From contig CAWEQH010000004.1 in the NCBI GenBank assembly GCA_963811165.1, positions 672,001 to 736,000 of the forward strand: a stretch of DNA of 64,000 bases, in the 5' to 3' direction. The notes beneath the pieces are model-generated. The model had not been told where the DNA came from. It did not search any database and saw nothing but the letters and a program-made list of their open reading frames with translations. The translations under genes were made by a program, and so were the position numbers. This DNA is from an uncultured Nitrospiraceae bacterium (lineage in GTDB: Bacteria > Nitrospirota > Thermodesulfovibrionia > Thermodesulfovibrionales > UBA6898). Positions 1 to 64,000 of the stretch are shown here, piece after piece; position 1 is the stretch's first letter; every line of letters starts with the position of its first letter.

Positions 1-570
1 CCGGATTTTAAAATGGATACCTGGGAGCCTGAAAAGGGCGACTTCGGCGAGGTCAGTTTTCAGGCATTGAAGGACCAAAAAAAATGGACGGTCATGTTTT
101 TCTATCCGGCCGATTTTACCTTTGTCTGAGCCACCGAATTTGCGGCTCTGGCAGAGCTGCACGCGAAGTTCAAGGAGGAAGGGGCGGAGATTGTGACAGT
201 CAGCACGGACACGAAGTTCGTCCATCTTGCCTGGCAGAGGGAAGAGAAGATGCTCGAAAAGACCAAATTTACGATGGCGTCCGATCCTACCGGGAAGGTG
301 TCGCGCATGTTTGGTGTGTATGATGAGGCAACGGGCCTTGCGTTAAGGGGAGCATTCGTAATAAGCCCGGAGGGGAAGCTGTTTAATTCGGAGGTGAATT
401 ATTACAATCTCGGAAGAAATATCGAGGAACTATTGAGAAAAGTGAAGGCCGATATCTACCTCGGTGAGCATGGTGATGAGGCCTGTCCGGTAAAGTGGAA
501 AGAAGAAGGGGACAAGACATTAAAACCGACTGCGGAGATGGTCGGAAAGGTATACGAAGCATTGAAGTGA
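1..570 (+). CDS. prxU: Selenocysteine-containing 2-Cys peroxiredoxin (AhpC/Prx1 family), 5' end outside window
   Basis: Frame 1 is open from base 1: ...FFYPADFTFV-TGA(127-129)-ATEF..., with TGA exactly at the peroxidatic Cys of the FTFVCPTE motif. It continues in frame into ORF 193..570, which has the resolving-Cys motif EACP. Confidence 0.92.
141..161 (+). promoter_or_regulatory. Bacterial SECIS-like hairpin of prxU
   Basis: TGCGGCTCT-GGC-AGAGCTGCA stem-loop begins 11 nt after the in-frame TGA and has G in the apical loop. Confidence 0.75.
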
Positions 571-690
571 TTTTCCCGCCAAACTGCCGCAGGGTATTTT
601 TCATCGGTGAAAATGCCCTGCGGCCTTCGTTTTCTTTAATCTCCCCAAATGTGATAACATATCAAAAAATATTTCTTGAGAGGGAGATAC

Positions 691-1884
691 ATGCTGTCTG
701 ACAGGGCTGGAAAAATTAAACCTTCACCTACACTCGCCATTGATTCAAAGGCGAAGTCCATGAAGGCCTCCGGAGTCGATGTGATAAGTTTCGGAGTGGG
801 CGAACCGGACTTTGACACACCGGAAAATATAAAGGAAGCGGCCGCCAAGGCGATGAAGGACGGTTTTACGAAATATACCGCAGTGGGCGGGATCGATCCC
901 CTCAAGGATGCGATAATCGACAAGCTGCAAAACGACAACGGCCTTTCCTACAAACGGGAAGAGGTTATCGTCTCTACAGGGGCGAAACATTCTCTTTATA
1001 ATGTTGCGCAGGCACTTTACGGACCGGGAGATGAGGTGTTGATCCTTTCACCCTACTGGGTCTCTTATCCGGACCAGGTCATGCTGAATGATGCAACCCC
1101 TGTTTTTGTGAAAACATATGAGGCGGACTCCTTTATGGCAAGACCCGAGGCGCTCGAGGAAAAGATAACAAAAAAAACAAAGGCCCTGATACTGAATTCT
1201 CCTTCGAACCCCACAGGGATGATCTACGACAGAAAGACCCTCGAAAAGATAGCCGAGTTGTCTCTCAAATATAATTTTTATATTGTCTCGGATGAGATTT
1301 ATGAAAAACTCATCTACGGAGAGGCTGGACATATAAGCATTGCCTCTTTGGGCGAAGAAATGAAAAGGAAGACGATCGTCATAAACGGTCTTTCGAAATC
1401 CCATGCAATGACCGGTTGGCGAATAGGATACGCCGCCGGCCCGGCCAATATCGTCAAGGCGATGACGAACATCCAGAGCCAGTCTACCTCCAACCCGACG
1501 TCGATCGCGCAAAAAGCGGCTGTCGAGGCGTTGAGGGGGCCTCAGGATTTTGTCGGAACAATGCGGGCCGAGTTCGACAAAAGAAGACGCTATCTTGTTG
1601 AGGAACTGAATAAGATACAGGGGATGACCTGCATCATGCCTCAAGGCGCTTTTTATGCGTTCCCCAATACCTCCCGCCTTTATGGGAAGAGGTTCGGAGG
1701 CCGGGAGATAGCGTCCTCGGTGGACCTTGCGCTTTACTTCCTTGATGAGGCGAATGTTGCCCTTGTCCACGGCTCGGCGTTCGGGGACGACGAGTATGTC
1801 CGGCTTTCCTACGCAACGTCTCTTGAGGACATCAGAAGAGGGGTGGGAAGGATAAAAGAGGCGGTGGGCAAGCTTACGCCATAG
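691..1884 (+). CDS. aspC: Aspartate aminotransferase (class I/II PLP-dependent)
   Basis: GEPDF, NSPSNPTG, DEIY and SKSHAMTGWRIGY motifs. ATG at 691 follows AGGGAG. Confidence 0.9.
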   Translation: MLSDRAGKIKPSPTLAIDSKAKSMKASGVDVISFGVGEPDFDTPENIKEAAAKAMKDGFTKYTAVGGIDPLKDAIIDKLQNDNGLSYKREEVIVSTGAKHSLYNVAQALYGPGDEVLILSPYWVSYPDQVMLNDATPVFVKTYEADSFMARPEALEEKITKKTKALILNSPSNPTGMIYDRKTLEKIAELSLKYNFYIVSDEIYEKLIYGEAGHISIASLGEEMKRKTIVINGLSKSHAMTGWRIGYAAGPANIVKAMTNIQSQSTSNPTSIAQKAAVEALRGPQDFVGTMRAEFDKRRRYLVEELNKIQGMTCIMPQGAFYAFPNTSRLYGKRFGGREIASSVDLALYFLDEANVALVHGSAFGDDEYVRLSYATSLEDIRRGVGRIKEAVGKLTP

Positions 1885-1921
1885 AGGCGGGAAGCACGTT
1901 TACCCTTTTGTCAGGAGACAG

Positions 1922-2809
1922 ATGCAAGAGTCTTTTCGTTCCGGATACGTTTCGATCATCGGCAGGCCGAATGTGGGAAAATCTACTCTCCTAAACGTCC
2001 TGCTGGGACAGAAGGTCTCGATCGTTGCCGCAAGACCCCAGACGACGAGAAACAGGATAGTCGGGATCAAGAATCTCCCCGGAGCCCAGATCATCTTTAT
2101 CGATACCCCGGGCATCCACAAGCCGAAAAACCTCCTCGGAGAGGTGATGCTTAGGGCCGTCAGGGAGGCCCTTCATGAAATAGACGTCATCCTCTTTGTG
2201 ACGGAACCCGGAGGTGACGCAGGCAGGGACAACCTCACAGTAGGGTCTCTGAAAAATATAGACAAGCCGGTTTTTCTTCTGATCAACAAGATAGACAGTG
2301 TCAGGAAACCGGATATACTTCGTGTCATCGATCAGTACGAGGGACTTTTCCCTTTCAAAGAGATCATCCCGGTGTCTGCTCTCAAACAAGACGGCACCGA
2401 CAGGATACTTGAAAGAATTATCGAGTATCTTCCGGCGGGCCCTCAATATTATCCTGAAGACATCGTAACGGACCAGGTCGAGAGGTTCATGGCGGCCGAG
2501 ATAATAAGAGAAAAGATTATGGAAAAAACGACCGAGGAAATCCCTTATTCCGTTGCGGTCGAAGTCCAGAACTGGGTCGAGCGGGAAGACGGTATCGTTT
2601 CCATAAGTGCGAATATATATGTTGAAAGAGAGGGGCAAAAAGGTATAATAATAGGTGAAAAAGGCAGGAAGCTGAAAGAAGTAGGCACGCTCGCCCGTAT
2701 CGAAATCGAAAGACTTCTTGACGCAAAGGTTTTTCTCCAATTATGGGTGAAGGTAAAAAAGGGGTGGCGTAACGACAAGACGGTGTTACATGAATTGGGG
2801 TATAAATAG
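1922..2809 (+). CDS. era: GTPase Era
   Basis: GRPNVGKST, DTPG and NKID motifs plus a C-terminal KH domain (GIIIGEKG). Confidence 0.97.
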   Translation: MQESFRSGYVSIIGRPNVGKSTLLNVLLGQKVSIVAARPQTTRNRIVGIKNLPGAQIIFIDTPGIHKPKNLLGEVMLRAVREALHEIDVILFVTEPGGDAGRDNLTVGSLKNIDKPVFLLINKIDSVRKPDILRVIDQYEGLFPFKEIIPVSALKQDGTDRILERIIEYLPAGPQYYPEDIVTDQVERFMAAEIIREKIMEKTTEEIPYSVAVEVQNWVEREDGIVSISANIYVEREGQKGIIIGEKGRKLKEVGTLARIEIERLLDAKVFLQLWVKVKKGWRNDKTVLHELGYK

Positions 2810-3262
2810 ATGCTTGTAGAAATGAAAGTCGAGGGTCTTCTCTTTGACCCCCGAAGCAATATGTACATTCTCCTGCTGAAGGAGATAGAAGCTTCCGGCA
2901 CCCTTCCGATCTGGATCGGGAAACCCGAGGCGGACTCGATCGCACTTGCGCTCGGAAAGGTCGCCACGCCCAGACCCCTGACCCATGACCTCGTGAAAAA
3001 TATCACCGATGGACTTAAGGTCAAGATCACGAGAATCGTGGTGACGGAGATAATCGACAACACCTATTACGCCCTTATCCACGTGAGCGACGGCAAGAAA
3101 GAGACCTTGATTGACTCCAGGCCGAGTGATGCCGTGGCGGTTGCCCTTAGGGCAAGCGCGCCGATTTTTGTGGAGGACAGTATTATGGCGACAAGGACGG
3201 CGGATGAACTTGACGAATGGCTGAAAAACCTTAAGCCTGAGGACTTCGGAAATATTATGTGA
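2810..3262 (+). CDS. Bifunctional nuclease family protein (DUF151)
   Basis: LPIWIG, PRPLTHDL and DSRPSDAVA motifs. Confidence 0.9.
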   Translation: MLVEMKVEGLLFDPRSNMYILLLKEIEASGTLPIWIGKPEADSIALALGKVATPRPLTHDLVKNITDGLKVKITRIVVTEIIDNTYYALIHVSDGKKETLIDSRPSDAVAVALRASAPIFVEDSIMATRTADELDEWLKNLKPEDFGNIM

Positions 3263-3981
3263 TGCTGCATAGGACAGAAGGCATCGTCCTTAGAACCATC
3301 CCCTTTGGAGAAGCAGACCTCATCGTAACCTACCTGACGAGTGACTACGGCATCGTCAGGGCCTTTGCAAAAAGTCCCCGTAAGATCAAAAGCAGGTTCG
3401 GAAGCAGCCTCGAACCCTTCACCCATGCGGCTATCGCTTTTTGGGGCAAGGAGGACGCGGCTCTGCCGCGACTTACCCAGGCGGACATTATCCATCCTTT
3501 CGATTCTGTCAGGGGCGCACTAAAATGTTTTCTGAAGGTTTCGGAGATGATAGAACTGACGCTGCACTTTGTTCCCGAGAGGGAGCGAAACAAGAAGGTC
3601 TATTCCCTCTTCCTGGATGCGCTTCACGCGGCCGAGACCGATTGTGAGGCCGGTCTTCTTCCTCTTTGCTATAAACTGAGGCTGTTGGAGATTGCGGGAT
3701 ATCTGCCCAGGTTGAGCGGATGCGGCAGGTGCGGGAGAGACGGAGACGTCTTCTACCTTTCTCACGGCACCGTCCTTTGCGAAGCATGTGCAAAGGGCAA
3801 TACGTCTTCCCTGCGGCTGTCTTCCGGCACGATAAGTCTCTTTACCAGTCTGCGCGGATGGGATTTTACGAAGCTCAACCGGTTGAGGCCTTCGGAAGCG
3901 CTCGTTTCAGGGCTTTCGAAGGTATTGGACGAACATATTCGCTACATTATGGAAAGAAACCTCAAGACGAAGACCTTCTGA
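3259..3981 (+). CDS. recO: DNA repair protein RecO
   Basis: TEGIVLR...GEAD N-terminus, CxxC...CxxC zinc finger, downstream of era. Confidence 0.93.
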   Translation: MMLHRTEGIVLRTIPFGEADLIVTYLTSDYGIVRAFAKSPRKIKSRFGSSLEPFTHAAIAFWGKEDAALPRLTQADIIHPFDSVRGALKCFLKVSEMIELTLHFVPERERNKKVYSLFLDALHAAETDCEAGLLPLCYKLRLLEIAGYLPRLSGCGRCGRDGDVFYLSHGTVLCEACAKGNTSSLRLSSGTISLFTSLRGWDFTKLNRLRPSEALVSGLSKVLDEHIRYIMERNLKTKTF

Positions 3982-3991
3982 ATCCCTGCCG

Positions 3992-4627
3992 TTATTGTTC
4001 CCGCATCCTCTCTTCTTCTTCCTGGAGGGTCTTGCATTCTATGCACATGGTGGTCACAGGCCTGGCCTCCAGCCGCTTCACGTCGATTTCATTTCCGCAG
4101 TCGTCGCAGACCCCGAAGGTACCGTTTTCGATGCGGTCTATGGCCTCATCGATCTTTTTCAGGAGACGCTGCTCTCTGCCGCGGAGTCTCAGCATAAAGT
4201 TCCTGTCGGTTTCAGCCGTCGCCTGGTCGCCAAGGTCAGGGAATATCGTCTGGCCGGGAAGTTCGTTAAGCGCTGATTCGGCTTCATTAAGCAAAGTCGC
4301 GCGTTGCCTGAGGAGCCTTAACTTGATCTGTTGGAGCTTTTCCTCGCGGACAGAAAGCTTTTCTTTAGGCTTATTGGATTTCTTCACAGGCACCGCTGTC
4401 ACAGGCTCCCTACGGGAAACCTTCATTGGAGCCGAAACAACTTTTTTCTTCGGGGCTTTGGCGGCAACCGCTTCTTTCTTCCCCTTCTTTGAAGGTGCCG
4501 TCTTTGCCTTTTTGGGAGACGCTGTCTTTGCCTTCAGAGTTATCGATTTCTTCCCTGCGGGTTTCGTCTTCGCAGGTTTTGTTTTACTTACGCTTTTTTT
4601 GGTATTGGTGCTCTTGATCTTGGCCAT
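3992..4627 (-). CDS. dksA: RNA polymerase-binding protein DksA with Lys/Ala-rich N-terminal extension
   Basis: DLGDQA coiled-coil tip, CDDC...CIEC zinc finger, RLEARP. Confidence 0.9.
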   Translation of the reverse strand: MAKIKSTNTKKSVSKTKPAKTKPAGKKSITLKAKTASPKKAKTAPSKKGKKEAVAAKAPKKKVVSAPMKVSRREPVTAVPVKKSNKPKEKLSVREEKLQQIKLRLLRQRATLLNEAESALNELPGQTIFPDLGDQATAETDRNFMLRLRGREQRLLKKIDEAIDRIENGTFGVCDDCGNEIDVKRLEARPVTTMCIECKTLQEEEERMREQ

Positions 4628-4782
4628 AAAGACTCCTCAATTAGGATTGAATAGATTAGCAGAGGCCCCGGCGAATAGTCAAGAAAAACGCCCTTGAAAA
4701 GGGGATTTGAAAGATACGTTTTTGTTGCCAGCTAAGTGAAGGATGAAGGGGCTTTCCCGGCGCCGAATAGGTAGGAAAGAAG

Positions 4783-7131
4783 TCAGTCTTCCGCCGGGAG
4801 GTCTCTTTGTGTAATGAGTACGATGCCCTGCCCGGGGGCGAGGTCGTAGATAAAGGGAGCAGGAATATAGTCGAGAGGATTTTCGGGAGATATGTCGATA
4901 AGAGGCGCGCCGGCCTGGAGATATTTCTGAAGGTTCTCGGCATAAAAATGCTGTGCGCGGTAAATGTCTTTGTTGAGGATGAGGAGCGACTCCTCCCGGG
5001 TATGGGTCGAGGCCTTCCACATAAGCAGGACATTGGGGTTTTCGTGATGGAGTATTTCCGTGGGCGCGTCCTCCTGAAATATCACATGCTCAGATTTGAT
5101 CCTGTTTACTTGGCCGATGAAGGGGGTGAGGTCCACTTCGGTGTTCTCCCAGTCGCCGGGTCTTGTCCTGACTACATGGAGCCTTTTTTTGAAGCCGAAT
5201 TCGTAACCCATGGGCATCATGACACCGCCCGAAAAAAGCGCCGAAAAAAGATATCGCTGCTTCAGCCCTTCAACATTTCCGCCCAGCTCCGCAGCGAGTC
5301 TTACGGTATCATGGCTCTCGGGGAAACTGATCGATGGAGCGATATCCCGCGTCAGCGCGTACTGCTTCATGAGCCAGTGCCCGTAAAAATCCCACCATTT
5401 GGAGCTGTTAAAAATATAGTCGAACCCCGCGCTTGCGGTCTTTCTCGTGAGGTCCGGAGGGTTCCCGAGTGTCTCCGCAAAAAACAGTACGCCCGGATAT
5501 GCCTTTTTGGTTTCATTGATGAGTCTTTCCCAAAGGCCCTTGGGCAACTGGTAGGCCGCGTCGCATCTGAACCCCCTGAACCCGAGTTCGGCGAGGAATT
5601 TCACTATCGAAAAGAAATAGTGATAGAGACCTTCTTTGTCCCTTGTGTTTCTGTGGTCGAACTTCGCAAGGTCTTTCCAGACCACTTTTTTCCCGTTTTC
5701 GTCGGCGAAGGGATGGGCGACGCGGCCGTTTGTCTCCCAGAGAAACCATTCCGGGTGGGATTTGAGAAGGGGGGAATCGACTGAGCAATGGTTGATCACA
5801 AGGTCCATCATCAGCGCAAGACCGAGTTTCCCGGCGACTCCCGCAACATCCTGTACCTGCTCTACGGACGACTTTCCCGTTTCATTGTCAATCAGGAGGG
5901 GATTAAAATCGAAATAGTCGGCTATGGAATAGAGACTCCCCGAACTGCCGGGGCGCTGTATGGGGTTGACGAAGATCCAGTTGAAACCCATCTCTGATGC
6001 CCTTGCGAGGTGGCCCCCCCATTCGGTAAATTTTCCGGCAAGAAGAGGAAACAGATTATAGATCACCATCTTTTTCGTGTAAAGGACTTCTTCGGCATCC
6101 GGACATGCCTTCAGGAGCAGCCTCTGGTTTTTTGAGATGACTGAGAGCCAGTAATTCATTCTTTCCGCATTGCCTTTGTCCACCCAGTGACTAAAGAGAT
6201 ATGACGCGTTGCCTAATGAGAGCCTGCCTTCGACCGGGTGTATCTCCAGGGAAAAAGAGACCTTGTCAGCCCCGGGTTTGAGAAGCGCCTCGTTGACGAT
6301 ACGGGAAAGCCCCGACAGACCGAACATCGGTGCAAGAGACCTTTTCCCGTGATATTCGAAGGGGATCGGGATCTCGGTCAGGAAGCTGAGGTGGTCCGAG
6401 ACGCCGAAAGGACTTAAGTCGGAAAGCGGGTGGCCGTCGTGAAGGTGGAAGTGCAGGGGCTTCCCAAGCGGACCGAGCTCCCGGACGACCGAGAGCACTT
6501 TTTCCAGTGCGGAGGCGACCGCGCGTTCAACGTCTTCAATAAGGTCCGGGAGGTTGGGGCTGTCCGGCCTTAGTGAGCAGATGTCTTTACCCGGATGTTT
6601 CCGGGAATATTCGGCCCTCGTCTGCCGGATGCCTATGTGCCCCACGTCTATGCATGCACTGACGAATTCGAGGTCCGCTATCTCTTTAAAGATATTTACG
6701 AAGACCTCCGGGTCGAGACCTGCCGCATATTCGATAAAGAGGAGAGGACCTCCTCCGACTTCTCTCAGTCCGGAATTCAGTTCCCGCAGGGCAGAGAGAT
6801 ATTCCTTCAGAAGCATAGGGACATCATCCCGGTCATGGACCACGAGGCCGTAGACCCTCCCCTTGAAACCCCTTGCGAAATCGATGACCGACTGTCTTGA
6901 CGATCTATCGAATATGTTCATGCCGCGGTCGAGATGCACAACTACCGGCGCATCATGAAAAGGCCGGAAGCCCAGGAGCCATTCGAGCTCCTCTGCGGAT
7001 GCGGCATAATATTCCGCCCCCATCCTGGCTTCCCTGAAGCGCAGTGCCGCAAGCTGAAGCAGGGCGTCGTCGCCGTCTATTCTTTTTTGAAACAATCCAA
7101 GTATTTTGGGACAGGTCCTTATCGCCGGCAT
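4783..7131 (-). CDS. Fusion of an AP-endonuclease-2/xylose-isomerase-like TIM barrel (about 6070-7131) and a GH13 alpha-amylase-family domain (about 4783-6069)
   Basis: TIM motifs IEYA, CIDVGH, HFHLHDG, SDHL, LEIH. GH13 regions MDLVINH, GFRCDAA, FAETLG, SHD give an intact Asp/Glu/Asp triad. Confidence 0.85.
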   Translation of the reverse strand: MPAIRTCPKILGLFQKRIDGDDALLQLAALRFREARMGAEYYAASAEELEWLLGFRPFHDAPVVVHLDRGMNIFDRSSRQSVIDFARGFKGRVYGLVVHDRDDVPMLLKEYLSALRELNSGLREVGGGPLLFIEYAAGLDPEVFVNIFKEIADLEFVSACIDVGHIGIRQTRAEYSRKHPGKDICSLRPDSPNLPDLIEDVERAVASALEKVLSVVRELGPLGKPLHFHLHDGHPLSDLSPFGVSDHLSFLTEIPIPFEYHGKRSLAPMFGLSGLSRIVNEALLKPGADKVSFSLEIHPVEGRLSLGNASYLFSHWVDKGNAERMNYWLSVISKNQRLLLKACPDAEEVLYTKKMVIYNLFPLLAGKFTEWGGHLARASEMGFNWIFVNPIQRPGSSGSLYSIADYFDFNPLLIDNETGKSSVEQVQDVAGVAGKLGLALMMDLVINHCSVDSPLLKSHPEWFLWETNGRVAHPFADENGKKVVWKDLAKFDHRNTRDKEGLYHYFFSIVKFLAELGFRGFRCDAAYQLPKGLWERLINETKKAYPGVLFFAETLGNPPDLTRKTASAGFDYIFNSSKWWDFYGHWLMKQYALTRDIAPSISFPESHDTVRLAAELGGNVEGLKQRYLFSALFSGGVMMPMGYEFGFKKRLHVVRTRPGDWENTEVDLTPFIGQVNRIKSEHVIFQEDAPTEILHHENPNVLLMWKASTHTREESLLILNKDIYRAQHFYAENLQKYLQAGAPLIDISPENPLDYIPAPFIYDLAPGQGIVLITQRDLPAED

Positions 7132-10100
7132 TCCACTTGCCTCCTCTGCTGCGGACGTGCCTGGACAAGGAAGATTTTGTTATCGACGACGAGCCCTTCT
7201 ATGTCCAGCGGCAGTCCGAATGAAGTTTCGACGAGGCTGCCTATGCCTCCTATGCGCTTAGATAATTCGGTGCGGAATTTCTTATCCTTTGAAAAGGGAA
7301 TTTTTGAGTAGTCGATGATACTTTGTACGATATCCGCGCGGCGGTCCCGGACAAAGGCAGTGCAGTAACTGGCGAAGGAGAGCATCTGCATATCGCCGGT
7401 GTTTTTTCGGTAGACCATACGAAACGGAGAGCCGGGCTCACGGCCCGACGCAAGGGTTTCGCCGAGTCCGACTGCACACTCAATCAGGATTTCGTTTTCG
7501 CTATTGTTGACGGGATTGACCGTATGCATGATGAAGGACATATCGGCAGGCATCATCGTCTGGATGAGTACCGCCATCCGGGCCCTGCCATGGGGGACAG
7601 ATGCGTTTTGTCTTGCCTGTACCGCACGCCTGTTCCAAAGTGATGCCCATACCTCTTTTACTGCCTGTGCGATACCGGACTGCGGCACGTTTGAGATGGA
7701 ATCATAAAGCCCGGCCCCCGCAAGTCCTTCCAGGTCCTCACAGTTCGAACTCGAACGGACCATGAGCCGCTCGCCCTTTGCAAAATGGGCAGCAATGCCA
7801 GAGACCAGCTCATTGTCCAGAGGAAGCTGTAAGACTAGCTCCCTGAGTCTTTGCAGCCGCCCCTCCGCGTCCAGGAGTGGCGCTCGATCAATTTTGCTTA
7901 AGACAGAGGAGTATTCAGCCTCAAAAGAAGAAAGGGAATGGAGTGACTCCTCCATGACCCCAAAGGGGATTACGACACTCCTGGGCACGTCGAAATCAGT
8001 CTTACTCTGTGTCGCGATCTCCGCGAGGCGCCTTGCCCCGTCCGCCTTCCCGCCGCCGGTCGACGAACTGACCACGTCGAGCGTGATGATTTTCCGAGAG
8101 GGAATCTCAGCAGAGACCTCCGGCACGATCACCTTCTCGGTGCGACCTTTAAAGTCATCCCCGTCCTCCATCTTCGTGGCTTCTATATCAAAGGTGTCTG
8201 CGGTCACGCATATCCTTATCGGTTGTCCGGAAAGTCTCTTTAGCTCCACGATGCGGCTGATGTTTTCGCACGAGACAAATACTATGCCCCTTTGGCGCGC
8301 CCTGACCGAAAGATGCGAAAGAATCGGGGTCTCATCGGCAATAATGAGGCCAATGACCTGCGGGGGTATCTCCTCGTCGCCTTCAGCTTTATCCGTCAAC
8401 ACGACGAGCGGTCCGTCACCGGCATCTGCCAAAGAGGCCAATGACCGGACAGTTACGAGGCGGCCCGATGCTTTGCCCGGGACGATGACGTCCCACGGCT
8501 GCAAGGAAGCGCGTGTCCTGATGGACGTAAGGAGCAAAGCGACAAGCTTAGAGAGCTGAAATACCGGATGGCTTCTGATAACGGCTTCTGCATAGTTCTT
8601 TACCGCATGCTCCGACACACCCAGGGCGGACCCCAGATTCTTCACCTTCTCCGGCAGCAGCGCAAGGATTTTGTCCGAATATTCTTCGGCGACCCTGCGG
8701 CACCTGTCTGTGGTGGCTTTAAGACGCAGGAGACAGTCGCGGTCTGCAAGGTCGAAATCGGCATCCCAAGCCCCGAGTTCGGCTTCGACGGCGCGGCATT
8801 CCTCGGGGGCGATTCCTCCGAGACGGAGATTTTCTATGACGAGGGCGAGTGCGCCAAGGGCGGTGTTCCAGGGCAGATCCTCCAAAGAGGCTATCGCATT
8901 GATGATTGTGCTGAGAAGGACAAAGGAGTGGTCTTCGAGCGTGATATCTGCAGACTTCAGACGGTGCCCCTTTGCGGCCGCGATTTTATCAGTCCGGGCA
9001 ATGGCCCTGCGAAGTCCTGTCAATAGGGCGAGTTCCTTTATGGCGGGATAAGGGTTTCCTGGTTTTTCGCCGGACCCTTCGGAGAGGCCGAGGAAGTCGT
9101 CTATGAGTTGCGGTCTGTCAATATCACCCTTTTCCTTTAATGTAATGAGCATGTCTTTAAGACTGCCTGCGTTAAAGAAGTCCTTCAGCTCCTTGTGGAA
9201 GCGCCTGAACTCCTCAATGAAGGCCTGCGGGTATGGGGCGTCCGAAGCCGTGATTCTCTTAAAGAGGGCCTCGGAAGTTATGAGGTCCTCAGGCCCTGCC
9301 GAACGGTGGAGTTTGTTCTGAAGCGTTGTCTTTATCTCCTGTTTTAACTCCTGCGGGATGTCGTTTCTGTGGGCGATGTCCCTGATACGGGTGAGCGGCT
9401 CGGCCCTCATAAACTCGGTATCGAATGAGGGGAGCCATGGATAGATGTTCCTTATGACCAGCCTGTTTTCCGCATTCTCGATTCCGGCAAGGCGCGTATA
9501 TATCCGTTCAGCAAGTTTTGCATGGTGCGAGGGACGGTGGTGACCTCCTTCCTCGCTGCAGCCGATCTCACCTGTACCAAGGAACCTCAGATAGACAGCG
9601 ATATAGATGAGCAGTTCCAGGTCCGGGTCCTCAGGTCCTTCGATCAGCAGCCTATTGACCCATTCAAGCCTCTTCCTCCAGCTGGTAAAGCGTCTGTTGG
9701 CTGCGACAAACCTTTCTACGATCCCCTCATGCGTATCAGCTTGGCCTGGTCTTTCTTCGGGCGTATCTGCCGCTCCGCGTATAATAGTAATGAGTCGGTC
9801 CCTTGCATCGATCAGAAGACGTTGCGGCTCGGGCCACTGTTCAAAAATTATCGAACCTGAGAACATCCGCTTCTTCAGCCGTATGATAAGCCCTTCTATC
9901 CCGGCGGGGTCCCGGCCTGCCGGACCGGTGAAAATCGTTAAGTGGCTGTCCCGGTCTCCGTAATTTTCATGCATATGGATATGGATGATAGGGACCTCCT
10001 TATCAAGCAGGTCCAGGAAGCCGAGATAATCATTTCGCGTCCCGCTATAGAGGTTTGCATGCCCTATGTCGAGACACATACCAACGAGAGAAATATTACC

Positions 10101-10586
10101 GGAATTGAATTTCCGCAGCTCGTGGAAAAAAAGATTGAAATCCGCCGGTGATGTATACACTGTATTTTCGACCGAAAGATGAATGCCCGCCTCACCAAGT
10201 ATGACCAGAAGAGGCCGGAGGGCAGCTATAAAGGCCGCCGGTCCCAGGTCCGAGCGAAGATGGACATTAAAAAGCGATGCGCCGATGTCCTTCGCAAATT
10301 CGACAGTCTCTTGGAAGGACGCCGCATCAGTCGTAGTCAAAGGGTCCGACGGCCAGGGGGCATGCACTGAAAGACGTATATCCCGGGCTTCCGAGAGACG
10401 GCGGATATCAGTGCGCGTCTTTTGAGGGATATCGCTTAGCAGCCAGCCTTCTCCTGTGGTTTTTTTGTCCGGAAACCACTCAAAGGCACGAAACCCGTTC
10501 TCCACTGCAAATTCAAATGGTTTCATGATGGGAGCAGCCGAATAGGCGGTCTGGTTGCCGATCCTTATGGAGGGGTTGTCAGGCAT
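7119..10586 (-). CDS. Phosphoglucan, water dikinase (PWD/GWD3)-like protein with N-terminal AP-endonuclease-2-like TIM barrel
   Basis: SWRKRLE, EEGGHHRPSHHA and LPSFDTEF..PLTRIRDIAHRNDIPQELKQEIKTTLQNKLHRSAGPEDL match plant PWD motifs. It has the phosphohistidine motif LSHLSVRARQ and the PPDK-type ATP domain VRSSSNCEDLEGLAGAGLYDS. ATG at 10586 overlaps the upstream stop. Confidence 0.88.
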   Translation of the reverse strand: MPDNPSIRIGNQTAYSAAPIMKPFEFAVENGFRAFEWFPDKKTTGEGWLLSDIPQKTRTDIRRLSEARDIRLSVHAPWPSDPLTTTDAASFQETVEFAKDIGASLFNVHLRSDLGPAAFIAALRPLLVILGEAGIHLSVENTVYTSPADFNLFFHELRKFNSGNISLVGMCLDIGHANLYSGTRNDYLGFLDLLDKEVPIIHIHMHENYGDRDSHLTIFTGPAGRDPAGIEGLIIRLKKRMFSGSIIFEQWPEPQRLLIDARDRLITIIRGAADTPEERPGQADTHEGIVERFVAANRRFTSWRKRLEWVNRLLIEGPEDPDLELLIYIAVYLRFLGTGEIGCSEEGGHHRPSHHAKLAERIYTRLAGIENAENRLVIRNIYPWLPSFDTEFMRAEPLTRIRDIAHRNDIPQELKQEIKTTLQNKLHRSAGPEDLITSEALFKRITASDAPYPQAFIEEFRRFHKELKDFFNAGSLKDMLITLKEKGDIDRPQLIDDFLGLSEGSGEKPGNPYPAIKELALLTGLRRAIARTDKIAAAKGHRLKSADITLEDHSFVLLSTIINAIASLEDLPWNTALGALALVIENLRLGGIAPEECRAVEAELGAWDADFDLADRDCLLRLKATTDRCRRVAEEYSDKILALLPEKVKNLGSALGVSEHAVKNYAEAVIRSHPVFQLSKLVALLLTSIRTRASLQPWDVIVPGKASGRLVTVRSLASLADAGDGPLVVLTDKAEGDEEIPPQVIGLIIADETPILSHLSVRARQRGIVFVSCENISRIVELKRLSGQPIRICVTADTFDIEATKMEDGDDFKGRTEKVIVPEVSAEIPSRKIITLDVVSSSTGGGKADGARRLAEIATQSKTDFDVPRSVVIPFGVMEESLHSLSSFEAEYSSVLSKIDRAPLLDAEGRLQRLRELVLQLPLDNELVSGIAAHFAKGERLMVRSSSNCEDLEGLAGAGLYDSISNVPQSGIAQAVKEVWASLWNRRAVQARQNASVPHGRARMAVLIQTMMPADMSFIMHTVNPVNNSENEILIECAVGLGETLASGREPGSPFRMVYRKNTGDMQMLSFASYCTAFVRDRRADIVQSIIDYSKIPFSKDKKFRTELSKRIGGIGSLVETSFGLPLDIEGLVVDNKIFLVQARPQQRRQVECRR

Positions 10587-13500
10587 TATCAATACCGACC
10601 TGCTGTCGCGACTGGACAACATAGAACTTGCCCTGAGAATAAGCCCCCTCGATGTCCTGGGGAGGTCCGAGCGCCCTGTCCACTTCAGGTCCTATCCCGG
10701 CGATACCGGAGAGGATGTTTTTTCTGAAGGCTTCGTCCCATAAAAGGCGGTCCTTCGTATAATCGATCGTGACTTTCTTCGGTTGCGGCAGCAGAAAGCT
10801 GTCGTAAAGACCCGCCCCTGCGAAACCCGGCAGGTCCTCGCCGCTTGAATCCGAGCGGAAGATAAGACCGCCCCCATAAAGGCCTTCGCTCTTACTCGGA
10901 AATGAAAGTATGTAGGGTGCGCCTCCATCTTTTTTGCTGGTAAAGCTGAGTGCTTTTCCAGGGTAATTGCCGACGAGCGCCTCACCGAGACCGAGCACAA
11001 CCTCCGCATATATCTCGTCTTTTGCCTGTGAAATCGGGTTTACTGTGTGGATCACGAAACTGTAGTCAGCCTCGACCACCTTTTGGATAAGTACCGCCAT
11101 AAAAAGGTCCTCATGAGGTATCCCGTGTGCCTCGCGGCTGAGATGGGCCCTTTCGTTCCATTTTGAGGCCCATACGCTTTTGATACAGCTCCACGCATCT
11201 TCCCACTTCGGGGGCCGTGAGATACCTGAGGCGTCCATGACCGAATAAAGGGATATACTTAGTTCCTGGGGAGCCTTCATATCGTGTATCGTCTTTCTGA
11301 TTTCCTCAAGCAGTTCCCGGGGTTTCTCCGGACCGTCCGCGAGCTTCTGCATGAGTTCAATGATTTTTCCGGCACAGTCCCTATTCTCATCATGAGACAG
11401 GACTTTATCGAACACGCCGAAGGGCAGGGCGGCAGAGGCAGGAAGCCCGATCCAATCGGGGAGGTTTCCCCTCAGGAGTCTCAGGTGGTTCGATTTTCCG
11501 CCGACGTTCATCTCGGTGAATTCATCCATAGTTACCGCATAGCTTGTGAAAGCGGGTTTTGCGGCCGGCCCCGCTGAATATTGCACCCCGGCAGCAGGGA
11601 CCACCCCTGCTCCAGCCATCTCCTCGGCAACGATATCGCCGCTTGCGGTTATTCCCATTTTTAGTGTATGTCCTTTTAGGGACTTCAGGTGATCTAATTG
11701 CGCCGCATTGTAACACGTGGCGAATAGGACACCTGCGTTTCTTGCACGCACCGCAATATGGGAGAGCAGGTCGACAACTGCCGGGGTAACTATCGCAGAG
11801 ACCCCCTTTGGGATCTCCTCATATCCTGTGACCTTCCCGGCCACTATGATGGCCGGCCGGTCGAAACTTTTTCCCTCGACGGACTTCAGCGCATCGGCGA
11901 TCTCCAGTTCCCCTTCAGCATGTGCCGGACTTATCACCTGCCAGTCTCCCATGAGGGCGTTCTTCCTAAGAAGAGGGTCGAGGTATCGCAAGAGGATCGA
12001 CATGGCGAAGGCAAGACGGCCGCGCAGCACCTCTTCGACAAAAAGGGTTACGGCCCACGCATCCGCCCGAAATGCCCCTCCAAGATATTCCGCCTTAGGC
12101 TTGAAAAGCCGGTTATACTGATCTACAAACATCCCTAGGTACCGGCCTATCCGGTCGGTCACCGCCTTGGCGTGGAGCGACCATTCCCGCCCGAACCTCT
12201 CCATCCTTCTGAGCTTCTCCCAGTGACTCAGGCAGTTGAGGAGTTCTTCTCCGGCATTTGTGATGCACAGGTTCTCAAGCACCTTCGAGGTCATCTCCGT
12301 AAGCTCGTTGGGGCCGAGATCGGGTACGCCGGACCTCTCTACGACAATTCGCAGGAAGTCCTCAAGTGCGATGTCGAGAAAGAGGAAGTCACGGACCGTT
12401 TCTGCGCGACCTGTCAGATGGTTTGCGGTCCTGCGGCGTGCCTCGGTGATTTTTTCGGCGAGTATGCCGGCCATTCCTGCGTCGTTGTGATGGCGCCAGA
12501 TGAAATCCATAACGGCGTGCATATCGGGGTCGAAAAGGTATCTCGCCGTATGAATTGCAGTGCCCAGATCGGTGCCTGTATGGACCGCCTTCAATATCCC
12601 GAGGAAATGCTCGAAGTCGCGTATCAGGGGGTCTTTCAGGTGGGGAATGAAATCGGGGTGCGATCTGATCGGTCTCTCATAGCCTTCAAGCCTCTCCCTT
12701 GTGACGCCGCCCTCATTGAGTTTCTTGTAGAACCAATCGAGGTTGCCGTTGCTTCTGAGGAACTCCAGATATGCCTCGCAGATCACGATATCGTCGGGGG
12801 TCGTGTTGTTGTGCAGTTTCTGGTGCCACTCCTCCATAAAATGGCCCGAGACCTCTTTGATATTATGGCGGTGCATGATATTTAAGACCTCGTCGCGGAC
12901 CCGCTGGGCGTCTCCGCCTCTGCCGAGTGTTGTCATAATGAGTCTCAACATCTCACGCCCGGCGGGGTTTTCCGCATAAAGGCTTGCGAGTTTTAAAGTG
13001 AGCCTGTCCATCGAGTGGCCGAGTTCTCTGGGCTGTGTATTGTAATTGCGCTGCCAGTCGAGCTGTCTGATAAATGAATAACGGAGCCAGACGAAGATCA
13101 GGGCGAGGCCGTCGACGCTGTCTTTGACCTTATCGAGAAGGTCATAGCAGAGATTGAAACGGTGCATCAGCGTCCAGGAATTCCGGCCTGTTTCATGTTC
13201 GATGATCTCTTCCGCGATAGGAAGGAGTTCCCCTCCTCCGAGGGCCGCGTCGCCTGCCGTCTGCGCAATCACCGGGATATCGATCCGGTAATTTTTTCCG
13301 CGGTTATTGTCCCAGCGGTTGTCTCCCGGAAAAAAGAGGACGAAATCCACCGAGCTGAGGCCGGAGGAGCTATCGAGAATGATTTCTATAAGAGCATGGC
13401 CGTCCTTTTTTAAAAAAGGCGTCTGGATCGCCTTAGAGCCGAAGGCGCGGCTGCCCTCGGGCCATGATTGCTTTGCAGGGACTTGCCATGACGCGTTTCC

Positions 13501-13680
13501 TCTTTTTCTGACCCCCCAATGAAGGAGAGCGTCGGTATCGGCATCCGCACGGATGGTGATCTCTGTAACAGAGTCCCCGATCTCCTTTTCGACAAACAGC
13601 ACGAGGCCGTTTTCAGTTGTGATTTTATCTTTTTGCATAGTCGGCTGACGACGGACCCTCAAGAGGTCCACGATATTCAT
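10579..13680 (-). CDS. Alpha-glucan, water dikinase (GWD1/R1)-like protein with N-terminal CBM45-like domain
   Basis: LLHWGV...W..P and FVL...WDNNRGKNY (CBM45-like). WLRYSFIRQLDWQRNYNTQPREL, GRGGDAQRVRDE, EEWHQKLHNNTTPDDIVIC, phospho-His LSHIAVRARN, VWASKWNERA, GLGEALVGNYPG, EDLPGFAGAGLYDS. The start could be 13638. Confidence 0.9.
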   Translation of the reverse strand: MNIVDLLRVRRQPTMQKDKITTENGLVLFVEKEIGDSVTEITIRADADTDALLHWGVRKRGNASWQVPAKQSWPEGSRAFGSKAIQTPFLKKDGHALIEIILDSSSGLSSVDFVLFFPGDNRWDNNRGKNYRIDIPVIAQTAGDAALGGGELLPIAEEIIEHETGRNSWTLMHRFNLCYDLLDKVKDSVDGLALIFVWLRYSFIRQLDWQRNYNTQPRELGHSMDRLTLKLASLYAENPAGREMLRLIMTTLGRGGDAQRVRDEVLNIMHRHNIKEVSGHFMEEWHQKLHNNTTPDDIVICEAYLEFLRSNGNLDWFYKKLNEGGVTRERLEGYERPIRSHPDFIPHLKDPLIRDFEHFLGILKAVHTGTDLGTAIHTARYLFDPDMHAVMDFIWRHHNDAGMAGILAEKITEARRRTANHLTGRAETVRDFLFLDIALEDFLRIVVERSGVPDLGPNELTEMTSKVLENLCITNAGEELLNCLSHWEKLRRMERFGREWSLHAKAVTDRIGRYLGMFVDQYNRLFKPKAEYLGGAFRADAWAVTLFVEEVLRGRLAFAMSILLRYLDPLLRKNALMGDWQVISPAHAEGELEIADALKSVEGKSFDRPAIIVAGKVTGYEEIPKGVSAIVTPAVVDLLSHIAVRARNAGVLFATCYNAAQLDHLKSLKGHTLKMGITASGDIVAEEMAGAGVVPAAGVQYSAGPAAKPAFTSYAVTMDEFTEMNVGGKSNHLRLLRGNLPDWIGLPASAALPFGVFDKVLSHDENRDCAGKIIELMQKLADGPEKPRELLEEIRKTIHDMKAPQELSISLYSVMDASGISRPPKWEDAWSCIKSVWASKWNERAHLSREAHGIPHEDLFMAVLIQKVVEADYSFVIHTVNPISQAKDEIYAEVVLGLGEALVGNYPGKALSFTSKKDGGAPYILSFPSKSEGLYGGGLIFRSDSSGEDLPGFAGAGLYDSFLLPQPKKVTIDYTKDRLLWDEAFRKNILSGIAGIGPEVDRALGPPQDIEGAYSQGKFYVVQSRQQVGIDNA

Positions 13681-14051
13681 TATACCTAATATATGGGGAA
13701 GGGGATATGAGGGGAAATCAGTACGGGGGGGTTGAAAAAGACATGCGGAGGGACTGGGGTAGCATCATATCAAAACAGAATGGCGTTCTTCCAGCTTTTT
13801 CTATAGCTTCAACGATGGCAATGAGGCGCAGGGGCAACAGCCTTTGCAAAAAACCACAGAGGCTATTCCCCGTCGTCTCGATTGGTGTTATACCAACCTT
13901 TATTTCCTTCTTAAATTTAGGTGAGCATGACAGGCGTGCCAAAAAAAAGATGTGAATCAACTTCAAAAAGGATATAGAATCGTCTCCAGAAGTGTGGTAA
14001 GATTTTGGCAAGGTTGAGTCCTTATAATCCATTTTTAAGAGGTGGCGATAC

Positions 14052-15107
14052 ATGCCTGAAAAGACGATCGAATCCTTCGGCGTCAAGCGCCTTGAAATCC
14101 TCAGCGAGACCGGGGACGCGGATGCCGCACTTATGCCCCCGCTTTCAGACGCGCAGATTAAGGAGCTTTACGAGCTGCTTGTAATTTCAAGGACCTTTGA
14201 CGGCCGCGCACTGAATCTTCAGAGGGAAGGAAGGCTAGGCACCTATGCGCCTGTTTTTGGGCAGGAGGCCTCTCAGGTAGGCAGCGCCTATGCCTTTGAC
14301 AAGACCGACTGGCTCTTCCCGACGTTCAGGGAGATGGCCGTCTTCATGGCTGTGGGTTATCCGATGCATATGATCTTTCAGTACTGGTCCGGCGACGAAC
14401 GAGGCCTCAGGGTGCCGGACGACCTCAATATCTTTCCCATCTCTATCCCGGTGGGTACACATATACTCCACGCCGTCGGCGCGGCGATGGCTATGAAATA
14501 CAAAGGCGACAAGAAGGCTTCCGGGGTATATTTCGGAGACGGAGGCACGTCTGAGGGCGATTTCCATGAGGGCATGAACTTCGCGGGAGTGTTCAACGCG
14601 CCGGTCGTCTTTATCTGTCAGAACAACCACTGGGCGATATCCGTGCCGAGGGAAAAACAGACGGCAGCGAAAACCCTCGCCCAAAAGGCCGTGGCCTACG
14701 GATTCGAAGGTATTCAGGTCGACGGTAACGATGTCTTTGCCGTGTACAAGGCCACAAAGGATGCTGTGGACAAGGCCAAAAGAGGGGAAGGCCCCACACT
14801 GATAGAATGCGTTACCTACAGGATGGCAGACCATACGACCGCTGATGATGCGTCGAGGTACAGGACGAAAGAAGTGATAGAGGCATGGAAGCCGAAGGAC
14901 CCGATCCTGAGGGTGAAGCTTTTCATGGAGAAGAAGGGCATATGGACGGAGACCGATCAGAAGGAACTTGAGGAGAAGTCGAAGGCCAGGGTCGACGAAT
15001 GGGTGAAGATGGAGGAGGCGATAGAGAAGCCCTCTCCGAAGGACATGTTCCTCTATACCTACGAAAAACCCACCCCGCGACAGATCAAAGAGATGGGGGA
15101 TTTTTGA
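14052..15107 (+). CDS. pdhA: Pyruvate/2-oxoacid dehydrogenase E1 alpha
   Basis: TPP motif GDGGTSEGDFHE...QNN and HTTADD. Confidence 0.9.
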   Translation: MPEKTIESFGVKRLEILSETGDADAALMPPLSDAQIKELYELLVISRTFDGRALNLQREGRLGTYAPVFGQEASQVGSAYAFDKTDWLFPTFREMAVFMAVGYPMHMIFQYWSGDERGLRVPDDLNIFPISIPVGTHILHAVGAAMAMKYKGDKKASGVYFGDGGTSEGDFHEGMNFAGVFNAPVVFICQNNHWAISVPREKQTAAKTLAQKAVAYGFEGIQVDGNDVFAVYKATKDAVDKAKRGEGPTLIECVTYRMADHTTADDASRYRTKEVIEAWKPKDPILRVKLFMEKKGIWTETDQKELEEKSKARVDEWVKMEEAIEKPSPKDMFLYTYEKPTPRQIKEMGDF

Positions 15108-15108
15108 T

Positions 15109-16071
15109 ATGCCGAAAATGAACATGGTCCAGGCGATCAACCTTGCCCTTAAGGAGGAGATGGAGCGCGACAAAAACGTGGTCGTCCTCGGGGAAGACGT
15201 GGGCAGAGACGGAGGCGTTTTCAGAGTGACCGAAGGGCTCCTCGATCTCTACGGCCCCGAGCGCGTAATGGACACGCCCCTGGCCGAATCGGGTATCGTC
15301 GGCACCGCCATAGGCATGGCCGCCTATGGGTTGCGTCCGGTTGCCGAGATCCAATTTATGGGTTTCATATATCCCGCGGTCGATCAGATATTCAATCATG
15401 CCGCGCGAATGCGCTCGCGCTGCCGAGGAAGGTACACCATCCCCCTTGTCGTCAGGACACCTTACGGCGTCGGCATAAAGTCGCCGGAGCACCATTCGGA
15501 AAGTTCAGAGGCGCATTTCTGCCATATGCCGGGGATAAAGGTGGTTGTCCCTGCGACCCCGTATACTGCCAAAGGACTGCTCATCTCTTCGATCAGGGAC
15601 CCGGACCCGGTGGTCTTTCTCGAATCGACCAGGCTTTATAGGATGATAAAGGAAGACGTTCCGGAGGGTGAATATACCATTCCCCTGGGGCAGGCGAGGG
15701 TCGTGCAGGAAGGCAGGCAAGTTACCGTCATCTCCTGGGGGAGTATGCTGCACAGGGCCTTGCAGGCGGTGAGCGCGGTCGATGCCGAGGTGATAGATCT
15801 TATGACCCTTCTGCCTTTTGATGAGGAGACGGTATACAAGTCCGTGAAGAAGACCGGCAGGGTTGTGATTGTGCAGGAGGCCCCGAAGACCGGCGGGTTC
15901 GGCGCCGAGATCTCGGCATCTATTGCGGAAGATGCGATGCTTTATCTTAAAGGACCGATAAAGAGGGTGACCGGCTATGACGTGGTGCTCCCCCTCCCGA
16001 AGCTCGAGGATTATTATATGCCGACGGTAAACAGGATAAGGAAAGAGATCAATGAGGTTTTGAAATATTGA
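15109..16071 (+). CDS. pdhB: Pyruvate/2-oxoacid dehydrogenase E1 beta
   Basis: GEDVG..GGVFR, DTPLAESGI, EIQF, EHHS. Confidence 0.9.
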   Translation: MPKMNMVQAINLALKEEMERDKNVVVLGEDVGRDGGVFRVTEGLLDLYGPERVMDTPLAESGIVGTAIGMAAYGLRPVAEIQFMGFIYPAVDQIFNHAARMRSRCRGRYTIPLVVRTPYGVGIKSPEHHSESSEAHFCHMPGIKVVVPATPYTAKGLLISSIRDPDPVVFLESTRLYRMIKEDVPEGEYTIPLGQARVVQEGRQVTVISWGSMLHRALQAVSAVDAEVIDLMTLLPFDEETVYKSVKKTGRVVIVQEAPKTGGFGAEISASIAEDAMLYLKGPIKRVTGYDVVLPLPKLEDYYMPTVNRIRKEINEVLKY

Positions 16072-16110
16072 ACGGGGCCGGCGGGCATACAAAAAGAAAG
16101 GTTTAATTAA

Positions 16111-16971
16111 ATGGAAAGAAAATGTTATCGCTTTGAGTGGCTTGTGATCGTCATTCTTTTGCTGTTTCCTCTTTTGTCCCATGCCGCGGAAATGCAGGCT
16201 GATGAGAAATCCCCCGAAGCGGCTTCGGATGTTTCGGAACCGCAGCCCGAGCAGAAATCCCCGGAAGCAACTTCGGAATCTGCCGCTCCCGGACCTGCCA
16301 ACGAGGGGATGCAGGAAGAAGAAGGAGGGATTGTCGATCCCTTTGAGCCATGGAACCGCGTTATGTTCACCGTTAATGACAGGCTTTATTTCTGGCTGAT
16401 GAAGCCCACGGCGAAACTGTATAACTTCTTCATCCCGGAATGGGGCCGTATCAGGGTGCGAAATGTTGTGCATAATGTGGCCACGCCCGTCAGGTTCGTC
16501 AATTCGGTCCTTCAACTGAAGTTACATGCCGCCGTTGCCGAACTCGGCCGGTTCGTGGCGAACACCGTAGGAGGGCTGGGGGGAATGTTTGAGGTCGTAA
16601 AGGACAACCCCGAGATAGGTACGTCCGACCGGGACTTCGGGCAGACCCTCGGCAAGTACGGAATACCTAACGGCTTCTATATCATCTGGCCCGTCTTCGG
16701 CCCCTCTTCTTTCAGAGACAGCATAGGAATGGCAGGCGACGGATTTTTGACCCCCGAGAATTATATTACTCCTTTTTGGGACTCGGTGGCTGTCCAGGCT
16801 TACGAGAAGGTAAACGATGCCTCCCTCAAGATCGGTGATTACGAAGACTTCAAGGAATCTGCCATCGATCCTTATATTGCGATGAAGGACGCTTATTATC
16901 AGTACAGGAAAAGCAAGGTAAAAGAGGAATCCTACAGCGGCCCGCTGTTTAAGGAAAAAGACCGTCCATAG
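16111..16971 (+). CDS. mlaA: VacJ/MlaA family protein
   Basis: DPFEPWNR, DFGQTLG, PVFGPSSFRD and DPY motifs. Confidence 0.9.
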   Translation: MERKCYRFEWLVIVILLLFPLLSHAAEMQADEKSPEAASDVSEPQPEQKSPEATSESAAPGPANEGMQEEEGGIVDPFEPWNRVMFTVNDRLYFWLMKPTAKLYNFFIPEWGRIRVRNVVHNVATPVRFVNSVLQLKLHAAVAELGRFVANTVGGLGGMFEVVKDNPEIGTSDRDFGQTLGKYGIPNGFYIIWPVFGPSSFRDSIGMAGDGFLTPENYITPFWDSVAVQAYEKVNDASLKIGDYEDFKESAIDPYIAMKDAYYQYRKSKVKEESYSGPLFKEKDRP

Positions 16972-17004
16972 CCAAAAAGGAGCTCGCTTCAGTCGTCCTT
17001 TTTC

Positions 17005-17622
17005 TTATGGTGTTTCTTTGAGTGTCTTCTTTTTAAGCCTCTTTACGAGCTCCTCGTATGACGACGACCTGATGATCTGGCTGAATTGGCTGCGGTAATT
17101 ATTGACGAGGCTTACCCCCTCCACGATAATGTCATAGACCTCCCATTTATTTGTCTTCTTAAAGATCCTGTATTCCACCGGGATCTCGGCCTCCTGGGTC
17201 TTGACGATCTTCGTCCTTACGACGGCGTATTGACCGGTTATGCTCTCATCCAGATAGACGACCTTCTCGTTTTCGTAGCGTTCGATCTTCTTTATGTAGG
17301 TATTTTCAAGGAGGTCAGAGAAAAGGGCAACGAATTCTTTCTTTTCATCCGGGGTCCTCTTGCTCCAGTTGAGGGCGAGAGAACGTTTCGCCATCTCTTC
17401 GAAGTCGAACCGCTTGTCGACGATCTCTCGAATCTTCTTTGTCCTGAGTTCCCTGTTTTCAGGCCGTTTGAGTTCTTTGTTGTTTAAGACATCCATTACC
17501 GCGTCGACGGTCTGCTTTACCTGGTCGGTGGCCTCTCCGGCCAGGGCGGTTCGCGGTTTGAACGAGCTGAGAGATAGACAGAGCAAAAAGACAAAGAATA
17601 TTTTCAAGATCGGACTATTCAT
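17005..17622 (-). CDS. mlaC: MlaC/Ttg2D phospholipid-binding periplasmic protein
   Basis: FDFEEMA and WEVYDIIVEGVSLVNNYRSQF. Confidence 0.9.
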   Translation of the reverse strand: MNSPILKIFFVFLLCLSLSSFKPRTALAGEATDQVKQTVDAVMDVLNNKELKRPENRELRTKKIREIVDKRFDFEEMAKRSLALNWSKRTPDEKKEFVALFSDLLENTYIKKIERYENEKVVYLDESITGQYAVVRTKIVKTQEAEIPVEYRIFKKTNKWEVYDIIVEGVSLVNNYRSQFSQIIRSSSYEELVKRLKKKTLKETP

Positions 17623-17635
17623 ATCGGGGTCCCTC

Positions 17636-18076
17636 CTATACCTTGCCGAAGACGTATTTAGAGATAAGCGATTCTATATCGATGGCGGATTCGGTGTCCA
17701 TTATTCTTCCGCCTTTAGAGATGTACTTGTCGGACGCTCCCGGAGTGAGTTGTACGAATTTTTCTCCGATGAGCCCTTTTGTCTTTATCGACGCGATGGA
17801 GTCGTCCTGGAGCTTTATCCCTTTGTTGATCTCCAAGGTCAGGAGTGCCTGATATTTGTCGAGATTCACATCCGTAACTTTTCCGACAGAGACCCCCGCG
17901 ATCTCGACGCTGGCCCCCGGCTTTATCCCCCCTGCCTGGTCGAATTCGGCATAGACAGTGTACCCTTTAGTCACGAAGACTTCGAGACGGCCCAGTTTTA
18001 CGGATATGTAGGCAAGCGATAATATGCCTATCAGCAAAAAAAAGCCGACTGCAGTTTCAAGGTCGATCTTCTTCAT
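17636..18076 (-). CDS. mlaD: MCE-domain protein MlaD
   Basis: N-terminal TM segment, V.IAGV.VG.V, TKGLIGEKF..LTPG. Confidence 0.92.
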   Translation of the reverse strand: MKKIDLETAVGFFLLIGILSLAYISVKLGRLEVFVTKGYTVYAEFDQAGGIKPGASVEIAGVSVGKVTDVNLDKYQALLTLEINKGIKLQDDSIASIKTKGLIGEKFVQLTPGASDKYISKGGRIMDTESAIDIESLISKYVFGKV

Positions 18077-18095
18077 ATGTATATCGGTTGCGCCA

Positions 18096-18842
18096 TCACA
18101 GTATTTCTATAGGTCCTTCGAGCGCACCCGAGATAAACTGCCGCACGTAAGAGTTGGTGGAGTTTCTAAATTCGTCGGGCGTCCCGAATTCGATTACAGT
18201 ACCATTGTATAACATGGCCACTTTGTCTGCAACATCGAAGATTTCGGGGATCTCGTGGCTGATGATCACCCCCGCAAATCCGTACTTCTTGTGCGTCTTG
18301 ATGATCAGCCGGTGGATTGAGCTCGAGATGATCGGATCGAGCCCGGTAGTCGGTTCGTCAAAGAGTACTATAGCCGGCTCCGTGATCAGGGCGCGGGCAA
18401 GGGCGACCCTTCTTTTCATCCCGCCGCTGATCTCGGCCGGATATTTGTTCCCCATCTCTTTGAGACCGACGTCTTCCAGGGCCTGTGTCACACGCTCTCG
18501 TATCTTGTCCCTTGAAAGTCTGGTTTTTTCCTTCAGCGGAAACGCTATGTTTTCGTATATGGTAAGGGAGTCAAAGAGCGCGCCTTCCTGGAAGACGACG
18601 CCGAACTTGTCGCGTATCGAATCGAGTTCCCTTCCCTGGACGGTTGTAATATCGGCCCCTTCAATTAATATTTTCCCTTCGTCGGGTTTAATAAGTCCAA
18701 TCAGTTGCTTCAGCAAAACGCTCTTCCCGCCGCCGCTCTGGCCGATTATCGCCACCAGTTCTCCGTTGGATATCCGTAGGTTCAGGCCGTTGATGACCTT
18801 CTGTGTGCCGAACGCCTTTTTGAGGTTTATTATTTCAATCAT
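18096..18842 (-). CDS. mlaF: Mla ABC transporter ATPase
   Basis: GQSGGGKS, FQEGALFDSL, ISGGMKRR, DEPT. Confidence 0.9.
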   Translation of the reverse strand: MIEIINLKKAFGTQKVINGLNLRISNGELVAIIGQSGGGKSVLLKQLIGLIKPDEGKILIEGADITTVQGRELDSIRDKFGVVFQEGALFDSLTIYENIAFPLKEKTRLSRDKIRERVTQALEDVGLKEMGNKYPAEISGGMKRRVALARALITEPAIVLFDEPTTGLDPIISSSIHRLIIKTHKKYGFAGVIISHEIPEIFDVADKVAMLYNGTVIEFGTPDEFRNSTNSYVRQFISGALEGPIEIL

Positions 18843-19630
18843 GCCGGAATAAAGAGCGAGCCCAGGAAATAGTCCCAGATTAGTATCAGCACGGACGACA
18901 TCACTACCGCCGAGGTCGTGGCCCTGCTGACGCCTTCTGCCCCGTAGCCAGTATAGTATCCCTTATAACAGCAGACCCACGAGACGATGACTCCGAAACT
19001 AAGCGCCTTGTATAATCCTACCCTGATGTCTCCCATGTTGACGAAGAGCTCCATCTGCGAAAAATATGTCCCCGAACTCAGCCCCAGAAGTTTTACCCCT
19101 ACGAAATATCCCCCATAGATGCCGATGAGATCGAAGATCGAGGTCAGAAGCGGGAAGGTGATGATAGCCGCGACGATATTGGGAGCGATCAGGTACCGCA
19201 TCGGGTTAAGGGCCATGGAGGTGAGGGCGTCTATCTGTTCCGTGATCCTCATGATGCCGATCTCGGCGGTGAGGGCCGACCCCGCTCTGCCGGTGACCAT
19301 CAGAGCCGAAAGCACAGGGCCCAGTTCCCTGATAATGGAGAGCGCAACCGCAGGACCGAGCATCGCCTCGGAACCGAATTTCCTGAGCGTATAAAATATC
19401 TGAAGCGAAAGGACCATGCCGGTGAAGGAACCCGTCAGCAAAATGACCATCATCGATTTACTCCCGAAAAACCGTATCTGCCTTAAGAGCATATTGAATT
19501 TGAAGGGCGGCTTGAATATTATATAGACCGCATTTACGAGGAAGACGAACATATGCCCCAACCCCTTCAGAAGGGAAAGGAACCATGCTCCGATCGCACG
19601 AATGCAGACTGTCATGTCCATTATGGTCAT
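18839..19630 (-). CDS. mlaE: Mla ABC transporter permease
   Basis: RELGPVL, GRAGSALTAEIG.M..TEQIDAL, GAEGVSRATT. Confidence 0.92.
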   Translation of the reverse strand: MTIMDMTVCIRAIGAWFLSLLKGLGHMFVFLVNAVYIIFKPPFKFNMLLRQIRFFGSKSMMVILLTGSFTGMVLSLQIFYTLRKFGSEAMLGPAVALSIIRELGPVLSALMVTGRAGSALTAEIGIMRITEQIDALTSMALNPMRYLIAPNIVAAIITFPLLTSIFDLIGIYGGYFVGVKLLGLSSGTYFSQMELFVNMGDIRVGLYKALSFGVIVSWVCCYKGYYTGYGAEGVSRATTSAVVMSSVLILIWDYFLGSLFIPA

Positions 19631-19757
19631 ATTGTGTACACCCGCTGTCCTCTCATTTTATCTAACGAGTACATTAAAGTGTATTCGATTATTCTATCCT
19701 GTGCAACGCTTGAGCGACGTGCCGAAGCATCAAAGGAAACGAAGGCCCTGTCGGTGT

Positions 19758-20666
19758 TTACCTCTGTTCCACTGCGTATCCTTTTGCCCTCAGCAACTCG
19801 ATAATGCCTTTTTTCCCGACGAGATGGGCTGCCCCCACAATGACGAAACAGGTGTCTTTTGACCGGAGGAAGTCCTCGACCTTGGCCGCCATGCTCCGGT
19901 TCCTTGCATAAATGAGTTTCTCGTAGATAGACGCCATCTCCTGGTCCGGGCCGTAACCCTTTGCCATTATCGACTCCAGTCCCTTCGCATCTCCGGTCCT
20001 CCAGGCCTGAAGCAGCCTGTCCGATTCTGTGTCCAGGGTGTCCAATTCCTTTATCGTATGGACCAGGAATGCTTCCTGTTCGGCATCGGAGAAATTGTTC
20101 AGAAGGTCCGCCTGCTGATCGATACTCTCCAGTTCCACGATCCTCTTCTGGGCCGCCTTCGAGAGGAAGTGCATGTCTATGCCGTATTGTGGTTCGAAGC
20201 CGGATTTAAGCAGCTCAAGCGCGGTAAGCGTCAACGCCAGAAACCATGGCTTCTCCTTGGCCAGGATCTCCGCGGGAAGGCCGTACTTCCCGAATTCACC
20301 CGTCACCAGCTCGTACGTCTGGCGCGATACATGCTTTTCGATCGTATCTTCGCCAGGATAAAATACGCTGTCTATGAACTTCGAGAAATAGAGTTTGTCG
20401 GGGTCGTTCACGTTCGCCTCGACCGCCAGGACGTTTGACCTGCTGAAGGCGTCTTCTATTGAGATAGGTAACGGGTAGGCGTCTTTTCTCAGGTAATGGA
20501 TCGAACCCAGAAGATATACCGTGGCGGTCTTCGAAGTGGCCTTCCACATAAAGTTTTTTTGAGAGGCCGGTTCGGCGTGCCGGGGACTGAGAAACGCGGC
20601 GGATACGAAGATAATAAAAAAGACGCACAATAATTTCAGGTTCTTGGTTATCGTGAGCGGTTTCAT
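19758..20666 (-). CDS. TraB/GumN family protein
   Basis: Signal peptide, YLLGSIH, GID, ELES, RN..M and VGAAHL motifs. Confidence 0.88.
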   Translation of the reverse strand: MKPLTITKNLKLLCVFFIIFVSAAFLSPRHAEPASQKNFMWKATSKTATVYLLGSIHYLRKDAYPLPISIEDAFSRSNVLAVEANVNDPDKLYFSKFIDSVFYPGEDTIEKHVSRQTYELVTGEFGKYGLPAEILAKEKPWFLALTLTALELLKSGFEPQYGIDMHFLSKAAQKRIVELESIDQQADLLNNFSDAEQEAFLVHTIKELDTLDTESDRLLQAWRTGDAKGLESIMAKGYGPDQEMASIYEKLIYARNRSMAAKVEDFLRSKDTCFVIVGAAHLVGKKGIIELLRAKGYAVEQR

Positions 20667-20736
20667 ATGCGCAAATTATACCACGGACTTTGGCAAAGCG
20701 ATTTTTTTTCAGCCGACGGACCTCTTGGGCAAGTTC

Positions 20737-20760
20737 GGGCGTGGTTAATCACGCCCCTAC
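20737..20760 (-). repeat. GTAG-type REP-like palindrome
   Basis: Minus strand reads GTAG-GGGCGTGA-TTAA-CCACGCCC: a GTAG tetranucleotide followed by an imperfect GC-rich palindrome. Confidence 0.6.
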
Positions 20761-20808
20761 TGCAACTCCGAATGCCCGACACCTCACCTAGCCTATAGTA
20801 TTCATGCG

Positions 20809-20931
20809 GGAAGAAGGGGACTGTCTTTGAGCGGCTTCAATTTCTCGTATTGACCCGCTGGCGGGTCGAGAAATTGCCTCGGAGGTCGATTCGACCGAGA
20901 ATGATGAGCGAAAAGATTGTCCCCTTCTTCC
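20809..20931. repeat. Nested inverted-repeat element (MITE-like or structured RNA)
   Basis: Outer 13-bp perfect IR GGAAGAAGGGGAC/GTCCCCTTCTTCC encloses CAATTTCTCG/CGAGAAATTG, GACCCGC/GCGGGTC and GGTCGA/TCGACC stems. Confidence 0.6.
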
Positions 20932-21034
20932 GATGCCCACTGCCGTGGAGACGGCAAATTGACTGTGGCTGCACCTCATGATATTCTTTTGTCAAAGATT
21001 GCAGCCGCTCAAAAATATAGAATGAGGAGGGCCT

Positions 21035-22312
21035 ATGCCTTTTAATTTCGTATTGCCCGACCTGGGCGAGGGAATCACCGAGGGAGAGGTAAGGAAGTGG
21101 ATCGTCAAGGAAGGGGACAACGTCGAGGAACATCAGACCGTACTTGAGATAGAGACGGACAAGGCTGTCGTTGAGGTGCCCTCTCCAAGAAAGGGAAGGG
21201 TTCTGAAAATCAACAAAGAAGTCGGCGAGATCGCCAAGGTGGGCGATGTACTGATGTCAATTGCCGAAGAGGGCGAGGCGGTCGAAGAAAAGAAGCCGGC
21301 CGAAGCGAAAAAGGCTGGAGAGAAAAAAGAGGAAAAGGAAAAATCTGTTTCGGTTGTAGGCGTGCTGCCTGAGGAAGAGGAAGAAGCCGAACCGCGGAAA
21401 AAGGAAAAGGAGAAATCGGTTTCGGCCGCAGGTGTGCCGTCTGAAGGGGAAGAAACAGTGCTTGCGACACCGGCCGTCAGGGCCGCGGCAAAGGAACTAG
21501 GCGTAGACCTTTCGAAGGTGAAGGGGACGGGCCCCGAGGGGAGCATCACAAAGGAAGACCTGGCTTCAGCCGCCCCATCGAAGGAAAAAAGGGCCGAGGA
21601 CGTATTCGGGCCGGTGGAACGCATGCCGCTCAGGGGCCTCAGAAGGACGATAGCCAAGAACCTTATCGCTTCGCAAAAGACCACAGCGTTTGTGACAGGG
21701 ATGAACGAGGTGGACATCACGGACCTTTGGGACCTGAGGGAGAAGGAGAAAAAGCCGCTTTTGGAAAAGGGGGTCCATCTTACCTTTCTGCCTTTTTTTA
21801 TCAAGGCCGTCATCCACGCCCTTGCCGAGCACCCGATGCTCAATTCCTCTCTCGATGACGAAAGGGAAGAAATCGTCATAAAGAAATATTACGCAATCGG
21901 TGTTGCGGTGGATACCCCCGACGGACTCATGGTGCCGGTCATAAAGAACCCCGCCGGCAAAACGATCCTCGAACTTTCCCTTGAGATCCAGGACCTGAGC
22001 GTGAAGGCGAGGGAAAGAAAAATAAAACTCGAGGAGATGAAGGGCGGCACCTTCACGATAACGAACTACGGCCATTTCGGCGGCTATTTCGCCACCCCGA
22101 TCATCAACTATCCCGAGGCCGCGATCCTGGGGACAGGCATGATAACAGAAAAGCCGTGGGTAAAAAACGGCAAGATCGTCGTACGAAAGATCCTGCCGCT
22201 TTCGCTCACCTTCGACCACAGACTGACAGACGGCGTCGACGCGTCAAGGTTCCTTGCGAAGGTGTCGGGGTATCTGGAAGACCCGGCCCTGATATTCATC
22301 GAAAGCGCATGA
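21035..22312 (+). CDS. pdhC: Dihydrolipoamide acyltransferase E2
   Basis: One lipoyl domain (ETDKA), E3-binding domain (ATPAVR...GTGPEG), catalytic DHRLTDG. Confidence 0.92.
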   Translation: MPFNFVLPDLGEGITEGEVRKWIVKEGDNVEEHQTVLEIETDKAVVEVPSPRKGRVLKINKEVGEIAKVGDVLMSIAEEGEAVEEKKPAEAKKAGEKKEEKEKSVSVVGVLPEEEEEAEPRKKEKEKSVSAAGVPSEGEETVLATPAVRAAAKELGVDLSKVKGTGPEGSITKEDLASAAPSKEKRAEDVFGPVERMPLRGLRRTIAKNLIASQKTTAFVTGMNEVDITDLWDLREKEKKPLLEKGVHLTFLPFFIKAVIHALAEHPMLNSSLDDEREEIVIKKYYAIGVAVDTPDGLMVPVIKNPAGKTILELSLEIQDLSVKARERKIKLEEMKGGTFTITNYGHFGGYFATPIINYPEAAILGTGMITEKPWVKNGKIVVRKILPLSLTFDHRLTDGVDASRFLAKVSGYLEDPALIFIESA

Positions 22313-23643
22313 GGCCTCTTACCCCTCTTTTCGAGCCGAAATCCATCGCCCTTGTCGGCGCCGCCCATACAGAGACGAGGCTCGGCGGGGTTGTGCTCAA
22401 GAATCTCCTTGGGTTTAAGGGGAAGGTCTATCCCGTAAACCCCAAGTATGACGAACTAATGGGAATCAAGGCATATCGAAGCATTGCCGATATCCCGGAG
22501 ACCGTGGACCTCGCACTGGTCTTGAGGCCTGCCCCGGAAGTGCCTGAAATACTCAGGGAATTTAAGGAAAAGGCGAGGTGCGTGATCGTGATGAGCTCGG
22601 GCTTTGCGGAGGTGGGCGAGACCGCCCTCCAAGACGAGGCGGGGCGCGCCGCAAAGGATGCCGGTTTCAGGGTCGTAGGTCCCAACTGCATGGGGCTCTA
22701 TAATCCCCACCGCTCGCTCGATACTTTTTTTCTGCCGAAGGAGAGGCTCCGAAGACCAAAGAGGGGCAATGTAGCGATAGTCTCGCAAAGCGGCGCGATC
22801 CTGTCCTGTCTTTTGGGCGCGCTCCAGGAAGCCAACGCCGGCGTGTCGAAGGCCATCGGCTACGGAAACGCGATCGATGTCGCGGAATCGGACCTCTACG
22901 ACTATCTCGCCCATGATAAAAAGACCGAGGTGGTTGTCTCTTATATCGAGTCGGTTGGCGACGGCAGGAGGTTCATCGAAAGCGCAAGGGAATTGACCGG
23001 AAAAAAACCGCTTCTCGTTCTTAAATCGGGCAAGGGGGCGGGCGGACAGGCGGCTGCCTTTTCCCACACCGGCAGGCTTGCGGGCAGGTATGAGGTCTTT
23101 CATTCCATAGTAAGGCAATCCGGCATACGCGAGGTCTCTGATTTCGACGAGCTCATGGAAGCGACCAAGGCGCTGTCGTATCAGAGGCAGTCAAAGGGAA
23201 ACAGGGTCTGCATTATCACCAACGGGGGAGGGTCCGGTGTGCTTGCGGCGGATGAATGCATGAGACAGGGACTTGATGTGGTCGGCATATCTGCCGAAAA
23301 GAAAGCGCGGCTTCACCGTCTCTTCCCGAATTTCTTTGTGGTCAATAACCCCGTGGACCTGACCGCTCAGGTGACGGACGAAGACTATGTAACAGTGCTC
23401 GATGAACTCGCCGATGATTACGACGGTTTTCTTATCATCTCCCTTCCTAACGTCTCCGGTATTACCGTAAATCTGGGAGATCTGCTCGCAAAGGCAAAGA
23501 AAGATTTGGACAAGCCTATCACCGCCAATATAGCCCAGAGCGGGATTACCGGAAAGATCATCTCTATACTCGAAAGGGCAAGGATACCGGTATATCCCTC
23601 CCCCGAAAGTGCGGTAAAGGGACTGAAGGCATTATTGTCGTAG
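22309..23643 (+). CDS. Acyl/acetate-CoA ligase (ADP-forming) alpha-subunit-like CoA-binding protein
   Basis: PKSIALVGA, YPVNP, GPNCMG, SQSG, phospho-His SHTG, TNGGG, NPVDL. ATG at 22309 overlaps the E2 stop (ATGA). No ATP-grasp domain. Confidence 0.85.
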   Translation: MRPLTPLFEPKSIALVGAAHTETRLGGVVLKNLLGFKGKVYPVNPKYDELMGIKAYRSIADIPETVDLALVLRPAPEVPEILREFKEKARCVIVMSSGFAEVGETALQDEAGRAAKDAGFRVVGPNCMGLYNPHRSLDTFFLPKERLRRPKRGNVAIVSQSGAILSCLLGALQEANAGVSKAIGYGNAIDVAESDLYDYLAHDKKTEVVVSYIESVGDGRRFIESARELTGKKPLLVLKSGKGAGGQAAAFSHTGRLAGRYEVFHSIVRQSGIREVSDFDELMEATKALSYQRQSKGNRVCIITNGGGSGVLAADECMRQGLDVVGISAEKKARLHRLFPNFFVVNNPVDLTAQVTDEDYVTVLDELADDYDGFLIISLPNVSGITVNLGDLLAKAKKDLDKPITANIAQSGITGKIISILERARIPVYPSPESAVKGLKALLS

Positions 23644-23769
23644 AGGTTCAACTTATGCAGAGCCACGTTCCAAAAAACTTTATGATGTCGTGCCATCCCC
23701 TGGATTTTGTCCTCAAAACCGCATGAATTTTAAAGACAATAATCCCCGTTTGCATTATAATTACATAAG

Positions 23770-24492
23770 ATGAAAAAAGGTATTTACATACTGCCCAATT
23801 CCCTCACCCTTTGCGGCATGTTTTTCGGCTTCTTTTCGATACTTAATGCGATCAAGGGAAACTTCGAATTTGCCGCGTGGGCCATTTTTATTGCGGGCGT
23901 CTTTGACGGACTCGACGGATGGGTGGCACGGCTTACGAACAGCACCACAAGATTCGGCATTGAACTCGATTCACTTTCCGACCTCGTTGCCTTCGGAGTT
24001 GCGCCTTCTGTGCTGGTATATAAATGGTCGATCTCCCCTTTCGGCAGGATAGGATTTGCGGCCGCATTCCTGTTTACCGCGTGCGGGGCGTTGAGGCTGG
24101 CACGTTACAACGTACAGATGGGGTCTGCTGAATCGAAGGCGTTCACAGGAATGCCGATCCCGGGGGCGGCTGGCGTGCTTGGGGCGATGGTGCTGTTCTA
24201 TGAAAAAATCTGGCATGGGGTGCCCGAGGGAAATATATTCATGCTGATCCTCACCATATTCCTTTCGATTCTTATGGTCAGTACGCTGAGGTTCCACGGC
24301 CTGAAGGAGATCGATTTCAAAAAGAGAAAACCCTTCTCGATACTGGTGGTGATTGTGGTCGTCTTTGTGGCGTTTGTGACCCATCCCCCTCAGACGCTTT
24401 TTGTTTTCGCGATGGTCTACCTTGCCTGGGGAATTATTGAAAATATATACTTGATATACCGTAAACGGAAAAAACAGGTTGTCAGAGGATAA
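23770..24492 (+). CDS. pssA: CDP-diacylglycerol--serine O-phosphatidyltransferase
   Basis: DGLDG.VAR...FG.ELDSLSD.VAFGVAP, RLARYN, F.GMPIP. Confidence 0.93.
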   Translation: MKKGIYILPNSLTLCGMFFGFFSILNAIKGNFEFAAWAIFIAGVFDGLDGWVARLTNSTTRFGIELDSLSDLVAFGVAPSVLVYKWSISPFGRIGFAAAFLFTACGALRLARYNVQMGSAESKAFTGMPIPGAAGVLGAMVLFYEKIWHGVPEGNIFMLILTIFLSILMVSTLRFHGLKEIDFKKRKPFSILVVIVVVFVAFVTHPPQTLFVFAMVYLAWGIIENIYLIYRKRKKQVVRG

Positions 24493-24495
24493 GTC

Positions 24496-26001
24496 ATGAG
24501 AAAGATAAGGATTTTCGATACGACTCTGCGCGACGGAGAACAGTCGCCGGGGGCGTCCATGAATGTCGAGGAAAAGATCCAGGTGGCCAAACAGCTTGCC
24601 AGCCTGAGGGTGGACATTATCGAGGCGGGTTTTGCGATAAGTTCCCCGGGAGACTTTGAGGCGATAAAGAGGATAGGCGGCGAAATAGAGGGTCCTATCG
24701 TCTGCAGTCTTGCAAGGGCCAAAGAGGAAGACATCACGCGGGCCTGGGAGGCACTGAAGGACGCACCGAAAAGGCGGATCCATACCTTTCATTCGACATC
24801 CGACATCCATCTGAAATACCAGTTCAGGGTGAGCAGGGAGGAAGCCCTGAAGAGGTCCGTTACGATGGTGCAACTGGCGAGGAGCTATGTGGAAGACGTC
24901 GAATTCTCTCCGATGGATGCCACGAGGACAGAGCTCGGCTACCTTCTGGAAGTGGTTGAGGCGGTTGTTGCCGCAGGGGCCTCCACGGTGAATATTCCCG
25001 ACACGGTCGGCTATACCACCCCGCAGGAGTTCGGTGAGATCATCAGCGCAATCAAAAAAGTGATAGGCGATAAGGCGGTGATCTCGGTCCATTGCCATAA
25101 CGACCTCGGTCTTGCCGTCGCAAATTCCCTGGCCGCGATCTCAAACGGCGCCGGACAGGTGGAATGTACCATTAACGGTATCGGCGAAAGGGCCGGCAAT
25201 TGTTCCATGGAAGAGGTCGTCATGGCGCTAAAGACGCGAAAAGATTTCTTCAATGCCGGCACCGGCATCAATACCAAAGAGATCGTCCGTACGAGCAGGC
25301 TTGTATCGAAGATAACGGGCATACCTGTTCAGCCCAACAAGGCGATCGTGGGCGCTAATGCCTTTGCCCATGAGTCGGGAATACATCAGGACGGCCTTTT
25401 AAAGGAAAAAATAACGTACGAGATCATGAGGCCCGAGGATATCGGCCTGCAGAGCACAAAACTCGTGATGGGAAAGCACTCCGGCAGGCATGCCTTTAAG
25501 ACCCGGCTCAAGGAACTGGGCTTTGCGCTGAGCCAGGAGGAATTGGACAGTCTCTTCGAGAAGTTCAAGCGGCTTGCCGACCAGAAGAAGGACATATATG
25601 ACGAAGACCTCGAGGCGCTTGTTTCAGAGGCGACCGCCAGGACGCCTGAACGATACAGCCTCGTAGATCTCAGTGTTACGAGCGGGCTTACCCAGAAACC
25701 TACGGCCATGGTCAAGATAAAGATTGGCGAGGAGATCTTCGACAGGATGGAGCACGGCGACGGCCCTGTCGATGCTACCTATAAGGCGATAGTGGCGATC
25801 ACCAGGACGGAGAGTACGCTTCTAAAATTTGAAGTCAAGAGCATCACCGGCGGTACGGATGCGCTTGGAGAGGTCTCGGTCTCCCTCGAGGAAGAGGGCA
25901 GGGTCGTCAGGGGAAACGGGGCCGATACGGACATCATCGTTGCCGCGGCAAAGGCATACATAGACGCCCTGAACAAACTTGCGGCGCGGAAGACCGCATA
26001 A
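24496..26001 (+). CDS. leuA: 2-isopropylmalate synthase
   Basis: DTTLRDGEQ, HCHNDLG, GERAGN, HESGIHQDG, C-terminal regulatory domain (GPVDA). Confidence 0.95.
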   Translation: MRKIRIFDTTLRDGEQSPGASMNVEEKIQVAKQLASLRVDIIEAGFAISSPGDFEAIKRIGGEIEGPIVCSLARAKEEDITRAWEALKDAPKRRIHTFHSTSDIHLKYQFRVSREEALKRSVTMVQLARSYVEDVEFSPMDATRTELGYLLEVVEAVVAAGASTVNIPDTVGYTTPQEFGEIISAIKKVIGDKAVISVHCHNDLGLAVANSLAAISNGAGQVECTINGIGERAGNCSMEEVVMALKTRKDFFNAGTGINTKEIVRTSRLVSKITGIPVQPNKAIVGANAFAHESGIHQDGLLKEKITYEIMRPEDIGLQSTKLVMGKHSGRHAFKTRLKELGFALSQEELDSLFEKFKRLADQKKDIYDEDLEALVSEATARTPERYSLVDLSVTSGLTQKPTAMVKIKIGEEIFDRMEHGDGPVDATYKAIVAITRTESTLLKFEVKSITGGTDALGEVSVSLEEEGRVVRGNGADTDIIVAAAKAYIDALNKLAARKTA

Positions 26002-26094
26002 AGGGCTCTCTGCAGCAGTGCGGTAGCAAAACGGTTTGATTTTACATATAATTGTCATAACGCAATTTAAATACAGCTGATATGGAGGAAGAAT

Positions 26095-28521
26095 ATGCCG
26101 CCCAAACCACTTGGCAGCGAGGAACTTTATTCATGCTGCGACCCGGGATTATTTAAGTTTTCTACTACAGACGAACTTCCGGAACTTACCGAAACGATCG
26201 GTCAGGTCAGGGCTTTGAACGCGATAGATTTCGGGCTGAACCTCGACAGTAAGGGCTTTAACATTTACGTGCTGGGTGAAAATGGCACGGGAAAATCGAC
26301 GACGATTAAAGCTATTCTTAACAAGAAGGCGGCGGAGGAGCCGGTCCCCACAGACTGGTGCTACGTCTACAATTTCAAGGAGCCCGATATCCCGCTGGCC
26401 ATTTCCATGGAGCCGGGGAGGGCCTCGGTATTCCATAAGGACATGGAGGAGCTCATAAAGATCCTCAGGGTCGAGATACCGAAGATATTTGAGTCGAAGG
26501 AGTACGAGAAACAGAAAAACCAGATACTCGAGGAGTTTCAGCAGAAGCAGAAACAGATGTTCTCCGGACTTGAGGAGGAGGCCCAGTCCAAGGGGTTTTC
26601 GATAAGGAAAACGGTCAGCGGACTGATGATCGTACCTATCAAAAAGAGCGGCGAACCCCTTACGGAGGAAGAGTATGAGGCGCTCGATGAAAAGACAAGG
26701 GCCAAGATAGACGAGATCGGCAAGGGGCTCCAGGAGAAATTGAACGATATCGTCCGCGAGGTGAGGGAGAGTGAAAAGAACGTCAAAAACGCCCTTTCTA
26801 AGCTTGAGAGGGACGCCACGCTCTCTGCGGTCGGCCACTTTATGGAAGATCTGAAAAACAAGTATAGGGACCATGAGAAGATAACCACGTACCTCTTGGC
26901 CGTGACAGAGGACATTCTCGAACACATCGATGATTTTAAGTCCCAGGAAGAGCAGACGCCGCCCCTTCCTTTTATGAAGATGCAAAAGACGGAGCCCACG
27001 TTTACACGGTATGTCGTAAACGTCCTTGTCAACAATGAGGACTGCTCCGGGGCGCCCTGCGTTTTCGAAAGCAACCCGACGTATTTCAACCTCTTCGGAA
27101 GGCTTGAATACAGGTTCCAGTACGGCGTGGCAACGACCGATTTTTCGATGATAAAGGCCGGGTCCCTTCATAAGGCCAACGGCGGCTACCTCGTGATAAA
27201 CGCCCTTGATCTTCTGAGAAATATGTTCTCCTATGAGACGCTGAAGCGGGCGCTCAGAAACAGGGAGATCAAGATAGAGGACATCTGGGAGCAGTACCGG
27301 CTGATGTCGACGACGACCCTTAAGCCTGAGGCGATACCTCTTAACGTGAAGGTAATACTTATCGGTGTCCCGTACCTCTATTATCTGCTTTACAGCATGG
27401 ACGATGAGTACCGGGAGTTGTTCAAGGTGAAGGCCGATTTCGACAGCAGGATGGACAAGACCGCGGAAACGGTCGGGAAATATGCCTCCTTTGTCGCCAG
27501 CACCTGCAAGCAGGGAAACTACCTTCCCTTCGACCGCTCCGGCGTCTCAAAGATAGTGGAGTATGGATCGAGGCTGGCAGACCATCAGGGCAAATTGTCC
27601 TCCAGGTTCAGCGAGATCGCCGACGTGATCAGGGAGGCGAATTACTGGGCGAAGAAGGCCGGGGAAGGGGTCGTCAAGGACGAACACGTGGAAAAGGCCC
27701 TTAGGGAGCGGGTATACAGGGTCAATAAGATTGAAGAGCGCCTGCAGGAGATGATCGTAGAGGGGACCCTGATAATCGATACCGAAGGCGAGAAGGTGGG
27801 TCAGATAAACGGCCTCGCCGTTATGGGGATGGGGGACTACCAGTTCGGGAAACCTTCGAGGATCACTGCAAGTACCTACGCCGGAAAGGCCGGGGTCGTC
27901 AACATAGAGCGCGAGACGAAGATGAGCGGCAAGATTCATGAAAAGGCGGTACTTATCATTACGCATTTCATAAACAGCACATATTCCAGGAAGAAGCCCG
28001 CCAGTTTTTCGGCCTCGATAACCTTCGAGCAGCTATACGATATGATCGAGGGTGACAGCGCCTCCTGCGCGGAACTCTATGTGATTCTGAGCAGCCTTGC
28101 CGGGCTTCCCTTAAAGCAAAATCTTGCGATTACGGGGTCTATGGACCAAAACGGAGATGTCCAGCCTATAGGCGGCATAAATGAAAAGATAGAGGGGTTC
28201 TTCGATCTCTGCAAGGTCCGCGGCCTTGACGGCACGCACGGGGTGGTCATGCCGCGAAAGAACGTCAGGCACCTCATGATCAAGCAGGAGGTTGTAGAGG
28301 CGGTAAAGGAAGGGAAGTTCTTTATCTACGCGATAGACAAGGTCGGAGAGGGGATGGAGATATTCACCGGCCTGCCGATGGGAGAGCTCGGGGACGACGG
28401 GACTTATCCCGAAGGCACGGTAAATTATCTGGTGGCCAAGAGGCTTGCCGAGATATCCGAGGCGATGAAGGACAAGAAGGATGAGTCGAAGGACAAAGAA
28501 AAAGAAAACGATGACAAATGA
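26095..28521 (+). CDS. Lon-like (LonB/LonC-type) AAA protease, S16
   Basis: GENGTGKS, HKANGGYL, GQINGL, EGDSAS (catalytic Ser), GGINEKIEG (catalytic Lys). Confidence 0.9.
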   Translation: MPPKPLGSEELYSCCDPGLFKFSTTDELPELTETIGQVRALNAIDFGLNLDSKGFNIYVLGENGTGKSTTIKAILNKKAAEEPVPTDWCYVYNFKEPDIPLAISMEPGRASVFHKDMEELIKILRVEIPKIFESKEYEKQKNQILEEFQQKQKQMFSGLEEEAQSKGFSIRKTVSGLMIVPIKKSGEPLTEEEYEALDEKTRAKIDEIGKGLQEKLNDIVREVRESEKNVKNALSKLERDATLSAVGHFMEDLKNKYRDHEKITTYLLAVTEDILEHIDDFKSQEEQTPPLPFMKMQKTEPTFTRYVVNVLVNNEDCSGAPCVFESNPTYFNLFGRLEYRFQYGVATTDFSMIKAGSLHKANGGYLVINALDLLRNMFSYETLKRALRNREIKIEDIWEQYRLMSTTTLKPEAIPLNVKVILIGVPYLYYLLYSMDDEYRELFKVKADFDSRMDKTAETVGKYASFVASTCKQGNYLPFDRSGVSKIVEYGSRLADHQGKLSSRFSEIADVIREANYWAKKAGEGVVKDEHVEKALRERVYRVNKIEERLQEMIVEGTLIIDTEGEKVGQINGLAVMGMGDYQFGKPSRITASTYAGKAGVVNIERETKMSGKIHEKAVLIITHFINSTYSRKKPASFSASITFEQLYDMIEGDSASCAELYVILSSLAGLPLKQNLAITGSMDQNGDVQPIGGINEKIEGFFDLCKVRGLDGTHGVVMPRKNVRHLMIKQEVVEAVKEGKFFIYAIDKVGEGMEIFTGLPMGELGDDGTYPEGTVNYLVAKRLAEISEAMKDKKDESKDKEKENDDK

Positions 28522-29441
28522 ATCATGTCCTGTGGTTCTTACAATGTCTGCTTGTCGTAATCGCAACGCTCCCTATAGCGCTTCTGCCCCATAGGTTGTC
28601 CCTTAAGCTGGGCGAACGCCTGGGCGATCTGCTCTATCTTTGCTGGGGAAGCAGGCGGAGGATAGCGATAGAGAACCTCAAGGCTGCCGTTGCCAGGAAG
28701 GCCGTGTCGATCAGCGCCCCCCCCGAGGACGTCATTAAACAGAATTTCAGAAACCTCGGGAAGTCCTTTGCCGAGGTCGTGAAGATCTATTTCGGACTTG
28801 GTGATCAGATAATTAAAGGCGTCAAGATTAGAGGGGCGGAAAACTTCGTCAAGGCGAGCAAGCAGGGGAAAGGGACGCTCATCATTACGGGCCACTGCGG
28901 AAACTGGGAGCTAAACGCACTTGCGGCCTCCGAAAACGTGACAAAGTTACATGTAGTGGCGAGGCCTATCGACAACCCCTATCTTAACAGGCTTATAGAG
29001 AGGACCAGGAGAAAATACGGCAATAGGGTCATATATAAAAAAGGTGCGCTCAAAAAGATATTGTTCGCCCTGTCAAAAAACGAAACTGTCGTGATACTCA
29101 TGGACCAGAGTGTCGTGAGTTCCGAGGGGGTCGGCGCCGATTTTCTCGGGAAAAAAGACTATACGATGAAGACGCCGGCCGTCATCGCCATGAAGACCGG
29201 ATCGCCCGTACTGCCGGCCTTTATCAGAAGGTCGGGGGAAGGTCATATAATAGAGATCGGCGGGGAGGTGGCTCTCGAGAGGTCCGAAGGGACCGAAAAA
29301 GCGGTATATGCCAATACAGTCAAATTGTCTCAATGCATCGAGGAGTATATAAAGCAGAACCCGACGGAATGGCTTTGGATACACCGGCGCTGGAAAAGGG
29401 TAAAAGATTCCCAAGAGGGTGCGGAAAATGCGGTGCGATGA
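28518..29441 (+). CDS. Lipid A biosynthesis (LpxL/HtrB-family) acyltransferase
   Basis: GHCGNWE, ILMDQ, PTEWLWIHRRWK. Confidence 0.88.
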   Translation: MNHVLWFLQCLLVVIATLPIALLPHRLSLKLGERLGDLLYLCWGSRRRIAIENLKAAVARKAVSISAPPEDVIKQNFRNLGKSFAEVVKIYFGLGDQIIKGVKIRGAENFVKASKQGKGTLIITGHCGNWELNALAASENVTKLHVVARPIDNPYLNRLIERTRRKYGNRVIYKKGALKKILFALSKNETVVILMDQSVVSSEGVGADFLGKKDYTMKTPAVIAMKTGSPVLPAFIRRSGEGHIIEIGGEVALERSEGTEKAVYANTVKLSQCIEEYIKQNPTEWLWIHRRWKRVKDSQEGAENAVR

Positions 29442-29535
29442 AACTTGCGGCTTTGTGAATTTTCCAGACCAAGCTCTTTAACCGGCGGCACCCGGCTGTC
29501 TTTAAAAAACCATTATTAAAACATAAACAGACCCC

Positions 29536-29573
29536 AAAAAGCACCTGTCAATATTGACAGGTGCTTTTTTTTT
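29536..29573. terminator. Perfect 34-bp palindrome with A/T tails, probable bidirectional intrinsic terminator
   Basis: AAAAAGCACCTGTCAAT|ATTGACAGGTGCTTTTT followed by further Ts. Confidence 0.6.
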
Positions 29574-29648
29574 CGGGATAGGCTAATACATTATGAGCAA
29601 GAACAGGGGATGTTTTTAAAACCATATTCCAGGGGTTCGGGGGGAAAA

Positions 29649-30137
29649 ATGAAGGAGCAGGGAATTTCTTATATTGAACTGGTCGTTGTCATGTCCGTCG
29701 TCGGCATTCTCATAGTTGCTCTGGGGTTTGATTATCACGATTGGGGGAAAAAATTTGAGGCTGAAAAGATCATAAAAGAGCTCTATACGGACATGATGCA
29801 TGCGAGAATGAATGCCGTCACACGGGGTCGTGACCATTACGTCGTCCTCGGGGCGAGTGCATATTCGGTCGTGGAGGACACGAACGATAGCGGGGATTAC
29901 GACGAGGGCGACGCAGCGCTTGCATCATTCCCGAAACCTGTTTCGTATCCGATGGACTGGAATAACAAATACGCGGTAAGTAAAATTACCTTTAACAAGA
30001 GGGGGATCATCTCCGGACTGAGAACGATATGGGTCCCTTCGGCGGCCGATGCCGATTATAGTTGCGTTAAAGTGTCTATGTCGAGGGTCATCATGGGCAA
30101 GTATAGAGAAGCGGATAAGGAGTGCCAGACGAAATAA
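29649..30137 (+). CDS. Type IV pilin-like protein (FimT/GspH type)
   Basis: Class III signal MKEQG|ISYIELVVV, AR..AV motif, C-terminal Cys pair. Confidence 0.8.
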   Translation: MKEQGISYIELVVVMSVVGILIVALGFDYHDWGKKFEAEKIIKELYTDMMHARMNAVTRGRDHYVVLGASAYSVVEDTNDSGDYDEGDAALASFPKPVSYPMDWNNKYAVSKITFNKRGIISGLRTIWVPSAADADYSCVKVSMSRVIMGKYREADKECQTK

Positions 30138-30666
30138 AGGGGCAGTGATACTGAAGCGGCTGCTACACGCTGGCGCAGGGGGCTTTTTCTTGTAGCCGCG
30201 AGGAGATTACCCCGCGATGAACACCTGTTACTCGATAAATATTACGAAGTCATAACTGTTGAAGACTTTGTCCCGAAATACGCGTTCACTCTTTACCCCG
30301 GAGGGATACTCTTTCCCGGGTCTTGCATGAGATGGAAGATCGGCCCGTGTTAGTTTCTTTCTGCAATCAACGAACAAAACTACGATCGAGCTGAGAGAAT
30401 AATTTCGTCCCGGAGCATGCACTGTCGCATAACCGTCAGGAGAATGTGCTGCGGTCTCGCCTGCACCGACAAAGTCTCACTGTGGACATTCCGCTACAGT
30501 AATAATTTCCGTTTCTAACCCTCGCACCAAGGCCACTATTCAATCTGTGGTGACATGTCGAAGTCAACATTGATGACACAGAAGGTGGTAATATTGATTG
30601 TTTCCCTAATATTTTACTTTCCAAAACTATCAAAATCTTGTAAATTTACAATATTAATCAATCTTT

Positions 30667-33600
30667 ATGAAACCTAAAGCAATGATCAAGAACAAAGACA
30701 AGATTGAGACTGATCTGGAACTTTTCAGGGATCTGATTAATAAATCGAACGATGCCATCTTCGTCAATGATCCACAGACCAGTCTCTTTATCTTTGTGAA
30801 TGACAAGGCGTGCGCCACCTTGGGTTATGATCGCCAGGAACTCCTGAAGATGGGCGTTATGGATATAGAAGTAACCTTCCCCGACAATTTTTTATGGCAA
30901 GCACATGTTAATGAATTGCAGCGGAGGGGTTCCCATATAATGGAAGGTATCCATAAGCGAAAGAATGGCACCACATTCCCGGTTGAAATAAACGTCAGCT
31001 ATGTGGTGCTGAACACAAGGAAGTATATGTTAGCAGTAGTACGTGACATTAGCGAGCGGAAGCGGGCGGAGAAGGAGATCGCCGAGCACGGCGCCCTAGT
31101 GCAGCAGATCATGGATACCGCGAGCGTGGGGATCGGCTTAGTGGACAAAAGTGGTCGAATCACCCACGCCAACAGGAGCATGGCCGAGATGTTCGGCTGC
31201 ATGATGGAGGAACTTATCGGGAGTGAATATGCAGATCATGTTCACCCCTCTGAGCGGGAGACCAGCAGGCGGAACATGCTTGCCTTGCTGGCAAGTGCGA
31301 TACCTTCCGTGAACCTCGCGCGCCGCTACATGCGGAAAGACGGTACAGAGTTCTGGGGCCACCTCGAATGCAGGCGCTTCCATGACGCTCAGGGCAACGA
31401 ACGTGGTCTGATCGGCGTGATCACGGATATCACCGAGCGCAAGCGAGCCGAGGAGGCGCTGACCACCAGCGAAAAGCGATACAGACACCTCTTCGAGGAC
31501 TCGCCTGTTTCCCTGTGGGAGGAGGATATATCCGAGCTTCAGGCACATATTGCGGTGCTTCGATCTGCTGGTATTACGGATTTAGGTGCGCACTTTACGA
31601 ACCATCCCGAGGAGGTGTTCAAGTGCGTTGGGTTAGTAAAGGTCATTTCCGTCAACAAGACGACGCTGGATCTGTATGAGGCGCCTGACCAGGCCACTCT
31701 CCTGCACGGTCTGTCACAAGTATTCACTGCGCGCTCCTTTGATGCGTTTCGGGGGATCCTGATCTCTCTTTCCACGGGGGCGCAGATGTATGAGTGCGAA
31801 ACGGTCAATCAAACCCTCACTGGAAGAACGATCGATGTACTCTTGAGGTGGACCCTGATCTCTAACGACCAGCCAAACCGGTCTCGCGCCTTGATCTCCA
31901 TTGTGGACATTACCGAGCGCAAGCAGGCCGGGGAGGTGAAAGATAGTCTAGTTAAGGCGATCTCTGCAGCTACTGAGGGTATTGCCATTACAGATGACAA
32001 AGATAGGTTTATCTATGTAAATGACGCCCATGCCAGGATTTATGGGTATATTCGTGATGAGCTTATCGGAAAGACATGGCGCGATACCGTTTCTCCGGAT
32101 TTGGAACTTATAATTGAAAGAGATTTTGAGAAGACGCTGCATAACAGAGCTGTGGGAATTTGGTCCGGTCAGGCTTTTGCCATAAGAAAAGACGGCACTG
32201 TGGTGCCCACTGAGATCACCGCCACTTCCCGTTGGGGTGAGACCGGTAACTATCTCGGACATATATGTATTGTTAGGGACATCACGGAGCGCAAGCGGGC
32301 GGAGGAGAATTACCGATTGCTCTTTGAATCTGCTAATGACGGGATCTTCATCCAGGATGAGACCGGCTTTACGGACTGCAACCAGAAAGGCGCCGAAATG
32401 TACGGACTCACGAAGGAGGAGATTATCGGTCGCTCGCCCAGCGAGTTCGCTCCAAAGCAGCAGCCCGACGGACGGCTTTCCTCCGAAGTGGCCGCCGAGA
32501 AAATCCGGGCCGCGTTGAACGGCGTCCCCCAGGTCTTTGAGTGGCAACCGTTACGTGCCGACGGAACCCCCTTTGACGTAGAGATTACGCTAACCAGGCT
32601 CGAACTGGGCAGCAGGATATGCTCGCAGGCGATTGTTCGTGACATCACCGAGCGCAAGCGAACTGAAGAGGAGCGGGAAAAGTTACAGGCCCAGCTGTAC
32701 CAGTCCCAGAAGATAGAGTCAGTGGGGCGGCTGGCTGGCGGCGTGGCCCACGATTTCAACAACATGCTTTCGGCAATACTTGGCTATACCGAAATGGCTA
32801 TGATGGAAGGCACCCCACCTGAGACGATCCATGCCTACCTGAAGGTGATCGAGCAGTCTGCGCTCCGTTCCGCCGACCTTGTCCGGCAACTCCTGGCCTT
32901 TGCTCGCAAGCAAATCGTGGCGCCCAAGGTTTTGGTCTTGAACGACACCGTGGCAGGCCTGCTCAAGATGCTCCAGCGGTTGATGGGCGAGGACATTGAT
33001 TTTACCTGGATGCCGGGTGTGGGCCTGTGGCCGGTAAGGATCGACCCCTCCCAGATCGATCAGCTTCTCGCAAATCTCTGCATCAACGCTCGGGACGCCA
33101 TCACCGGGGTGGGTAAGATCACCATAGAGACCAGGAACGCGGCCTTCGGTGAGACCTATTGTGCCGTTAATCCGGGTTTTGTGCCTGGAGAATATGTGAT
33201 GCTGGCCGTCAGAGACAACGGCTGCGGCATGAGCAAAGAAGTTTTTGATCACCTCTTCGAGCCGTTCTTCACCACAAAGGAGGCGGGAAAGGGTACTGGA
33301 CTGGGTTTGGCCACCGTATACGGGATCGTCAAGCAAAACAATGGAATTATTAACGTCTCTAGCGAACCCGGCAAGGGCTCGACTATCAAGATCTTCCTGC
33401 CCCGGTTTGCAGGGGAAGCCATCGAGCCAGCAACCGTAAGCAGGACGGAAACGCCCAAAGGCCATGGTGAGACGGTACTGTTAGTGGAGGATGAGGCGTC
33501 GATCCTGAACATGGGTCAGGATATGCTAGAAGCGCTGGGCTACAGGGTATTGACCGCTGGCACTCCGACAGAGGCAATCTCCCAGGTCAAGACCCATACC

Positions 33601-33834
33601 GGCGAGATAGATCTACTCGTCACCGACATGGTCATGCCGGAAATGAATGGCTGGGACCTTGCGAAATTGCTCTGCGAGATCAATCCGGGCTTGAAGTGCC
33701 TGTTTTCATCCGCTTACACTGTCGATGTCATCGCTCACCAGGGTGTGTTGGACAAAGGTGTACACTTCCTTCAAAAACCCTTCTCCAGGAAGGATCTGGC
33801 GACCAAGGTGCGCGAGGTATTAGAAGGAGAATAG
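30667..33834 (+). CDS. Multi-PAS hybrid sensor histidine kinase with receiver domain
   Basis: Five PAS/PAC units ending DI(S/T)ERK, H-box GVAHDFNN, NARDA, DNGCGM, FEPFFTTK..GKGTGLGL, C-terminal REC (VEDE...TDMVMP). Confidence 0.93.
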   Translation: MKPKAMIKNKDKIETDLELFRDLINKSNDAIFVNDPQTSLFIFVNDKACATLGYDRQELLKMGVMDIEVTFPDNFLWQAHVNELQRRGSHIMEGIHKRKNGTTFPVEINVSYVVLNTRKYMLAVVRDISERKRAEKEIAEHGALVQQIMDTASVGIGLVDKSGRITHANRSMAEMFGCMMEELIGSEYADHVHPSERETSRRNMLALLASAIPSVNLARRYMRKDGTEFWGHLECRRFHDAQGNERGLIGVITDITERKRAEEALTTSEKRYRHLFEDSPVSLWEEDISELQAHIAVLRSAGITDLGAHFTNHPEEVFKCVGLVKVISVNKTTLDLYEAPDQATLLHGLSQVFTARSFDAFRGILISLSTGAQMYECETVNQTLTGRTIDVLLRWTLISNDQPNRSRALISIVDITERKQAGEVKDSLVKAISAATEGIAITDDKDRFIYVNDAHARIYGYIRDELIGKTWRDTVSPDLELIIERDFEKTLHNRAVGIWSGQAFAIRKDGTVVPTEITATSRWGETGNYLGHICIVRDITERKRAEENYRLLFESANDGIFIQDETGFTDCNQKGAEMYGLTKEEIIGRSPSEFAPKQQPDGRLSSEVAAEKIRAALNGVPQVFEWQPLRADGTPFDVEITLTRLELGSRICSQAIVRDITERKRTEEEREKLQAQLYQSQKIESVGRLAGGVAHDFNNMLSAILGYTEMAMMEGTPPETIHAYLKVIEQSALRSADLVRQLLAFARKQIVAPKVLVLNDTVAGLLKMLQRLMGEDIDFTWMPGVGLWPVRIDPSQIDQLLANLCINARDAITGVGKITIETRNAAFGETYCAVNPGFVPGEYVMLAVRDNGCGMSKEVFDHLFEPFFTTKEAGKGTGLGLATVYGIVKQNNGIINVSSEPGKGSTIKIFLPRFAGEAIEPATVSRTETPKGHGETVLLVEDEASILNMGQDMLEALGYRVLTAGTPTEAISQVKTHTGEIDLLVTDMVMPEMNGWDLAKLLCEINPGLKCLFSSAYTVDVIAHQGVLDKGVHFLQKPFSRKDLATKVREVLEGE

Positions 33835-33937
33835 GCTCACAGCGCCAACTTAGAATGAGCAAGTATCGCAGCGACTCAGACAATTTCCCTCGCTGGTACT
33901 CCAAGGTCAGTTGGTTATATCAGATTAACAATTACTA

Positions 33938-35215
33938 TGAGGTAAGATGGAAATGGTGGACACCAAAGTCAGGTAAAATAAGAAACGGAGGTGTCAGGAT
34001 GGAAAGGATTCCAAGAGGGAAGTACACGAAGGAGTTCCGAGAGGAAGCAGTGAAACTGGTAACAGAAGGAGAGTCTGTCATTACCGGAGGCAGGACGCCG
34101 GTTATCTTGCCGCCATCGACATTAGGCAACTGGGTCAAAGGCATACAAAGCCGGCAAGCTGGGAGAGATAGGCAAGAGATATCGGCCACTGACCGAAGTT
34201 GAGATGGAATTGGCCCGGGTCAAAGAGAGAACTGGCAGAAGTCAAGATGGAGCGGGACATCTTAAAAAAAGCAGCCGCGTACTTTGCCAGGGAGTCGCTG
34301 CCCGGTACGCGATGATGAAAGAACTGCGGCTCAAATATCCCAGTACCGCTTATGAGCCGGGTGCTGAATGTATCGGCCAGCGGCTATTATGCCTGGCTGG
34401 ACAGGCCGCTTATCGAAGCGGGCCCGGGAGGAAATGCGGCTGGAGGTAGAGATCAAGGCGGCCGATAAGCGGACCCGGCAGACCTATGGTCCTGAGCGGT
34501 TACAGTAGCGATCTGGCGGAGCATGGCGTCAGGTGGGCGTTTGCCGGATCAAAGCGGATCCGGAAGAAGCTGGGAATACGCTGTAAACAGAAGAGGAAAT
34601 TCAAGGCCACCACTAACTCAAAGCACACACCTGCCGGTAGCCGAGAATTTGCTGAATCAGCAGTTCGAGGTAGCTGCACCGAATAAAGTCTGGGTGAGTG
34701 ATATCACCTATATCCCCACGGATGAAGGCTGGCTGTACCTGGCTGGGCATAAGGACCTTTTTACCGGTGAGATCGTGGGTTATGCGATGGGAGAGCGGAT
34801 GACGAAGAATCTGGTCAGCCAGTCTTTGTTCCGGGCAGTGGCAGCCAAACGTCCAGCGAAAGGGCTTGATTCATCACTCTGACCGGGGCAGTCAGTATTG
34901 CTCCCATGAATACAGAGACATTCTTGACCAATTCGGCATGACAGGCATCGATGAGCGGGAAAGGGAACTGTTATGATAATGCCCCGATGGAGAGCTTCTG
35001 GGGAACGCTGAAACAGGAGCTTGTCCATCACCGTCATTACAGAACCAGGCAGGAGGCAATTCAGGACATTACGGAATATATCGAGATCTTCTATAACCGG
35101 CAGCGCCGACAGGCAAGACTTGGGTTTCTGTCCCCGGCGGCATATGAACAGAAATTCTATGCCGGACAACTGGCAGCATGAAAGGTTTGGTGTCCACTAT
35201 TGACATCCGACCTCA
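33938..35215 (+). mobile_element. IS3-family insertion sequence with degenerate, multiply frameshifted transposase
   Basis: TIRs TGAGGT..ATG..AAT.GTGGACACCAAA / TTTGGTGTCCACTATTGACATCCGACCTCA and 3-bp CTA flanking duplication. OrfA (KYTKEFREEAV) and OrfB (WVSDITY, GNCYDNAPMESF) pieces lie in several frames. Confidence 0.9.
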
Positions 35216-35467
35216 CTACACGTACTCTTTATCACCTGCTGCCGAACTGATCGTTAATTCCCAAAAGAAACCTTGCGTCCTCGTGAAAATCCTACGGTGT
35301 TAGGTATAGGAATGCATTGAGAGGACCGAGAGTCCTTCAAATCAGTAACCTAACTGATAGGTTTTGCCCCGAATTGTGCCAGAAAGAGGATGTGCTTAAA
35401 GATCGGGCAACTTTTTTTGTTGCTTCCTGTACTCGAAACTGTCAATTTTTTGTCAGTGGTGAGGTAT

Positions 35468-36680
35468 GGACCTGCCCCCCGAAAAATGTGCCACACGTAA
35501 TTAGAGTGTAGGCATAATATAAACACTCTAAGCAGGGAGGCAAGGATGAAAAAGGTCAGATATTCGGAGGAACAGATTATCAGCATAATCAAGGAAGCAG
35601 AGGCAGGGATCTCAGTAACGGAACTTTGTCGGAAGTATGGGGTCAGCGATCAGACCTATTACAACTGGAAGGCAAAATACGGAGGGATGACCGTAAGCGA
35701 TGCAAGGAAGCTGAAGCAGCTGGAAGATGAGAACCGGCGTCTGAAGCATCTTGTGGCTGATCTGACCCTTGATAATCAGGCTTTAAAGGCGGTCATCTCA
35801 AAAAACTTCTAAGGCCCAAGGCACGCAGGGAAGCAGTGGCATTTGTTATAGGCAGCTTTGGGCTGAGTCAGAGGCGGGCAAGTCGCCTTATAGGACTGTG
35901 CAGGAACACCCTGCGATATGAACCGAGACCGGACGCCGACGAGGCTCTTCGGAAGCGGATGAAGGAGATAGCCGAGCAGAGGAAGCGATTTGGATGCCGG
36001 AGACTGCATGTAATGTTAAAGAGAGAGGGACTGGTGGTCAATCATAAGCGGACAGAACGGCTCTACCGTGAGGAGCGGCTGTTATTAAGGGTTCGAAGGA
36101 GAAAGAAACTGGCATCACAGCGAAGAGTTGAAATCTCAGCGGCGAGCAAAGCAAACGAGCTCTGGGCGATGGATTTTCTCCATGACGCAATGTATAACGG
36201 AAGGAAGCTGAGGTTCTTGCCGATAATCGACACGTATACAAAGGAATGTTTCAGGATCGAGGTGGACACATCGATTGGAGGCAAGCGGGTTTGTACAGTC
36301 TTAAGCCAGATAGCAGCGTTTCGTGGGCTGCCTGACCGAATTGTCGTTGACAACGGCCCCGAGTTTATAAGCAACGCCTTGGATGCATGGGCGTATGAGC
36401 GCGGTGTGAAGCTTCACTTCATTCGGCCTGGGAAGCCTGTTGATAATGCCTATATGGAGAGTTTCAACGGCAAGTTCAGGGATGAATGTCTGAATCTGCA
36501 CTGGTTCATGAGCGTAGGGCATGCCCGTGGGATCGCAGAAGACCACCGGCTCGATTACAACAATGAGCGGCCTCATAGTTCATTGGGCGATCTGACACCA
36601 GCTGAGTTTATCAGGCTTGAAGAGGAAAGAGCAGTTGGGATACTCTAATTATGAATGGCACAAAGGATGGGGGTAGGTCC
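35468..36680 (+). mobile_element. IS3-family (IS407 group) insertion sequence, apparently intact
   Basis: TIRs GGACCTGCCCCC...GTGCCA / TGGCAC...GGGGGTAGGTCC, 4-bp GTAT duplication, orfA/orfB. Confidence 0.92.
35546..36648 (+). CDS. IS407-group transposase OrfAB (OrfA 35546-35812, OrfB by -1 frameshift at AAAAAAC near 35800)
   Basis: OrfA HTH (RYSEEQI...YYNWKAKYGG). OrfB DDE (WAMDF, DNGPEF, MESFNGKFRDE). Confidence 0.9.
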
Positions 36681-36830
36681 GTATTCCAGCGGAAACAAAC
36701 GGATGATCAATGATGCCGCACTGCGGCTTTCGTGCGGTACTTGATAACGAGATGCGTTAGATGCTAAACCGAAACCTCCCCAACCTAAAAGACTGAGGGG
36801 CTTCATGCCAATCAATTTTTGACGCAGGTG

Positions 36831-37730
36831 TTATATGCCCTTTATATGAAGCGGGATTGGTGCAAATGAGACGATTAAAATTATCAGAGCAATCAGAATG
36901 AGAAGTGGCTGTGTCTTCTGAATTTCATCAACATAATTGTCTGTTGGATATTGGTCTCTGAAATTTATCATACAAATTGCCCCAAATATTGCCATTGCAA
37001 TCCATCCGCTCCAAATAAAGCCAAGGATGACCAAAATAATTATCGAACACCAACTGATCCATTTAGTTTTTTTAAACCCAAATAAGGCATATAAAATGCG
37101 ACCGTCGTCTAGCTTGCCAATAGGCAAGAGATGCCACCAGTTATAATACAGGCCCATCCAGCCAGCGTATGCCAACGGATGGAGCATGACATCCTTGTTC
37201 TCCGGAACACTACCAAAGATCAATCGTTCGGTCAGATATGTAATCAGGGAGTCACCCAATGTTAATGAATATTGGGATGTTTGTACATCCATGATGCTAG
37301 ACATGTTTAGGCCAATTATAAACAGCAGCCAAGACGCACAGAAACCAGCAATCGGACCAATTGTGAATATATGAATCAAAGAATTTCGATTCTCAATGGG
37401 CCACTTCATTTTTGTGTAGGCACCAGCAGTTCCAGCTACGCCCAGTTTTGGAACGAAATATGGCAGATATGCGCCGACGCCATGAGCGCGTGCAGTCAGG
37501 TAATGTCCGAATGCGTGCGAGCCCATAATAAATATCGTGGCTAAAGCATAGGGCAGTCCTTTAACAAGACTGGATGCCGACCAATATTCTTCATCAGACA
37601 TGAGGCTACCAGCAAAGAGTGTGGTCGCAAACGTCAAGAAGAATAGAAAAGACGGTGCGATCCAGTTAAAAAAGGCATGTCGACGCGCTGTCTTGAGCGA
37701 CGATTTAGCCAGAATTTCTTGAATTTCCAT
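36831..37730 (-). CDS. Site-2 protease (M50) family membrane protein with altered catalytic motifs, probable cassette gene
   Basis: M50 layout: HAFGH (for HExGH), GP.AG, LHPLAYAGW.G, HLLPIGKLDDG (for NLLP...LDGG). AT-rich. Confidence 0.75.
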   Translation of the reverse strand: MEIQEILAKSSLKTARRHAFFNWIAPSFLFFLTFATTLFAGSLMSDEEYWSASSLVKGLPYALATIFIMGSHAFGHYLTARAHGVGAYLPYFVPKLGVAGTAGAYTKMKWPIENRNSLIHIFTIGPIAGFCASWLLFIIGLNMSSIMDVQTSQYSLTLGDSLITYLTERLIFGSVPENKDVMLHPLAYAGWMGLYYNWWHLLPIGKLDDGRILYALFGFKKTKWISWCSIIILVILGFIWSGWIAMAIFGAICMINFRDQYPTDNYVDEIQKTQPLLILIALIILIVSFAPIPLHIKGI

Positions 37731-37829
37731 CGGCGTTAATTATATATTCCTTATTCGGCATCGATCTTGACGCAATTGTTAAAAGCAGATTCTTTTTTGT
37801 CATGTCTCATTTCTAGAGGTCTCTTTAAT

Positions 37830-38042
37830 TTATTCATTGTTTTTATCTGATTCTTTGCCTTCCCATTCGGGTAATATTTCTTTATCTTTGTCCTTCCATT
37901 TTGCACTTAACAAGAGAATCGCGCTAAAGAGCATAGATCCTATGAAAAAATTGATGACATCACGTGCGGGAATTATTAAATAGACAATCGGATATACAAT
38001 CAGGGCTAAAGCAATACGCTGCCAGACTTTCAGGTTCTTCAT
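37830..38042 (-). CDS. Small two-TM hypothetical protein, probable cassette gene
   Basis: 70-aa ORF with two hydrophobic stretches, starting directly after a degenerate attC. Confidence 0.55.
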   Translation of the reverse strand: MKNLKVWQRIALALIVYPIVYLIIPARDVINFFIGSMLFSAILLLSAKWKDKDKEILPEWEGKESDKNNE

Positions 38043-38102
38043 ACTAATGGACGACCTTACCTGCCGACCTTATCACCGGTCGGCTGGAAAGTTTTGTTGG
38101 CA
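38042..38102 (-). mobile_element. Degenerate attC-like site
   Basis: Minus strand: TGCCAAC-aaaactttcca-GCCGACC-ggtgataa-GGTCGGC-aggtaaggtcgtcc-ATTAGTA. The inverse core matches the cassette's core GTTGTCA (39946-39952) at 6 of 7 positions. Confidence 0.55.
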
Positions 38103-38136
38103 GTTCTTTTTTTTGTCTTTTCATAAAATTACAGTT

Positions 38137-39386
38137 TGAGCTTTCCCCGATAATGTGGACACTTGGTTAAGTTTCATCAAGGAGCCGTTCAAATTGCTCT
38201 GGGCTCCTGTACCCTAATGCCGAGTGTCTCCTCTGACGATTATAAAACACTTCTACGTACTCAAAGATACTAAGCCTTGCCTCAAGCCGTGAACGGTACT
38301 TCTCACCGTGGACCAATTCCGTCTTGAGCGTTCCGAAAAATGACTCCGCATAGGCATTGTCATAGCAATTGCCACTTCTGCTCATACTCGGAGTAATGCC
38401 GTATTCTCTGAGAAGCTCCTGATATGCATAACTCGCGTACTGCCTGCCTCGATCGGAGTGGTGGATCAACCCCTCAGGAGGGCTCTGCCTGCTGGCTGCC
38501 GCTTTTAGCGCATCAGAGGCGAGTTCCTGAGAAAGTTTATCGCTCATGGACAACCCTATAACTCTTCTGCTTTTCACATTTATCACAGCTGCCACATACA
38601 ACCACCCCTCGGAAGTAGGAACAAACGTAATATCTGATGCCCATACCCCATCGGTCTGTCTCTTGCCAATCAGCAGGTTTGCCGCCAGAGCATAATCATG
38701 CCGTGAATCGGTAGTCCGCCTAAACCTCCTCCTCTTCACTTCCCCGCATATGGCATGATCCTTCATGATCCTGGCTACCCGGTTCTTCCCGCATTTGACA
38801 CCCTCATCATTGAGTTCAGCCGTGATCCTTAGGCTCCCGTACAGCTTCCTGCTTCTTCTGTGGATCTCCTGTATGTGTCCCAGCAACTCCTGGTTGTCCT
38901 TTTGCCTCCTGCTAAGCGGACGGCTGCGCCACGCATAATACCCACTCCTGGATACCTTTAACACCCTGCACATGCTTCCCACCCTGTACTTCTCCCGATG
39001 CTCTTCCATCAACCCGTACTTCATCTGCTGCGTTTGGAGAATACGGCCAAGGCTTTTTTTAAAATGTCCCTCTCTTCCCTCACCCTTTCCAATTCCTTCC
39101 GAAGCTGCTTTATCTCCGCTCCCTCCGGACTTGAATGGCCTTTCCCCACAAATGCCTTCTCCCCGTCTTTCAGCAACCTCCTTCTCCATAAATGAAGTAA
39201 GTTGGGATGAATATCAAGGTCCCGAGCTACCTTCCCTACCGGCATACCCTTCTCCGTCACAAGGTGAACAGCATTCCTCTTGAACTCTCTCGTGAAATGA
39301 CGACGCCTATCCTCTTTCCCCATACACACACCTCCTTTTCCATCTTACAAATCTTTAGGTGTGTCCATCAATTCGGGGAAGGCTCA
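38137..39386 (-). mobile_element. IS3-family insertion sequence, apparently intact
   Basis: TIRs TGAGC(C/T)TTCCCCGA...TGGACAC at both ends, 3-bp GTT duplication (38134-36 and 39387-89). Confidence 0.92.
38167..39323 (-). CDS. IS3 transposase OrfA (39021-39323) and OrfB (38167-39024)
   Basis: OrfA RRHFTREFKRNAV...ERDILKKA with an A7G slippery site. OrfB WASDIT, HHSDRG, NAYAESFF. Confidence 0.9.
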
Positions 39387-39937
39387 GTTTATAGCGTTCC
39401 TTAATCGTTGCAATTATTTGATTCGCCTCTGCCTCGTCAACACCTCCGCCGAATCTATACGTTCTGGCTCCATAATCAAACGCAATAGCTCCACCGCCGA
39501 CGCCCCAAAATTGAAGACTTGCTGAGAAGTTGAATGGATTAAACGGTTGTGGCGATACCCTGAGATTCGAAATGTGGATCATATCGTATTCTTTTTCTCT
39601 GCCGTAGCCAAAAAGTTCCCGCTTTATAGTCAGGTTTGAATTATTAATCGTGATTCTCTCCCTTCCAGCTATATTCCACAACCAGATATAAATTGCAATC
39701 GAGCCGCCTATTGTCCATAACACTAGCCATACGCCAGTAAAAATCACGGGGCCTTTATGCGCATTATCTTTAAAGAAAGTCATAGGAACTGTTATCTCAC
39801 CGAACGCCCAGCCGACAAGCCAGACAGAGAGAAACAAAATGAGAAATATATTTTTTTTTCGATGGAATCATAATTTCGAGCCCTTTCGGGCTTGAAGATA
39901 TGATTGAGCGTGCTTTACTTGGATTAATTTTTGTCAT
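39355..39937 (-). pseudogene. Membrane hypothetical protein (cassette gene) with a +1 frameshift in an A9 run and an IS inserted in its last codon
   Basis: AGGAGG and ATG at 39937 (MTKINPSKAR...). Removing one A at 39851-39859 joins it to ORF 39355..39837. Removing the IS restores ...ERYKL-TAA. Confidence 0.7.
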
Positions 39938-39945
39938 TATCCTCC

Positions 39946-40002
39946 TGACAACAATTAATATTCGGATTCGGTTTTTTCGTCCCCACGAGCATAATAATAG
40001 CA
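39946..40002 (-). promoter_or_regulatory. Putative cassette promoter plus attI-like site A
   Basis: Minus strand: TGCTATTAT (extended -10) ... CGAATATTAATT-GTTGTCA. Homologous to 49609-49665. Confidence 0.6.
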
Positions 40003-40468
40003 CAATCAAGGATTTGAGAAAAGACGGAAGTCATTGATAAATAATGAATCGGAGTTTTCTATATATTATGATATTAGGGCGCAATTACGGGATCGGTATA
40101 TCATAGGAACTTTGCCAAAAACAGTTCACCAATACCCGCTCCGCAATCCGCCATGTACTCTTCACTAACATATGTTTCAGAAGACTGAATGTTTTTTGGG
40201 GAAATTGTTGCCCTGCCGAAATAATGCCAGTGTGATGTTGTCGGTGTTAACCGCACCGATCACCAAAATGGCTCCTAGTTTCTTTTTGGTCAGTTATCGA
40301 TGAAGGATTCTTCCGGAAATTCACGCGGACGAAATTTGAACTCCATCATCTCCATAGTCTCCAGGTCCGCCGGCGCTACCGCTGGATTGGGCATGCTACG
40401 GGACGAACTCCTCAGTTATCGCGAATTGAAACTCGCGTTTAGTTCTGTGAGAAGTTCTTAAAAGTGAA

Positions 40469-41461
40469 TTAGCGACCGCCGCTGCTTTCCGCACATCTCA
40501 CGTCCGCCGCCAGGTGCTTTCCGTAATGATAATATCCGTGGGCGGGACAGCCGCCGGTACATGAATGCCTGTCGGCACAGGAATCTGCTGTGCACCTGTT
40601 TTGCCTGCAATGTCTGAACAGATCGAGTTTAGGGCTTGCCCATATCGTAAATAGGTCGTCTTCAAAGATATTGCCGAGATTGAACTCTTCGAAATGCTGA
40701 AAGAGGTTGCAGGGATATACGGACCCGTCGGGCATTACCGCCAGCTTGCGAACACCGCCTGCGCAGCGGACCCCCCAGGGGAGAGTTTCTTTTTCGAAAC
40801 AGGAGGCGGCGACTTTGAAAATCCCGATGTCCTGATTGTTCCGTTGAGTCTCTTCATAAAAGTCCCTGAAGGCGCTGTAGCTCAGCGCGGCATTTTTCAG
40901 GGTCGCATCACTCGTAATCAGGTCCATATGGATCAGATAATAACGTTTTACCCCCATGTCTCTAAGCAAGGTGACGATCTCCTGGATATCGGACATTGTC
41001 TCTTTGCTGACTACGGTCTTTACGATCGGGTCGAGGCCCGCTGAAACCAGTTGGCTTACACTTGTCAACGCGCGATAAAAATTATGCGAATGAGTCATCC
41101 TATTGTGAGTTGCTTCCGAACTGCCTTCCAGCGATACGCCGATAGTGAATTTTTCAGGGTCCAGGGCCGAAAACTTTTCAATCACCTCCACTGTGCTCCC
41201 GTTTGTACTGAGGTTTACAGACCTCCCGCCTTTTATCGCGATATCTATGAAGTCAGGCATCCAGTCGAGAAGGAGCGGTTCTCCCCCCATAATGTCGATT
41301 TCTCCGATGTCGTTACAAAGAAGGATGTCAAGAAGTGTGAGGGCGTTGTCGAACGACATGTCAGATACGTAAGTCGGCGGCGAATTGAAGCAGAACCTGC
41401 ATCTCTGGTTGCATCGGAGGGTGGGGTAGAGCTGGATGAACTGGGGCAAAGGAGAGGACAT
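40469..41461 (-). CDS. Radical SAM protein with SPASM domain
   Basis: CNQRCRFC, GGEP, C...G.VYPC and C-terminal C....C.....CTGGC. ATG at 41461. Confidence 0.9.
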   Translation of the reverse strand: MSSPLPQFIQLYPTLRCNQRCRFCFNSPPTYVSDMSFDNALTLLDILLCNDIGEIDIMGGEPLLLDWMPDFIDIAIKGGRSVNLSTNGSTVEVIEKFSALDPEKFTIGVSLEGSSEATHNRMTHSHNFYRALTSVSQLVSAGLDPIVKTVVSKETMSDIQEIVTLLRDMGVKRYYLIHMDLITSDATLKNAALSYSAFRDFYEETQRNNQDIGIFKVAASCFEKETLPWGVRCAGGVRKLAVMPDGSVYPCNLFQHFEEFNLGNIFEDDLFTIWASPKLDLFRHCRQNRCTADSCADRHSCTGGCPAHGYYHYGKHLAADVRCAESSGGR

Positions 41462-41465
41462 AGAC

Positions 41466-42041
41466 TTATATACAGGCGAGTGTCTTGCCTGCCTCGAAGG
41501 CGTCATGCAGGCCCGTCGGATGCTCACGGATCGCGCCTTTTGCGTCGACGCCCAGATAACTCAGCACCTTGTGGTCTGCGACGCTTATCGTCCTGAAGAA
41601 CGCCTTTGCGCACGCGTCTCCGCAGTCGACCCCCACGTCCTTTTTCATTCCCCCTACGAGGATCAAAAGTCCCTTGCGGCCGGATTCACCGGTTGGTATC
41701 GGTTTCTTCAATAAGTATTTTTCGCACCAGAAGCTCTGACAACGGTCGATCATAGTTTTTGATTGCGCGGAGAGGCCGAAGAAGAAGATCGGAGAGGCAA
41801 GGATGATCCTCTCGGCAGTCCTGATTTCGCGCGATATGTTTGACATGTCATCGTCGATGACGCATTCGCCCGTATTTTCGCAGCCGCCACAGTCCTGGCA
41901 GGGCCTGATATTCATCAGGTTGAGGTTGAAGACGGCCACGTCACTGCCGGAAGTCACCTTTACCCCCCTGATCGCTTCTTTAAGAAGCAGCTCCGTGTTT
42001 CCGTCCTTCCGGGGGCTACCCAGAAATGCAATCGTTTTCAT
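41466..42041 (-). CDS. Flavodoxin-fold iron-sulfur flavoprotein (Isf / FMN reductase family)
   Basis: GSPRKDGNT, CQDCGGC.....C, ASPIFF, K..IDR. Confidence 0.88.
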   Translation of the reverse strand: MKTIAFLGSPRKDGNTELLLKEAIRGVKVTSGSDVAVFNLNLMNIRPCQDCGGCENTGECVIDDDMSNISREIRTAERIILASPIFFFGLSAQSKTMIDRCQSFWCEKYLLKKPIPTGESGRKGLLILVGGMKKDVGVDCGDACAKAFFRTISVADHKVLSYLGVDAKGAIREHPTGLHDAFEAGKTLACI

Positions 42042-42328
42042 ATAAGAATATTATAACAGTATGAAGGACTGCCGTCGATTTCTTGCAGGGAAATAGGACT
42101 GAAGATGGTCGGTGCATGCCTGGGATTGCATTAAGGGGTGGGGAACCGAAGTTCTCTATTGACTTGCTATATCTCATGCGGTTGATATACTTCTCTTAGA
42201 AGAAAGGGAGATTTTTTAAACCGGTAGACGGGGGGCAAAATGATGTCGACGGGAATCTTAAGGAGAAACAAAAAGAATACTGTTGCAGCAATTCTTATCA
42301 TGGCAGTGTTCTATAACAAGGGATAGGC

Positions 42329-44326
42329 ATGCCAAGGGATATACCGATAGGAAACGGCTCCCTGCTGATTCTGTACGATAAGAAAGGGCTTTTGCGGGAC
42401 CTCTATTTCCCGAGCGTGGGCAGCGAAAACCACGCCCAGGGTCACGTCTTCAGGGTCGGCGCATGGGTGAACGGGGTATTTGGCTGGATTGACGGTGACG
42501 GATGGGAGCGCTCACTCGACTATGAAGATGACACCCTCGTCGCAAGAATCGAACTTGTAAATAAAACCCTCGGGGTAGAAATTCTCATGCGGGATGTCGT
42601 CGACTTTCACGAAAACCTCTACGTCAGGGAAATCACGGCAAGGAATCTCACGACGGAGTTCGTAGAGTTCCGGCTCTTCTTCCACCATGATTTTCATATA
42701 TATGGGTCCGAGATCGGCGATACCGTGTGTTACAAGCCGGAGGAGAAGGCCCTCCTCCACTACAAGGGGCGGAGGTATTTTCTGGTAAACGCCTTGACTG
42801 AAGAGGGCATCGGCCTTGCTCAGTTCGCCACGGGAGTAAAGGAGACAAAAGGGCTGGAAGGTACCTGGGTCGACGCGGAAGACGGCGCCCTTTCAGGGAA
42901 TCCCGTTGCGCAGGGGTCCGTAGATTCGATCTGTGCTGTGCATGCATCGATCCCTCCCGGCAAGAAGGCGCACGCATATTACTGGATGGCTGCGTGCGTT
43001 GACTGGAAAGGCGTCAAAAGGCTGAACGATCTCGTCGTTAAGAGGACACCGGGGTACTTCATCAAGAGGACAGCTGATTATTGGAAGTTGTGGCTCGACA
43101 GGGAGAACATGAAATTCGGTGATCTCCCGGATGCCGTCGGAAGACTATATACGCGAAGCCTCCTCATCCTAAGGACCCACATAAACAACAATGGCTCGGT
43201 CATAGCCGCAAACGATTCGGACATCCTCCACTTTTCGAGAGACACCTATACGTATATGTGGCCAAGGGACGGCGCCCTCGTCGCGTATGCCCTCGACCTT
43301 GCCGGCTATCCGATCCCTGCGCGAAGGTTCTTCGAATTCTGCGGGGAGGTAATAGGGAGAAACGGGTTCTTCTTGCACAAATACAACGCGGATGGATCTC
43401 TCGCCAGTTCATGGCATCCCTGGGTCCTCGAGGGAAAACCCCATCTGCCGATCCAGGAGGATGAAACCGGGCTCGTCGTTTGGGCTCTCTGGGAGCATTA
43501 CAGTGTGTACCGGGATGTTGAGTTCATAAAGCCTCTGTACAGAAAGGTCATCAAGGCCGCAGCGGACTTCATGTGTGAGTTCGTAGACCAGAGGACCGGT
43601 CTCCCCCTTCCGTCATACGACCTATGGGAAGAGCAGTTGGGGATTCATTCCTTTACGGTCTCCGCCGTTATCGCGGGGCTGAGAGCCGCAAGCCATTTCA
43701 CTTCGGCCTTCGGCGAGACAGAACTGTCCCAGAAATACGAAAAAGCGGCCGGCGGGATGAGGGACGCGCTGAAAGAATATCTCTATAGCGATGAGGCTGG
43801 GCGATTTCTGGGCTCGGTTTCTGAACGTTTCGGGATACTCAAGAATGATTTCAGACTCGATGCAAGTCTCTCCGGCCTCTTCGCCTTCGGTGTCTTTCCC
43901 GCAGCTGATGACAAGATTCAGCGTACTATGGACGCCCTGAAAGATAAGCTATGGTGCAAGACCGCAATAGGCGGCATGGCAAGATACGAAAACGATCGCT
44001 ATCAAAGCGTAGTTGAACCGAACGAGGATATCCCTGGCAATCCCTGGGTCATTTGCACGCTCTGGCATGCCCAGTATCTGATAGAGAAGGCACAAAACAA
44101 GGAGGAGTTGAAGGAATGCCTTCCGATACTGAACTGGGTCGCGCAAATAGCTCTTCGGTCGGGGGTGCTTGCAGAACAGGTAAACCCCTTTACCGGTGAA
44201 CCCGTTTCGGTTTCTCCCCTCACCTGGAGCCACGCGACCTTTATTATTGCGGTGCAGCGATATCTGAGGAAGTTTCAGGAGATGGAGACATGCCCTTACT
44301 GCAAGCAGCCTGTTTTTAAGATGTAG
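42329..44326 (+). CDS. Glycoside hydrolase family 15 (glucoamylase-like)
   Basis: Y.YMWPRDG, IQEDETG, SYDLWEE, LAEQV...SVSPLTWSHA. Confidence 0.9.
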   Translation: MPRDIPIGNGSLLILYDKKGLLRDLYFPSVGSENHAQGHVFRVGAWVNGVFGWIDGDGWERSLDYEDDTLVARIELVNKTLGVEILMRDVVDFHENLYVREITARNLTTEFVEFRLFFHHDFHIYGSEIGDTVCYKPEEKALLHYKGRRYFLVNALTEEGIGLAQFATGVKETKGLEGTWVDAEDGALSGNPVAQGSVDSICAVHASIPPGKKAHAYYWMAACVDWKGVKRLNDLVVKRTPGYFIKRTADYWKLWLDRENMKFGDLPDAVGRLYTRSLLILRTHINNNGSVIAANDSDILHFSRDTYTYMWPRDGALVAYALDLAGYPIPARRFFEFCGEVIGRNGFFLHKYNADGSLASSWHPWVLEGKPHLPIQEDETGLVVWALWEHYSVYRDVEFIKPLYRKVIKAAADFMCEFVDQRTGLPLPSYDLWEEQLGIHSFTVSAVIAGLRAASHFTSAFGETELSQKYEKAAGGMRDALKEYLYSDEAGRFLGSVSERFGILKNDFRLDASLSGLFAFGVFPAADDKIQRTMDALKDKLWCKTAIGGMARYENDRYQSVVEPNEDIPGNPWVICTLWHAQYLIEKAQNKEELKECLPILNWVAQIALRSGVLAEQVNPFTGEPVSVSPLTWSHATFIIAVQRYLRKFQEMETCPYCKQPVFKM

Positions 44327-44511
44327 CGGCTTCATAATCAAGAAAAAAGGAATTGAAAGTTACCGTTCCTGCCGCAAGGAACGAGATGCATAAAAAAATC
44401 GCTTCATTATGTGAGGTCCCCCTCTTTTCTGAAAAATCAGCAATGATTATCGCAGCATCAAGAAAAAAAAGTGAATCTGCGGGCATCGTTCATTCGAAGG
44501 CGCGTTTAAAA

Positions 44512-46053
44512 TTACTTCTGATTTTTATCGAGCGATTTAATCTCGTACTTCATATCTATCGCGTCTTTCATCTGTCTGAGGTTGTCCGAAAGCTCCCACC
44601 ACCCCAGCTTAAACGACGTGTAATCAGGCGCACCGGTCATCGCCGAGGAGTAGCGTATCGTATTGGCATAAAAGAGCCACTGTCTCACCCACATCTTCTC
44701 TATCGGTTCGTCAAAAGGATTTGTTTTGTCGGCGACCCCCTTGTCCCATGCCTCTGTCATCAATATCGTCGAGGTGCGGACCATCTCGTCCGTTTCCCTG
44801 ATGGTGGCGGCGAGCTTCCTGAAATGGCCGTTTGTCCAGTCGGTGGTATGGCAGGCGAAACATATGGATTTTATCCGGTCCAGCCTTTTCTCCTGCTCTG
44901 CCGTGTCTATGAGGTATCCCGAAGCAGGCTCGCCCGTAAACGTTGTCGGCAGCGGAAGCCCGTCTTTGTTTCTGATGATCGACGTATCTCCGGACTTAGG
45001 CTGGGCATGGCTGTAGATCAGACCGAAGAGTCGCACCCATAATCTCGATCCGAAATCGTGAGACCTTTCGGCGACCACCTCGCCGTCGGGTTTTGCTATC
45101 AGGCTGTTATGACAGACCGAGCAGGTCGGGGTCTTGAAATCTTTCCCGACTACCCAGGGTACCGGATCGAAGTCCCACTCGTGATTTTTCGAATGGAAGA
45201 TATTGCCGTGCTTGCTCTCTTCGTAGACGTTCCAGGCGGGGACATCCGGCTCGTGGTGGCACTGGCCGCATGTATAAGGTTTCCTAGCCACCTCTATCGA
45301 AAATGCGTGCCTCGGATGACACGCGGTGCATGCGCCCTGCGTACCGTCGGGGTTTTCCCTGCCCACGCCCTGGTTCGGCCAGTTCGTAAGGTCAGGCACC
45401 GAGATCTCTCCCATCTTTGTGAGCACCTTTTTCATGCCCTTAAATTCAACTGTTGTCCCGTGGCAGCCGAGACAGGTTTCATGAAGGGTACTTTCGGAAG
45501 GCTTCGCTGATATGAGTTTTCTGTTTTCGAGTTTCTGCACCCCGGTCGAGGCATCTACGAGAGTATGATAGACGGGGTTACTCAAGAGGTTTTTCACTGC
45601 GTTTGCCTTCTTGCTCGGGGCATACTGGCCGACCTCCAAAGGATGGCAGGTGTTGCAGTCGCCGGGCGAGACCACTACATTAATCCTAAATCCCATATGC
45701 TCGAAGTTGTCTTTATGGTTTTGGGGGTTTCTGCTATGGCACTCAAAACAGCCCACGACATACCCTGACACTTCGCCTGGCACGCTTTCCGCCGATATCC
45801 TTCTCTGAAGCAAGGGCTTTTTCATTGCTTCAGAAGGTACTGTCCTTGAATGCCTTGAAGAACGCCAGTCCTCGACTATCCCCGGGGTGAACATATTGTG
45901 GCAGCCGATGCATGCCTGTGTCTGAGGACTCAGTTTTAGCTCCGCAGTCTCTTTTTCCTTTTCGTGTTTTTTTTCATCGGCGAACAGGACAGGGGTGAAG
46001 GACAAAGAAAGGATTACGGTCAAACATACGGAGAATTTCAGGACAGGTTTCAT
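44512..46053 (-). CDS. Octaheme cytochrome c, hydroxylamine oxidoreductase (HAO)-like family
   Basis: Signal peptide, eight CxxCH motifs, CTACHPRH.FS...ARKP.TCGQCH...YEESKHG. Confidence 0.85.
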   Translation of the reverse strand: MKPVLKFSVCLTVILSLSFTPVLFADEKKHEKEKETAELKLSPQTQACIGCHNMFTPGIVEDWRSSRHSRTVPSEAMKKPLLQRRISAESVPGEVSGYVVGCFECHSRNPQNHKDNFEHMGFRINVVVSPGDCNTCHPLEVGQYAPSKKANAVKNLLSNPVYHTLVDASTGVQKLENRKLISAKPSESTLHETCLGCHGTTVEFKGMKKVLTKMGEISVPDLTNWPNQGVGRENPDGTQGACTACHPRHAFSIEVARKPYTCGQCHHEPDVPAWNVYEESKHGNIFHSKNHEWDFDPVPWVVGKDFKTPTCSVCHNSLIAKPDGEVVAERSHDFGSRLWVRLFGLIYSHAQPKSGDTSIIRNKDGLPLPTTFTGEPASGYLIDTAEQEKRLDRIKSICFACHTTDWTNGHFRKLAATIRETDEMVRTSTILMTEAWDKGVADKTNPFDEPIEKMWVRQWLFYANTIRYSSAMTGAPDYTSFKLGWWELSDNLRQMKDAIDMKYEIKSLDKNQK

Positions 46054-46080
46054 CGTTCCATCCTTAATAGGGTTTATACA

Positions 46081-47310
46081 TCAAACCCCTGCATTTGTAA
46101 ACTGCTCGTGGTACTCCCTCACCTTCCTGGCAAACTCCTTTCCAAATTCGTAGCACTTCCGATCGTCTTCCGGAGCTGGTCTGTAGAGCGCCTCGACCCC
46201 GGGCTCGACAGTCTTAAGCTTCATCGCCTTTAGCCATTCATAGGCCTCTTTCACCGCTCCCCCTGCCCATCCGTAGCTTCCGAAGGCGCCGGCGATCCTG
46301 TCTTTCGGCCTGAGGCCCGTAACGTGCTGGAGGAACTCGGCCACTGAAGGGAACATCTTATTGTTCAGCGTAGGAGTTCCTATCAATGTCCCCCTGGCCT
46401 TCCAGAACTCCTTGATCGCAATGGACATGGGCGTGGCCCTAAGCTTGATGACCTTGCAGTCCACCCCCTCTTCCTTTATGCCGCGCATGATGGGCAGCGT
46501 CATCATCTCTGTGCTGTGCCACATCGTATCGTAGATTATTGCCACGCTGAGGTTCGCCTTGCCCGTGGCCATGTCCATATACATCTTGAGGACCTTGCCC
46601 GGGTCTCCTCTCCAGATGATGCCGTGATCGGGCGCGATCATCTCTATTTCGAGCCCGAGTTTCTGTATCTCGGCGACCTTGTTTTTGATGATGGCGCCGA
46701 ACGGCATCAAAATATTTGCGTAATAGTCGATGACCGAGTCTTCGAGCTCAGAGACAGAGGCGCATTCGATGAACTCGTCGTCGAACCTGGCAGCGGTTGC
46801 AAGGTGCTGTCCGAAGCCGTCCTGGCTGATGAGGAGCCTGTCTTCCCTGACATAGGTCATCATCGAATCAGGCCAGTGGAGCATCGGCGTTTCGATGAAG
46901 AGCAGGTTTCGTCTGCCGATATTGAGCGTGTCGCCGGTCTTTACGGTCTTGATATTCCATGAAGAGATGTCGAAGAACCGCGCAAGCCCCTTCTTGCCCT
47001 TTTCCGTGATATAGATAGTTGCGTTTGGCGCAAAGGCCATGATCCTGTCCAGACTGGTCGCATGGTCGTTTTCGATGTGGTTGACGATCACGTATTCTAT
47101 CTTCGATGGGTGCACGATCTCGGTTACGTTGTCCAGCATGATCTCGCTGAAGTCGTGTTTTACCGTATCTAAGAGGGTAATCTTTTCGTCCATGATGAGG
47201 TAATTGTTGTAGGTCGTGCCGTTGGGGGTCATGTAGCCGTGAAAGTCTCTGACCGCCCAGTCTATAGCACCTACCCAGTAAATGTCCGGCTTTATAAGTG
47301 TTGCGTTCAT
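46081..47310 (-). CDS. fprA: Flavodiiron protein (FprA, NO/O2 reductase)
   Basis: GTTYN, NHIENDH, HWPD, QDGFG.H, PDHG, C-terminal flavodoxin (FGSYGW.G). Confidence 0.92.
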   Translation of the reverse strand: MNATLIKPDIYWVGAIDWAVRDFHGYMTPNGTTYNNYLIMDEKITLLDTVKHDFSEIMLDNVTEIVHPSKIEYVIVNHIENDHATSLDRIMAFAPNATIYITEKGKKGLARFFDISSWNIKTVKTGDTLNIGRRNLLFIETPMLHWPDSMMTYVREDRLLISQDGFGQHLATAARFDDEFIECASVSELEDSVIDYYANILMPFGAIIKNKVAEIQKLGLEIEMIAPDHGIIWRGDPGKVLKMYMDMATGKANLSVAIIYDTMWHSTEMMTLPIMRGIKEEGVDCKVIKLRATPMSIAIKEFWKARGTLIGTPTLNNKMFPSVAEFLQHVTGLRPKDRIAGAFGSYGWAGGAVKEAYEWLKAMKLKTVEPGVEALYRPAPEDDRKCYEFGKEFARKVREYHEQFTNAGV

Positions 47311-47421
47311 TGCGCCTCCTAATTTCTGTAATGGTATATCGTGATGAACTCGGCTTTCATAAAAATTATAGCAAAAGAGAAAGAGCTAAGCTATTCAACG
47401 GAAATTTGATGACCTGGTCTT

Positions 47422-48099
47422 CTACCAAATGAATGGTATAAGGCGATGTCGGACCTTCTTCTGGTATTCCGTATATCCAGACAGATTGATTGCGAGTAAG
47501 CTCTCTTCGTCATAGAGCCGCCATATCAGAAATGGTATCATGGCCAGGAGAGGGAGGAGGCCCCAAAACGAGCCCAGGGCTAGGGGTGTGCCGACCAGGT
47601 ACAGTAATGCACTTGCATACATCGGGTGGCGCACAATGGCATACGGCCCGGTAGAAATGACCTTCTGATCCTCGGCGACTTCTATGGTCGCTGAAGTGAA
47701 GGGGTTCTCTTTGTAGACCAGGAAAATGAAATAGAACCCTATTACAACGAGAACGTCCCCGGCTGAAACATAGGAGAGCGGCATTGCAGACCACCGGAAG
47801 CGGTGGTCGAGCGCAGGGACGACGAGAAGCGCAATGAAGCCGATTGAGGTACAGAGCATAATGAGTTTCTGTTTCCTTCGCTTTTCAGCAGTTGGCCCGC
47901 CGCGCATGCGACGCTTGAGAAGCGCCGGATCATTTTTCATAAGATAGAGCGTGGTAAGGAGTGATGCCCCCATAAAGATCGATAGGTACACCCATGCCTG
48001 CCAGTAGCGGATGGTCCCGGCTGGAATGAACAGCAGAAGGCCCATTACGACTGCGAGGAAGACGAGGCTGAGCCACGCCTGTGCATTGAGGTTGAGCAT
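47422..48099 (-). CDS. Isoprenylcysteine carboxyl methyltransferase / PEMT family membrane protein
   Basis: Q.VISTGPYAIVRHPMY and EE..L...GY.EY..KV..RLIP. Confidence 0.88.
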   Translation of the reverse strand: MLNLNAQAWLSLVFLAVVMGLLLFIPAGTIRYWQAWVYLSIFMGASLLTTLYLMKNDPALLKRRMRGGPTAEKRRKQKLIMLCTSIGFIALLVVPALDHRFRWSAMPLSYVSAGDVLVVIGFYFIFLVYKENPFTSATIEVAEDQKVISTGPYAIVRHPMYASALLYLVGTPLALGSFWGLLPLLAMIPFLIWRLYDEESLLAINLSGYTEYQKKVRHRLIPFIW

Positions 48100-48347
48100 A
48101 GTCCTATCTTACCACGGGCAGGATCATCGCACTGAAGAAGCAGCCACGGTCAAAGAGATGAGCGAAAAAGGCCGCACTGGGTAGCCCGGCATGTTCCCCT
48201 CAACTCAGCGGAAGATATTGACGGTTGCACCGACTAAGCCGCAAAATCAATCAAGGATCGAGACTGAAGATTATCGGAAGTAATAAGCGCATAATGACCA
48301 GCATGAGGGGCGCGGTGTAAGGCAAAAGTCAAAACGAAAAGCGGCTA

Positions 48348-48846
<499 letters not shown>

Positions 48847-48879
48847 TTATTTTATCATTATTTGTAATATTATTTTGTG

Positions 48880-48972
48880 GTTTAACGCCGACATAACCCG
48901 CGCGGGCCGTAAGGACAAAACTGAAAACCAATCGGCGCTAATCCCGCGTCGGTGTTGATGTTCTTGTTGTGC
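48880..48972 (-). mobile_element. Integron attC site (93 bp)
   Basis: Minus strand: GCACAAC-aagaACATcAACaCCGaCGCGGG...CCCGCGcGGGTTATGT-cggc-GTTAAAC. The inverse core is exactly complementary to core GTTGTGC at 49609-49615. Confidence 0.8.
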
Positions 48973-48985
48973 ATTTTTATTTGCT

Positions 48986-49579
48986 TTAAAATGGCTTCTT
49001 TGCGCCGGGCATGTCGCTGGCAAGATGAAAGCTTGATACAAAGCCTCGGCTAATCGTGAAGTAGAGTACTAGATTCTTTACTTTTACCTCTTTTCTCTCC
49101 GATTTTGCCCTGTAAGTTAAAATCTTATCTCCGCCTTTAATTATCTTTGAACTGTCCGGCTGACCATATAAACGAATAACGTTTTCTTCCTTGTCTCCCA
49201 ATTTCACTCCGCGTGGTGTTACTGCCGGAATAGAATAATCCGGCAAACTGCCAGTAGAATCACGACACACTGATTCTTGCCCTTTCCGCACCCAAATATT
49301 TGTAATGTAGCCTTTAGACCATGGCTCCTCTGTAAATGAAAAAACCTCCAATTGTTTTTGATTGCATGCCTCATAAAGAACTTCACCTGCGAAAAGCTGA
49401 TTCCTATAAATTTTAGGATATTTATTTTTTAGCTCATCAACTTTACTTCCGAGTTTCACTCCCGCCATGGTGTCTTCAATGTCACCATTTTTTATATCAG
49501 TTGCACAGATTTGAGAGGGAATTATAAGGAGGGCGGCGCAAAAAATAATGATAATGGTGCGCGAAAATAGTTTGTTCAT
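48986..49579 (-). CDS. Secreted hypothetical protein, integron cassette gene
   Basis: Signal peptide, AT-rich, two GVKLG repeats, bounded by GTTGTGC and an attC. Confidence 0.75.
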   Translation of the reverse strand: MNKLFSRTIIIIFCAALLIIPSQICATDIKNGDIEDTMAGVKLGSKVDELKNKYPKIYRNQLFAGEVLYEACNQKQLEVFSFTEEPWSKGYITNIWVRKGQESVCRDSTGSLPDYSIPAVTPRGVKLGDKEENVIRLYGQPDSSKIIKGGDKILTYRAKSERKEVKVKNLVLYFTISRGFVSSFHLASDMPGAKKPF

Positions 49580-49608
49580 TTTATGTCCTTTATTAGTTTA
49601 ATTTGCCT

Positions 49609-49665
49609 GCACAACAATTAATATACGACCTTCCGGTTTTGTGATCCCACGGCCTAAATATACCA
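49609..49665 (-). promoter_or_regulatory. Putative cassette promoter plus attI-like site B
   Basis: Minus strand: TGGTATATT (extended -10) ... CGTATATTAATT-GTTGTGC. Same spacing as site A. Confidence 0.6.
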
Positions 49666-49891
49666 TACCGCCAAAAAGGATGGAAGAGGAAAATGTCGAA
49701 TTATCGATAGGAACGATCGTTTGCAAGGTCGTATTTGTCGGTAATAAGGACTTATTACGAATAGGCGTAATATGTCGGACTATATTATCAATTGATTTCC
49801 GGGAATAACAAACAGCATCTGCGCAAGGCGGTCGAGTGCGGAATCCAAGGAAGGATTTCTTCGTGAATGTTTCGGGTCAAACCAGGAGGGG

Positions 49892-50899
49892 TTAGTATCC
49901 TTCGAGTGTAAAAGACGTAAAGACCATCGGTACCAATGTGATCAAAACAAAGACCGTGAGGCAGACTATTGAGACGAGCGCCCATCTCCGCTGTACCCCC
50001 GGGACCAGGCCCGAAAGGGTCCCTATCTTCCTGAACGGCTCGATGACCCCTGTCATCGCCCCGAAGAAGCTTCCGGCAAAAAGGGAGAAGTAGAGCGGAT
50101 ATCCTGAGTAATAATATTCCGATTGAAGCATATCAAAAGGGCAGTGGTGAGTAGGGACCTGGTAGAAATAGAGCGAGATGAAAGAGATTATCGAGGCGAT
50201 CGATATGACGAAGAAGGCCGAAGACAAAATCGAAAAAGGGATAACGAACAGTTTGCGCGCCGATTTCATCACCGCCAGGCCAAAAGCGACCACCAAGACA
50301 AAAGAACCGAAGAAGAGGGCCTCTGTCTGCCTGACGGGCAGCGAGGCCAGGGAACTGCCGATACTCGTTCCGCCTTCGCTGAAGAGTACGCCGCAACAGG
50401 AAGTGATGACGTCAGGGTTTAAACTGCCGAAATAAAGTATCTGAAGGACGTAGCCGGCAAGGGCGAACGGGATGATGAAGAGCAAAAGCCTGTATTTTTT
50501 TTTTGTAAGGGGATAATCTTCGGCCCGGTTGTCGAGACTGTCCATGGCTATCCACGCGGATGCGAGAAAGAAGATTGCGATCTTTACGTAAAGCGCCGGG
50601 AATCCGAAGGAGTTCGCGTTTAAAGAACCGGTGGCGCACATCGCGCCGACCAGCAGGTTATGCAGGTCGTCTGCGGTATAGACGAAGAGGAAGGTCGAGA
50701 CTATCTCAAAGGCCAGTCCGTATCTGAGGAGGGTCGAGACAAGGTAGGTCTTTCTTTCGAGCGCCAGTTGCTTCTCGGAACTGCTTCCAATGTCCCACCT
50801 CCTTAGGATTGTTACTCCGAGACCGGCCGCGTAAGTAAGAAGCAGGAGCGTAATTCCCGAACCCAGGAGCAGGGCGATAATGCCGGGATGGAGTATCAT
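49892..50899 (-). CDS. Polytopic membrane protein with Cys/His motifs, NosL-ABC cluster
   Basis: Many TM segments, motifs GAMCATG, TSCCG, THHCPF. ATG at 50899. Confidence 0.8.
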   Translation of the reverse strand: MILHPGIIALLLGSGITLLLLTYAAGLGVTILRRWDIGSSSEKQLALERKTYLVSTLLRYGLAFEIVSTFLFVYTADDLHNLLVGAMCATGSLNANSFGFPALYVKIAIFFLASAWIAMDSLDNRAEDYPLTKKKYRLLLFIIPFALAGYVLQILYFGSLNPDVITSCCGVLFSEGGTSIGSSLASLPVRQTEALFFGSFVLVVAFGLAVMKSARKLFVIPFSILSSAFFVISIASIISFISLYFYQVPTHHCPFDMLQSEYYYSGYPLYFSLFAGSFFGAMTGVIEPFRKIGTLSGLVPGVQRRWALVSIVCLTVFVLITLVPMVFTSFTLEGY

Positions 50900-50901
50900 C
50901 C

Positions 50902-51597
50902 CTATCTCCTTAAGACGCTCTTGACCATCCCGTCGCGCATCTCGACGGTGAGGGTGACGTATTCGTGTTCGAACACGAGCGGGTCGTGCGAGGCGATTAC
51001 GACCGTCTTCCCTCTGTCCCATAATTCTTTCATAATACCCATATAATCCCGTGAGAGCGCAGTATCGAGATGGGCGGTCGGCTCATCGGCAAGCACCACT
51101 TCCGGATCATTTATCAGCGCCCTGGCGATCGCGGTCCTCTGCTGTTCGCCGCCTGAAAGGCCCTGCACCGGGAAGTCTTTCCGTTTGGACATTCCGAGTC
51201 CCTCAAGTATGCCTTCGGCCTTTTTCCGGAGCACGGAAACGTTTGTGTCCGTAGGATAAAGGGGCACCATGACGTTTTGAAGTACGGACAGCCCCTGTAT
51301 AAGATGAAACTGCTGGAAGATAAAACCGAAGGTCTTTCGCCTGATGTCGGTAAGGAACCTTTCAGGCAGGTGAGAGATGTCTCTTTCTTTGAGTGTGATC
51401 GAGCCGGAAGTCGGGCGGGTCATGCAGCCGATGAGGGAAAGGAGGGTCGTCTTGCCCGATCCGCTCGGACCCTTGATGACCGCAAAGTCTCCCCGGTCGA
51501 TGTCGATAGTGACGCTGTTTACCGCAAGCGCCTCATTGGCTTTGCCCTTGTTGTAGTATTTCGTGAGGCTTTCCGTTTTTATTATGGTTTTGTTCAT
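50902..51597 (-). CDS. ABC transporter ATPase (LolD/MacB type)
   Basis: GPSGSGKTT, FIFQQF, LSGGEQQR, ADEPT, SHD. Confidence 0.92.
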   Translation of the reverse strand: MNKTIIKTESLTKYYNKGKANEALAVNSVTIDIDRGDFAVIKGPSGSGKTTLLSLIGCMTRPTSGSITLKERDISHLPERFLTDIRRKTFGFIFQQFHLIQGLSVLQNVMVPLYPTDTNVSVLRKKAEGILEGLGMSKRKDFPVQGLSGGEQQRTAIARALINDPEVVLADEPTAHLDTALSRDYMGIMKELWDRGKTVVIASHDPLVFEHEYVTLTVEMRDGMVKSVLRR

Positions 51598-51660
51598 GGA
51601 TTTGGTTCTTTGCCTTATTTCTTTTTATCTTTTCGATTCACTTTTCACGACTCACGTTTT

Positions 51661-52833
51661 TCAGCCCCTCACCACTTCGTCCGGATCAGTGATCGCCGAC
51701 TTCCAGGAAGGTATGATCGTAGAAGCGATATAAGGGATGACGGTCAGCGCCATCAGCATCACGATCTGATAAGGGTCGATGAAAGGGGTGAGCCTGAAAT
51801 CCGGATAGATTACGGACCATCCTTTCAGGGCCGGAGCGAAGATGGAAGCCCCGAAGAAGTAGACATGCAGGTACGCAAATATTACCCCCATGAGAAAGGA
51901 CGAAAGCGAGATGACGAGACCCTCCCAGAATTTCATCTCGAGTATGTCGGAGGTCTCCCATCCTATGGCCTTAAGGATGCCTATTTCTTTTTTCTCCTCT
52001 GCGCTCAGGCCCGATGCCTTGTCCCACGCAAGGATGATAAACGCAACGAGCGCCCCGGCAAAGAGGGTCACGATCAGCCCCGACCTCCAGCCAAAGACCG
52101 CATCGTAGGTGCGTATGATCTCCTTCCTGAGAATCGGCCTTGTGTCGGGGAACTCTGCCCTGATCTTTCCGGCGATGACCGGCGCCTCGGCCTCATTGCT
52201 TACCGAGACCGCAAGGTCGGTGGCCATTCCCTTGGGCATACCGAACAACTTTACGACATCGGGTTGGCTGATCACGAGAAGGTCTGCGGTGAGAAGTTCG
52301 GACTCGGATTCGAAGATGCCGATGACCTGGAAGTCCATGAGATCACCTGAAGAGGAAAGAAGAGAGATAGTGCCGCCCAGGTCTACGAACCTTACCTTCG
52401 CTACCCCCCTGCCCACGGCCGCAACGCCTGTTTCGTCTTTCCCGGGCAGCCGTCCCCTTAGCATGCGGTTGTTCGCCGAAACCGCTGTGGAGGCGGCAAC
52501 GATCGTATAATTCGCCTTTACGAGCGTATCATAATAATATCCCCAGTAATGGGGTTCGACAGAGGATACACCGGGGACTCCTTCAATATATTTGGCGATC
52601 TTTACAGGGATTAGCTCGTGCCGTCCCGCGGACATCCTCTGGACGATCAACTCCGGCGAGCCCTTCAATATAAGCAGGGCCTCGCGCTTGAAGGAATAGG
52701 AAAGGAATAGTATCGAGCCCGTGATGAAGACGATGAATGTAAATACCAGGATAATGCCTGCGTTTTTGAACTTTCTTCTTAGAAGCGACTGGAGCGTAAA
52801 GTCCAGGACGTTGACGTGGCTGTTGAGGCTCAT
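51661..52833 (-). CDS. ABC transporter permease (FtsX/LolE/MacB type)
   Basis: One TM, large periplasmic loop, three TMs, KKEIGILKAIGW. Confidence 0.88.
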   Translation of the reverse strand: MSLNSHVNVLDFTLQSLLRRKFKNAGIILVFTFIVFITGSILFLSYSFKREALLILKGSPELIVQRMSAGRHELIPVKIAKYIEGVPGVSSVEPHYWGYYYDTLVKANYTIVAASTAVSANNRMLRGRLPGKDETGVAAVGRGVAKVRFVDLGGTISLLSSSGDLMDFQVIGIFESESELLTADLLVISQPDVVKLFGMPKGMATDLAVSVSNEAEAPVIAGKIRAEFPDTRPILRKEIIRTYDAVFGWRSGLIVTLFAGALVAFIILAWDKASGLSAEEKKEIGILKAIGWETSDILEMKFWEGLVISLSSFLMGVIFAYLHVYFFGASIFAPALKGWSVIYPDFRLTPFIDPYQIVMLMALTVIPYIASTIIPSWKSAITDPDEVVRG

Positions 52834-53147
52834 CGGCCTTTCACTTTCATCTCGGTGCCCAGAAGACTGAAATCCGGAGGTGGCGTGACAGAACCTGAAG
52901 GGAAATGTTCTATCGAGCCGGGGTAGTCCTGAAATGCCGAGAAGAGGTCCGCCTGCGAGGGGTTCCTCGTGTAACGGGCATCGTTTGTAAAGGAGAGGTC
53001 CGTCAGTTTGAGTGCCGAGGTGATCTCATTAAGATCGCGGCCTTCACTTAGGAACCTCGATACGGATACCGCGGAAGTCGCCGCCAGAAAAGAGATCGTC
53101 AGCAGGCAGATCAGAATAAAAAAGAAAAAGACGCGCGATTTGCGCAA
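52830..53147 (-). CDS. Small membrane-anchored hypothetical protein
   Basis: N-terminal TM, LTDL...ARYTR.PSQAD..S.FQD.P...EHFPSGS. Coupled between nosL and the permease. Confidence 0.7.
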   Translation of the reverse strand: MRKSRVFFFFILICLLTISFLAATSAVSVSRFLSEGRDLNEITSALKLTDLSFTNDARYTRNPSQADLFSAFQDYPGSIEHFPSGSVTPPPDFSLLGTEMKVKGR

Positions 53148-53633
53148 TTACTGTAGGTCCTCCTTCCTTACCTCATCGAACCTCAGCATCTTTTTGCCGT
53201 GGTGGTCCTTCATGAACTCCTTCGCCTTCCCGATTGATTCGACAGGGACCAGCTCAACACCCATTGGACCGTTAACGTCGCTGCCCTGAATGAAGAAGAG
53301 TTTCCTGGCGTCGGCAAGCTTGGCAGAGTAATATTCGGTCACATACATCGCGTCGATGTCCGCCTGTTTCTTTGAGGGGTTATACTTGGCAAGGTTGAAA
53401 TAGTACCTGAACATGTCCTTCGGGCCGTCGAAGAAGGCATAGGTCCCGTCGGTAAAAATGATCTGAGAGATCCAGTTGGGGTACCCCGCGACCAGCATGC
53501 CGCATACCTGGCATTTGTCGCTCTTTTTCACCTCGACCGGCTTCCTCTGCGCAGCCTGCGTCACCCCACAGATAGAAAGAAGCGCCGCAGCCGCTACCAT
53601 GAACCCCGAGATAAATTTCACTGTTTTTCCCAT
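53148..53633 (-). CDS. nosL: NosL family copper-binding accessory protein
   Basis: CQVCGM, FFDGPKDM, GSDV.GPMG.EL, F..DH.G. Confidence 0.85.
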   Translation of the reverse strand: MGKTVKFISGFMVAAAALLSICGVTQAAQRKPVEVKKSDKCQVCGMLVAGYPNWISQIIFTDGTYAFFDGPKDMFRYYFNLAKYNPSKKQADIDAMYVTEYYSAKLADARKLFFIQGSDVNGPMGVELVPVESIGKAKEFMKDHHGKKMLRFDEVRKEDLQ

Positions 53634-53825
53634 GATGCCTCCTTCTCTAAAGAGATGAATATGGTCGTAGTCATAATTCCAGGACAGTTAATATTATATA
53701 TCATGATTTGACGTCGATGTCTCAATAAAGATGAAATCGTTTTAAAAAAGGATTTTCTATGGTAAAATAACCGAAACTTTAGGATATTTGGCAGCTTCCC
53801 AGCCGCCGTGAGGAGAAAGTGGACT

Positions 53826-55562
53826 ATGAAAATATCAGGCGCGGAAATATTCATAGAATGTCTTAAGAAGGAGGGCGTGAAGTATCTGTTTGGCTACCCC
53901 GGCGGCGTTGTCCTTAATATATTCGATTACCTCCATGATGAAAAAGAGCTTCAGCTCATCCTGACAAGGCACGAACAGGGAGCAGTCCATGCCGCCGACG
54001 GCTATGCAAGGGCGACCGGAAAGGCCGGTGTGGTGCTGGTAACCTCAGGGCCCGGCGCGACAAATACAGTCACCGGGATCGCTACCGCATCGATGGATTC
54101 AATACCGCTCGTCATCTTTTCGGGACAGGTGCCGACGATGCTTATCGGCAATGATGCGTTCCAGGAGGCCGACATAGTCGGGATCACGAGGCCCTGCACG
54201 AAATACAATTATCTGGTCAAAGATGTGAACGAGCTCTCGACGATCATCAAAGAGGCCTTCTATATCGCAACGACCGGCAGGCCGGGGCCTGTCCTCATCG
54301 ACCTTCCGAAGGACGTTACGACGGCGAAGGCGGACTTTGTCTGGCCTGAGTCGGTCAATATGAGGACTTATAAGCCGACCTACGAGGGCAACCGCTACAT
54401 GATAAGCCAGGCGGCGCATATGATCGCCAAGGCCAAAAAACCCGTTTTTGTCGGGGGTGGCGGGGTGATCAGTTCGGGTGCGGCAAAGGAACTGAAGGAA
54501 CTTGCAGAATATGCCGAGATACCGGTTACGATGACCCTGATGGGTCTCGGCGGTTTTCCCGGCAGTCACAAGCTTTCGCTCGGAATGCCCGGCATGCACG
54601 GTACGTATTATGCAAACAAGGCGATACAGGAGTCCGATCTCCTCGTTGCAATAGGTATGCGCTTCGACGACCGGGTCACCGGCAAGATCAGCGCCTTTGC
54701 CCCTAATGCCAAGATAGTCCATATAGATATCGACCCTACGTCCATCAAAAAGAACGTGCGCGTCGATGTTCCGATAGTAGGCGATGTAAAAAAGGTTCTC
54801 CAGGCCATGAGCAAAGTCCTCAAAGAAGAAGTCAAGGAGCAGTGGCAGGAGGTGAGAAAGGCGTGGCTCAAACAGATAAGCGCCTGGAAGGCTGAAAGAC
54901 CGATGTCTTATGAAAAGGGCACGGACATCATAAAGCCCCAGTATGTCGTCGAAAAGATAAATGAGCTTACGAAAGGCGATGCGATAATTTGCACTGAGGT
55001 CGGACAGAACCAGATGTGGACCGCACAGTTTTACAAGTTCGATAAACCCCGCACACTCCTTACTTCCGGGGGGCTTGGAACAATGGGGTATGGCTTCCCT
55101 GCAGCGTTGGGCGCGCAGTTTGCCTTCCCGAACAAACTGGTCATCGACATTGCCGGCGACGGGAGCATCCAGATGAACATACAGGAACTGGCCACTGCGG
55201 TCATCAACAAACTTCCGGTCAAGGTCGCGATACTTAATAACAGGTTTCTGGGGATGGTGAGACAGTGGCAGGAACTTTTCTTCAAGGAGAGGTACGCGCA
55301 TACGAAACTCGAGGAGACGATACCCGACTTCGTCAAGATCGCCGAGGCCTACGGAGCGGTCGGACTGAGGGCGACAAAAAGCTCCGAAGTGGAGCCTGTC
55401 CTTAAGGAGGCGTTCAGCATCAGGCGGCCGGTCTTTATGGATTTCGTCATCGACTGGAAGGAGAAGGTCTACCCGATGGTCCCTGCCGGCGCTGCGATCG
55501 ACGAGATGCTCTTCCGCGAAGAAGAGAAAAAGTCCGAGAAGAAACTGAGGGCGGTCAAGTAA
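53826..55562 (+). CDS. ilvB: Acetolactate synthase large subunit
   Basis: FGYPGG, RHEQGA, TSGPGATN, RFDDRVTG, GDGSIQMN, GMVRQWQ. Confidence 0.96.
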   Translation: MKISGAEIFIECLKKEGVKYLFGYPGGVVLNIFDYLHDEKELQLILTRHEQGAVHAADGYARATGKAGVVLVTSGPGATNTVTGIATASMDSIPLVIFSGQVPTMLIGNDAFQEADIVGITRPCTKYNYLVKDVNELSTIIKEAFYIATTGRPGPVLIDLPKDVTTAKADFVWPESVNMRTYKPTYEGNRYMISQAAHMIAKAKKPVFVGGGGVISSGAAKELKELAEYAEIPVTMTLMGLGGFPGSHKLSLGMPGMHGTYYANKAIQESDLLVAIGMRFDDRVTGKISAFAPNAKIVHIDIDPTSIKKNVRVDVPIVGDVKKVLQAMSKVLKEEVKEQWQEVRKAWLKQISAWKAERPMSYEKGTDIIKPQYVVEKINELTKGDAIICTEVGQNQMWTAQFYKFDKPRTLLTSGGLGTMGYGFPAALGAQFAFPNKLVIDIAGDGSIQMNIQELATAVINKLPVKVAILNNRFLGMVRQWQELFFKERYAHTKLEETIPDFVKIAEAYGAVGLRATKSSEVEPVLKEAFSIRRPVFMDFVIDWKEKVYPMVPAGAAIDEMLFREEEKKSEKKLRAVK

Positions 55563-55611
55563 AACGGATACCCCCTTTCGGGGGGATTAAAGAGGGTTAT
55601 AGAGGAGAGCT

Positions 55612-56100
55612 ATGAGACACACAATATCGATACTCGTTGAGAATAAATTCGGCGTGCTTTCCAGGATTTCAGGCCTGTTCAGCGGAAGGGGATACAACAT
55701 AGAAAGCCTCTCCGTCGGCGAGACGATAGACCCGCAGGTCTCGGTCATGACGATCGTGACGGTCGGAGACGACTGGATCATAGAGCAGATCACGAAACAG
55801 CTTAACAAGCTCATAGACGTGATCAAGGTAGTGGACATGACCGAACTCGACCATGTCGAGCGGGAGATGGTGCTCATAAAAGTCGCCCCCCGGCAGGAGG
55901 ACAAGGCGGAGGTCCTTAGGCTTGCCGAGATCTTCAGGGGCAGGGTGATCGACTCGAGCCAAAAGACCTATACTATAGAGATCACCGGGGAAGAAAAAAA
56001 GATAGAGGCCCTCGTAGAGCTCCTTAAGCCTATGGGGATCAAGGAATTCGTAAGGACCGGCAAGATCGCGATCGCAAGGGAAGGCACCAAGAAGCCGTAA
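55612..56100 (+). CDS. ilvN: Acetolactate synthase small subunit
   Basis: ACT domain [32 protein letters not shown]. Confidence 0.95.
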
Positions 56101-56143
56101 GGTTAACGGACACGGTTATCTCCCTTTTTGACCTGTGCTAGGT

Positions 56144-56485
56144 CTACCGCGCCCTGGCCCCGGGATAGGTGCCTTTCTTTGTTACCGGGCAGCAAGGCGG
56201 GGCAGGCAATTCCTCTTTATATTCTCTGTCGATCAGGGCGATAAGGTCGGGTATCATCGGGTCCTTAAGAAAATAGCATTTCAATCTTCCGTCTACAAAA
56301 AAATCGATCAGCCCGTACCTTCTCATGAGGGAAAGATGCTGGGAAACATTCGGCTGGCGAATATCGAGGAACTCTTCAAAATCGCTTACGCACTTCACCC
56401 CTTCTCTCAGTTCTCTAAGAATCTTGATCCTTACAGGGTGGGCGATGACTTTCAGCACCTCTGTTTTCCTGTCTATCTCGGTCAT
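56144..56485 (-). CDS. ArsR/SmtB family regulator with C-terminal PPCCP tail (TsoR-like)
   Basis: LKVIAHPVRIKIL, KCVSD, QPNVSQHL HTH, four Cys in total. Confidence 0.88.
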   Translation of the reverse strand: MTEIDRKTEVLKVIAHPVRIKILRELREGVKCVSDFEEFLDIRQPNVSQHLSLMRRYGLIDFFVDGRLKCYFLKDPMIPDLIALIDREYKEELPAPPCCPVTKKGTYPGARAR

Positions 56486-56659
56486 AGTAACTCCTTAGCG
56501 CCTCTTAATAATAATTAATGAAGAGGGACGTTATCAATAACAAAGTGGTAGCTGCGTCCGTCCTTTGTGAGGATGTTGTGACGCGAACAAGGACTTTGCG
56601 GACAGCGCTCGCCAGTTTGGATGCGCTTCCCGGTTTTCCGATTTTTCGCATGCCTTTTT

Positions 56660-57850
56660 TCAGTACGGCCAGTTGCTCAGACCATGCTTCATCTTGTAGA
56701 GAAAGTACCGTTCAAACGATGCCTTGAGCCATTTCACCCAGACACCTTTTCTCGTATACGACTCTTGCCTCGGCGGAAGGGCGGGTGCCGCCTTCATAAT
56801 GGCGCCGGTATGCCCCATGTCCATGAGACAGACGACATCGATATCGGCTGCGGCAGGCGGAGACGTCCCTCTGATGTCTGAGACAATCGTCGCAGCAGCG
56901 GTCTTCGCCATCTTTACCGTCATGAAGCCGGTCTTTGGGACGCCGACAGGAACGGGTGTCGGTTCCGGAGGAGCTATGGCCATAGTCACTCCGACGGCGA
57001 AGATATTCCTGTATTTCGTGTGCCGGTAGTTTTTGTCAACGGGGATGAACCCTCTGGGATTGCCGAGCGGCGCAACAGCGGGAACACCCTTGAAAGGGGG
57101 TGCTATCATGGCGAGGTTGAAGGGTATTTTTGAGCCGTCCTTGAGCCTTATTTCTCCCGGCGCCACCTCCTGAATAGACTGGCTTGTTAATGGCTTTATG
57201 TCCCGCTCCGCAAATTCGTCCTCCATCAACCTCTTCGATTTTCCGAGACCGCCGATTCCCATATGGCCCAGGTAAGGCTCTGACGTCAGGTAGAGAATTG
57301 GTACCTCGTGGCGCATCTTCCTTCTTCGGAGTTCGGCATCCATCTCGAAGGCGAGCTCGTAGGATGGTCCGAAACAGCTCACCATCTGGGCGGAGCCGAC
57401 GACGACCGGCCCGGGCGTTTCGATAATCTTTCTCCAGCTCTGCGCGGTTCTTACCGCGTGGGCGAGCGTGAACGTGCAGTCTGTGTGCCCTTTGTCGGGT
57501 CCCAGTCCGGGTATCTCTTCGAATGAAAGATAAGGGCCGGTGGAGATGACAAGAAAGTCATAGGCCGTCTCCCCCGCCGCTGTAAGGACTTTGCCTGAGT
57601 CAGGGTCCACCTGTTTTGCCGCTTCATGGATAAAATTTATCCCCTTCGGTCTAAGTATCTCGCTGACTTTAAGGGTTATGTCTTCCGGCTTCCTCCAGCC
57701 CATGATAAGCCAGGGAAGAGAAGGCAGGAATATAAATCTGTCATCATCGCTGATGACGGTTATATCAACACCCTTGCCAAGCAGCCTTTTCAACTCTAGA
57801 GCCGCTGTCAGACCTCCAAAAGAACCTCCCAGGACAACTATCTTCGCCAT
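56660..57850 (-). CDS. sqr: Sulfide:quinone oxidoreductase-like flavoprotein
   Basis: GGSFGG FAD motif, F.PSLPW, SCFGPSYE (catalytic Cys), VGVPKTG, VCLMDMG (second Cys), K..FERYFL. Confidence 0.85.
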   Translation of the reverse strand: MAKIVVLGGSFGGLTAALELKRLLGKGVDITVISDDDRFIFLPSLPWLIMGWRKPEDITLKVSEILRPKGINFIHEAAKQVDPDSGKVLTAAGETAYDFLVISTGPYLSFEEIPGLGPDKGHTDCTFTLAHAVRTAQSWRKIIETPGPVVVGSAQMVSCFGPSYELAFEMDAELRRRKMRHEVPILYLTSEPYLGHMGIGGLGKSKRLMEDEFAERDIKPLTSQSIQEVAPGEIRLKDGSKIPFNLAMIAPPFKGVPAVAPLGNPRGFIPVDKNYRHTKYRNIFAVGVTMAIAPPEPTPVPVGVPKTGFMTVKMAKTAAATIVSDIRGTSPPAAADIDVVCLMDMGHTGAIMKAAPALPPRQESYTRKGVWVKWLKASFERYFLYKMKHGLSNWPY

Positions 57851-57942
57851 GATACCTCCCTTTGCTATAGTGATGAGAAGCGAGCCGGATGCTATGTAAT
57901 TTTTTTCTCATACCCTGTCACTCGCAGCTTTCCGCGCCTCCT

Positions 57943-58230
57943 TCAAAACATTCCGATAACCTTATCGCTTTCCGTCATAAGATCAACGAGACTATCGTAA
58001 TTAATGACCTTAATGTCTCTGTACTCACCACTGCCTTTTATGCCGCGCAATTCTTTGTCATCTTCAAGAACATATGCCTTCCCGGCAAACCCCGAGTCTT
58101 CCAGATTCGGTCCCTCGATAAAATAAACCCCGTTTTGCAAAAGGACGATATCCGAGTGCATCTGACAGGAGAGTCTTACGCCCCTTTTCCCCTCCGGTGT
58201 ATCAGGACCGCTTTTTATGAAAACAATCAT
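57943..58230 (-). CDS. DsrH/TusB family sulfur relay protein
   Basis: VLLQNGVY, VLEDD..LRG, INYD.LVDL. Confidence 0.85.
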   Translation of the reverse strand: MIVFIKSGPDTPEGKRGVRLSCQMHSDIVLLQNGVYFIEGPNLEDSGFAGKAYVLEDDKELRGIKGSGEYRDIKVINYDSLVDLMTESDKVIGMF

Positions 58231-58264
58231 AGTGCCTCCTCAAGTTCAACTTCTTGGTACCCAA

Positions 58265-58618
58265 CTAAAAAATCATTGTGATCTCAGAATCGCTGAGCGC
58301 ATCCGCAATCTCGGAGCCATCTGAGAAAATAATCCCTTCAACCATGTCATCTGTGCGAAGATGAGCGTTTATCATAGAAACGTTATCAGCGTAAACAGAA
58401 ACGCCCATATCGATACAATCCCTGATGCCGTCTTCCGCGCTCAGATAACTGGTGCCCGATATGTCCTGACCTTTCCGGGCAACGTGCACTCCATTGTCTA
58501 ATAGGATGAGCTTCACATCCATATCTTCGGTCTTCCCGCCAAGGGCGTGCCGTATCGCCTCAGCGGCTTCCACAGAGCCATAGGGCGGCCTTCTCAAGAT
58601 GATACTGATGCCTTTCAT
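58265..58618 (-). CDS. DsrF/TusC-like (DsrE superfamily) protein
   Basis: RRPPYGS..A.EA.R, L..NGV..A.KGQ. Lies between dsrE and dsrH. Confidence 0.82.
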   Translation of the reverse strand: MKGISIILRRPPYGSVEAAEAIRHALGGKTEDMDVKLILLDNGVHVARKGQDISGTSYLSAEDGIRDCIDMGVSVYADNVSMINAHLRTDDMVEGIIFSDGSEIADALSDSEITMIF

Positions 58619-58626
58619 CTTTCCTC

Positions 58627-58971
58627 CTATACCCCGAGATTCAAAAATATCGGTTTTGATTTGATTACGTTGAAGAGACCTTTCAGGGAACTCATCTGTC
58701 CGCCTTCTATAGAGTCTTCAGCCGCAAGACCGCGGCCCTGCATACAGCCCGTTCAGATGTCTACCTTCAGTCCTCTTCCTACAAGGTCTTCCAATGCCGC
58801 GAGAGATTTTGGGACCTGGCCTTTCACGACCGAAAAGACACCGTCTCCTGAGGCGATAAGCCGCACTTTATGGCCTTTTTTCAGAGCGGCGTCCGCAAGC
58901 ATCAGGATGGTGTGGGTGTTTTCAAAACTATACGGTGTCGTTGAAAAGAACAATGCTATCTCTTTTTGCAT
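58627..58971 (-). CDS. Selenocysteine-containing DsrE/TusD family protein (UxxC)
   Basis: ORF 58753..58971 (TTPY, GDGV, KGQ) stops at TGA 58753-55, but the frame continues TGCMQGRGL...LNLGV-TAG(58627). This gives a full 114-aa DsrE with U at the active-site Cys, ending at the RBS of the next gene. Confidence 0.88.
58720..58737 (-). promoter_or_regulatory. SECIS-like hairpin of the DsrE selenoprotein
   Basis: GGCCGCG-GTCT-TGCGGCT, 15 nt after TGA, with GGUC at the apex. Confidence 0.75.
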
Positions 58972-58986
58972 GCCGTCTCCCTCTCT

Positions 58987-59253
58987 TTATGGCAGATGCT
59001 CTGTTCTGCCCATCTCCTGAATGATTGCGGATTTGAGCTCCGCAATAGATACATCCTGACCCTTGAATACAATAGTGTCATTGATCGCAACCGAAGGAAA
59101 AATGTTTAATAATCTCCGGCTCCTGAAAGACATCTCAGGCTTTTTGATAATTTCTACGTCGAAGGTATATTTTCTGGATAGTTCCGTGACCACGGATTGA
59201 ATATTCGTTCACCGCTTTCCGGGCGGATCATTGAAATAAAGGGTGATGGTCAT
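58987..59253 (-). CDS. Small thioredoxin-fold selenoprotein, NDPPGKRU motif (TsoC-like)
   Basis: GAGGAG and ATG at 59253: MTITLYFNDPPGKR-TGA(59209-11)-TNIQSVVTELS... in frame with ORF 58987..59193. It has the cis-Pro motif FPSVAIND...F.G. 88 aa. Confidence 0.85.
59183..59196 (-). promoter_or_regulatory. SECIS-like hairpin of the TsoC-like gene
   Basis: TCCGT-GGTC-ACGGA, 12 nt after TGA. Confidence 0.78.
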
Positions 59254-59321
59254 TGCGGCGCGCTCCTCACTGGATGGGTAATAATCTTTAGAATTTCTAC
59301 TCTGTTCCCCTTTGAAAGCAC
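59250..59321 (-). pseudogene. 23-aa N-terminal remnant of an ArsR-family gene (or leader peptide)
   Basis: AGAGGAG and GTG: MLSKGNRVEILKIITHPVRSAPQ aligns with DRKTEVLKVIAHPVR of ArsR 56144..56485. Its stop overlaps the next ATG. Confidence 0.65.
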
Positions 59322-59347
59322 TGTTTTTTTCTCCTCTAATTCATGCT

Positions 59348-59384
59348 TACATAAAAATATATAGATATTTGAATGTATTGTCAA
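59348..59384 (-). promoter_or_regulatory. Sigma70 promoter overlapped by a 30-bp palindrome (putative ArsR operator)
   Basis: TTGACA(59384-79)-17 nt-TATATT(59361-56). TACATAAAAATATAT|AGATATTTGAATGTA has 12 of 15 positions paired. Confidence 0.7.
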
Positions 59385-59533
59385 GAGAGATTTTAACAGG
59401 AGTTCCCCCCAGAAATAGAGTTTTGTCAGGGACAAGTCCCTAATGGATAAAGAGAAACTGAATTGCTGAAGTGGTCGAAGTTGGTTTTTGAAAAATTGGG
59501 GGAACCTTGTGCATAGAAAATGTAATGATAGCC

Positions 59534-59631
59534 GTCATACCGGCGAAAGTCGGTATCCAGTGACGTTGTCCTAAAGCATGCCCCGGACCCCGATCCGGGG
59601 TCGCCGGACGCCGGATCAGGTCCGGCATGAC
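59534..59631. repeat. Palindromic interspersed repeat (GTCAT.CCGGC GAAA GTCGG.ATCCAG...CCGGCATGAC type)
   Basis: Terminal GTCAT.CCGG / CCGG.ATGAC with internal hairpins, RPE/REP-like architecture. Confidence 0.65.
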
Positions 59632-59677
59632 AGTCAAAGGTGAAGGGCTTTTTTCTGAGCGGCTAAAGGAGGCCCGG

Positions 59678-61366
59678 CTATTTCGGGTAACTTCCCACTT
59701 CATATATCTGGACCGCTTGGTCCCGCGAGACGTTTTTAAGCAGGCGCCGCCATGGCTGGTCAAAGGCGCCATATCTCTTTTTTTCATTTTCTCCCCAATA
59801 GAGATGGGTCGCCCCGATACTCTTTGCCAGGGAAGGCCAGTCCGGGTCCTCGCGAAATATCCTTTCAAGTTGATTTTCCCTGGCAGCACTGTCGATACCA
59901 TGGGACCAAAGATGTCCGGGATAACCGACTGCGACCCTCGCGCCCCAGAACATGGCCGGATGGTTCGGGTCGGGCGCGACAGCCAGCACCGAGCCCGCAG
60001 GCAGATCGGTAAGGGCGGCCTTCGCGTCCCATAATTCCGCCGCCCGATAGAGTTCGACCCCGGGGCTGTTGCCGGGGAGGGAAGAGACAACGGCTATCGT
60101 ACCGGGGAAGAAAGCAATTAAGCCCGTTAAGATGGCAGACAAGGGAGGCAGGTTGATTACCCACGTCCTCCAGGCTACCCATGCGATAAGGAGATATAAC
60201 CAAATCAAGACCTTGATATTGTCCCAGTCCCATGGGGCGAGCATAACAAAAGTAAATACGATAAAGAGAAGCAAAGACGTGACCGCTATCCATCGCAGCT
60301 TGGCGTATGACTTTCTAAAGACCAGGAAGAGCCCCACTGCCGCAAAGGCCAGCCAGGGACCAAGGTTTGTAAGCCAGAAACTGAATAGGTTTTCCTCTCC
60401 GGCGGTCCATCCCGGTTGTATGTGCAAGACCTTTGCCCTTGACAGACCCCCTGCAGAAAATACTGCAAAGACAAGACCGACCGCCACCGCAGGCATCAGG
60501 ATTTCAAGGAGAAGCCGCGGTTTTCTGTAAAGAACAATGAAGATGCCGAGTGCAAGCGAAATAATAAAAAAAGTATGCAGATGAAACCACGCAAGCGACG
60601 CCCAAAGCGCCGCGCACACGGCCTTCTGTACGCGATCCATGGTCCGCTCGCCAAGGAGTGTTTCGGTTATCATCTTTATGACGTACACGCCGGCCGGTAT
60701 CGCAAAGAGAAATCCCCTCTGGGTGATCCAGAGGGAGAGGAAAAAACTTTTCCACGCAAGCGCATCCTGAAAGTCGTGGATTACACCCGTCCCGAAGATC
60801 CTCCAGTTGGCCAGCCCTCCGTTTAAGAAAAAGGCCCCGACACCCCACCATCCCATCCATCGGTGAAGCATTGATACCGCAGCGATCGTCGCAGCCAACC
60901 CGGTCAGGAAGAGATGGCTGCCGGCGGGAACACCCAGGATGTCCCATAAGGCATTATAGATATCCATTCCCAGAGGATACCTGATGAGCTCCCCGGCGAA
61001 GCCCGGATTGTCCGGCCAGAAATGCGCGCCGCCGGCGATATAGCGTATGTATTGGATATGCATCGAGAGGTCCCCGAAATTATTCGCATGAAGGGTCCTT
61101 AATCCGTTTTGGGAGTAATAAAGAAGATAGAGAAAGTGCTCCAGTCCTGCAAAAAGAATGAACCCATATAATAAGGCGGGGACTAACTTGATATCCGGAA
61201 ACAGTCCCCTGTCTTCCTTGAACCTAAGCCAGACGGCGATACCGGCGGCAGCTCCCAACGCCAGGCTTACTGCGGCAATCGCGGTGTTGAGCCTCCCTGC
61301 CGCCAAACCCAGGACCATTGCACTAAAGGTGGAAACCGCTATATGTATCAAAAAAGCAAGCGCCAT
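59678..61366 (-). CDS. Polytopic membrane protein, probable GT-C-fold glycosyltransferase
   Basis: More than 10 TMs, periplasmic-loop NFGDLSMH...WPDNP...YPLG.D, PWDWDNIK, GYPGHLWSHG. Confidence 0.65.
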   Translation of the reverse strand: MALAFLIHIAVSTFSAMVLGLAAGRLNTAIAAVSLALGAAAGIAVWLRFKEDRGLFPDIKLVPALLYGFILFAGLEHFLYLLYYSQNGLRTLHANNFGDLSMHIQYIRYIAGGAHFWPDNPGFAGELIRYPLGMDIYNALWDILGVPAGSHLFLTGLAATIAAVSMLHRWMGWWGVGAFFLNGGLANWRIFGTGVIHDFQDALAWKSFFLSLWITQRGFLFAIPAGVYVIKMITETLLGERTMDRVQKAVCAALWASLAWFHLHTFFIISLALGIFIVLYRKPRLLLEILMPAVAVGLVFAVFSAGGLSRAKVLHIQPGWTAGEENLFSFWLTNLGPWLAFAAVGLFLVFRKSYAKLRWIAVTSLLLFIVFTFVMLAPWDWDNIKVLIWLYLLIAWVAWRTWVINLPPLSAILTGLIAFFPGTIAVVSSLPGNSPGVELYRAAELWDAKAALTDLPAGSVLAVAPDPNHPAMFWGARVAVGYPGHLWSHGIDSAARENQLERIFREDPDWPSLAKSIGATHLYWGENEKKRYGAFDQPWRRLLKNVSRDQAVQIYEVGSYPK

Positions 61367-61368
61367 TT

Positions 61369-62892
61369 CTAGGTCCTCTTTTCCTCCGCCGTTACGGACG
61401 GTCCGAACCCCGGCAAGTCCATCCCCTGAAAAACGGTCTTCTTCAGATACACGATGACAGGTGTACGGGCGTCTCTGAGTTCTATTACGCGTCCGAAGTA
61501 AAGACCCTCGGTGTCTTTATCGTCGTGGGTGGCCTCGGCAAAGATCACATCCGCCTTCTCAGTGAAGGCCTTACTGGAATCTCCAAAGCCTGTATTGGGG
61601 AAACGGGAAAACAACCACGGAAGGGGCCAGGAATTGTTCAAGTTTATCTGCACGGTCATGTTTTGAGAATCGGGCGAAGACGCGATCTTCCTCCTTATTA
61701 TCTCCTCGATCTCTTTTAGGTCATTTTTCGTCTGGACATACACGTACGGCTCCGAAGGATCGGTATAATGAATGAAGTTCAATTTTATCGATGTCGCCGC
61801 CGATTGTATGACGATGACGGCGATAGCACACCAGGAAAGCCAATAGACCGTCTTGCCCCGCCGCTGAGTGAAAATGAATTCGATCCAAAGACCGGCCACG
61901 ATGACAAAGGGCCATAAGATGGTTATGATGCACCACGGCGTTTTATAGGGGATAAGGGAATAGACAAGCAAATTGACGGTCGCAAGTGCTGAGAAAAACC
62001 GCATCTTCCATGACTGTCCGAAAAGCCCTATGAATGCCCCAACCAGCCCCAGGGCAGCGGCCCATTCGTAACGTCCAAACAACGTGAGCCAATACGTAAA
62101 AGGCTTGTCATGTCCGGAACCGCCGACGCCGGTTTTAAGCCAGGGCATAAGTGCAGTAAAAAAGTCTGTCGCTCCTTGCCGGTGATGAAAGAATCCCGTG
62201 AATAACGCAAGCCAGATAAAAAAACATACGAAAGAGATCTTTAGAACCAAAGCTCTGTCTACGTCTTTTAAGGACAGAGACGGAGAAGGTCCTGCCTTGA
62301 GGTCCATCCATTTCATGACTCTGGGGGAAAAGCCGGACCATCCCCAGGCAAAAACGAGCGAAAAAAGCAAAATCACAAAGGTCTCTTTGAGCAAAATACA
62401 TCCGAGAAGGCCGGCAAAAGACCAGATAATCCCCTGTTTCCCGCGCTCCTCTTTTGTCCTTAAAAACCCTGTCACAAGGAGGACCTGAAAAAAGACGAAG
62501 GGTGACTCATGGATCGCCGAGCGACCGAAAAAGGAGATGCCGGGACTCAAGGCGAGCGCCGATGCAGCAAAAAAGGATGTGTAACGTCCCAGAAGATCGC
62601 GGTTCCTCAGTACCAGCCATACAGACAAGGTCGAAAAAAGGGCAGTTACCGCCCTGAAGGAGCCGATACCGAAGCCGAAGATCTTTTCTGAAATCTGCAG
62701 AAGGTAAAACAAGAGCGGTCCATGATAGTTATGAGGGTCGTAGATATAGAAACCGGTTGCCCAGATCTGATTGACAAAAAAACCGTTTCCAGCCTCGTCT
62801 GAGTGGGGGGGCTTAAGAGGCAGGTCCGTAAAACAAAGGACAAAAGAGACCAAGATGATCGACCAGCCGATTATTCTGTCTTTATCCTTCAT
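61369..62892 (-). CDS. TIGR03663/Agl23-like GT-C membrane glycosyltransferase
   Basis: P.HSDEA..GFF, Y.YDP.NYHGP, LKET, GHDKPF.Y, IPYKTPW, PYVYVQT, WPLPW. Confidence 0.78.
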   Translation of the reverse strand: MKDKDRIIGWSIILVSFVLCFTDLPLKPPHSDEAGNGFFVNQIWATGFYIYDPHNYHGPLLFYLLQISEKIFGFGIGSFRAVTALFSTLSVWLVLRNRDLLGRYTSFFAASALALSPGISFFGRSAIHESPFVFFQVLLVTGFLRTKEERGKQGIIWSFAGLLGCILLKETFVILLFSLVFAWGWSGFSPRVMKWMDLKAGPSPSLSLKDVDRALVLKISFVCFFIWLALFTGFFHHRQGATDFFTALMPWLKTGVGGSGHDKPFTYWLTLFGRYEWAAALGLVGAFIGLFGQSWKMRFFSALATVNLLVYSLIPYKTPWCIITILWPFVIVAGLWIEFIFTQRRGKTVYWLSWCAIAVIVIQSAATSIKLNFIHYTDPSEPYVYVQTKNDLKEIEEIIRRKIASSPDSQNMTVQINLNNSWPLPWLFSRFPNTGFGDSSKAFTEKADVIFAEATHDDKDTEGLYFGRVIELRDARTPVIVYLKKTVFQGMDLPGFGPSVTAEEKRT

Positions 62893-63009
62893 CCTAAAAA
62901 ATTATAGCAGATTGCCGTCCAAATGGCTCCATAAGCGCTGCGTACCGGTATTGACAAGTGAGGGCAGGATTTCTTACATTATAGCGTCTGTTATTGGAGG
63001 GGTCGATTG

Positions 63010-64000
63010 ATGGGGAAGATCAGTTCAGACAATAATGGGACCTCAGGGATTGCGCCGGGTCTGTTGCGCCTGCCGCTTTCATGCGACGGGGTGAAGCGCC
63101 TCGTTCAAACCCTCTTCCTTAAGGACCGGTTCAGCCGGACCGACGTGATGCCATATGAGCAAGCGCAACGCGGAAGAATTCTTGCCACCATGCTCAGGAT
63201 CATTGTCGTTTCGGGAGTCGCCCTGTTTCTGGTAAATGTATATATACATGCATGGAACATAGCGATCGCCCTCCTTACGATGTCTTTTTTCTGTGTCCCC
63301 GCATTCTGGCTGAATTCCCGGGGCCACTACCTACTCTCCGCTTCGCTGACCTTGACAGTGATAGTATGTGTTGCCGACTACAACCTCTACGCTACCGGTG
63401 GGCTTCAGGATTCGGGCATGCTCGTGTATCCGCTCATCATTATTGTGGGCAGTCTCTTTTTCGGCAAGCGCGCCATACCCATACTGACTATCGCCTCTGT
63501 CGGGTCCCTGGCTGTGCTTGCGTATTTCGAAATAGAAGGGGCGTTTTCACCTGCCCCGGTCGTCACGGACGCGGGCTTTTGTCTTTCTGCGGGGGTGCTT
63601 CTGATGGCCTCAAGCGCGCTGGTTTGGGTAATACTGCATAACACGGAGAGGAATATTGCACATATCAAACGCGCGGAAGAGGAGCTCCTGAGGACCTACC
63701 ACCTTACCCTTGAAGGACTGGCCAAGGTTTTGGAATACCGCGACAGCGAAACCGAAGGGCACAGCCGGAGGGTGGTAGATCTAAGCGTGCGTTTGGCGCG
63801 GGAGATGGACTGTAGCGAAGAAGATATCGGGCATATCCAAAGGGGGGCGCTCATCCATGATATCGGCAAGATGGCGATCCCGGACCATATCCTGTCGAAG
63901 CCCGGTCCGCTCGATGACGTTGAAAAAAAGATAATGGAAAAGCATACAATATACGCCAGGGAGATGCTCGAACCTATCTCATTTCTCGGCCCGGCCTCTA
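63010..64000 (+). CDS. Membrane-bound HD-GYP domain phosphodiesterase, 3' end outside window
   Basis: Frame open from ATG 63010 (GGAGG upstream) to the window end. TM region, then RDSETEGHSRRV and LIHDIGKMAIPDHILSKPGPL. Absent from the ORF track because it has no stop. Confidence 0.88.
   Translation, partial: MGKISSDNNGTSGIAPGLLRLPLSCDGVKRLVQTLFLKDRFSRTDVMPYEQAQRGRILATMLRIIVVSGVALFLVNVYIHAWNIAIALLTMSFFCVPAFWLNSRGHYLLSASLTLTVIVCVADYNLYATGGLQDSGMLVYPLIIIVGSLFFGKRAIPILTIASVGSLAVLAYFEIEGAFSPAPVVTDAGFCLSAGVLLMASSALVWVILHNTERNIAHIKRAEEELLRTYHLTLEGLAKVLEYRDSETEGHSRRVVDLSVRLAREMDCSEEDIGHIQRGALIHDIGKMAIPDHILSKPGPLDDVEKKIMEKHTIYAREMLEPISFLGPAS

Follow-up and report, generated by a model that had tools for sequence, protein, structure and literature searches.

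The analysed window (64,000 nucleotides) contains, on its minus strand, an operon of three overlapping ORFs, which encode GWD, a PWD fused to an endonuclease-IV-like barrel (termed here TIM1), and a GH13 protein fused to a second such barrel (TIM2; Table 1). The GWD stop and the PWD start overlap by 8 nt, and the PWD stop and the GH13 start by 13 nt, which bears out the arrangement of overlapping genes proposed in a sequence-only reading of this region. Both barrels were missed in that reading; all eight of its signature motifs that we searched for are present in the proteins, and the codons of the two phospho-His residues lie where it had placed them. Its claim that signal peptides are lacking agrees with a crude test, in which none of the three proteins exhibits a hydrophobic N-terminal stretch (maximal 19-residue hydropathy 0.3-0.8), and the substrate of the operon enzymes is probably cytoplasmic. 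An Rfam search of positions 3900-14200 returned zero matches, and promoter-like sites were not above shuffles (4 found vs. a mean of 6.1 in the shuffles).

Table 1. Positions of the operon genes, their domains and key residues, and a neighboring repeat, in window coordinates
Feature	Position	Strand	Remarks
GWD gene	10579..13638	-	1019 aa; ATG 13638 is where homologs begin
GWD ORF, longer start	10579-13680	-	1033 aa; in-frame ATG 13680 adds 14 aa
CBM45-like Ig domain of GWD (PF23166), single	13279..13632	-	E 1.7e-22
GWD central helical domain, residues 132-561	11956..13245	-	9ha9 match, E 1.8e-90
GWD phospho-His H627 (potato H992), inside PF22973	11758..11760	-	Pfam, alignment, motif search
TIM1-PWD fusion gene	7119..10586	-	1155 aa from ATG 10586; ORF extends to 10622
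TIM1, endonuclease-IV-like barrel, PWD residues 1-270	9777..10586	-	PF01261 over Pfam cut-off
PWD core (helical, phospho-His and ATP-binding domains; no CBM20)	7122..9731	-	38-40% identity to CBM20-type PWDs; tree
PWD phospho-His H758	8313..8315	-	Pfam, motif search
TIM2-GH13 fusion gene	4783..7131	-	782 aa
TIM2, second barrel, residues 1-345 of GH13 protein	6097..7131	-	Profile and fold match
GH13 catalytic domain (PF00128)	4786..6072	-	Pfam, structure match, motif search
GH13 triad D524, E553, D608	5560-5562, 5473-5475, 5308-5310	-	Intact
Short hairpin-forming repeat, intergenic, upstream of operon	13760..13883	.	Genome has 5 further, partial copies

The first protein comprises PF23166, PF22973 and PF01326, with the His domain preceding the ATP domain, i.e. 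it has the same order of CBM45, central, phospho-His and ATP-binding domains as plant GWD1 (potato StGWD1/R1, Arabidopsis SEX1; EC 2.7.9.4). Its central domain matches 9ha9, the solved central domain of potato GWD1. E535, E536 and R539, which are invariant in the alignment, correspond to potato E900, E901 and R904 (counted by hand through the alignment via the pepper GWD P0241), and the equivalents of potato R923/W931 (R558/W566) and H992 are also retained; roles of E900/E901/R904 and H992 are described in PMC13553574. The EExxR motif is present in 117 of 120 bacterial GWDs. The protein differs from plant GWD1 in having one CBM45 and LFATC instead of the tandem CBM45 pair and the redox motif CFATC that are typical of, but not universal in, the plant enzymes (many bacterial relatives do possess two CBM45), in having Tyr606 at the position of potato E971 (Glu in only 11 of the 120 bacterial GWDs), in lacking a transit peptide and the PF23229 region, and in being encoded within an operon. 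It is 42-44% identical to land-plant GWD1 (750-aa query) and 40-41% identical to plant GWD over ~1040 columns vs. 23-27% to PWDs, and both identities and trees group it with plant GWD1 and not with PWD, land plants being the only named eukaryotes in this comparison.

The PWD protein comprises PF22973 and PF01326, again with the His domain ahead of the ATP domain. Over ~920 columns it is 38-40% identical to CBM20-type PWD/GWD3 (EC 2.7.9.5), namely 37.7-39.6% to five of the six sequences tested and 32.6% to the sixth, and 26-28% identical to GWDs; these reference sequences carry no taxon names and were recognized by their CBM20 architecture (37 of 43 scanned). It shares with them the RIRDIAHRNDIP and QNKLHR.AGPEDL blocks and the phospho-His, and falls on the same side of the GWD/PWD branch, which has a support of 100 in the quick tree. 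The nearest Atlas cluster is 100% eukaryotic, with Streptophyta the commonest group. For both dikinases, reciprocal similarity, domain order and tree agree with the identities originally assigned. The GGHHRP signature proposed for PWD is indeed found here, but among 120 long bacterial PWDs just 2 have exact GGHHRP or GGHFRP, and what these PWDs have in common is a looser motif, EDG[G/R]H[H/F/Y]RP. Since a PF01261 barrel stands in the place of the N-terminal CBM20, which is absent, we regard this protein as a variant and not a typical member of the family. Neither barrel is present in any of the 59 CBM20-clade sequences, and a length-filtered PWD search revealed no named eukaryote among its best 120 matches.

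Both barrels exhibit a xylose-isomerase-like fold, as indicated by Pfam and a fold match with Z 22.4 for TIM1 and by a profile match and Z 19.5 for TIM2. They are related to each other (profile match probability 94.7), and their structure models have pLDDT of 89.9 (TIM1) and 91.7 (TIM2); sequence searches of Pfam, NCBIfam and solved structures with TIM2 gave zero matches. The invariant residues are H75, H109, E140, D173, H176, H204, H206, D213, H215 and E249 in TIM1 (alignment of 51) and H66, H99, E134, D162, H165, H229, D232, D246, H247 and E296 in TIM2. In TIM1, His/Asp/Glu residues occupy positions that align with EndoIV metal ligands, eight being aligned with EndoIV-family chains at E 2e-4 to 0.015, and invariant residues occur at all nine places expected for the nine His/Asp/Glu ligands of endonuclease IV-type three-metal phosphoesterases. 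The His residues that end strands 3 and 4 are also kept in TIM1, as is a D-x-H loop, and both align with EndoIV; TIM2 has D-H at this loop. The fold and the metal positions are shared with the AP endonuclease 2 superfamily (PF01261; endonuclease IV, CbiR, MJ1311, TTHB071 and sugar isomerases), but the nearest structures are only 16-20% identical to the barrels, the NCBIfam score for CbiR is 31 bits vs. a cut-off of 105, and TIM1 and TIM2 are fused to glucan enzymes.

Analysis of 201 genomes of the host's order reveals a close association of the barrels with the dikinases. A dikinase is present in 45, TIM1 in 43 and both in 41 of these genomes, i.e. TIM1 accompanies 41 of the 45 dikinase carriers (the four without it belong to one family, and two TIM1 genomes lack GWD), TIM2 is found in 13 of the 18 genomes with two dikinases vs. 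0 of the 27 with one, and GH13 of the operon type in only 27 of the 45, related genomes in such counts not being independent of each other. The barrels follow the dikinases more closely than GH13 does. In two other lineages, of 107 and 149 genomes, TIM1 is present in six of six and two of three dikinase carriers, respectively. TIM1 directly follows GWD in 50 of the 64 loci with enough downstream DNA, and the pairing persists where the genes are unlinked, e.g. in genome G096, where GWD (at 676,746) and TIM1 (at 22,588) lie far apart on one contig. TIM2 is present in 26 of 31 PWD loci, four of the five misses stopping at a contig edge, and in most relatives TIM2 and GH13 are two separate genes. 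A fused barrel occurs in all 120 long bacterial PWDs (TIM1 in 115, TIM2 in 17), a set whose length criterion (>=1177 aa, i.e. at least 1177 aa) favors fusions. By genomics, TIM1 pairs with GWD, and TIM2 with PWD.

The genome encodes an ordinary glycogen set, as revealed by the search for glg genes that had been recommended along with the original claim: two GlgC, two GlgA, GlgB, a GH57 branching-enzyme-like protein, GlgX and phosphorylases; the genome, which is 95% complete, yielded no GH77. In relatives, dikinase loci adjoin genes for GH57 branching enzyme, GT5 glycogen synthase, phosphorylase and GlgB. Judged by sequence, both dikinases are intact copies of the plant starch-phosphorylating enzymes, and since both are intact here, it is probable that certain bacteria add phosphate to the glucan that they store. 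Glucan kinase activity of the bacterial GWD and PWD is very likely, and a division of labor between C6 (GWD) and C3 (PWD) is probable. We consider it reasonably probable that the operon constitutes a reversible phosphorylation (writer-eraser) module for the cell's own alpha-glucan. GWD would bind the glucan via its CBM45, take the beta-phosphate of ATP on H627 and hand it to glucosyl C6, and PWD would phosphorylate C3 of chains already phosphorylated; the phosphate would loosen or separate long, helix-forming chains, which GH13 would then cut. The barrels may act as three-metal phosphoesterases, stripping phosphate either from the polymer itself or from phospho-maltodextrins once these are released, TIM1 working with GWD and TIM2 with PWD, and would thus take the role of SEX4, LSF2 and laforin.

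As the substrate, a polymer resembling glycogen, in which chains are ordered locally, is more likely than a genuine starch granule. Plant GWD and PWD act poorly on soluble glucan with a high degree of branching, according to PMC13011383, and PMC13553574 reports that potato GWD devoid of one CBM45 loses stimulation by maltodextrin; such poor use of soluble branched glucan, together with the single CBM45 and the lack of CBM20, counts against a module for the cell's own glucan. What makes the locus significant is that both dikinases occur in a bacterium whose glycogen genes form a full set. Because the two coexist, and because the dikinases have relatives in several phyla, three questions become testable with compact bacterial proteins, namely whether bacteria phosphorylate storage glucan, how GWD and PWD originated, and whether there is a glucan phosphatase of the metal-barrel type. 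GWD and PWD from bacteria may also be of use in structural work and starch modification.

That TIM1 and TIM2 are glucan phosphatases is a candidate assignment, to which we give somewhat less than an even chance; if true, they would form a class unrelated to SEX4 and laforin. With these three enzymes the barrels share only the proposed role, i.e. removal of C6/C3 phosphate that lets amylases proceed: SEX4, LSF2 and laforin are Cys-based DSPs, whereas the barrels are, as predicted from sequence, metal-binding TIM barrels of unrelated fold and chemistry. According to Pfam, the operon proteins contain no DSP domain with a glucan-binding module, and the sole DSP-family protein found in the genome is a stand-alone one of 181 aa whose N-terminus looks signal-like. 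Both EndoIV and CbiR are chiefly diesterases. A study of CbiR (PMC7733943) indicates that an enzyme of the PF01261 superfamily can hydrolyze phosphoesters of non-DNA substrates.

Alternatively, the kinases may act on alpha-glucan while the barrels either belong to the isomerases, epimerases or lyases of sugars or sugar phosphates and handle the phosphorylated products of breakdown, or bind phosphoglucan without catalysis, in place of CBM20. Most solved members of the fold are isomerases, epimerases and dehydratases, within 1-3 Z of the EndoIV-like matches: for TIM1, MJ1311 (Z 22.4, rmsd 3.0, 233 aligned) ties with the ASFV AP endonuclease (Z 22.2, rmsd 3.2, 250 aligned), with sugar epimerases at Z 20-21, and for TIM2 the top matches are an isomerase (Z 19.5) and IolE (Z 19.4). 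Based on the models, the fold search does not separate a phosphoesterase from an isomerase for either barrel. A binding role would fit the location of TIM1, which occupies the place of CBM20 in plant PWD, but the invariant metal ligands of both barrels speak against pure binding. The EndoIV-aligned strand-end His residues and D-x-H loop of TIM1 argue against an isomerase, as isomerases of this fold are not known to possess them. Keto-glycoside lyases need an oxidoreductase, and none is present among the 10 annotated neighbor clusters. Altogether, we regard this alternative as rather unlikely.

In the version of the sequence-only reading, the cell would store an insoluble, starch-like glucan, and the GWD/PWD pair would be of bacterial origin and have been acquired by eukaryotes. 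The former part is consistent with the correlation of GWD with crystalline glucan in eukaryotes, reported in 10.64898/2026.09.25.754361, but sits poorly with the two branching enzymes of the glycogen set, a PWD without CBM20 and a GWD with one CBM45. In favor of the latter, both paralogs are widespread and diverse in bacteria. A branch with a support of 86 separates the CBM20-type PWDs from all 29 bacterial sequences, the AU test rejects trees that nest bacteria with the green-like clade (p-AU 0.0006), and both quick trees root among bacteria, on very long outgroup branches (3.2 and 6.0). The trees were calculated after dropping 37 of 270 sequences (<700 query residues covered), the 62-sequence set being a hand-picked subsample of the remainder. 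However, roots at which bacteria nest next to one or the other half of the CBM20 clade (p-AU 0.73 and 0.25) and CBM20 monophyly (p-AU 0.45) are not rejected; these AU values were obtained with LG+F+G4, 2000 replicates (too few according to IQ-TREE) and constrained searches of ~58 s each. Transfer from the green-like clade is rejected in the trees, but they do not place the root, and the root positions, including one that would mean a bacterial origin of the split, are not separated by the AU test. The distribution is also patchy (over the cut-off in 16 of 301 genomes of the phylum, 3 of 149 and 6 of 107 elsewhere, and 0 of 14 control genomes), and no GWD was found in a plasmid collection at E 1e-20. 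Both dikinases are treated as eukaryotic hallmarks, as had been stated, but bacterial GWDs are common in metagenomes and were already noted in the legend of Fig. 9 in PMC6260743 (2018), where bacterial GWD is read as acquired by lateral transfer. Our literature search yielded no publication about bacterial PWD, the operon or the barrels. The original proposal is in our view distinctly unlikely. Hardly less so is the wider scheme, in which bacteria would run a position-specific C6/C3 phosphorylation cycle with barrel erasers and would be the source of the eukaryotic GWD/PWD pair, the barrels having been swapped for CBM20 and DSP phosphatases.

The GH13 protein represents a conserved subfamily tied to the operon (within the order, every match except one is 63-81% identical). 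It shares the Asp/Glu/Asp triad and conserved regions with Thermotoga AmyB (4gkl) and GlgE, but is below every NCBIfam cut-off. Its best PDB match is the alpha-amylase 4gkl (E 9e-18), with GlgE structures also among the best (5cgm, E 6e-16), and its top Atlas cluster is automatically named maltosyl-transferring starch synthase. The module might accordingly serve synthesis, with GH13 as a GlgE-like transferase and phosphorylation shaping or capping the growing chain; in 11 of 80 loci the operon adjoins a GT4 with TIGR02149 as its best, under-cut-off NCBIfam match, and PMC13011383 reports that phosphate lowers the affinity of branching enzyme. We consider this very unlikely and do not favor a GlgE identity: GH13 reads CDAAY and ESHD where GlgE reads VDNPH and TPD, Pfam detects no GlgE N-terminal domains, a search of this genome at E 1e-30 did not detect the GT4, and the five GH13 genes found in it do not include TreS.

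That the dikinases are instead PEP synthase- or rifampin-phosphotransferase-like enzymes of a small-molecule substrate is most improbable: their ATP-binding domains do match those families, but the best NCBIfam scores (72 and 109 bits, with cut-offs of 598-1700) cover the ATP domain only, both a whole-protein score and an N-terminal ATP domain are absent, the domain order differs, and CBM45 is present along with the central domain that is specific to GWD. Contamination with eukaryotic DNA or chimeric joining of the segment, which the regard of GWD and PWD as eukaryotic hallmarks might suggest, has a practically negligible probability and is rejected, as a contig of 15,374 bases, assembled from peat (run X2), extends through the operon and its flank (window positions 2000-13727, with 371 differences and one gap), the downstream genes of another locus (L001) are the same as those here, the same four parts recur in 21 of 47 long loci, and the GC3 of the operon (0.61-0.64) is within the range of its flank (0.57-0.70).

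The operon is real and conserved, a bacterial variant of the plant GWD/PWD system that comes with two partner domains, the barrels TIM1 (endonuclease-IV-like, fused N-terminally to PWD) and TIM2 (fused to GH13), which have no counterpart in plants. As claimed in the sequence-only reading, three overlapping genes are present in the order GWD-PWD-GH13 (overlaps of 8 nt for GWD/PWD and 13 nt for PWD/GH13), and the motifs and both His codons were found where it had located them. The contig (879 kb) belongs to a genome of 3.66 Mb that is 95% complete, and the closest named loci are from Thermodesulfovibrionales (80%) and Ca. Sulfobium mesophilum (74%), which points to a host in Nitrospirota. A chimeric join can be dismissed, because a 15,374-base contig from the peat sequencing run X2 covers positions 2000-13727 of the window with 371 differences and one gap, and the downstream genes are the same in locus L001.

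Genes of the operon and their coordinates in the window
Feature	Start to end	Strand	Type
GWD gene	13638 to 10579	minus	ORF
PWD gene	10586 to 7119	minus	ORF
GH13 gene	7131 to 4783	minus	ORF

The first protein is identified, on the strength of homology, as a GWD. It contains the Pfam CBM45-like, GWD phospho-His and C-terminal ATP domains. Its residues 132-561 hit the central domain of potato GWD1, whose structure is solved, at E 1.8e-90; according to the available part of PMC13553574, nothing else in the PDB is clearly equivalent to this domain. A 750-aa part of the protein shows 42-44% identity to nearly all of the best 120 long matches, whose names, where present, are those of land plants. By our own residue count via pepper GWD, H627 corresponds to potato H992, E535/E536/R539 to E900/E901/R904, and R558/W566 to R923/W931. 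The bacterial protein differs from plant GWD1 in having one CBM45 and in reading LFATC instead of CFATC, and from potato GWD1 in having Tyr in place of E971, a position where, of 120 bacterial GWDs, 11 have Glu and 74 have Asp. We also found a 58% identical GWD (L006:2375-4387) on a contig of 4.4 kb recorded as archaeal, which is possibly mis-binned.

The second protein is, as proposed before, a PWD, albeit with a different N-terminus. A search of cluster representatives returned 150 proteins, 59 of which group together in a FastTree overview; CBM20, the plant PWD architecture, is present in 37 of the 43 scanned members of this group. The rows carry no taxon names, and it is from their architecture and N-termini that we infer them to be eukaryotic, nine of them green-like. 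The PWD core from the window is closer to the CBM20-type rows (37.7-39.6% identity to five of six tested) than to GWDs (26-28%), and the closest Atlas cluster without the barrel is 100% eukaryote. Where the plant architecture has CBM20, the bacterial PWD carries TIM1 at its N-terminus, and a fused barrel is present in 120 of 120 long bacterial PWDs, a set biased by the length filter. Twelve proteins of about 1490-1530 aa (among P0247-P0265) are triple TIM1-PWD-TIM2 fusions, and five further ones are PWD-TIM2. The alternative identity, PEP synthase or rifampin phosphotransferase (RPH), is rejected for these proteins, since the corresponding models match the ATP domain only and far below the cut-off.

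Both barrels had been overlooked in the sequence-only reading. TIM1 (PWD residues 1-270) is a PF01261 barrel, while TIM2 (residues 1-345 of the GH13 protein) has no family match and is homologous to TIM1 (profile match, probability 94.7). Both are predicted to fold as barrels (pLDDT about 90) matching the xylose-isomerase/endonuclease IV superfamily, with fold scores that do not separate phosphoesterases from isomerases. Nine TIM1 residues are invariant among 51 sequences (H75, H109, E140, D173, H176, H204, D213, H215 and E249), eight of which align with His, Asp or Glu of endonuclease IV-family chains; we take these positions to be ligands of three metals. A stand-alone distant paralogue of TIM1 (G000:C4:606300-607073, 29% over 114 aa) is, as far as checked, unlinked to glucan genes. 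The GH13 triad is intact, and the domain is amylase-like rather than GlgE-like. It starts at Met354, the point at which relatives begin a separate gene; a sigma-70-like match (11/12) on the minus strand (window 6055-6083) straddles this residue and is probably a coding coincidence, because it overlaps the start.

Of the 129 matches in genomes, 80 loci were retained: 47 in Nitrospirota, 13 in Thermodesulfobacteriota, 7 filed as Myxococcota, 2 each in Verrucomicrobiota and Acidobacteriota, 1 each in three more phyla, and 6 without a phylum. In the synteny survey of relatives, all four parts are present in 21 of 47 long loci and TIM1 lies directly after GWD in 50 of the 64 loci with enough DNA; TIM2 is present in 26 of 31 PWD loci. 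The barrels follow the kinases across genomes, in counts that include kin genomes and are non-independent, hence given without a p-value. In a set of 201 genomes, the phospho-His domain was found in 45, TIM1 in 43 and both in 41 (our own tally from lists); in four dikinase genomes, all from the same family, the barrel matches are only weak, and two TIM1-bearing genomes have no GWD match. Of the 18 genomes with two dikinase matches (the second presumed to be a PWD), 13 have TIM2, against none of the 27 with one; GH13 occurs in 27 of the 45 dikinase genomes. TIM1 accompanies the dikinase in 6 of 6 carriers from a second lineage (107 genomes) and in 2 of 3 from a third (149 genomes). The simplest form of the system is GWD with TIM1, found in 16 of 16 genomes of one family of the order (f7), where the two genes frequently lie on separate contigs or distant from each other, with GH13 in only 1. 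The distribution is patchy, with 16 of 301 genomes in the phylum and 0 of 14 control genomes scoring over the cut-off.

Recurrent neighbours of the operon include a GH57 branching enzyme with DUF4912, GT5 glycogen synthase, GT4, a second GH57, phosphorylase and GlgB. Glycogen genes, for which a look-up had been suggested earlier, are present: 16 scanned proteins of the genome include two GlgC, two GlgA, GlgB, GlgX, TreY, TreZ and two full-length phosphorylases, besides a GH57 branching-enzyme-like protein scoring under its cut-off. The substrate is therefore very probably the cell's own alpha-glucan; plant GWD prefers ordered chains, according to the available part of PMC13011383. DUF4912 recurs adjoining the GH57 branching enzyme after GH13 (L055:14710-15540 and 11 other loci), which suggests a role in glucan metabolism. 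A GT4 adjoins the operon in 11 of the 80 loci (L027:19728-20888 and 10 others; best NCBIfam match TIGR02149, 142 bits against a cut-off of 302), and a search of this genome at E 1e-30 gave no such protein.

The genes, their homology, the intact catalytic residues and the barrel-kinase pairing are the observed basis of the mechanism proposed here. GWD would transfer the beta-phosphate via its His to C6 of the glucan and PWD would then do so to C3, the phosphate would loosen ordered chains, GH13 would cut them, and TIM1 and TIM2 may take the phosphate off. In plants, hydrolysis proceeds only with dephosphorylation (PMC12892837, available part). The barrels are the obvious candidates for this step, because the sole DSP match in the genome is to a short protein whose N-terminus is signal-like.

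It had also been suggested that the GWD/PWD split may have a bacterial origin. In a quick tree (62 rows, 691 columns) a branch of 100 parts GWD from PWD, with bacteria and plant-type proteins on both sides, so that the pair in the window is not a recent duplication; the 26 CBM20-group rows form one side of another branch (86). As to direction, AU tests of tree topologies (short searches, 2000 replicates) reject only a grouping of bacteria with the nine rows judged green-like (p 0.0006), and other root positions remain, with bacteria next to one or the other half of the CBM20 group (0.73, 0.25) or outside it (0.45). The GWD tree, sampled without red algal or alveolate GWD and with bacteria chosen for closeness to the query, unites land plants and one unnamed protein (96) and is rooted by a very long branch that falls among bacteria.

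Bacterial GWDs were already glimpsed in 2018, and many homologues are auto-named glucan or phosphoglucan water dikinase by JGI. According to the Fig. 9 legend of PMC6260743, GWD could have reached some bacteria through lateral transfer; the one supplement of that paper searched gave no match. The accessible portion of PMC13666283 treats the prokaryotic machinery as unknown, that of PMC13553574 does not contain the string 'bacteri', and that of preprint 10.64898/2026.09.25.754361 discusses GWD as eukaryotic only, its supplementary tree possibly including bacteria. A literature search, with most subscription papers outside its reach, retrieved no paper on bacterial PWD, a GWD-PWD-GH13 operon or the barrels. 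The bacterial operon is surprising for starch biochemists, and it is directly testable.

Upstream of the operon lies a hairpin-forming repeat (window 13760-13883), of which contigs C10 and C1 carry 5 partial copies (74-92% identity); this spacer differs between strains, because the related X2 contig stops matching at 13727. Genes resembling pyruvate dehydrogenase E1 alpha/beta (14052-16071) and E2 (21035-22312) are separated by an Mla-like transporter block in the opposite orientation (within 14052-22312), all named from reading their translations.

Follow-up and report, generated by a model that had tools for sequence, protein, structure and literature searches.

Sulfur oxidation by microbes with reductive-type DsrAB is an open question, and its main marker is DsrEFH. 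The closest described systems include the type I DsrEFH of Allochromatium vinosum (PDB 2hy5), Escherichia coli TusBCD (PDB 2d1p), and type II DsrEFH (the YTD cluster), found in synteny with tusA and yeeE and with its Cys retained in 99.3% of sequences (PMC13293266). The active residue of canonical DsrE is Cys78 (PMC13293266). Selenoproteins of two relevant families are already catalogued: a ‘DsrE-like protein’ family with a UxxC motif and the PF02635 domain, in the available parts of PMC1088965 and PMC13188914, and TsoC, listed in the latter. Operons controlled by SqrR, BigR or CstR, as covered by the accessible portions of PMC13467558 and PMC10451225, serve the homeostasis of reactive sulfur species (RSS) and combine a repressor with SQR and sulfurtransferases. 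The Synechocystis suo locus, according to the available text of PMC4307280, has an ArsR repressor that acts on a type I SQR and on an arsenite transporter. The literature searched, a scope outside which most subscription papers and the primary Tso paper fell, held no paper on an operon of selenocysteine (Sec)-containing DsrEFH with SQR.

The locus described here lies in a 64,000-nucleotide stretch (the window) from an uncultured Nitrospiraceae bacterium of the order Thermodesulfovibrionales. It is a genuine cluster of conserved ArsR, Sec-containing DsrE, DsrF, DsrH and SQR genes, with an optional TsoC selenoprotein. A preliminary description of the window, partly supported by our analysis, had placed six genes in the span 56144..59384, and all six are found there on the minus strand. 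It had also put these six under one promoter; such co-transcription is at most putative, the intact arsR being set off by a 174-bp gap, and a seventh ORF is the first cistron. This is a 23-codon N-terminal remnant of arsR (59250..59321, minus strand), in which 14/19 residues are identical to the N-terminus of an ArsR from the same genus and whose stop codon overlaps the start of tsoC. The remnant occupies the usual position of arsR, as ArsR1 is upstream in 61/70 Sec loci. It is followed by tsoC (58987..59253; 88 aa), dsrE (58627..58971; 114 aa), a dsrF-like gene (58265..58618; 117 aa), a dsrH-like gene (57943..58230; 95 aa), sqr (56660..57850; 396 aa) and, 3' of sqr, an intact arsR (ArsR1, 56144..56485; 113 aa), with intergenic gaps of -4, 15, 8, 34, 92 and finally 174 bp (sqr to arsR).

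Both genes that appear broken almost certainly make selenium-containing proteins. The in-frame TGA codons proposed earlier as Sec codons are at 59211-59209 in tsoC (U15) and 58755-58753 in dsrE (U73), and the genomic data bear this out. The genome has selA, selB and selD above cut-offs as well as tRNA-Sec, and selA is found in 134/143 genomes carrying Sec dsrE. The dsrE TGA is internal to 150/150 of the matches listed, from 143/301 genomes of Thermodesulfovibrionales, and in 82/82 Sec dsrE loci both the TGA and C76 are kept, with sequence conservation continuing past the TGA. Distinct DsrE proteins (82 TGA, 33 TGY, 2 partial) have solely TGA, TGC or TGT at that codon, and the tsoC codon is TGA in 18/19 matches (61 genomes) and Cys in one. 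On the minus strand, SECIS-like hairpins start 12 nt after the TGA in tsoC (59183..59196, 5-bp stem) and 15 nt after it in dsrE (58720..58737, 7-bp stem). The GGUC apex previously noted for both is correct for the tsoC loop; in dsrE the fold decides, the loop being GUCU with a stem of 7 bp and GGUCUU with one of 6 bp. Taken singly, the hairpins do not stand out from chance (z from +0.13 to -0.46; with synonymous recoding as the null, p is 0.09 and 0.06). A G-loop hairpin is nonetheless at this place in 21/23 tsoC and 10/12 dsrE homologues, against a recoding expectation of 20% and 9%, and such a hairpin follows 57/729 ordinary TGA stops of the window genome. Paired positions of the tsoC hairpin covary in loci L024 and L048. 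The G-loop rule is weak per sequence, and it missed the selD of relatives in 3/3 cases. The assembly carries frameshifts in dsrA, which, with the weakness of either hairpin by itself, would fit true stops or errors in broken genes, but the conserved TGA, its exchange for Cys codons alone and the Sec machinery leave that reading almost no probability, and we reject it. Among the top 120 database homologues of DsrE the majority are 76-aa fragments, so public databases mostly store the protein as ending at the TGA, just as the earlier claim that standard annotation misses such genes had it. The main text of BSepDB mentions neither DsrE, Tso nor Nitrospirota.

DsrE (PF02635, 53.3 bits) carries the motif U73-T-G-C76 and is the predicted sulfur-carrying subunit, U73 falling in the alignment column of the TusD active-site Cys. 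Its fold matches are YchN, TusD and DsrE at TM 0.75-0.76; it is 18% identical to E. coli TusD, and a PDB sequence search gave mostly spurious repeat-protein matches. The DsrF-like subunit (PF02635) has a Cys68 conserved in 73/80, and the DsrH-like subunit matches PF04077 at 38.3 bits. We infer an E-F-H complex from gene order, since dsrF follows dsrE and dsrH is present, each in 73/73 loci. The fold (TM 0.75), the E-F-H order and the active column are shared with type I DsrEFH and TusBCD, whereas the window trio has Sec plus a second Cys and sits outside a dsr or tus operon. Its initial naming as DsrEFH/TusDCB holds for the active-residue column shared with TusD and fails on the type I DsrEFH/TusBCD models (TIGR03012, no match; TIGR03010, 26.3 bits for the DsrF-like subunit against a cut-off of 94.15; TIGR03011, 37.1 for the DsrH-like subunit against 49.2). 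With type II it has in common the trio itself, a single active residue in DsrE and probably similar hosts (those of type II have reductive-type dsrAB, and many are Nitrospirota); it differs in its Sec UxxC, its SQR and ArsR neighbours and the lack of TusA nearby. The word ‘selenocysteine’ is absent from the supplement of PMC13293266. By these comparisons the window trio appears to be neither type I DsrEFH/TusBCD nor TusA-linked type II-like; it may nonetheless overlap with subtype 1 of PMC13293266. As for the ‘DsrE-like protein’ family, the window dsrE fits in having the DsrE fold, UxxC and a SECIS, while the DsrF/DsrH partners, the SQR link and the spread in Nitrospirota do not feature in the available parts of that description.

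A separate Cys-type dsrH-E-F-tusA cluster occurs in 125/143 carriers, including the window genome, where its DsrE is 28% identical to the window DsrE and belongs to a different clade. In our tree, the Sec forms of DsrE group in a single clade that lies within the SQR-linked Cys forms; the very long branches of E. coli TusD and TusC mean that the tree gives no root or placement relative to type I. Because both full-length DsrE paralogues of the genome fail the type I model, the published pattern of ‘dsrFH but no dsrE’ (PMC11033732) need not stem from Sec.

The sqr product is a type I-like sulfide:quinone oxidoreductase (E 1e-94 and 2e-94 to the SQRs of PDB 3sy4 and 3hyv). Residues C159, C341, H131 and H196 align with active-site residues of the Acidithiobacillus ferrooxidans enzyme, as given in the accessible part of PMC6335251, and with both catalytic cysteines kept the original identification as SQR is supported. 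C341 is present in 51/51 aligned relatives, a third Cys (C125, 74/76 relatives) lies two columns before the Cys128 position, and H131 is replaced by Gln in 32/76. This is the sole SQR-like gene found in the genome (search at E 1e-8). Among relatives, sqr is 3' of dsrEFH in 65/73 Sec loci and SQR is absent beside dsrEFH in 8/73; in locus L102 it looks fragmentary. Cys versions of the cluster also exist, with SQR linkage in 9/12 loci, so selenium is not essential to the cluster design, contrary to the dependence first proposed. The window SQR scores 101 bits on the type III model, compared with 250 and 200 for two scanned SQRs of Cys clusters, and the DsrEFH-SQR pairing has therefore probably outlasted a switch from one SQR type to another.

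TsoC, a thioredoxin-fold selenoprotein without cysteine, scores 65.8 bits against NF045708 (cut-off 45), which confirms the family named in the preliminary description; the NEPxGxxU motif quoted there is NDPPGKRU in the window, with D replacing E. Its predicted model has a pLDDT of 91, thioredoxins are the top fold matches (none at E 0.001), and a PDB sequence search returned nothing useful. The gene is found in 23/70 Sec loci and is deleted in three runs of close strains; TsoC is thus an optional accessory gene outside the conserved core. In the neighbourhood survey the proposed link of SQR with DsrEFH persisted, and TsoC did not prove to be part of the core. One relative, locus L053, has tsoC with TsoY, selD adjoins tsoC in loci L051, L057 and L058, and methyltransferases flank some tsoC loci. 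Like the Tso neighbourhood, the window has a TsoC above the family cut-off and an ArsR 5' of tsoC, but the partners are dsrEFH and sqr and the motif is the variant given above. We reject membership of a Tso operon: TsoA and TsoX were not found in the window genome, TsoY had no tblastn match there, and ArsR1 scores 35.3 bits on the TsoR model (cut-off 115). TsoB was likewise not among the genes of the window cluster.

ArsR1 is an ArsR/SmtB repressor (NF033788, 69.1 bits, cut-off 55) that falls well short of the BigR model (43.7 bits, cut-off 155). Its C32, C70, C98 and C99 are each present in 75-76/76 homologues. Arg takes the alpha-2 column where SqrR and BigR place their sensor Cys, so persulfide sensing, suggested at the outset, is not established. 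C32, in alpha-3, aligns with the CadC metal-site Cys, and the C-terminal CC pair is invariant; the inducer may accordingly be a metal or metalloid. A second, BigR-like ArsR in the relative L060 does carry the alpha-2 Cys. Contigs from the X1 and X5 runs show the sqr-arsR gene order as well. In the window genome, an ArsR gene immediately precedes selD.

A predicted sigma70-type promoter precedes the cluster (59356..59384, minus strand; -35 TTGACA at 59384-59379, 17-nt spacer, -10 TATATT at 59361-59356). With 11/12 matches it is the best of 10 such sites found by the scan, against 4.1 expected. The operator-like palindrome reported before is indeed there, as a 12-4-12 inverted repeat (59349..59376, no strand) that spans the promoter spacer and -10 and is the predicted binding site of ArsR. 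A TTGACA-plus-operator arrangement also lies 5' of arsR in most relatives inspected, and the motif reaches at least 18/24 in 49/74 upstream regions versus 10/1480 shuffles, a comparison that is partly circular as the consensus came from the same regions. When left out of training, the window operator was the top matrix match in the genome (26.4 bits; next 21.9), with no clear further regulon members in that scan. A weaker sigma70-like site 5' of the intact arsR (56508..56537, minus strand, 10/12 matches) may be chance, and no operator match was found at it.

Across relatives the 12-4-12 operator precedes a conserved core of ArsR, DsrE (U73xxC76), DsrF, DsrH and a type I-like SQR, an ArsR being 5' of the Sec cluster in 62/70 loci. 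TusA and YeeE were each found within 5 kb in 0/65 loci, many with short flanks, and within 6.5 kb in none of 39 long loci. Accessory genes of relatives encode TauE, rhodanese, a DsrE2-like protein and a BigR-like second ArsR, a set listed for H2S/RSS homeostasis in the available part of a review (PMC13467558); other additions are Sec-rhodanese, TsoY and Sec-TlpA genes. Set beside the SqrR/BigR/CstR operons as described in the accessible portions of their sources, the window shares the repressor, SQR and sulfurtransferases, with TauE in relatives, while its carrier is a Sec-containing DsrEFH trio, its own genes include no persulfide dioxygenase, and ArsR1 is without the alpha-2 Cys. A repressor with SQR is common to the window and the suo locus as far as the available text of PMC4307280 describes it, and the window adds the Sec DsrEFH trio.

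We consider it somewhat probable, judging by gene content and conservation, that the cluster is an inducible sulfide-oxidation system with a sulfane-sulfur relay. The four-cysteine ArsR would bind the 12-4-12 operator and be released once its thiols are modified. SQR would oxidise HS- to sulfane sulfur with reduction of quinone, which cytochrome bd or NrfA could reoxidise; cydA and nrfA are present in the window genome, and napA was not found at E 1e-40. The DsrEFH complex would accept the sulfane atom on Sec73, by analogy with the Cys of canonical DsrE, and Cys76, at the far end of the UxxC motif, may resolve the sulfur-loaded Sec73. A TusA or DsrC encoded elsewhere would then take over the sulfur; in relatives, rhodanese and TauE could do so. 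TsoC would be a non-essential helper with a thioredoxin fold, perhaps one that re-reduces a partner. The system would chiefly serve to control sulfide and reactive sulfur at boundaries that are oxic or bear nitrate; sulfur may also enter the Dsr pathway, though not as a dedicated purpose.

The cluster might instead be an entry module dedicated to energy gain from sulfide oxidation or sulfur disproportionation, which we regard as unlikely but serious. Sulfane sulfur from SQR would pass through Sec-DsrEFH and DsrC to reductive-type DsrAB working in reverse, as proposed for cable bacteria. The window genome encodes dsrAB, dsrC, dsrMKJOP-like genes and aprA, and dsrA occurs in 134/143 Sec-cluster carriers of the order and in 46/51 selected carriers elsewhere in the phylum; the reductive type of the carriers' dsrAB is taken from PMC11033732. 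As dsrA is near-universal in the order (276/301 genomes), this co-occurrence says little. Type II DsrEFH passes sulfur to DsrC in vitro (PMC13293266), but the copy found next to dsr genes is the TusA-linked Cys one (adjoining them in L180, and at a distance of about 5-6 kb to dsrA in several genomes of family f22), and among the genes that our maps list beside the Sec cluster are neither dsrAB nor dsrC. Family f12, with nearly all strong DsrD matches (19/21 genomes match), has the Sec cluster in just 5/54, yet weak DsrD-like matches occur in carriers too; the DsrD model PF08679 has matches in 44/201 genomes, about half of them weak. An 82-aa ORF directly 3' of dsrB in the window genome, which looks DsrD-like, was missed by that model. 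Because 134/143 carriers also have dsrA, detoxification and energy metabolism are inseparable from genomes.

Selenium handling, in which Sec carriers would move or detoxify selenide or selenite and feed selenophosphate synthetase, seems to us distinctly improbable. The cluster has selD within 6.5 kb in 5/39 long loci, selD adjoins tsoC in the three loci named above, relatives add further Sec genes as listed above, and the ArsR gene directly 5' of selD would fit; selD is, however, absent from 34/39 long loci and is also expected merely for Sec supply, SQR is retained in Cys versions of the cluster, and its active site is of the ordinary sulfide type. More doubtful still is that the cluster responds to arsenic, or to some other thiophilic metal(loid), under sulfidic conditions. 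The SuoR/SuoS/SuoT precedent (available text of PMC4307280), the CadC-aligned alpha-3 Cys and CC pair of ArsR1 and the methyltransferases beside some tsoC loci speak for it, but no arsenic transporter or reductase is among the gene families that recur in the 24 clustered loci, and the accessory genes encode sulfur carriers. A TusBCD-like relay for tRNA 2-thiolation, despite the TusD-like fold and the ‘TusD component’ label of homologues in some databases, is very improbable and is rejected given the missed TusD, TusC and TusB cut-offs, the patchy distribution (143/301), the linked repressor and SQR and the lack of TusA nearby.

In a more far-reaching reading, which is unlikely to hold in full, the trio could represent a third, SQR-coupled DsrEFH class in which Sec was gained once. 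It would pass sulfane sulfur from SQR directly, via a Se-S intermediate, onto DsrC without TusA or YeeE, and presumed sulfate reducers (about half of Thermodesulfovibrionales and a second large Nitrospirota family) would turn to oxidising sulfide in response to a chemical cue, the switch being selenium-dependent.

With its ties to SQR and a repressor, the trio makes a further class of DsrEFH, which 143/301 genomes of one order carry and which annotation ends at the active site. The cluster gives TsoC a concrete genomic context, and since natural Cys versions exist, the contribution of Sec to a sulfur carrier can be tested directly on it. In short, many bacteria that are usually classed as sulfate reducers likely have, in this cluster, an enzyme for sulfide oxidation paired with a sulfur carrier that is tipped with selenium.

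The cluster occupies positions 56144-59384 on the reverse strand, and the six genes, two in-frame TGA codons, two hairpins, promoter and palindrome named in the preliminary description are all present in the window sequence. Read-through yields an 88-aa TsoC with selenocysteine (Sec, U) at position 15, and a 114-aa DsrE with the motif U73-x-x-C76. Annotation mostly misses the Sec form of DsrE, as had been predicted: the 120 top-scoring homologues in databases are for the most part fragments of 76 aa that stop at the TGA. The Sec machinery was found in the window's own genome (G000; 3.66 Mb in 10 contigs, 95% complete), which encodes selA, selB, tRNA-Sec and a selD that itself contains a TGA. 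A profile built from 12 DsrE sequences (cut-off E 1e-15) matched Sec-type DsrE in 143 of the 301 Thermodesulfovibrionales genomes in the order-level set, with the TGA inside the match in 150/150 cases among the matches listed. These carriers have selA in 134/143 cases, and the order as a whole in 273/301, unlisted non-matches being derived by subtraction. In a sample of the phylum, 115/301 genomes matched the DsrE profile at E 1e-12, some of them through weak matches to other DsrE paralogues, and strong matches were also seen in families f22 (TGA) and f19 (Cys). The 117 distinct DsrE proteins from the loci collected comprise 82 TGA, 33 TGY and 2 partial forms, and C76 is kept in all 82 Sec forms. 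The TsoC model NF045708 found matches in 17/61 genomes; 18 of 19 matches carry the TGA and one has Cys. The window's two SECIS-like hairpins are weak when judged singly. Such a hairpin recurs after the TGA in 21/23 tsoC genes (20% expected) and 10/12 dsrE genes (9% expected), and a comparable structure follows 57/729 ordinary TGA stops.

The first gene product scores over the NF045708 cut-off, which bears out its suggested assignment as TsoC. In the predicted structure (pLDDT 91), U15 is placed where helix 1 begins, and the invariant P53 precedes strand 3; thioredoxins were the top matches in a fold search, none reaching E 0.001. The trio has the Pfam domains DsrE, DsrE and DsrH, and did not reach the cut-offs of the TusD/TusC/TusB models. 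U73 of DsrE aligns with the TusD active-site Cys, and the DsrE model (pLDDT 72) matches the YchN, TusD and DsrE folds. The SQR resembles two SQRs of known structure, 3sy4 and 3hyv, with E values of about 1e-94. Compared with the A. ferrooxidans active site (PMC6335251), C159, C341, H131 and H196 are in place and the third Cys is displaced by two. No second SQR-like gene was found in G000, where the window's sqr is the sole match.

Linkage was surveyed at best matches and large contigs, a non-random set in which related loci are not independent. We see dsrF and dsrH downstream of Sec dsrE in 73/73 loci with enough flank, an SQR gene downstream in 65/73 and an ArsR gene upstream in 62/70. Because of these counts, the core unit is ArsR-DsrE(U)FH-SQR. 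The neighbourhood originally proposed, of SQR, DsrEFH and TsoC, thus holds for DsrEFH-SQR and not for TsoC as a core part, tsoC being present at only 23/70 Sec loci. Among Sec loci with enough flank, TauE occurs in 14, selD in 5 and rhodanese in 3; TusA and YeeE were each found near 0/65. Where both flanks reach 4.5 kb or more (39 loci), SQR is present in 34, MMPL in 22, a LolA-like gene in 15, tsoC in 12, a DsrE2-like gene in 12, TauE in 9 and selD in 5. TsoC is optional even between close strains. Window positions 59009-59267 are absent from contigs of the close-strain sequencing runs X1 and X2 (one study) and X4 (another), which removes tsoC, and run X5 retains it; no difference is listed in these runs at either TGA where covered. 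The usual upstream arsR is reduced to 23 codons in the window, and an intact arsR lies 174 bp downstream of sqr, an order shared by X1 and X5 contigs. The predicted promoter-operator (palindrome at 59349-59376) is conserved in relatives, and the window's site is the top matrix match in the genome.

With slightly better than even confidence, we read the cluster as an inducible system for sulfide oxidation and sulfane-sulfur relay, all of whose functional steps are inferred. SQR would produce sulfane sulfur, which Sec73 of DsrE would take up, Cys76 perhaps resolving, and the sulfur would then be handed on to carriers encoded elsewhere. The accessory genes match the set described for RSS-homeostasis operons (PMC13467558), and cydA and nrfA of G000 are candidate quinol sinks.

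G000 encodes a second trio as well. This Cys dsrH-dsrE-dsrF-tusA cluster (contig C1:387441-388960; L003) has a DsrE with 28% identity to the window's, and its DsrE is matched in 207/301 genomes of the order, co-occurring with the Sec form in 125/143 carriers. By synteny it is like DsrEFH type II (PMC13293266), in which Cys is conserved in 99.3% of sequences; a term search of that paper's supplement found no 'selenocysteine'. Both full-length DsrE paralogues of G000 score below the type I model cut-off, and the published finding of dsrFH without dsrE (PMC11033732) can therefore be put down to Sec truncation only with reserve. In a DsrE tree of 47 rows, thinned at 80% identity and with an unreliable root and a long-branch warning, all 20 Sec rows fall together (97/93) inside a set of SQR-linked Cys rows; the 8 TusA-linked rows are grouped apart from them (100/100) on a long branch. 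The Cys clusters retain ArsR (12/15) and SQR (9/12); two of their SQRs were scanned and lie nearer to the type III model, and selA is present in 5/5 f19 genomes with Cys forms. Locus L126 encodes a TGA DsrE with a UTSC motif on the deepest branch among Sec forms, and has no SQR gene within 3 kb downstream. A dedicated entry into a reversed Dsr pathway is consistent with dsrA being present in 134/143 carriers of the order and 46/51 selected carriers elsewhere in the phylum. However, dsrA is near-universal in the order, and the dsr-linked trio is the other, TusA-linked one, which adjoins dsrMKJOP-like genes in L180 and in several f22 genomes is some 5-6 kb away from dsrA; we consider this route rather unlikely. 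A role in selenium handling, to which sporadic selD genes at the loci and additional selenoproteins point, seems more doubtful still.

Some ArsR proteins sense persulfide. The ArsR encoded by the cluster (ArsR1) has Arg at the SqrR/BigR alpha-2 Cys position and, judged by its sequence, is not SqrR/BigR-like. Its four Cys are invariant in 75-76 of 76 homologues, with C32 aligned to the CadC site; these cysteines, and the precedent of the suo locus (PMC4307280), would suit a metalloid response, which we regard as very improbable.

Other selenium and sulfur genes were seen in G000 and its relatives. An ORF divergent from the TusA-linked cluster (C1:386932-387369, reverse strand) has a terminal TGA followed by in-frame PYC and is likely a UxxC selenoprotein; we take it to resemble DsbC/DsbG. 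The dsrA of G000 (C8:231886-234200) does not stay in one frame but is spread over several, and a split is also seen in a tuf copy (C8:104266-105077); both point to sequencing indels. Immediately 3' of dsrB, an ORF of 82 aa without a PF08679 match may be a divergent DsrD. An ArsR gene lies immediately 5' of selD, downstream of lepA and a ROK-like gene (C8:482409-483974, reverse strand); in L049, L051 and L057 the corresponding site is occupied by arsR-tsoC with dsrEFH-sqr or selD. Sec rhodanese genes occur in L053, L058, L060 and L061, with a strong SECIS-like hairpin in 4/4, and in L053 genes for TsoY and a UxxC TlpA-like protein lie downstream of tsoC. A second tRNA-Sec-like gene (C4:471037-471126; L071:75-164) has a GCA (Cys) anticodon, scores 57.3 bits against Rfam tRNA-Sec and adjoins rhodanese and TusA-domain genes; it fits the selC* tRNA-Cys class described in PMC5389517. 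A 92-nt tRNA-Cys(ACA) called by ARAGORN at C4:644207-644298 is not tRNA-like in sequence and is probably spurious. On the window's reverse strand, 49892-53633 holds a NosL-family gene, then a small ORF, an ABC permease, an ABC ATPase and a 376-aa ORF without a family match, and 59678-62892 encodes two membrane proteins, one Agl23-like (TIGR03663 over cut-off) and one of 562 aa without a family match. A GC-rich inverted-repeat stretch 5' of the promoter (~59520-59640), matched at 59531-59611 by short unrelated contigs, could represent a dispersed REP-like element.

Records of DsrE-like UxxC selenoproteins go back to 2005 (PMC1088965), those of TsoC to 2025 (PMC13188914). We found no published account of a Sec-DsrEFH-SQR operon in the literature searched, a scope outside which the primary Tso paper falls, and a term search of PMC13326102 gave no match. 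The present analysis contributes TsoC as a dispensable extra and a Sec trio set apart from the TusA-linked one, together with the Cys sister clusters, the predicted operator and an ArsR unlike SqrR/BigR.
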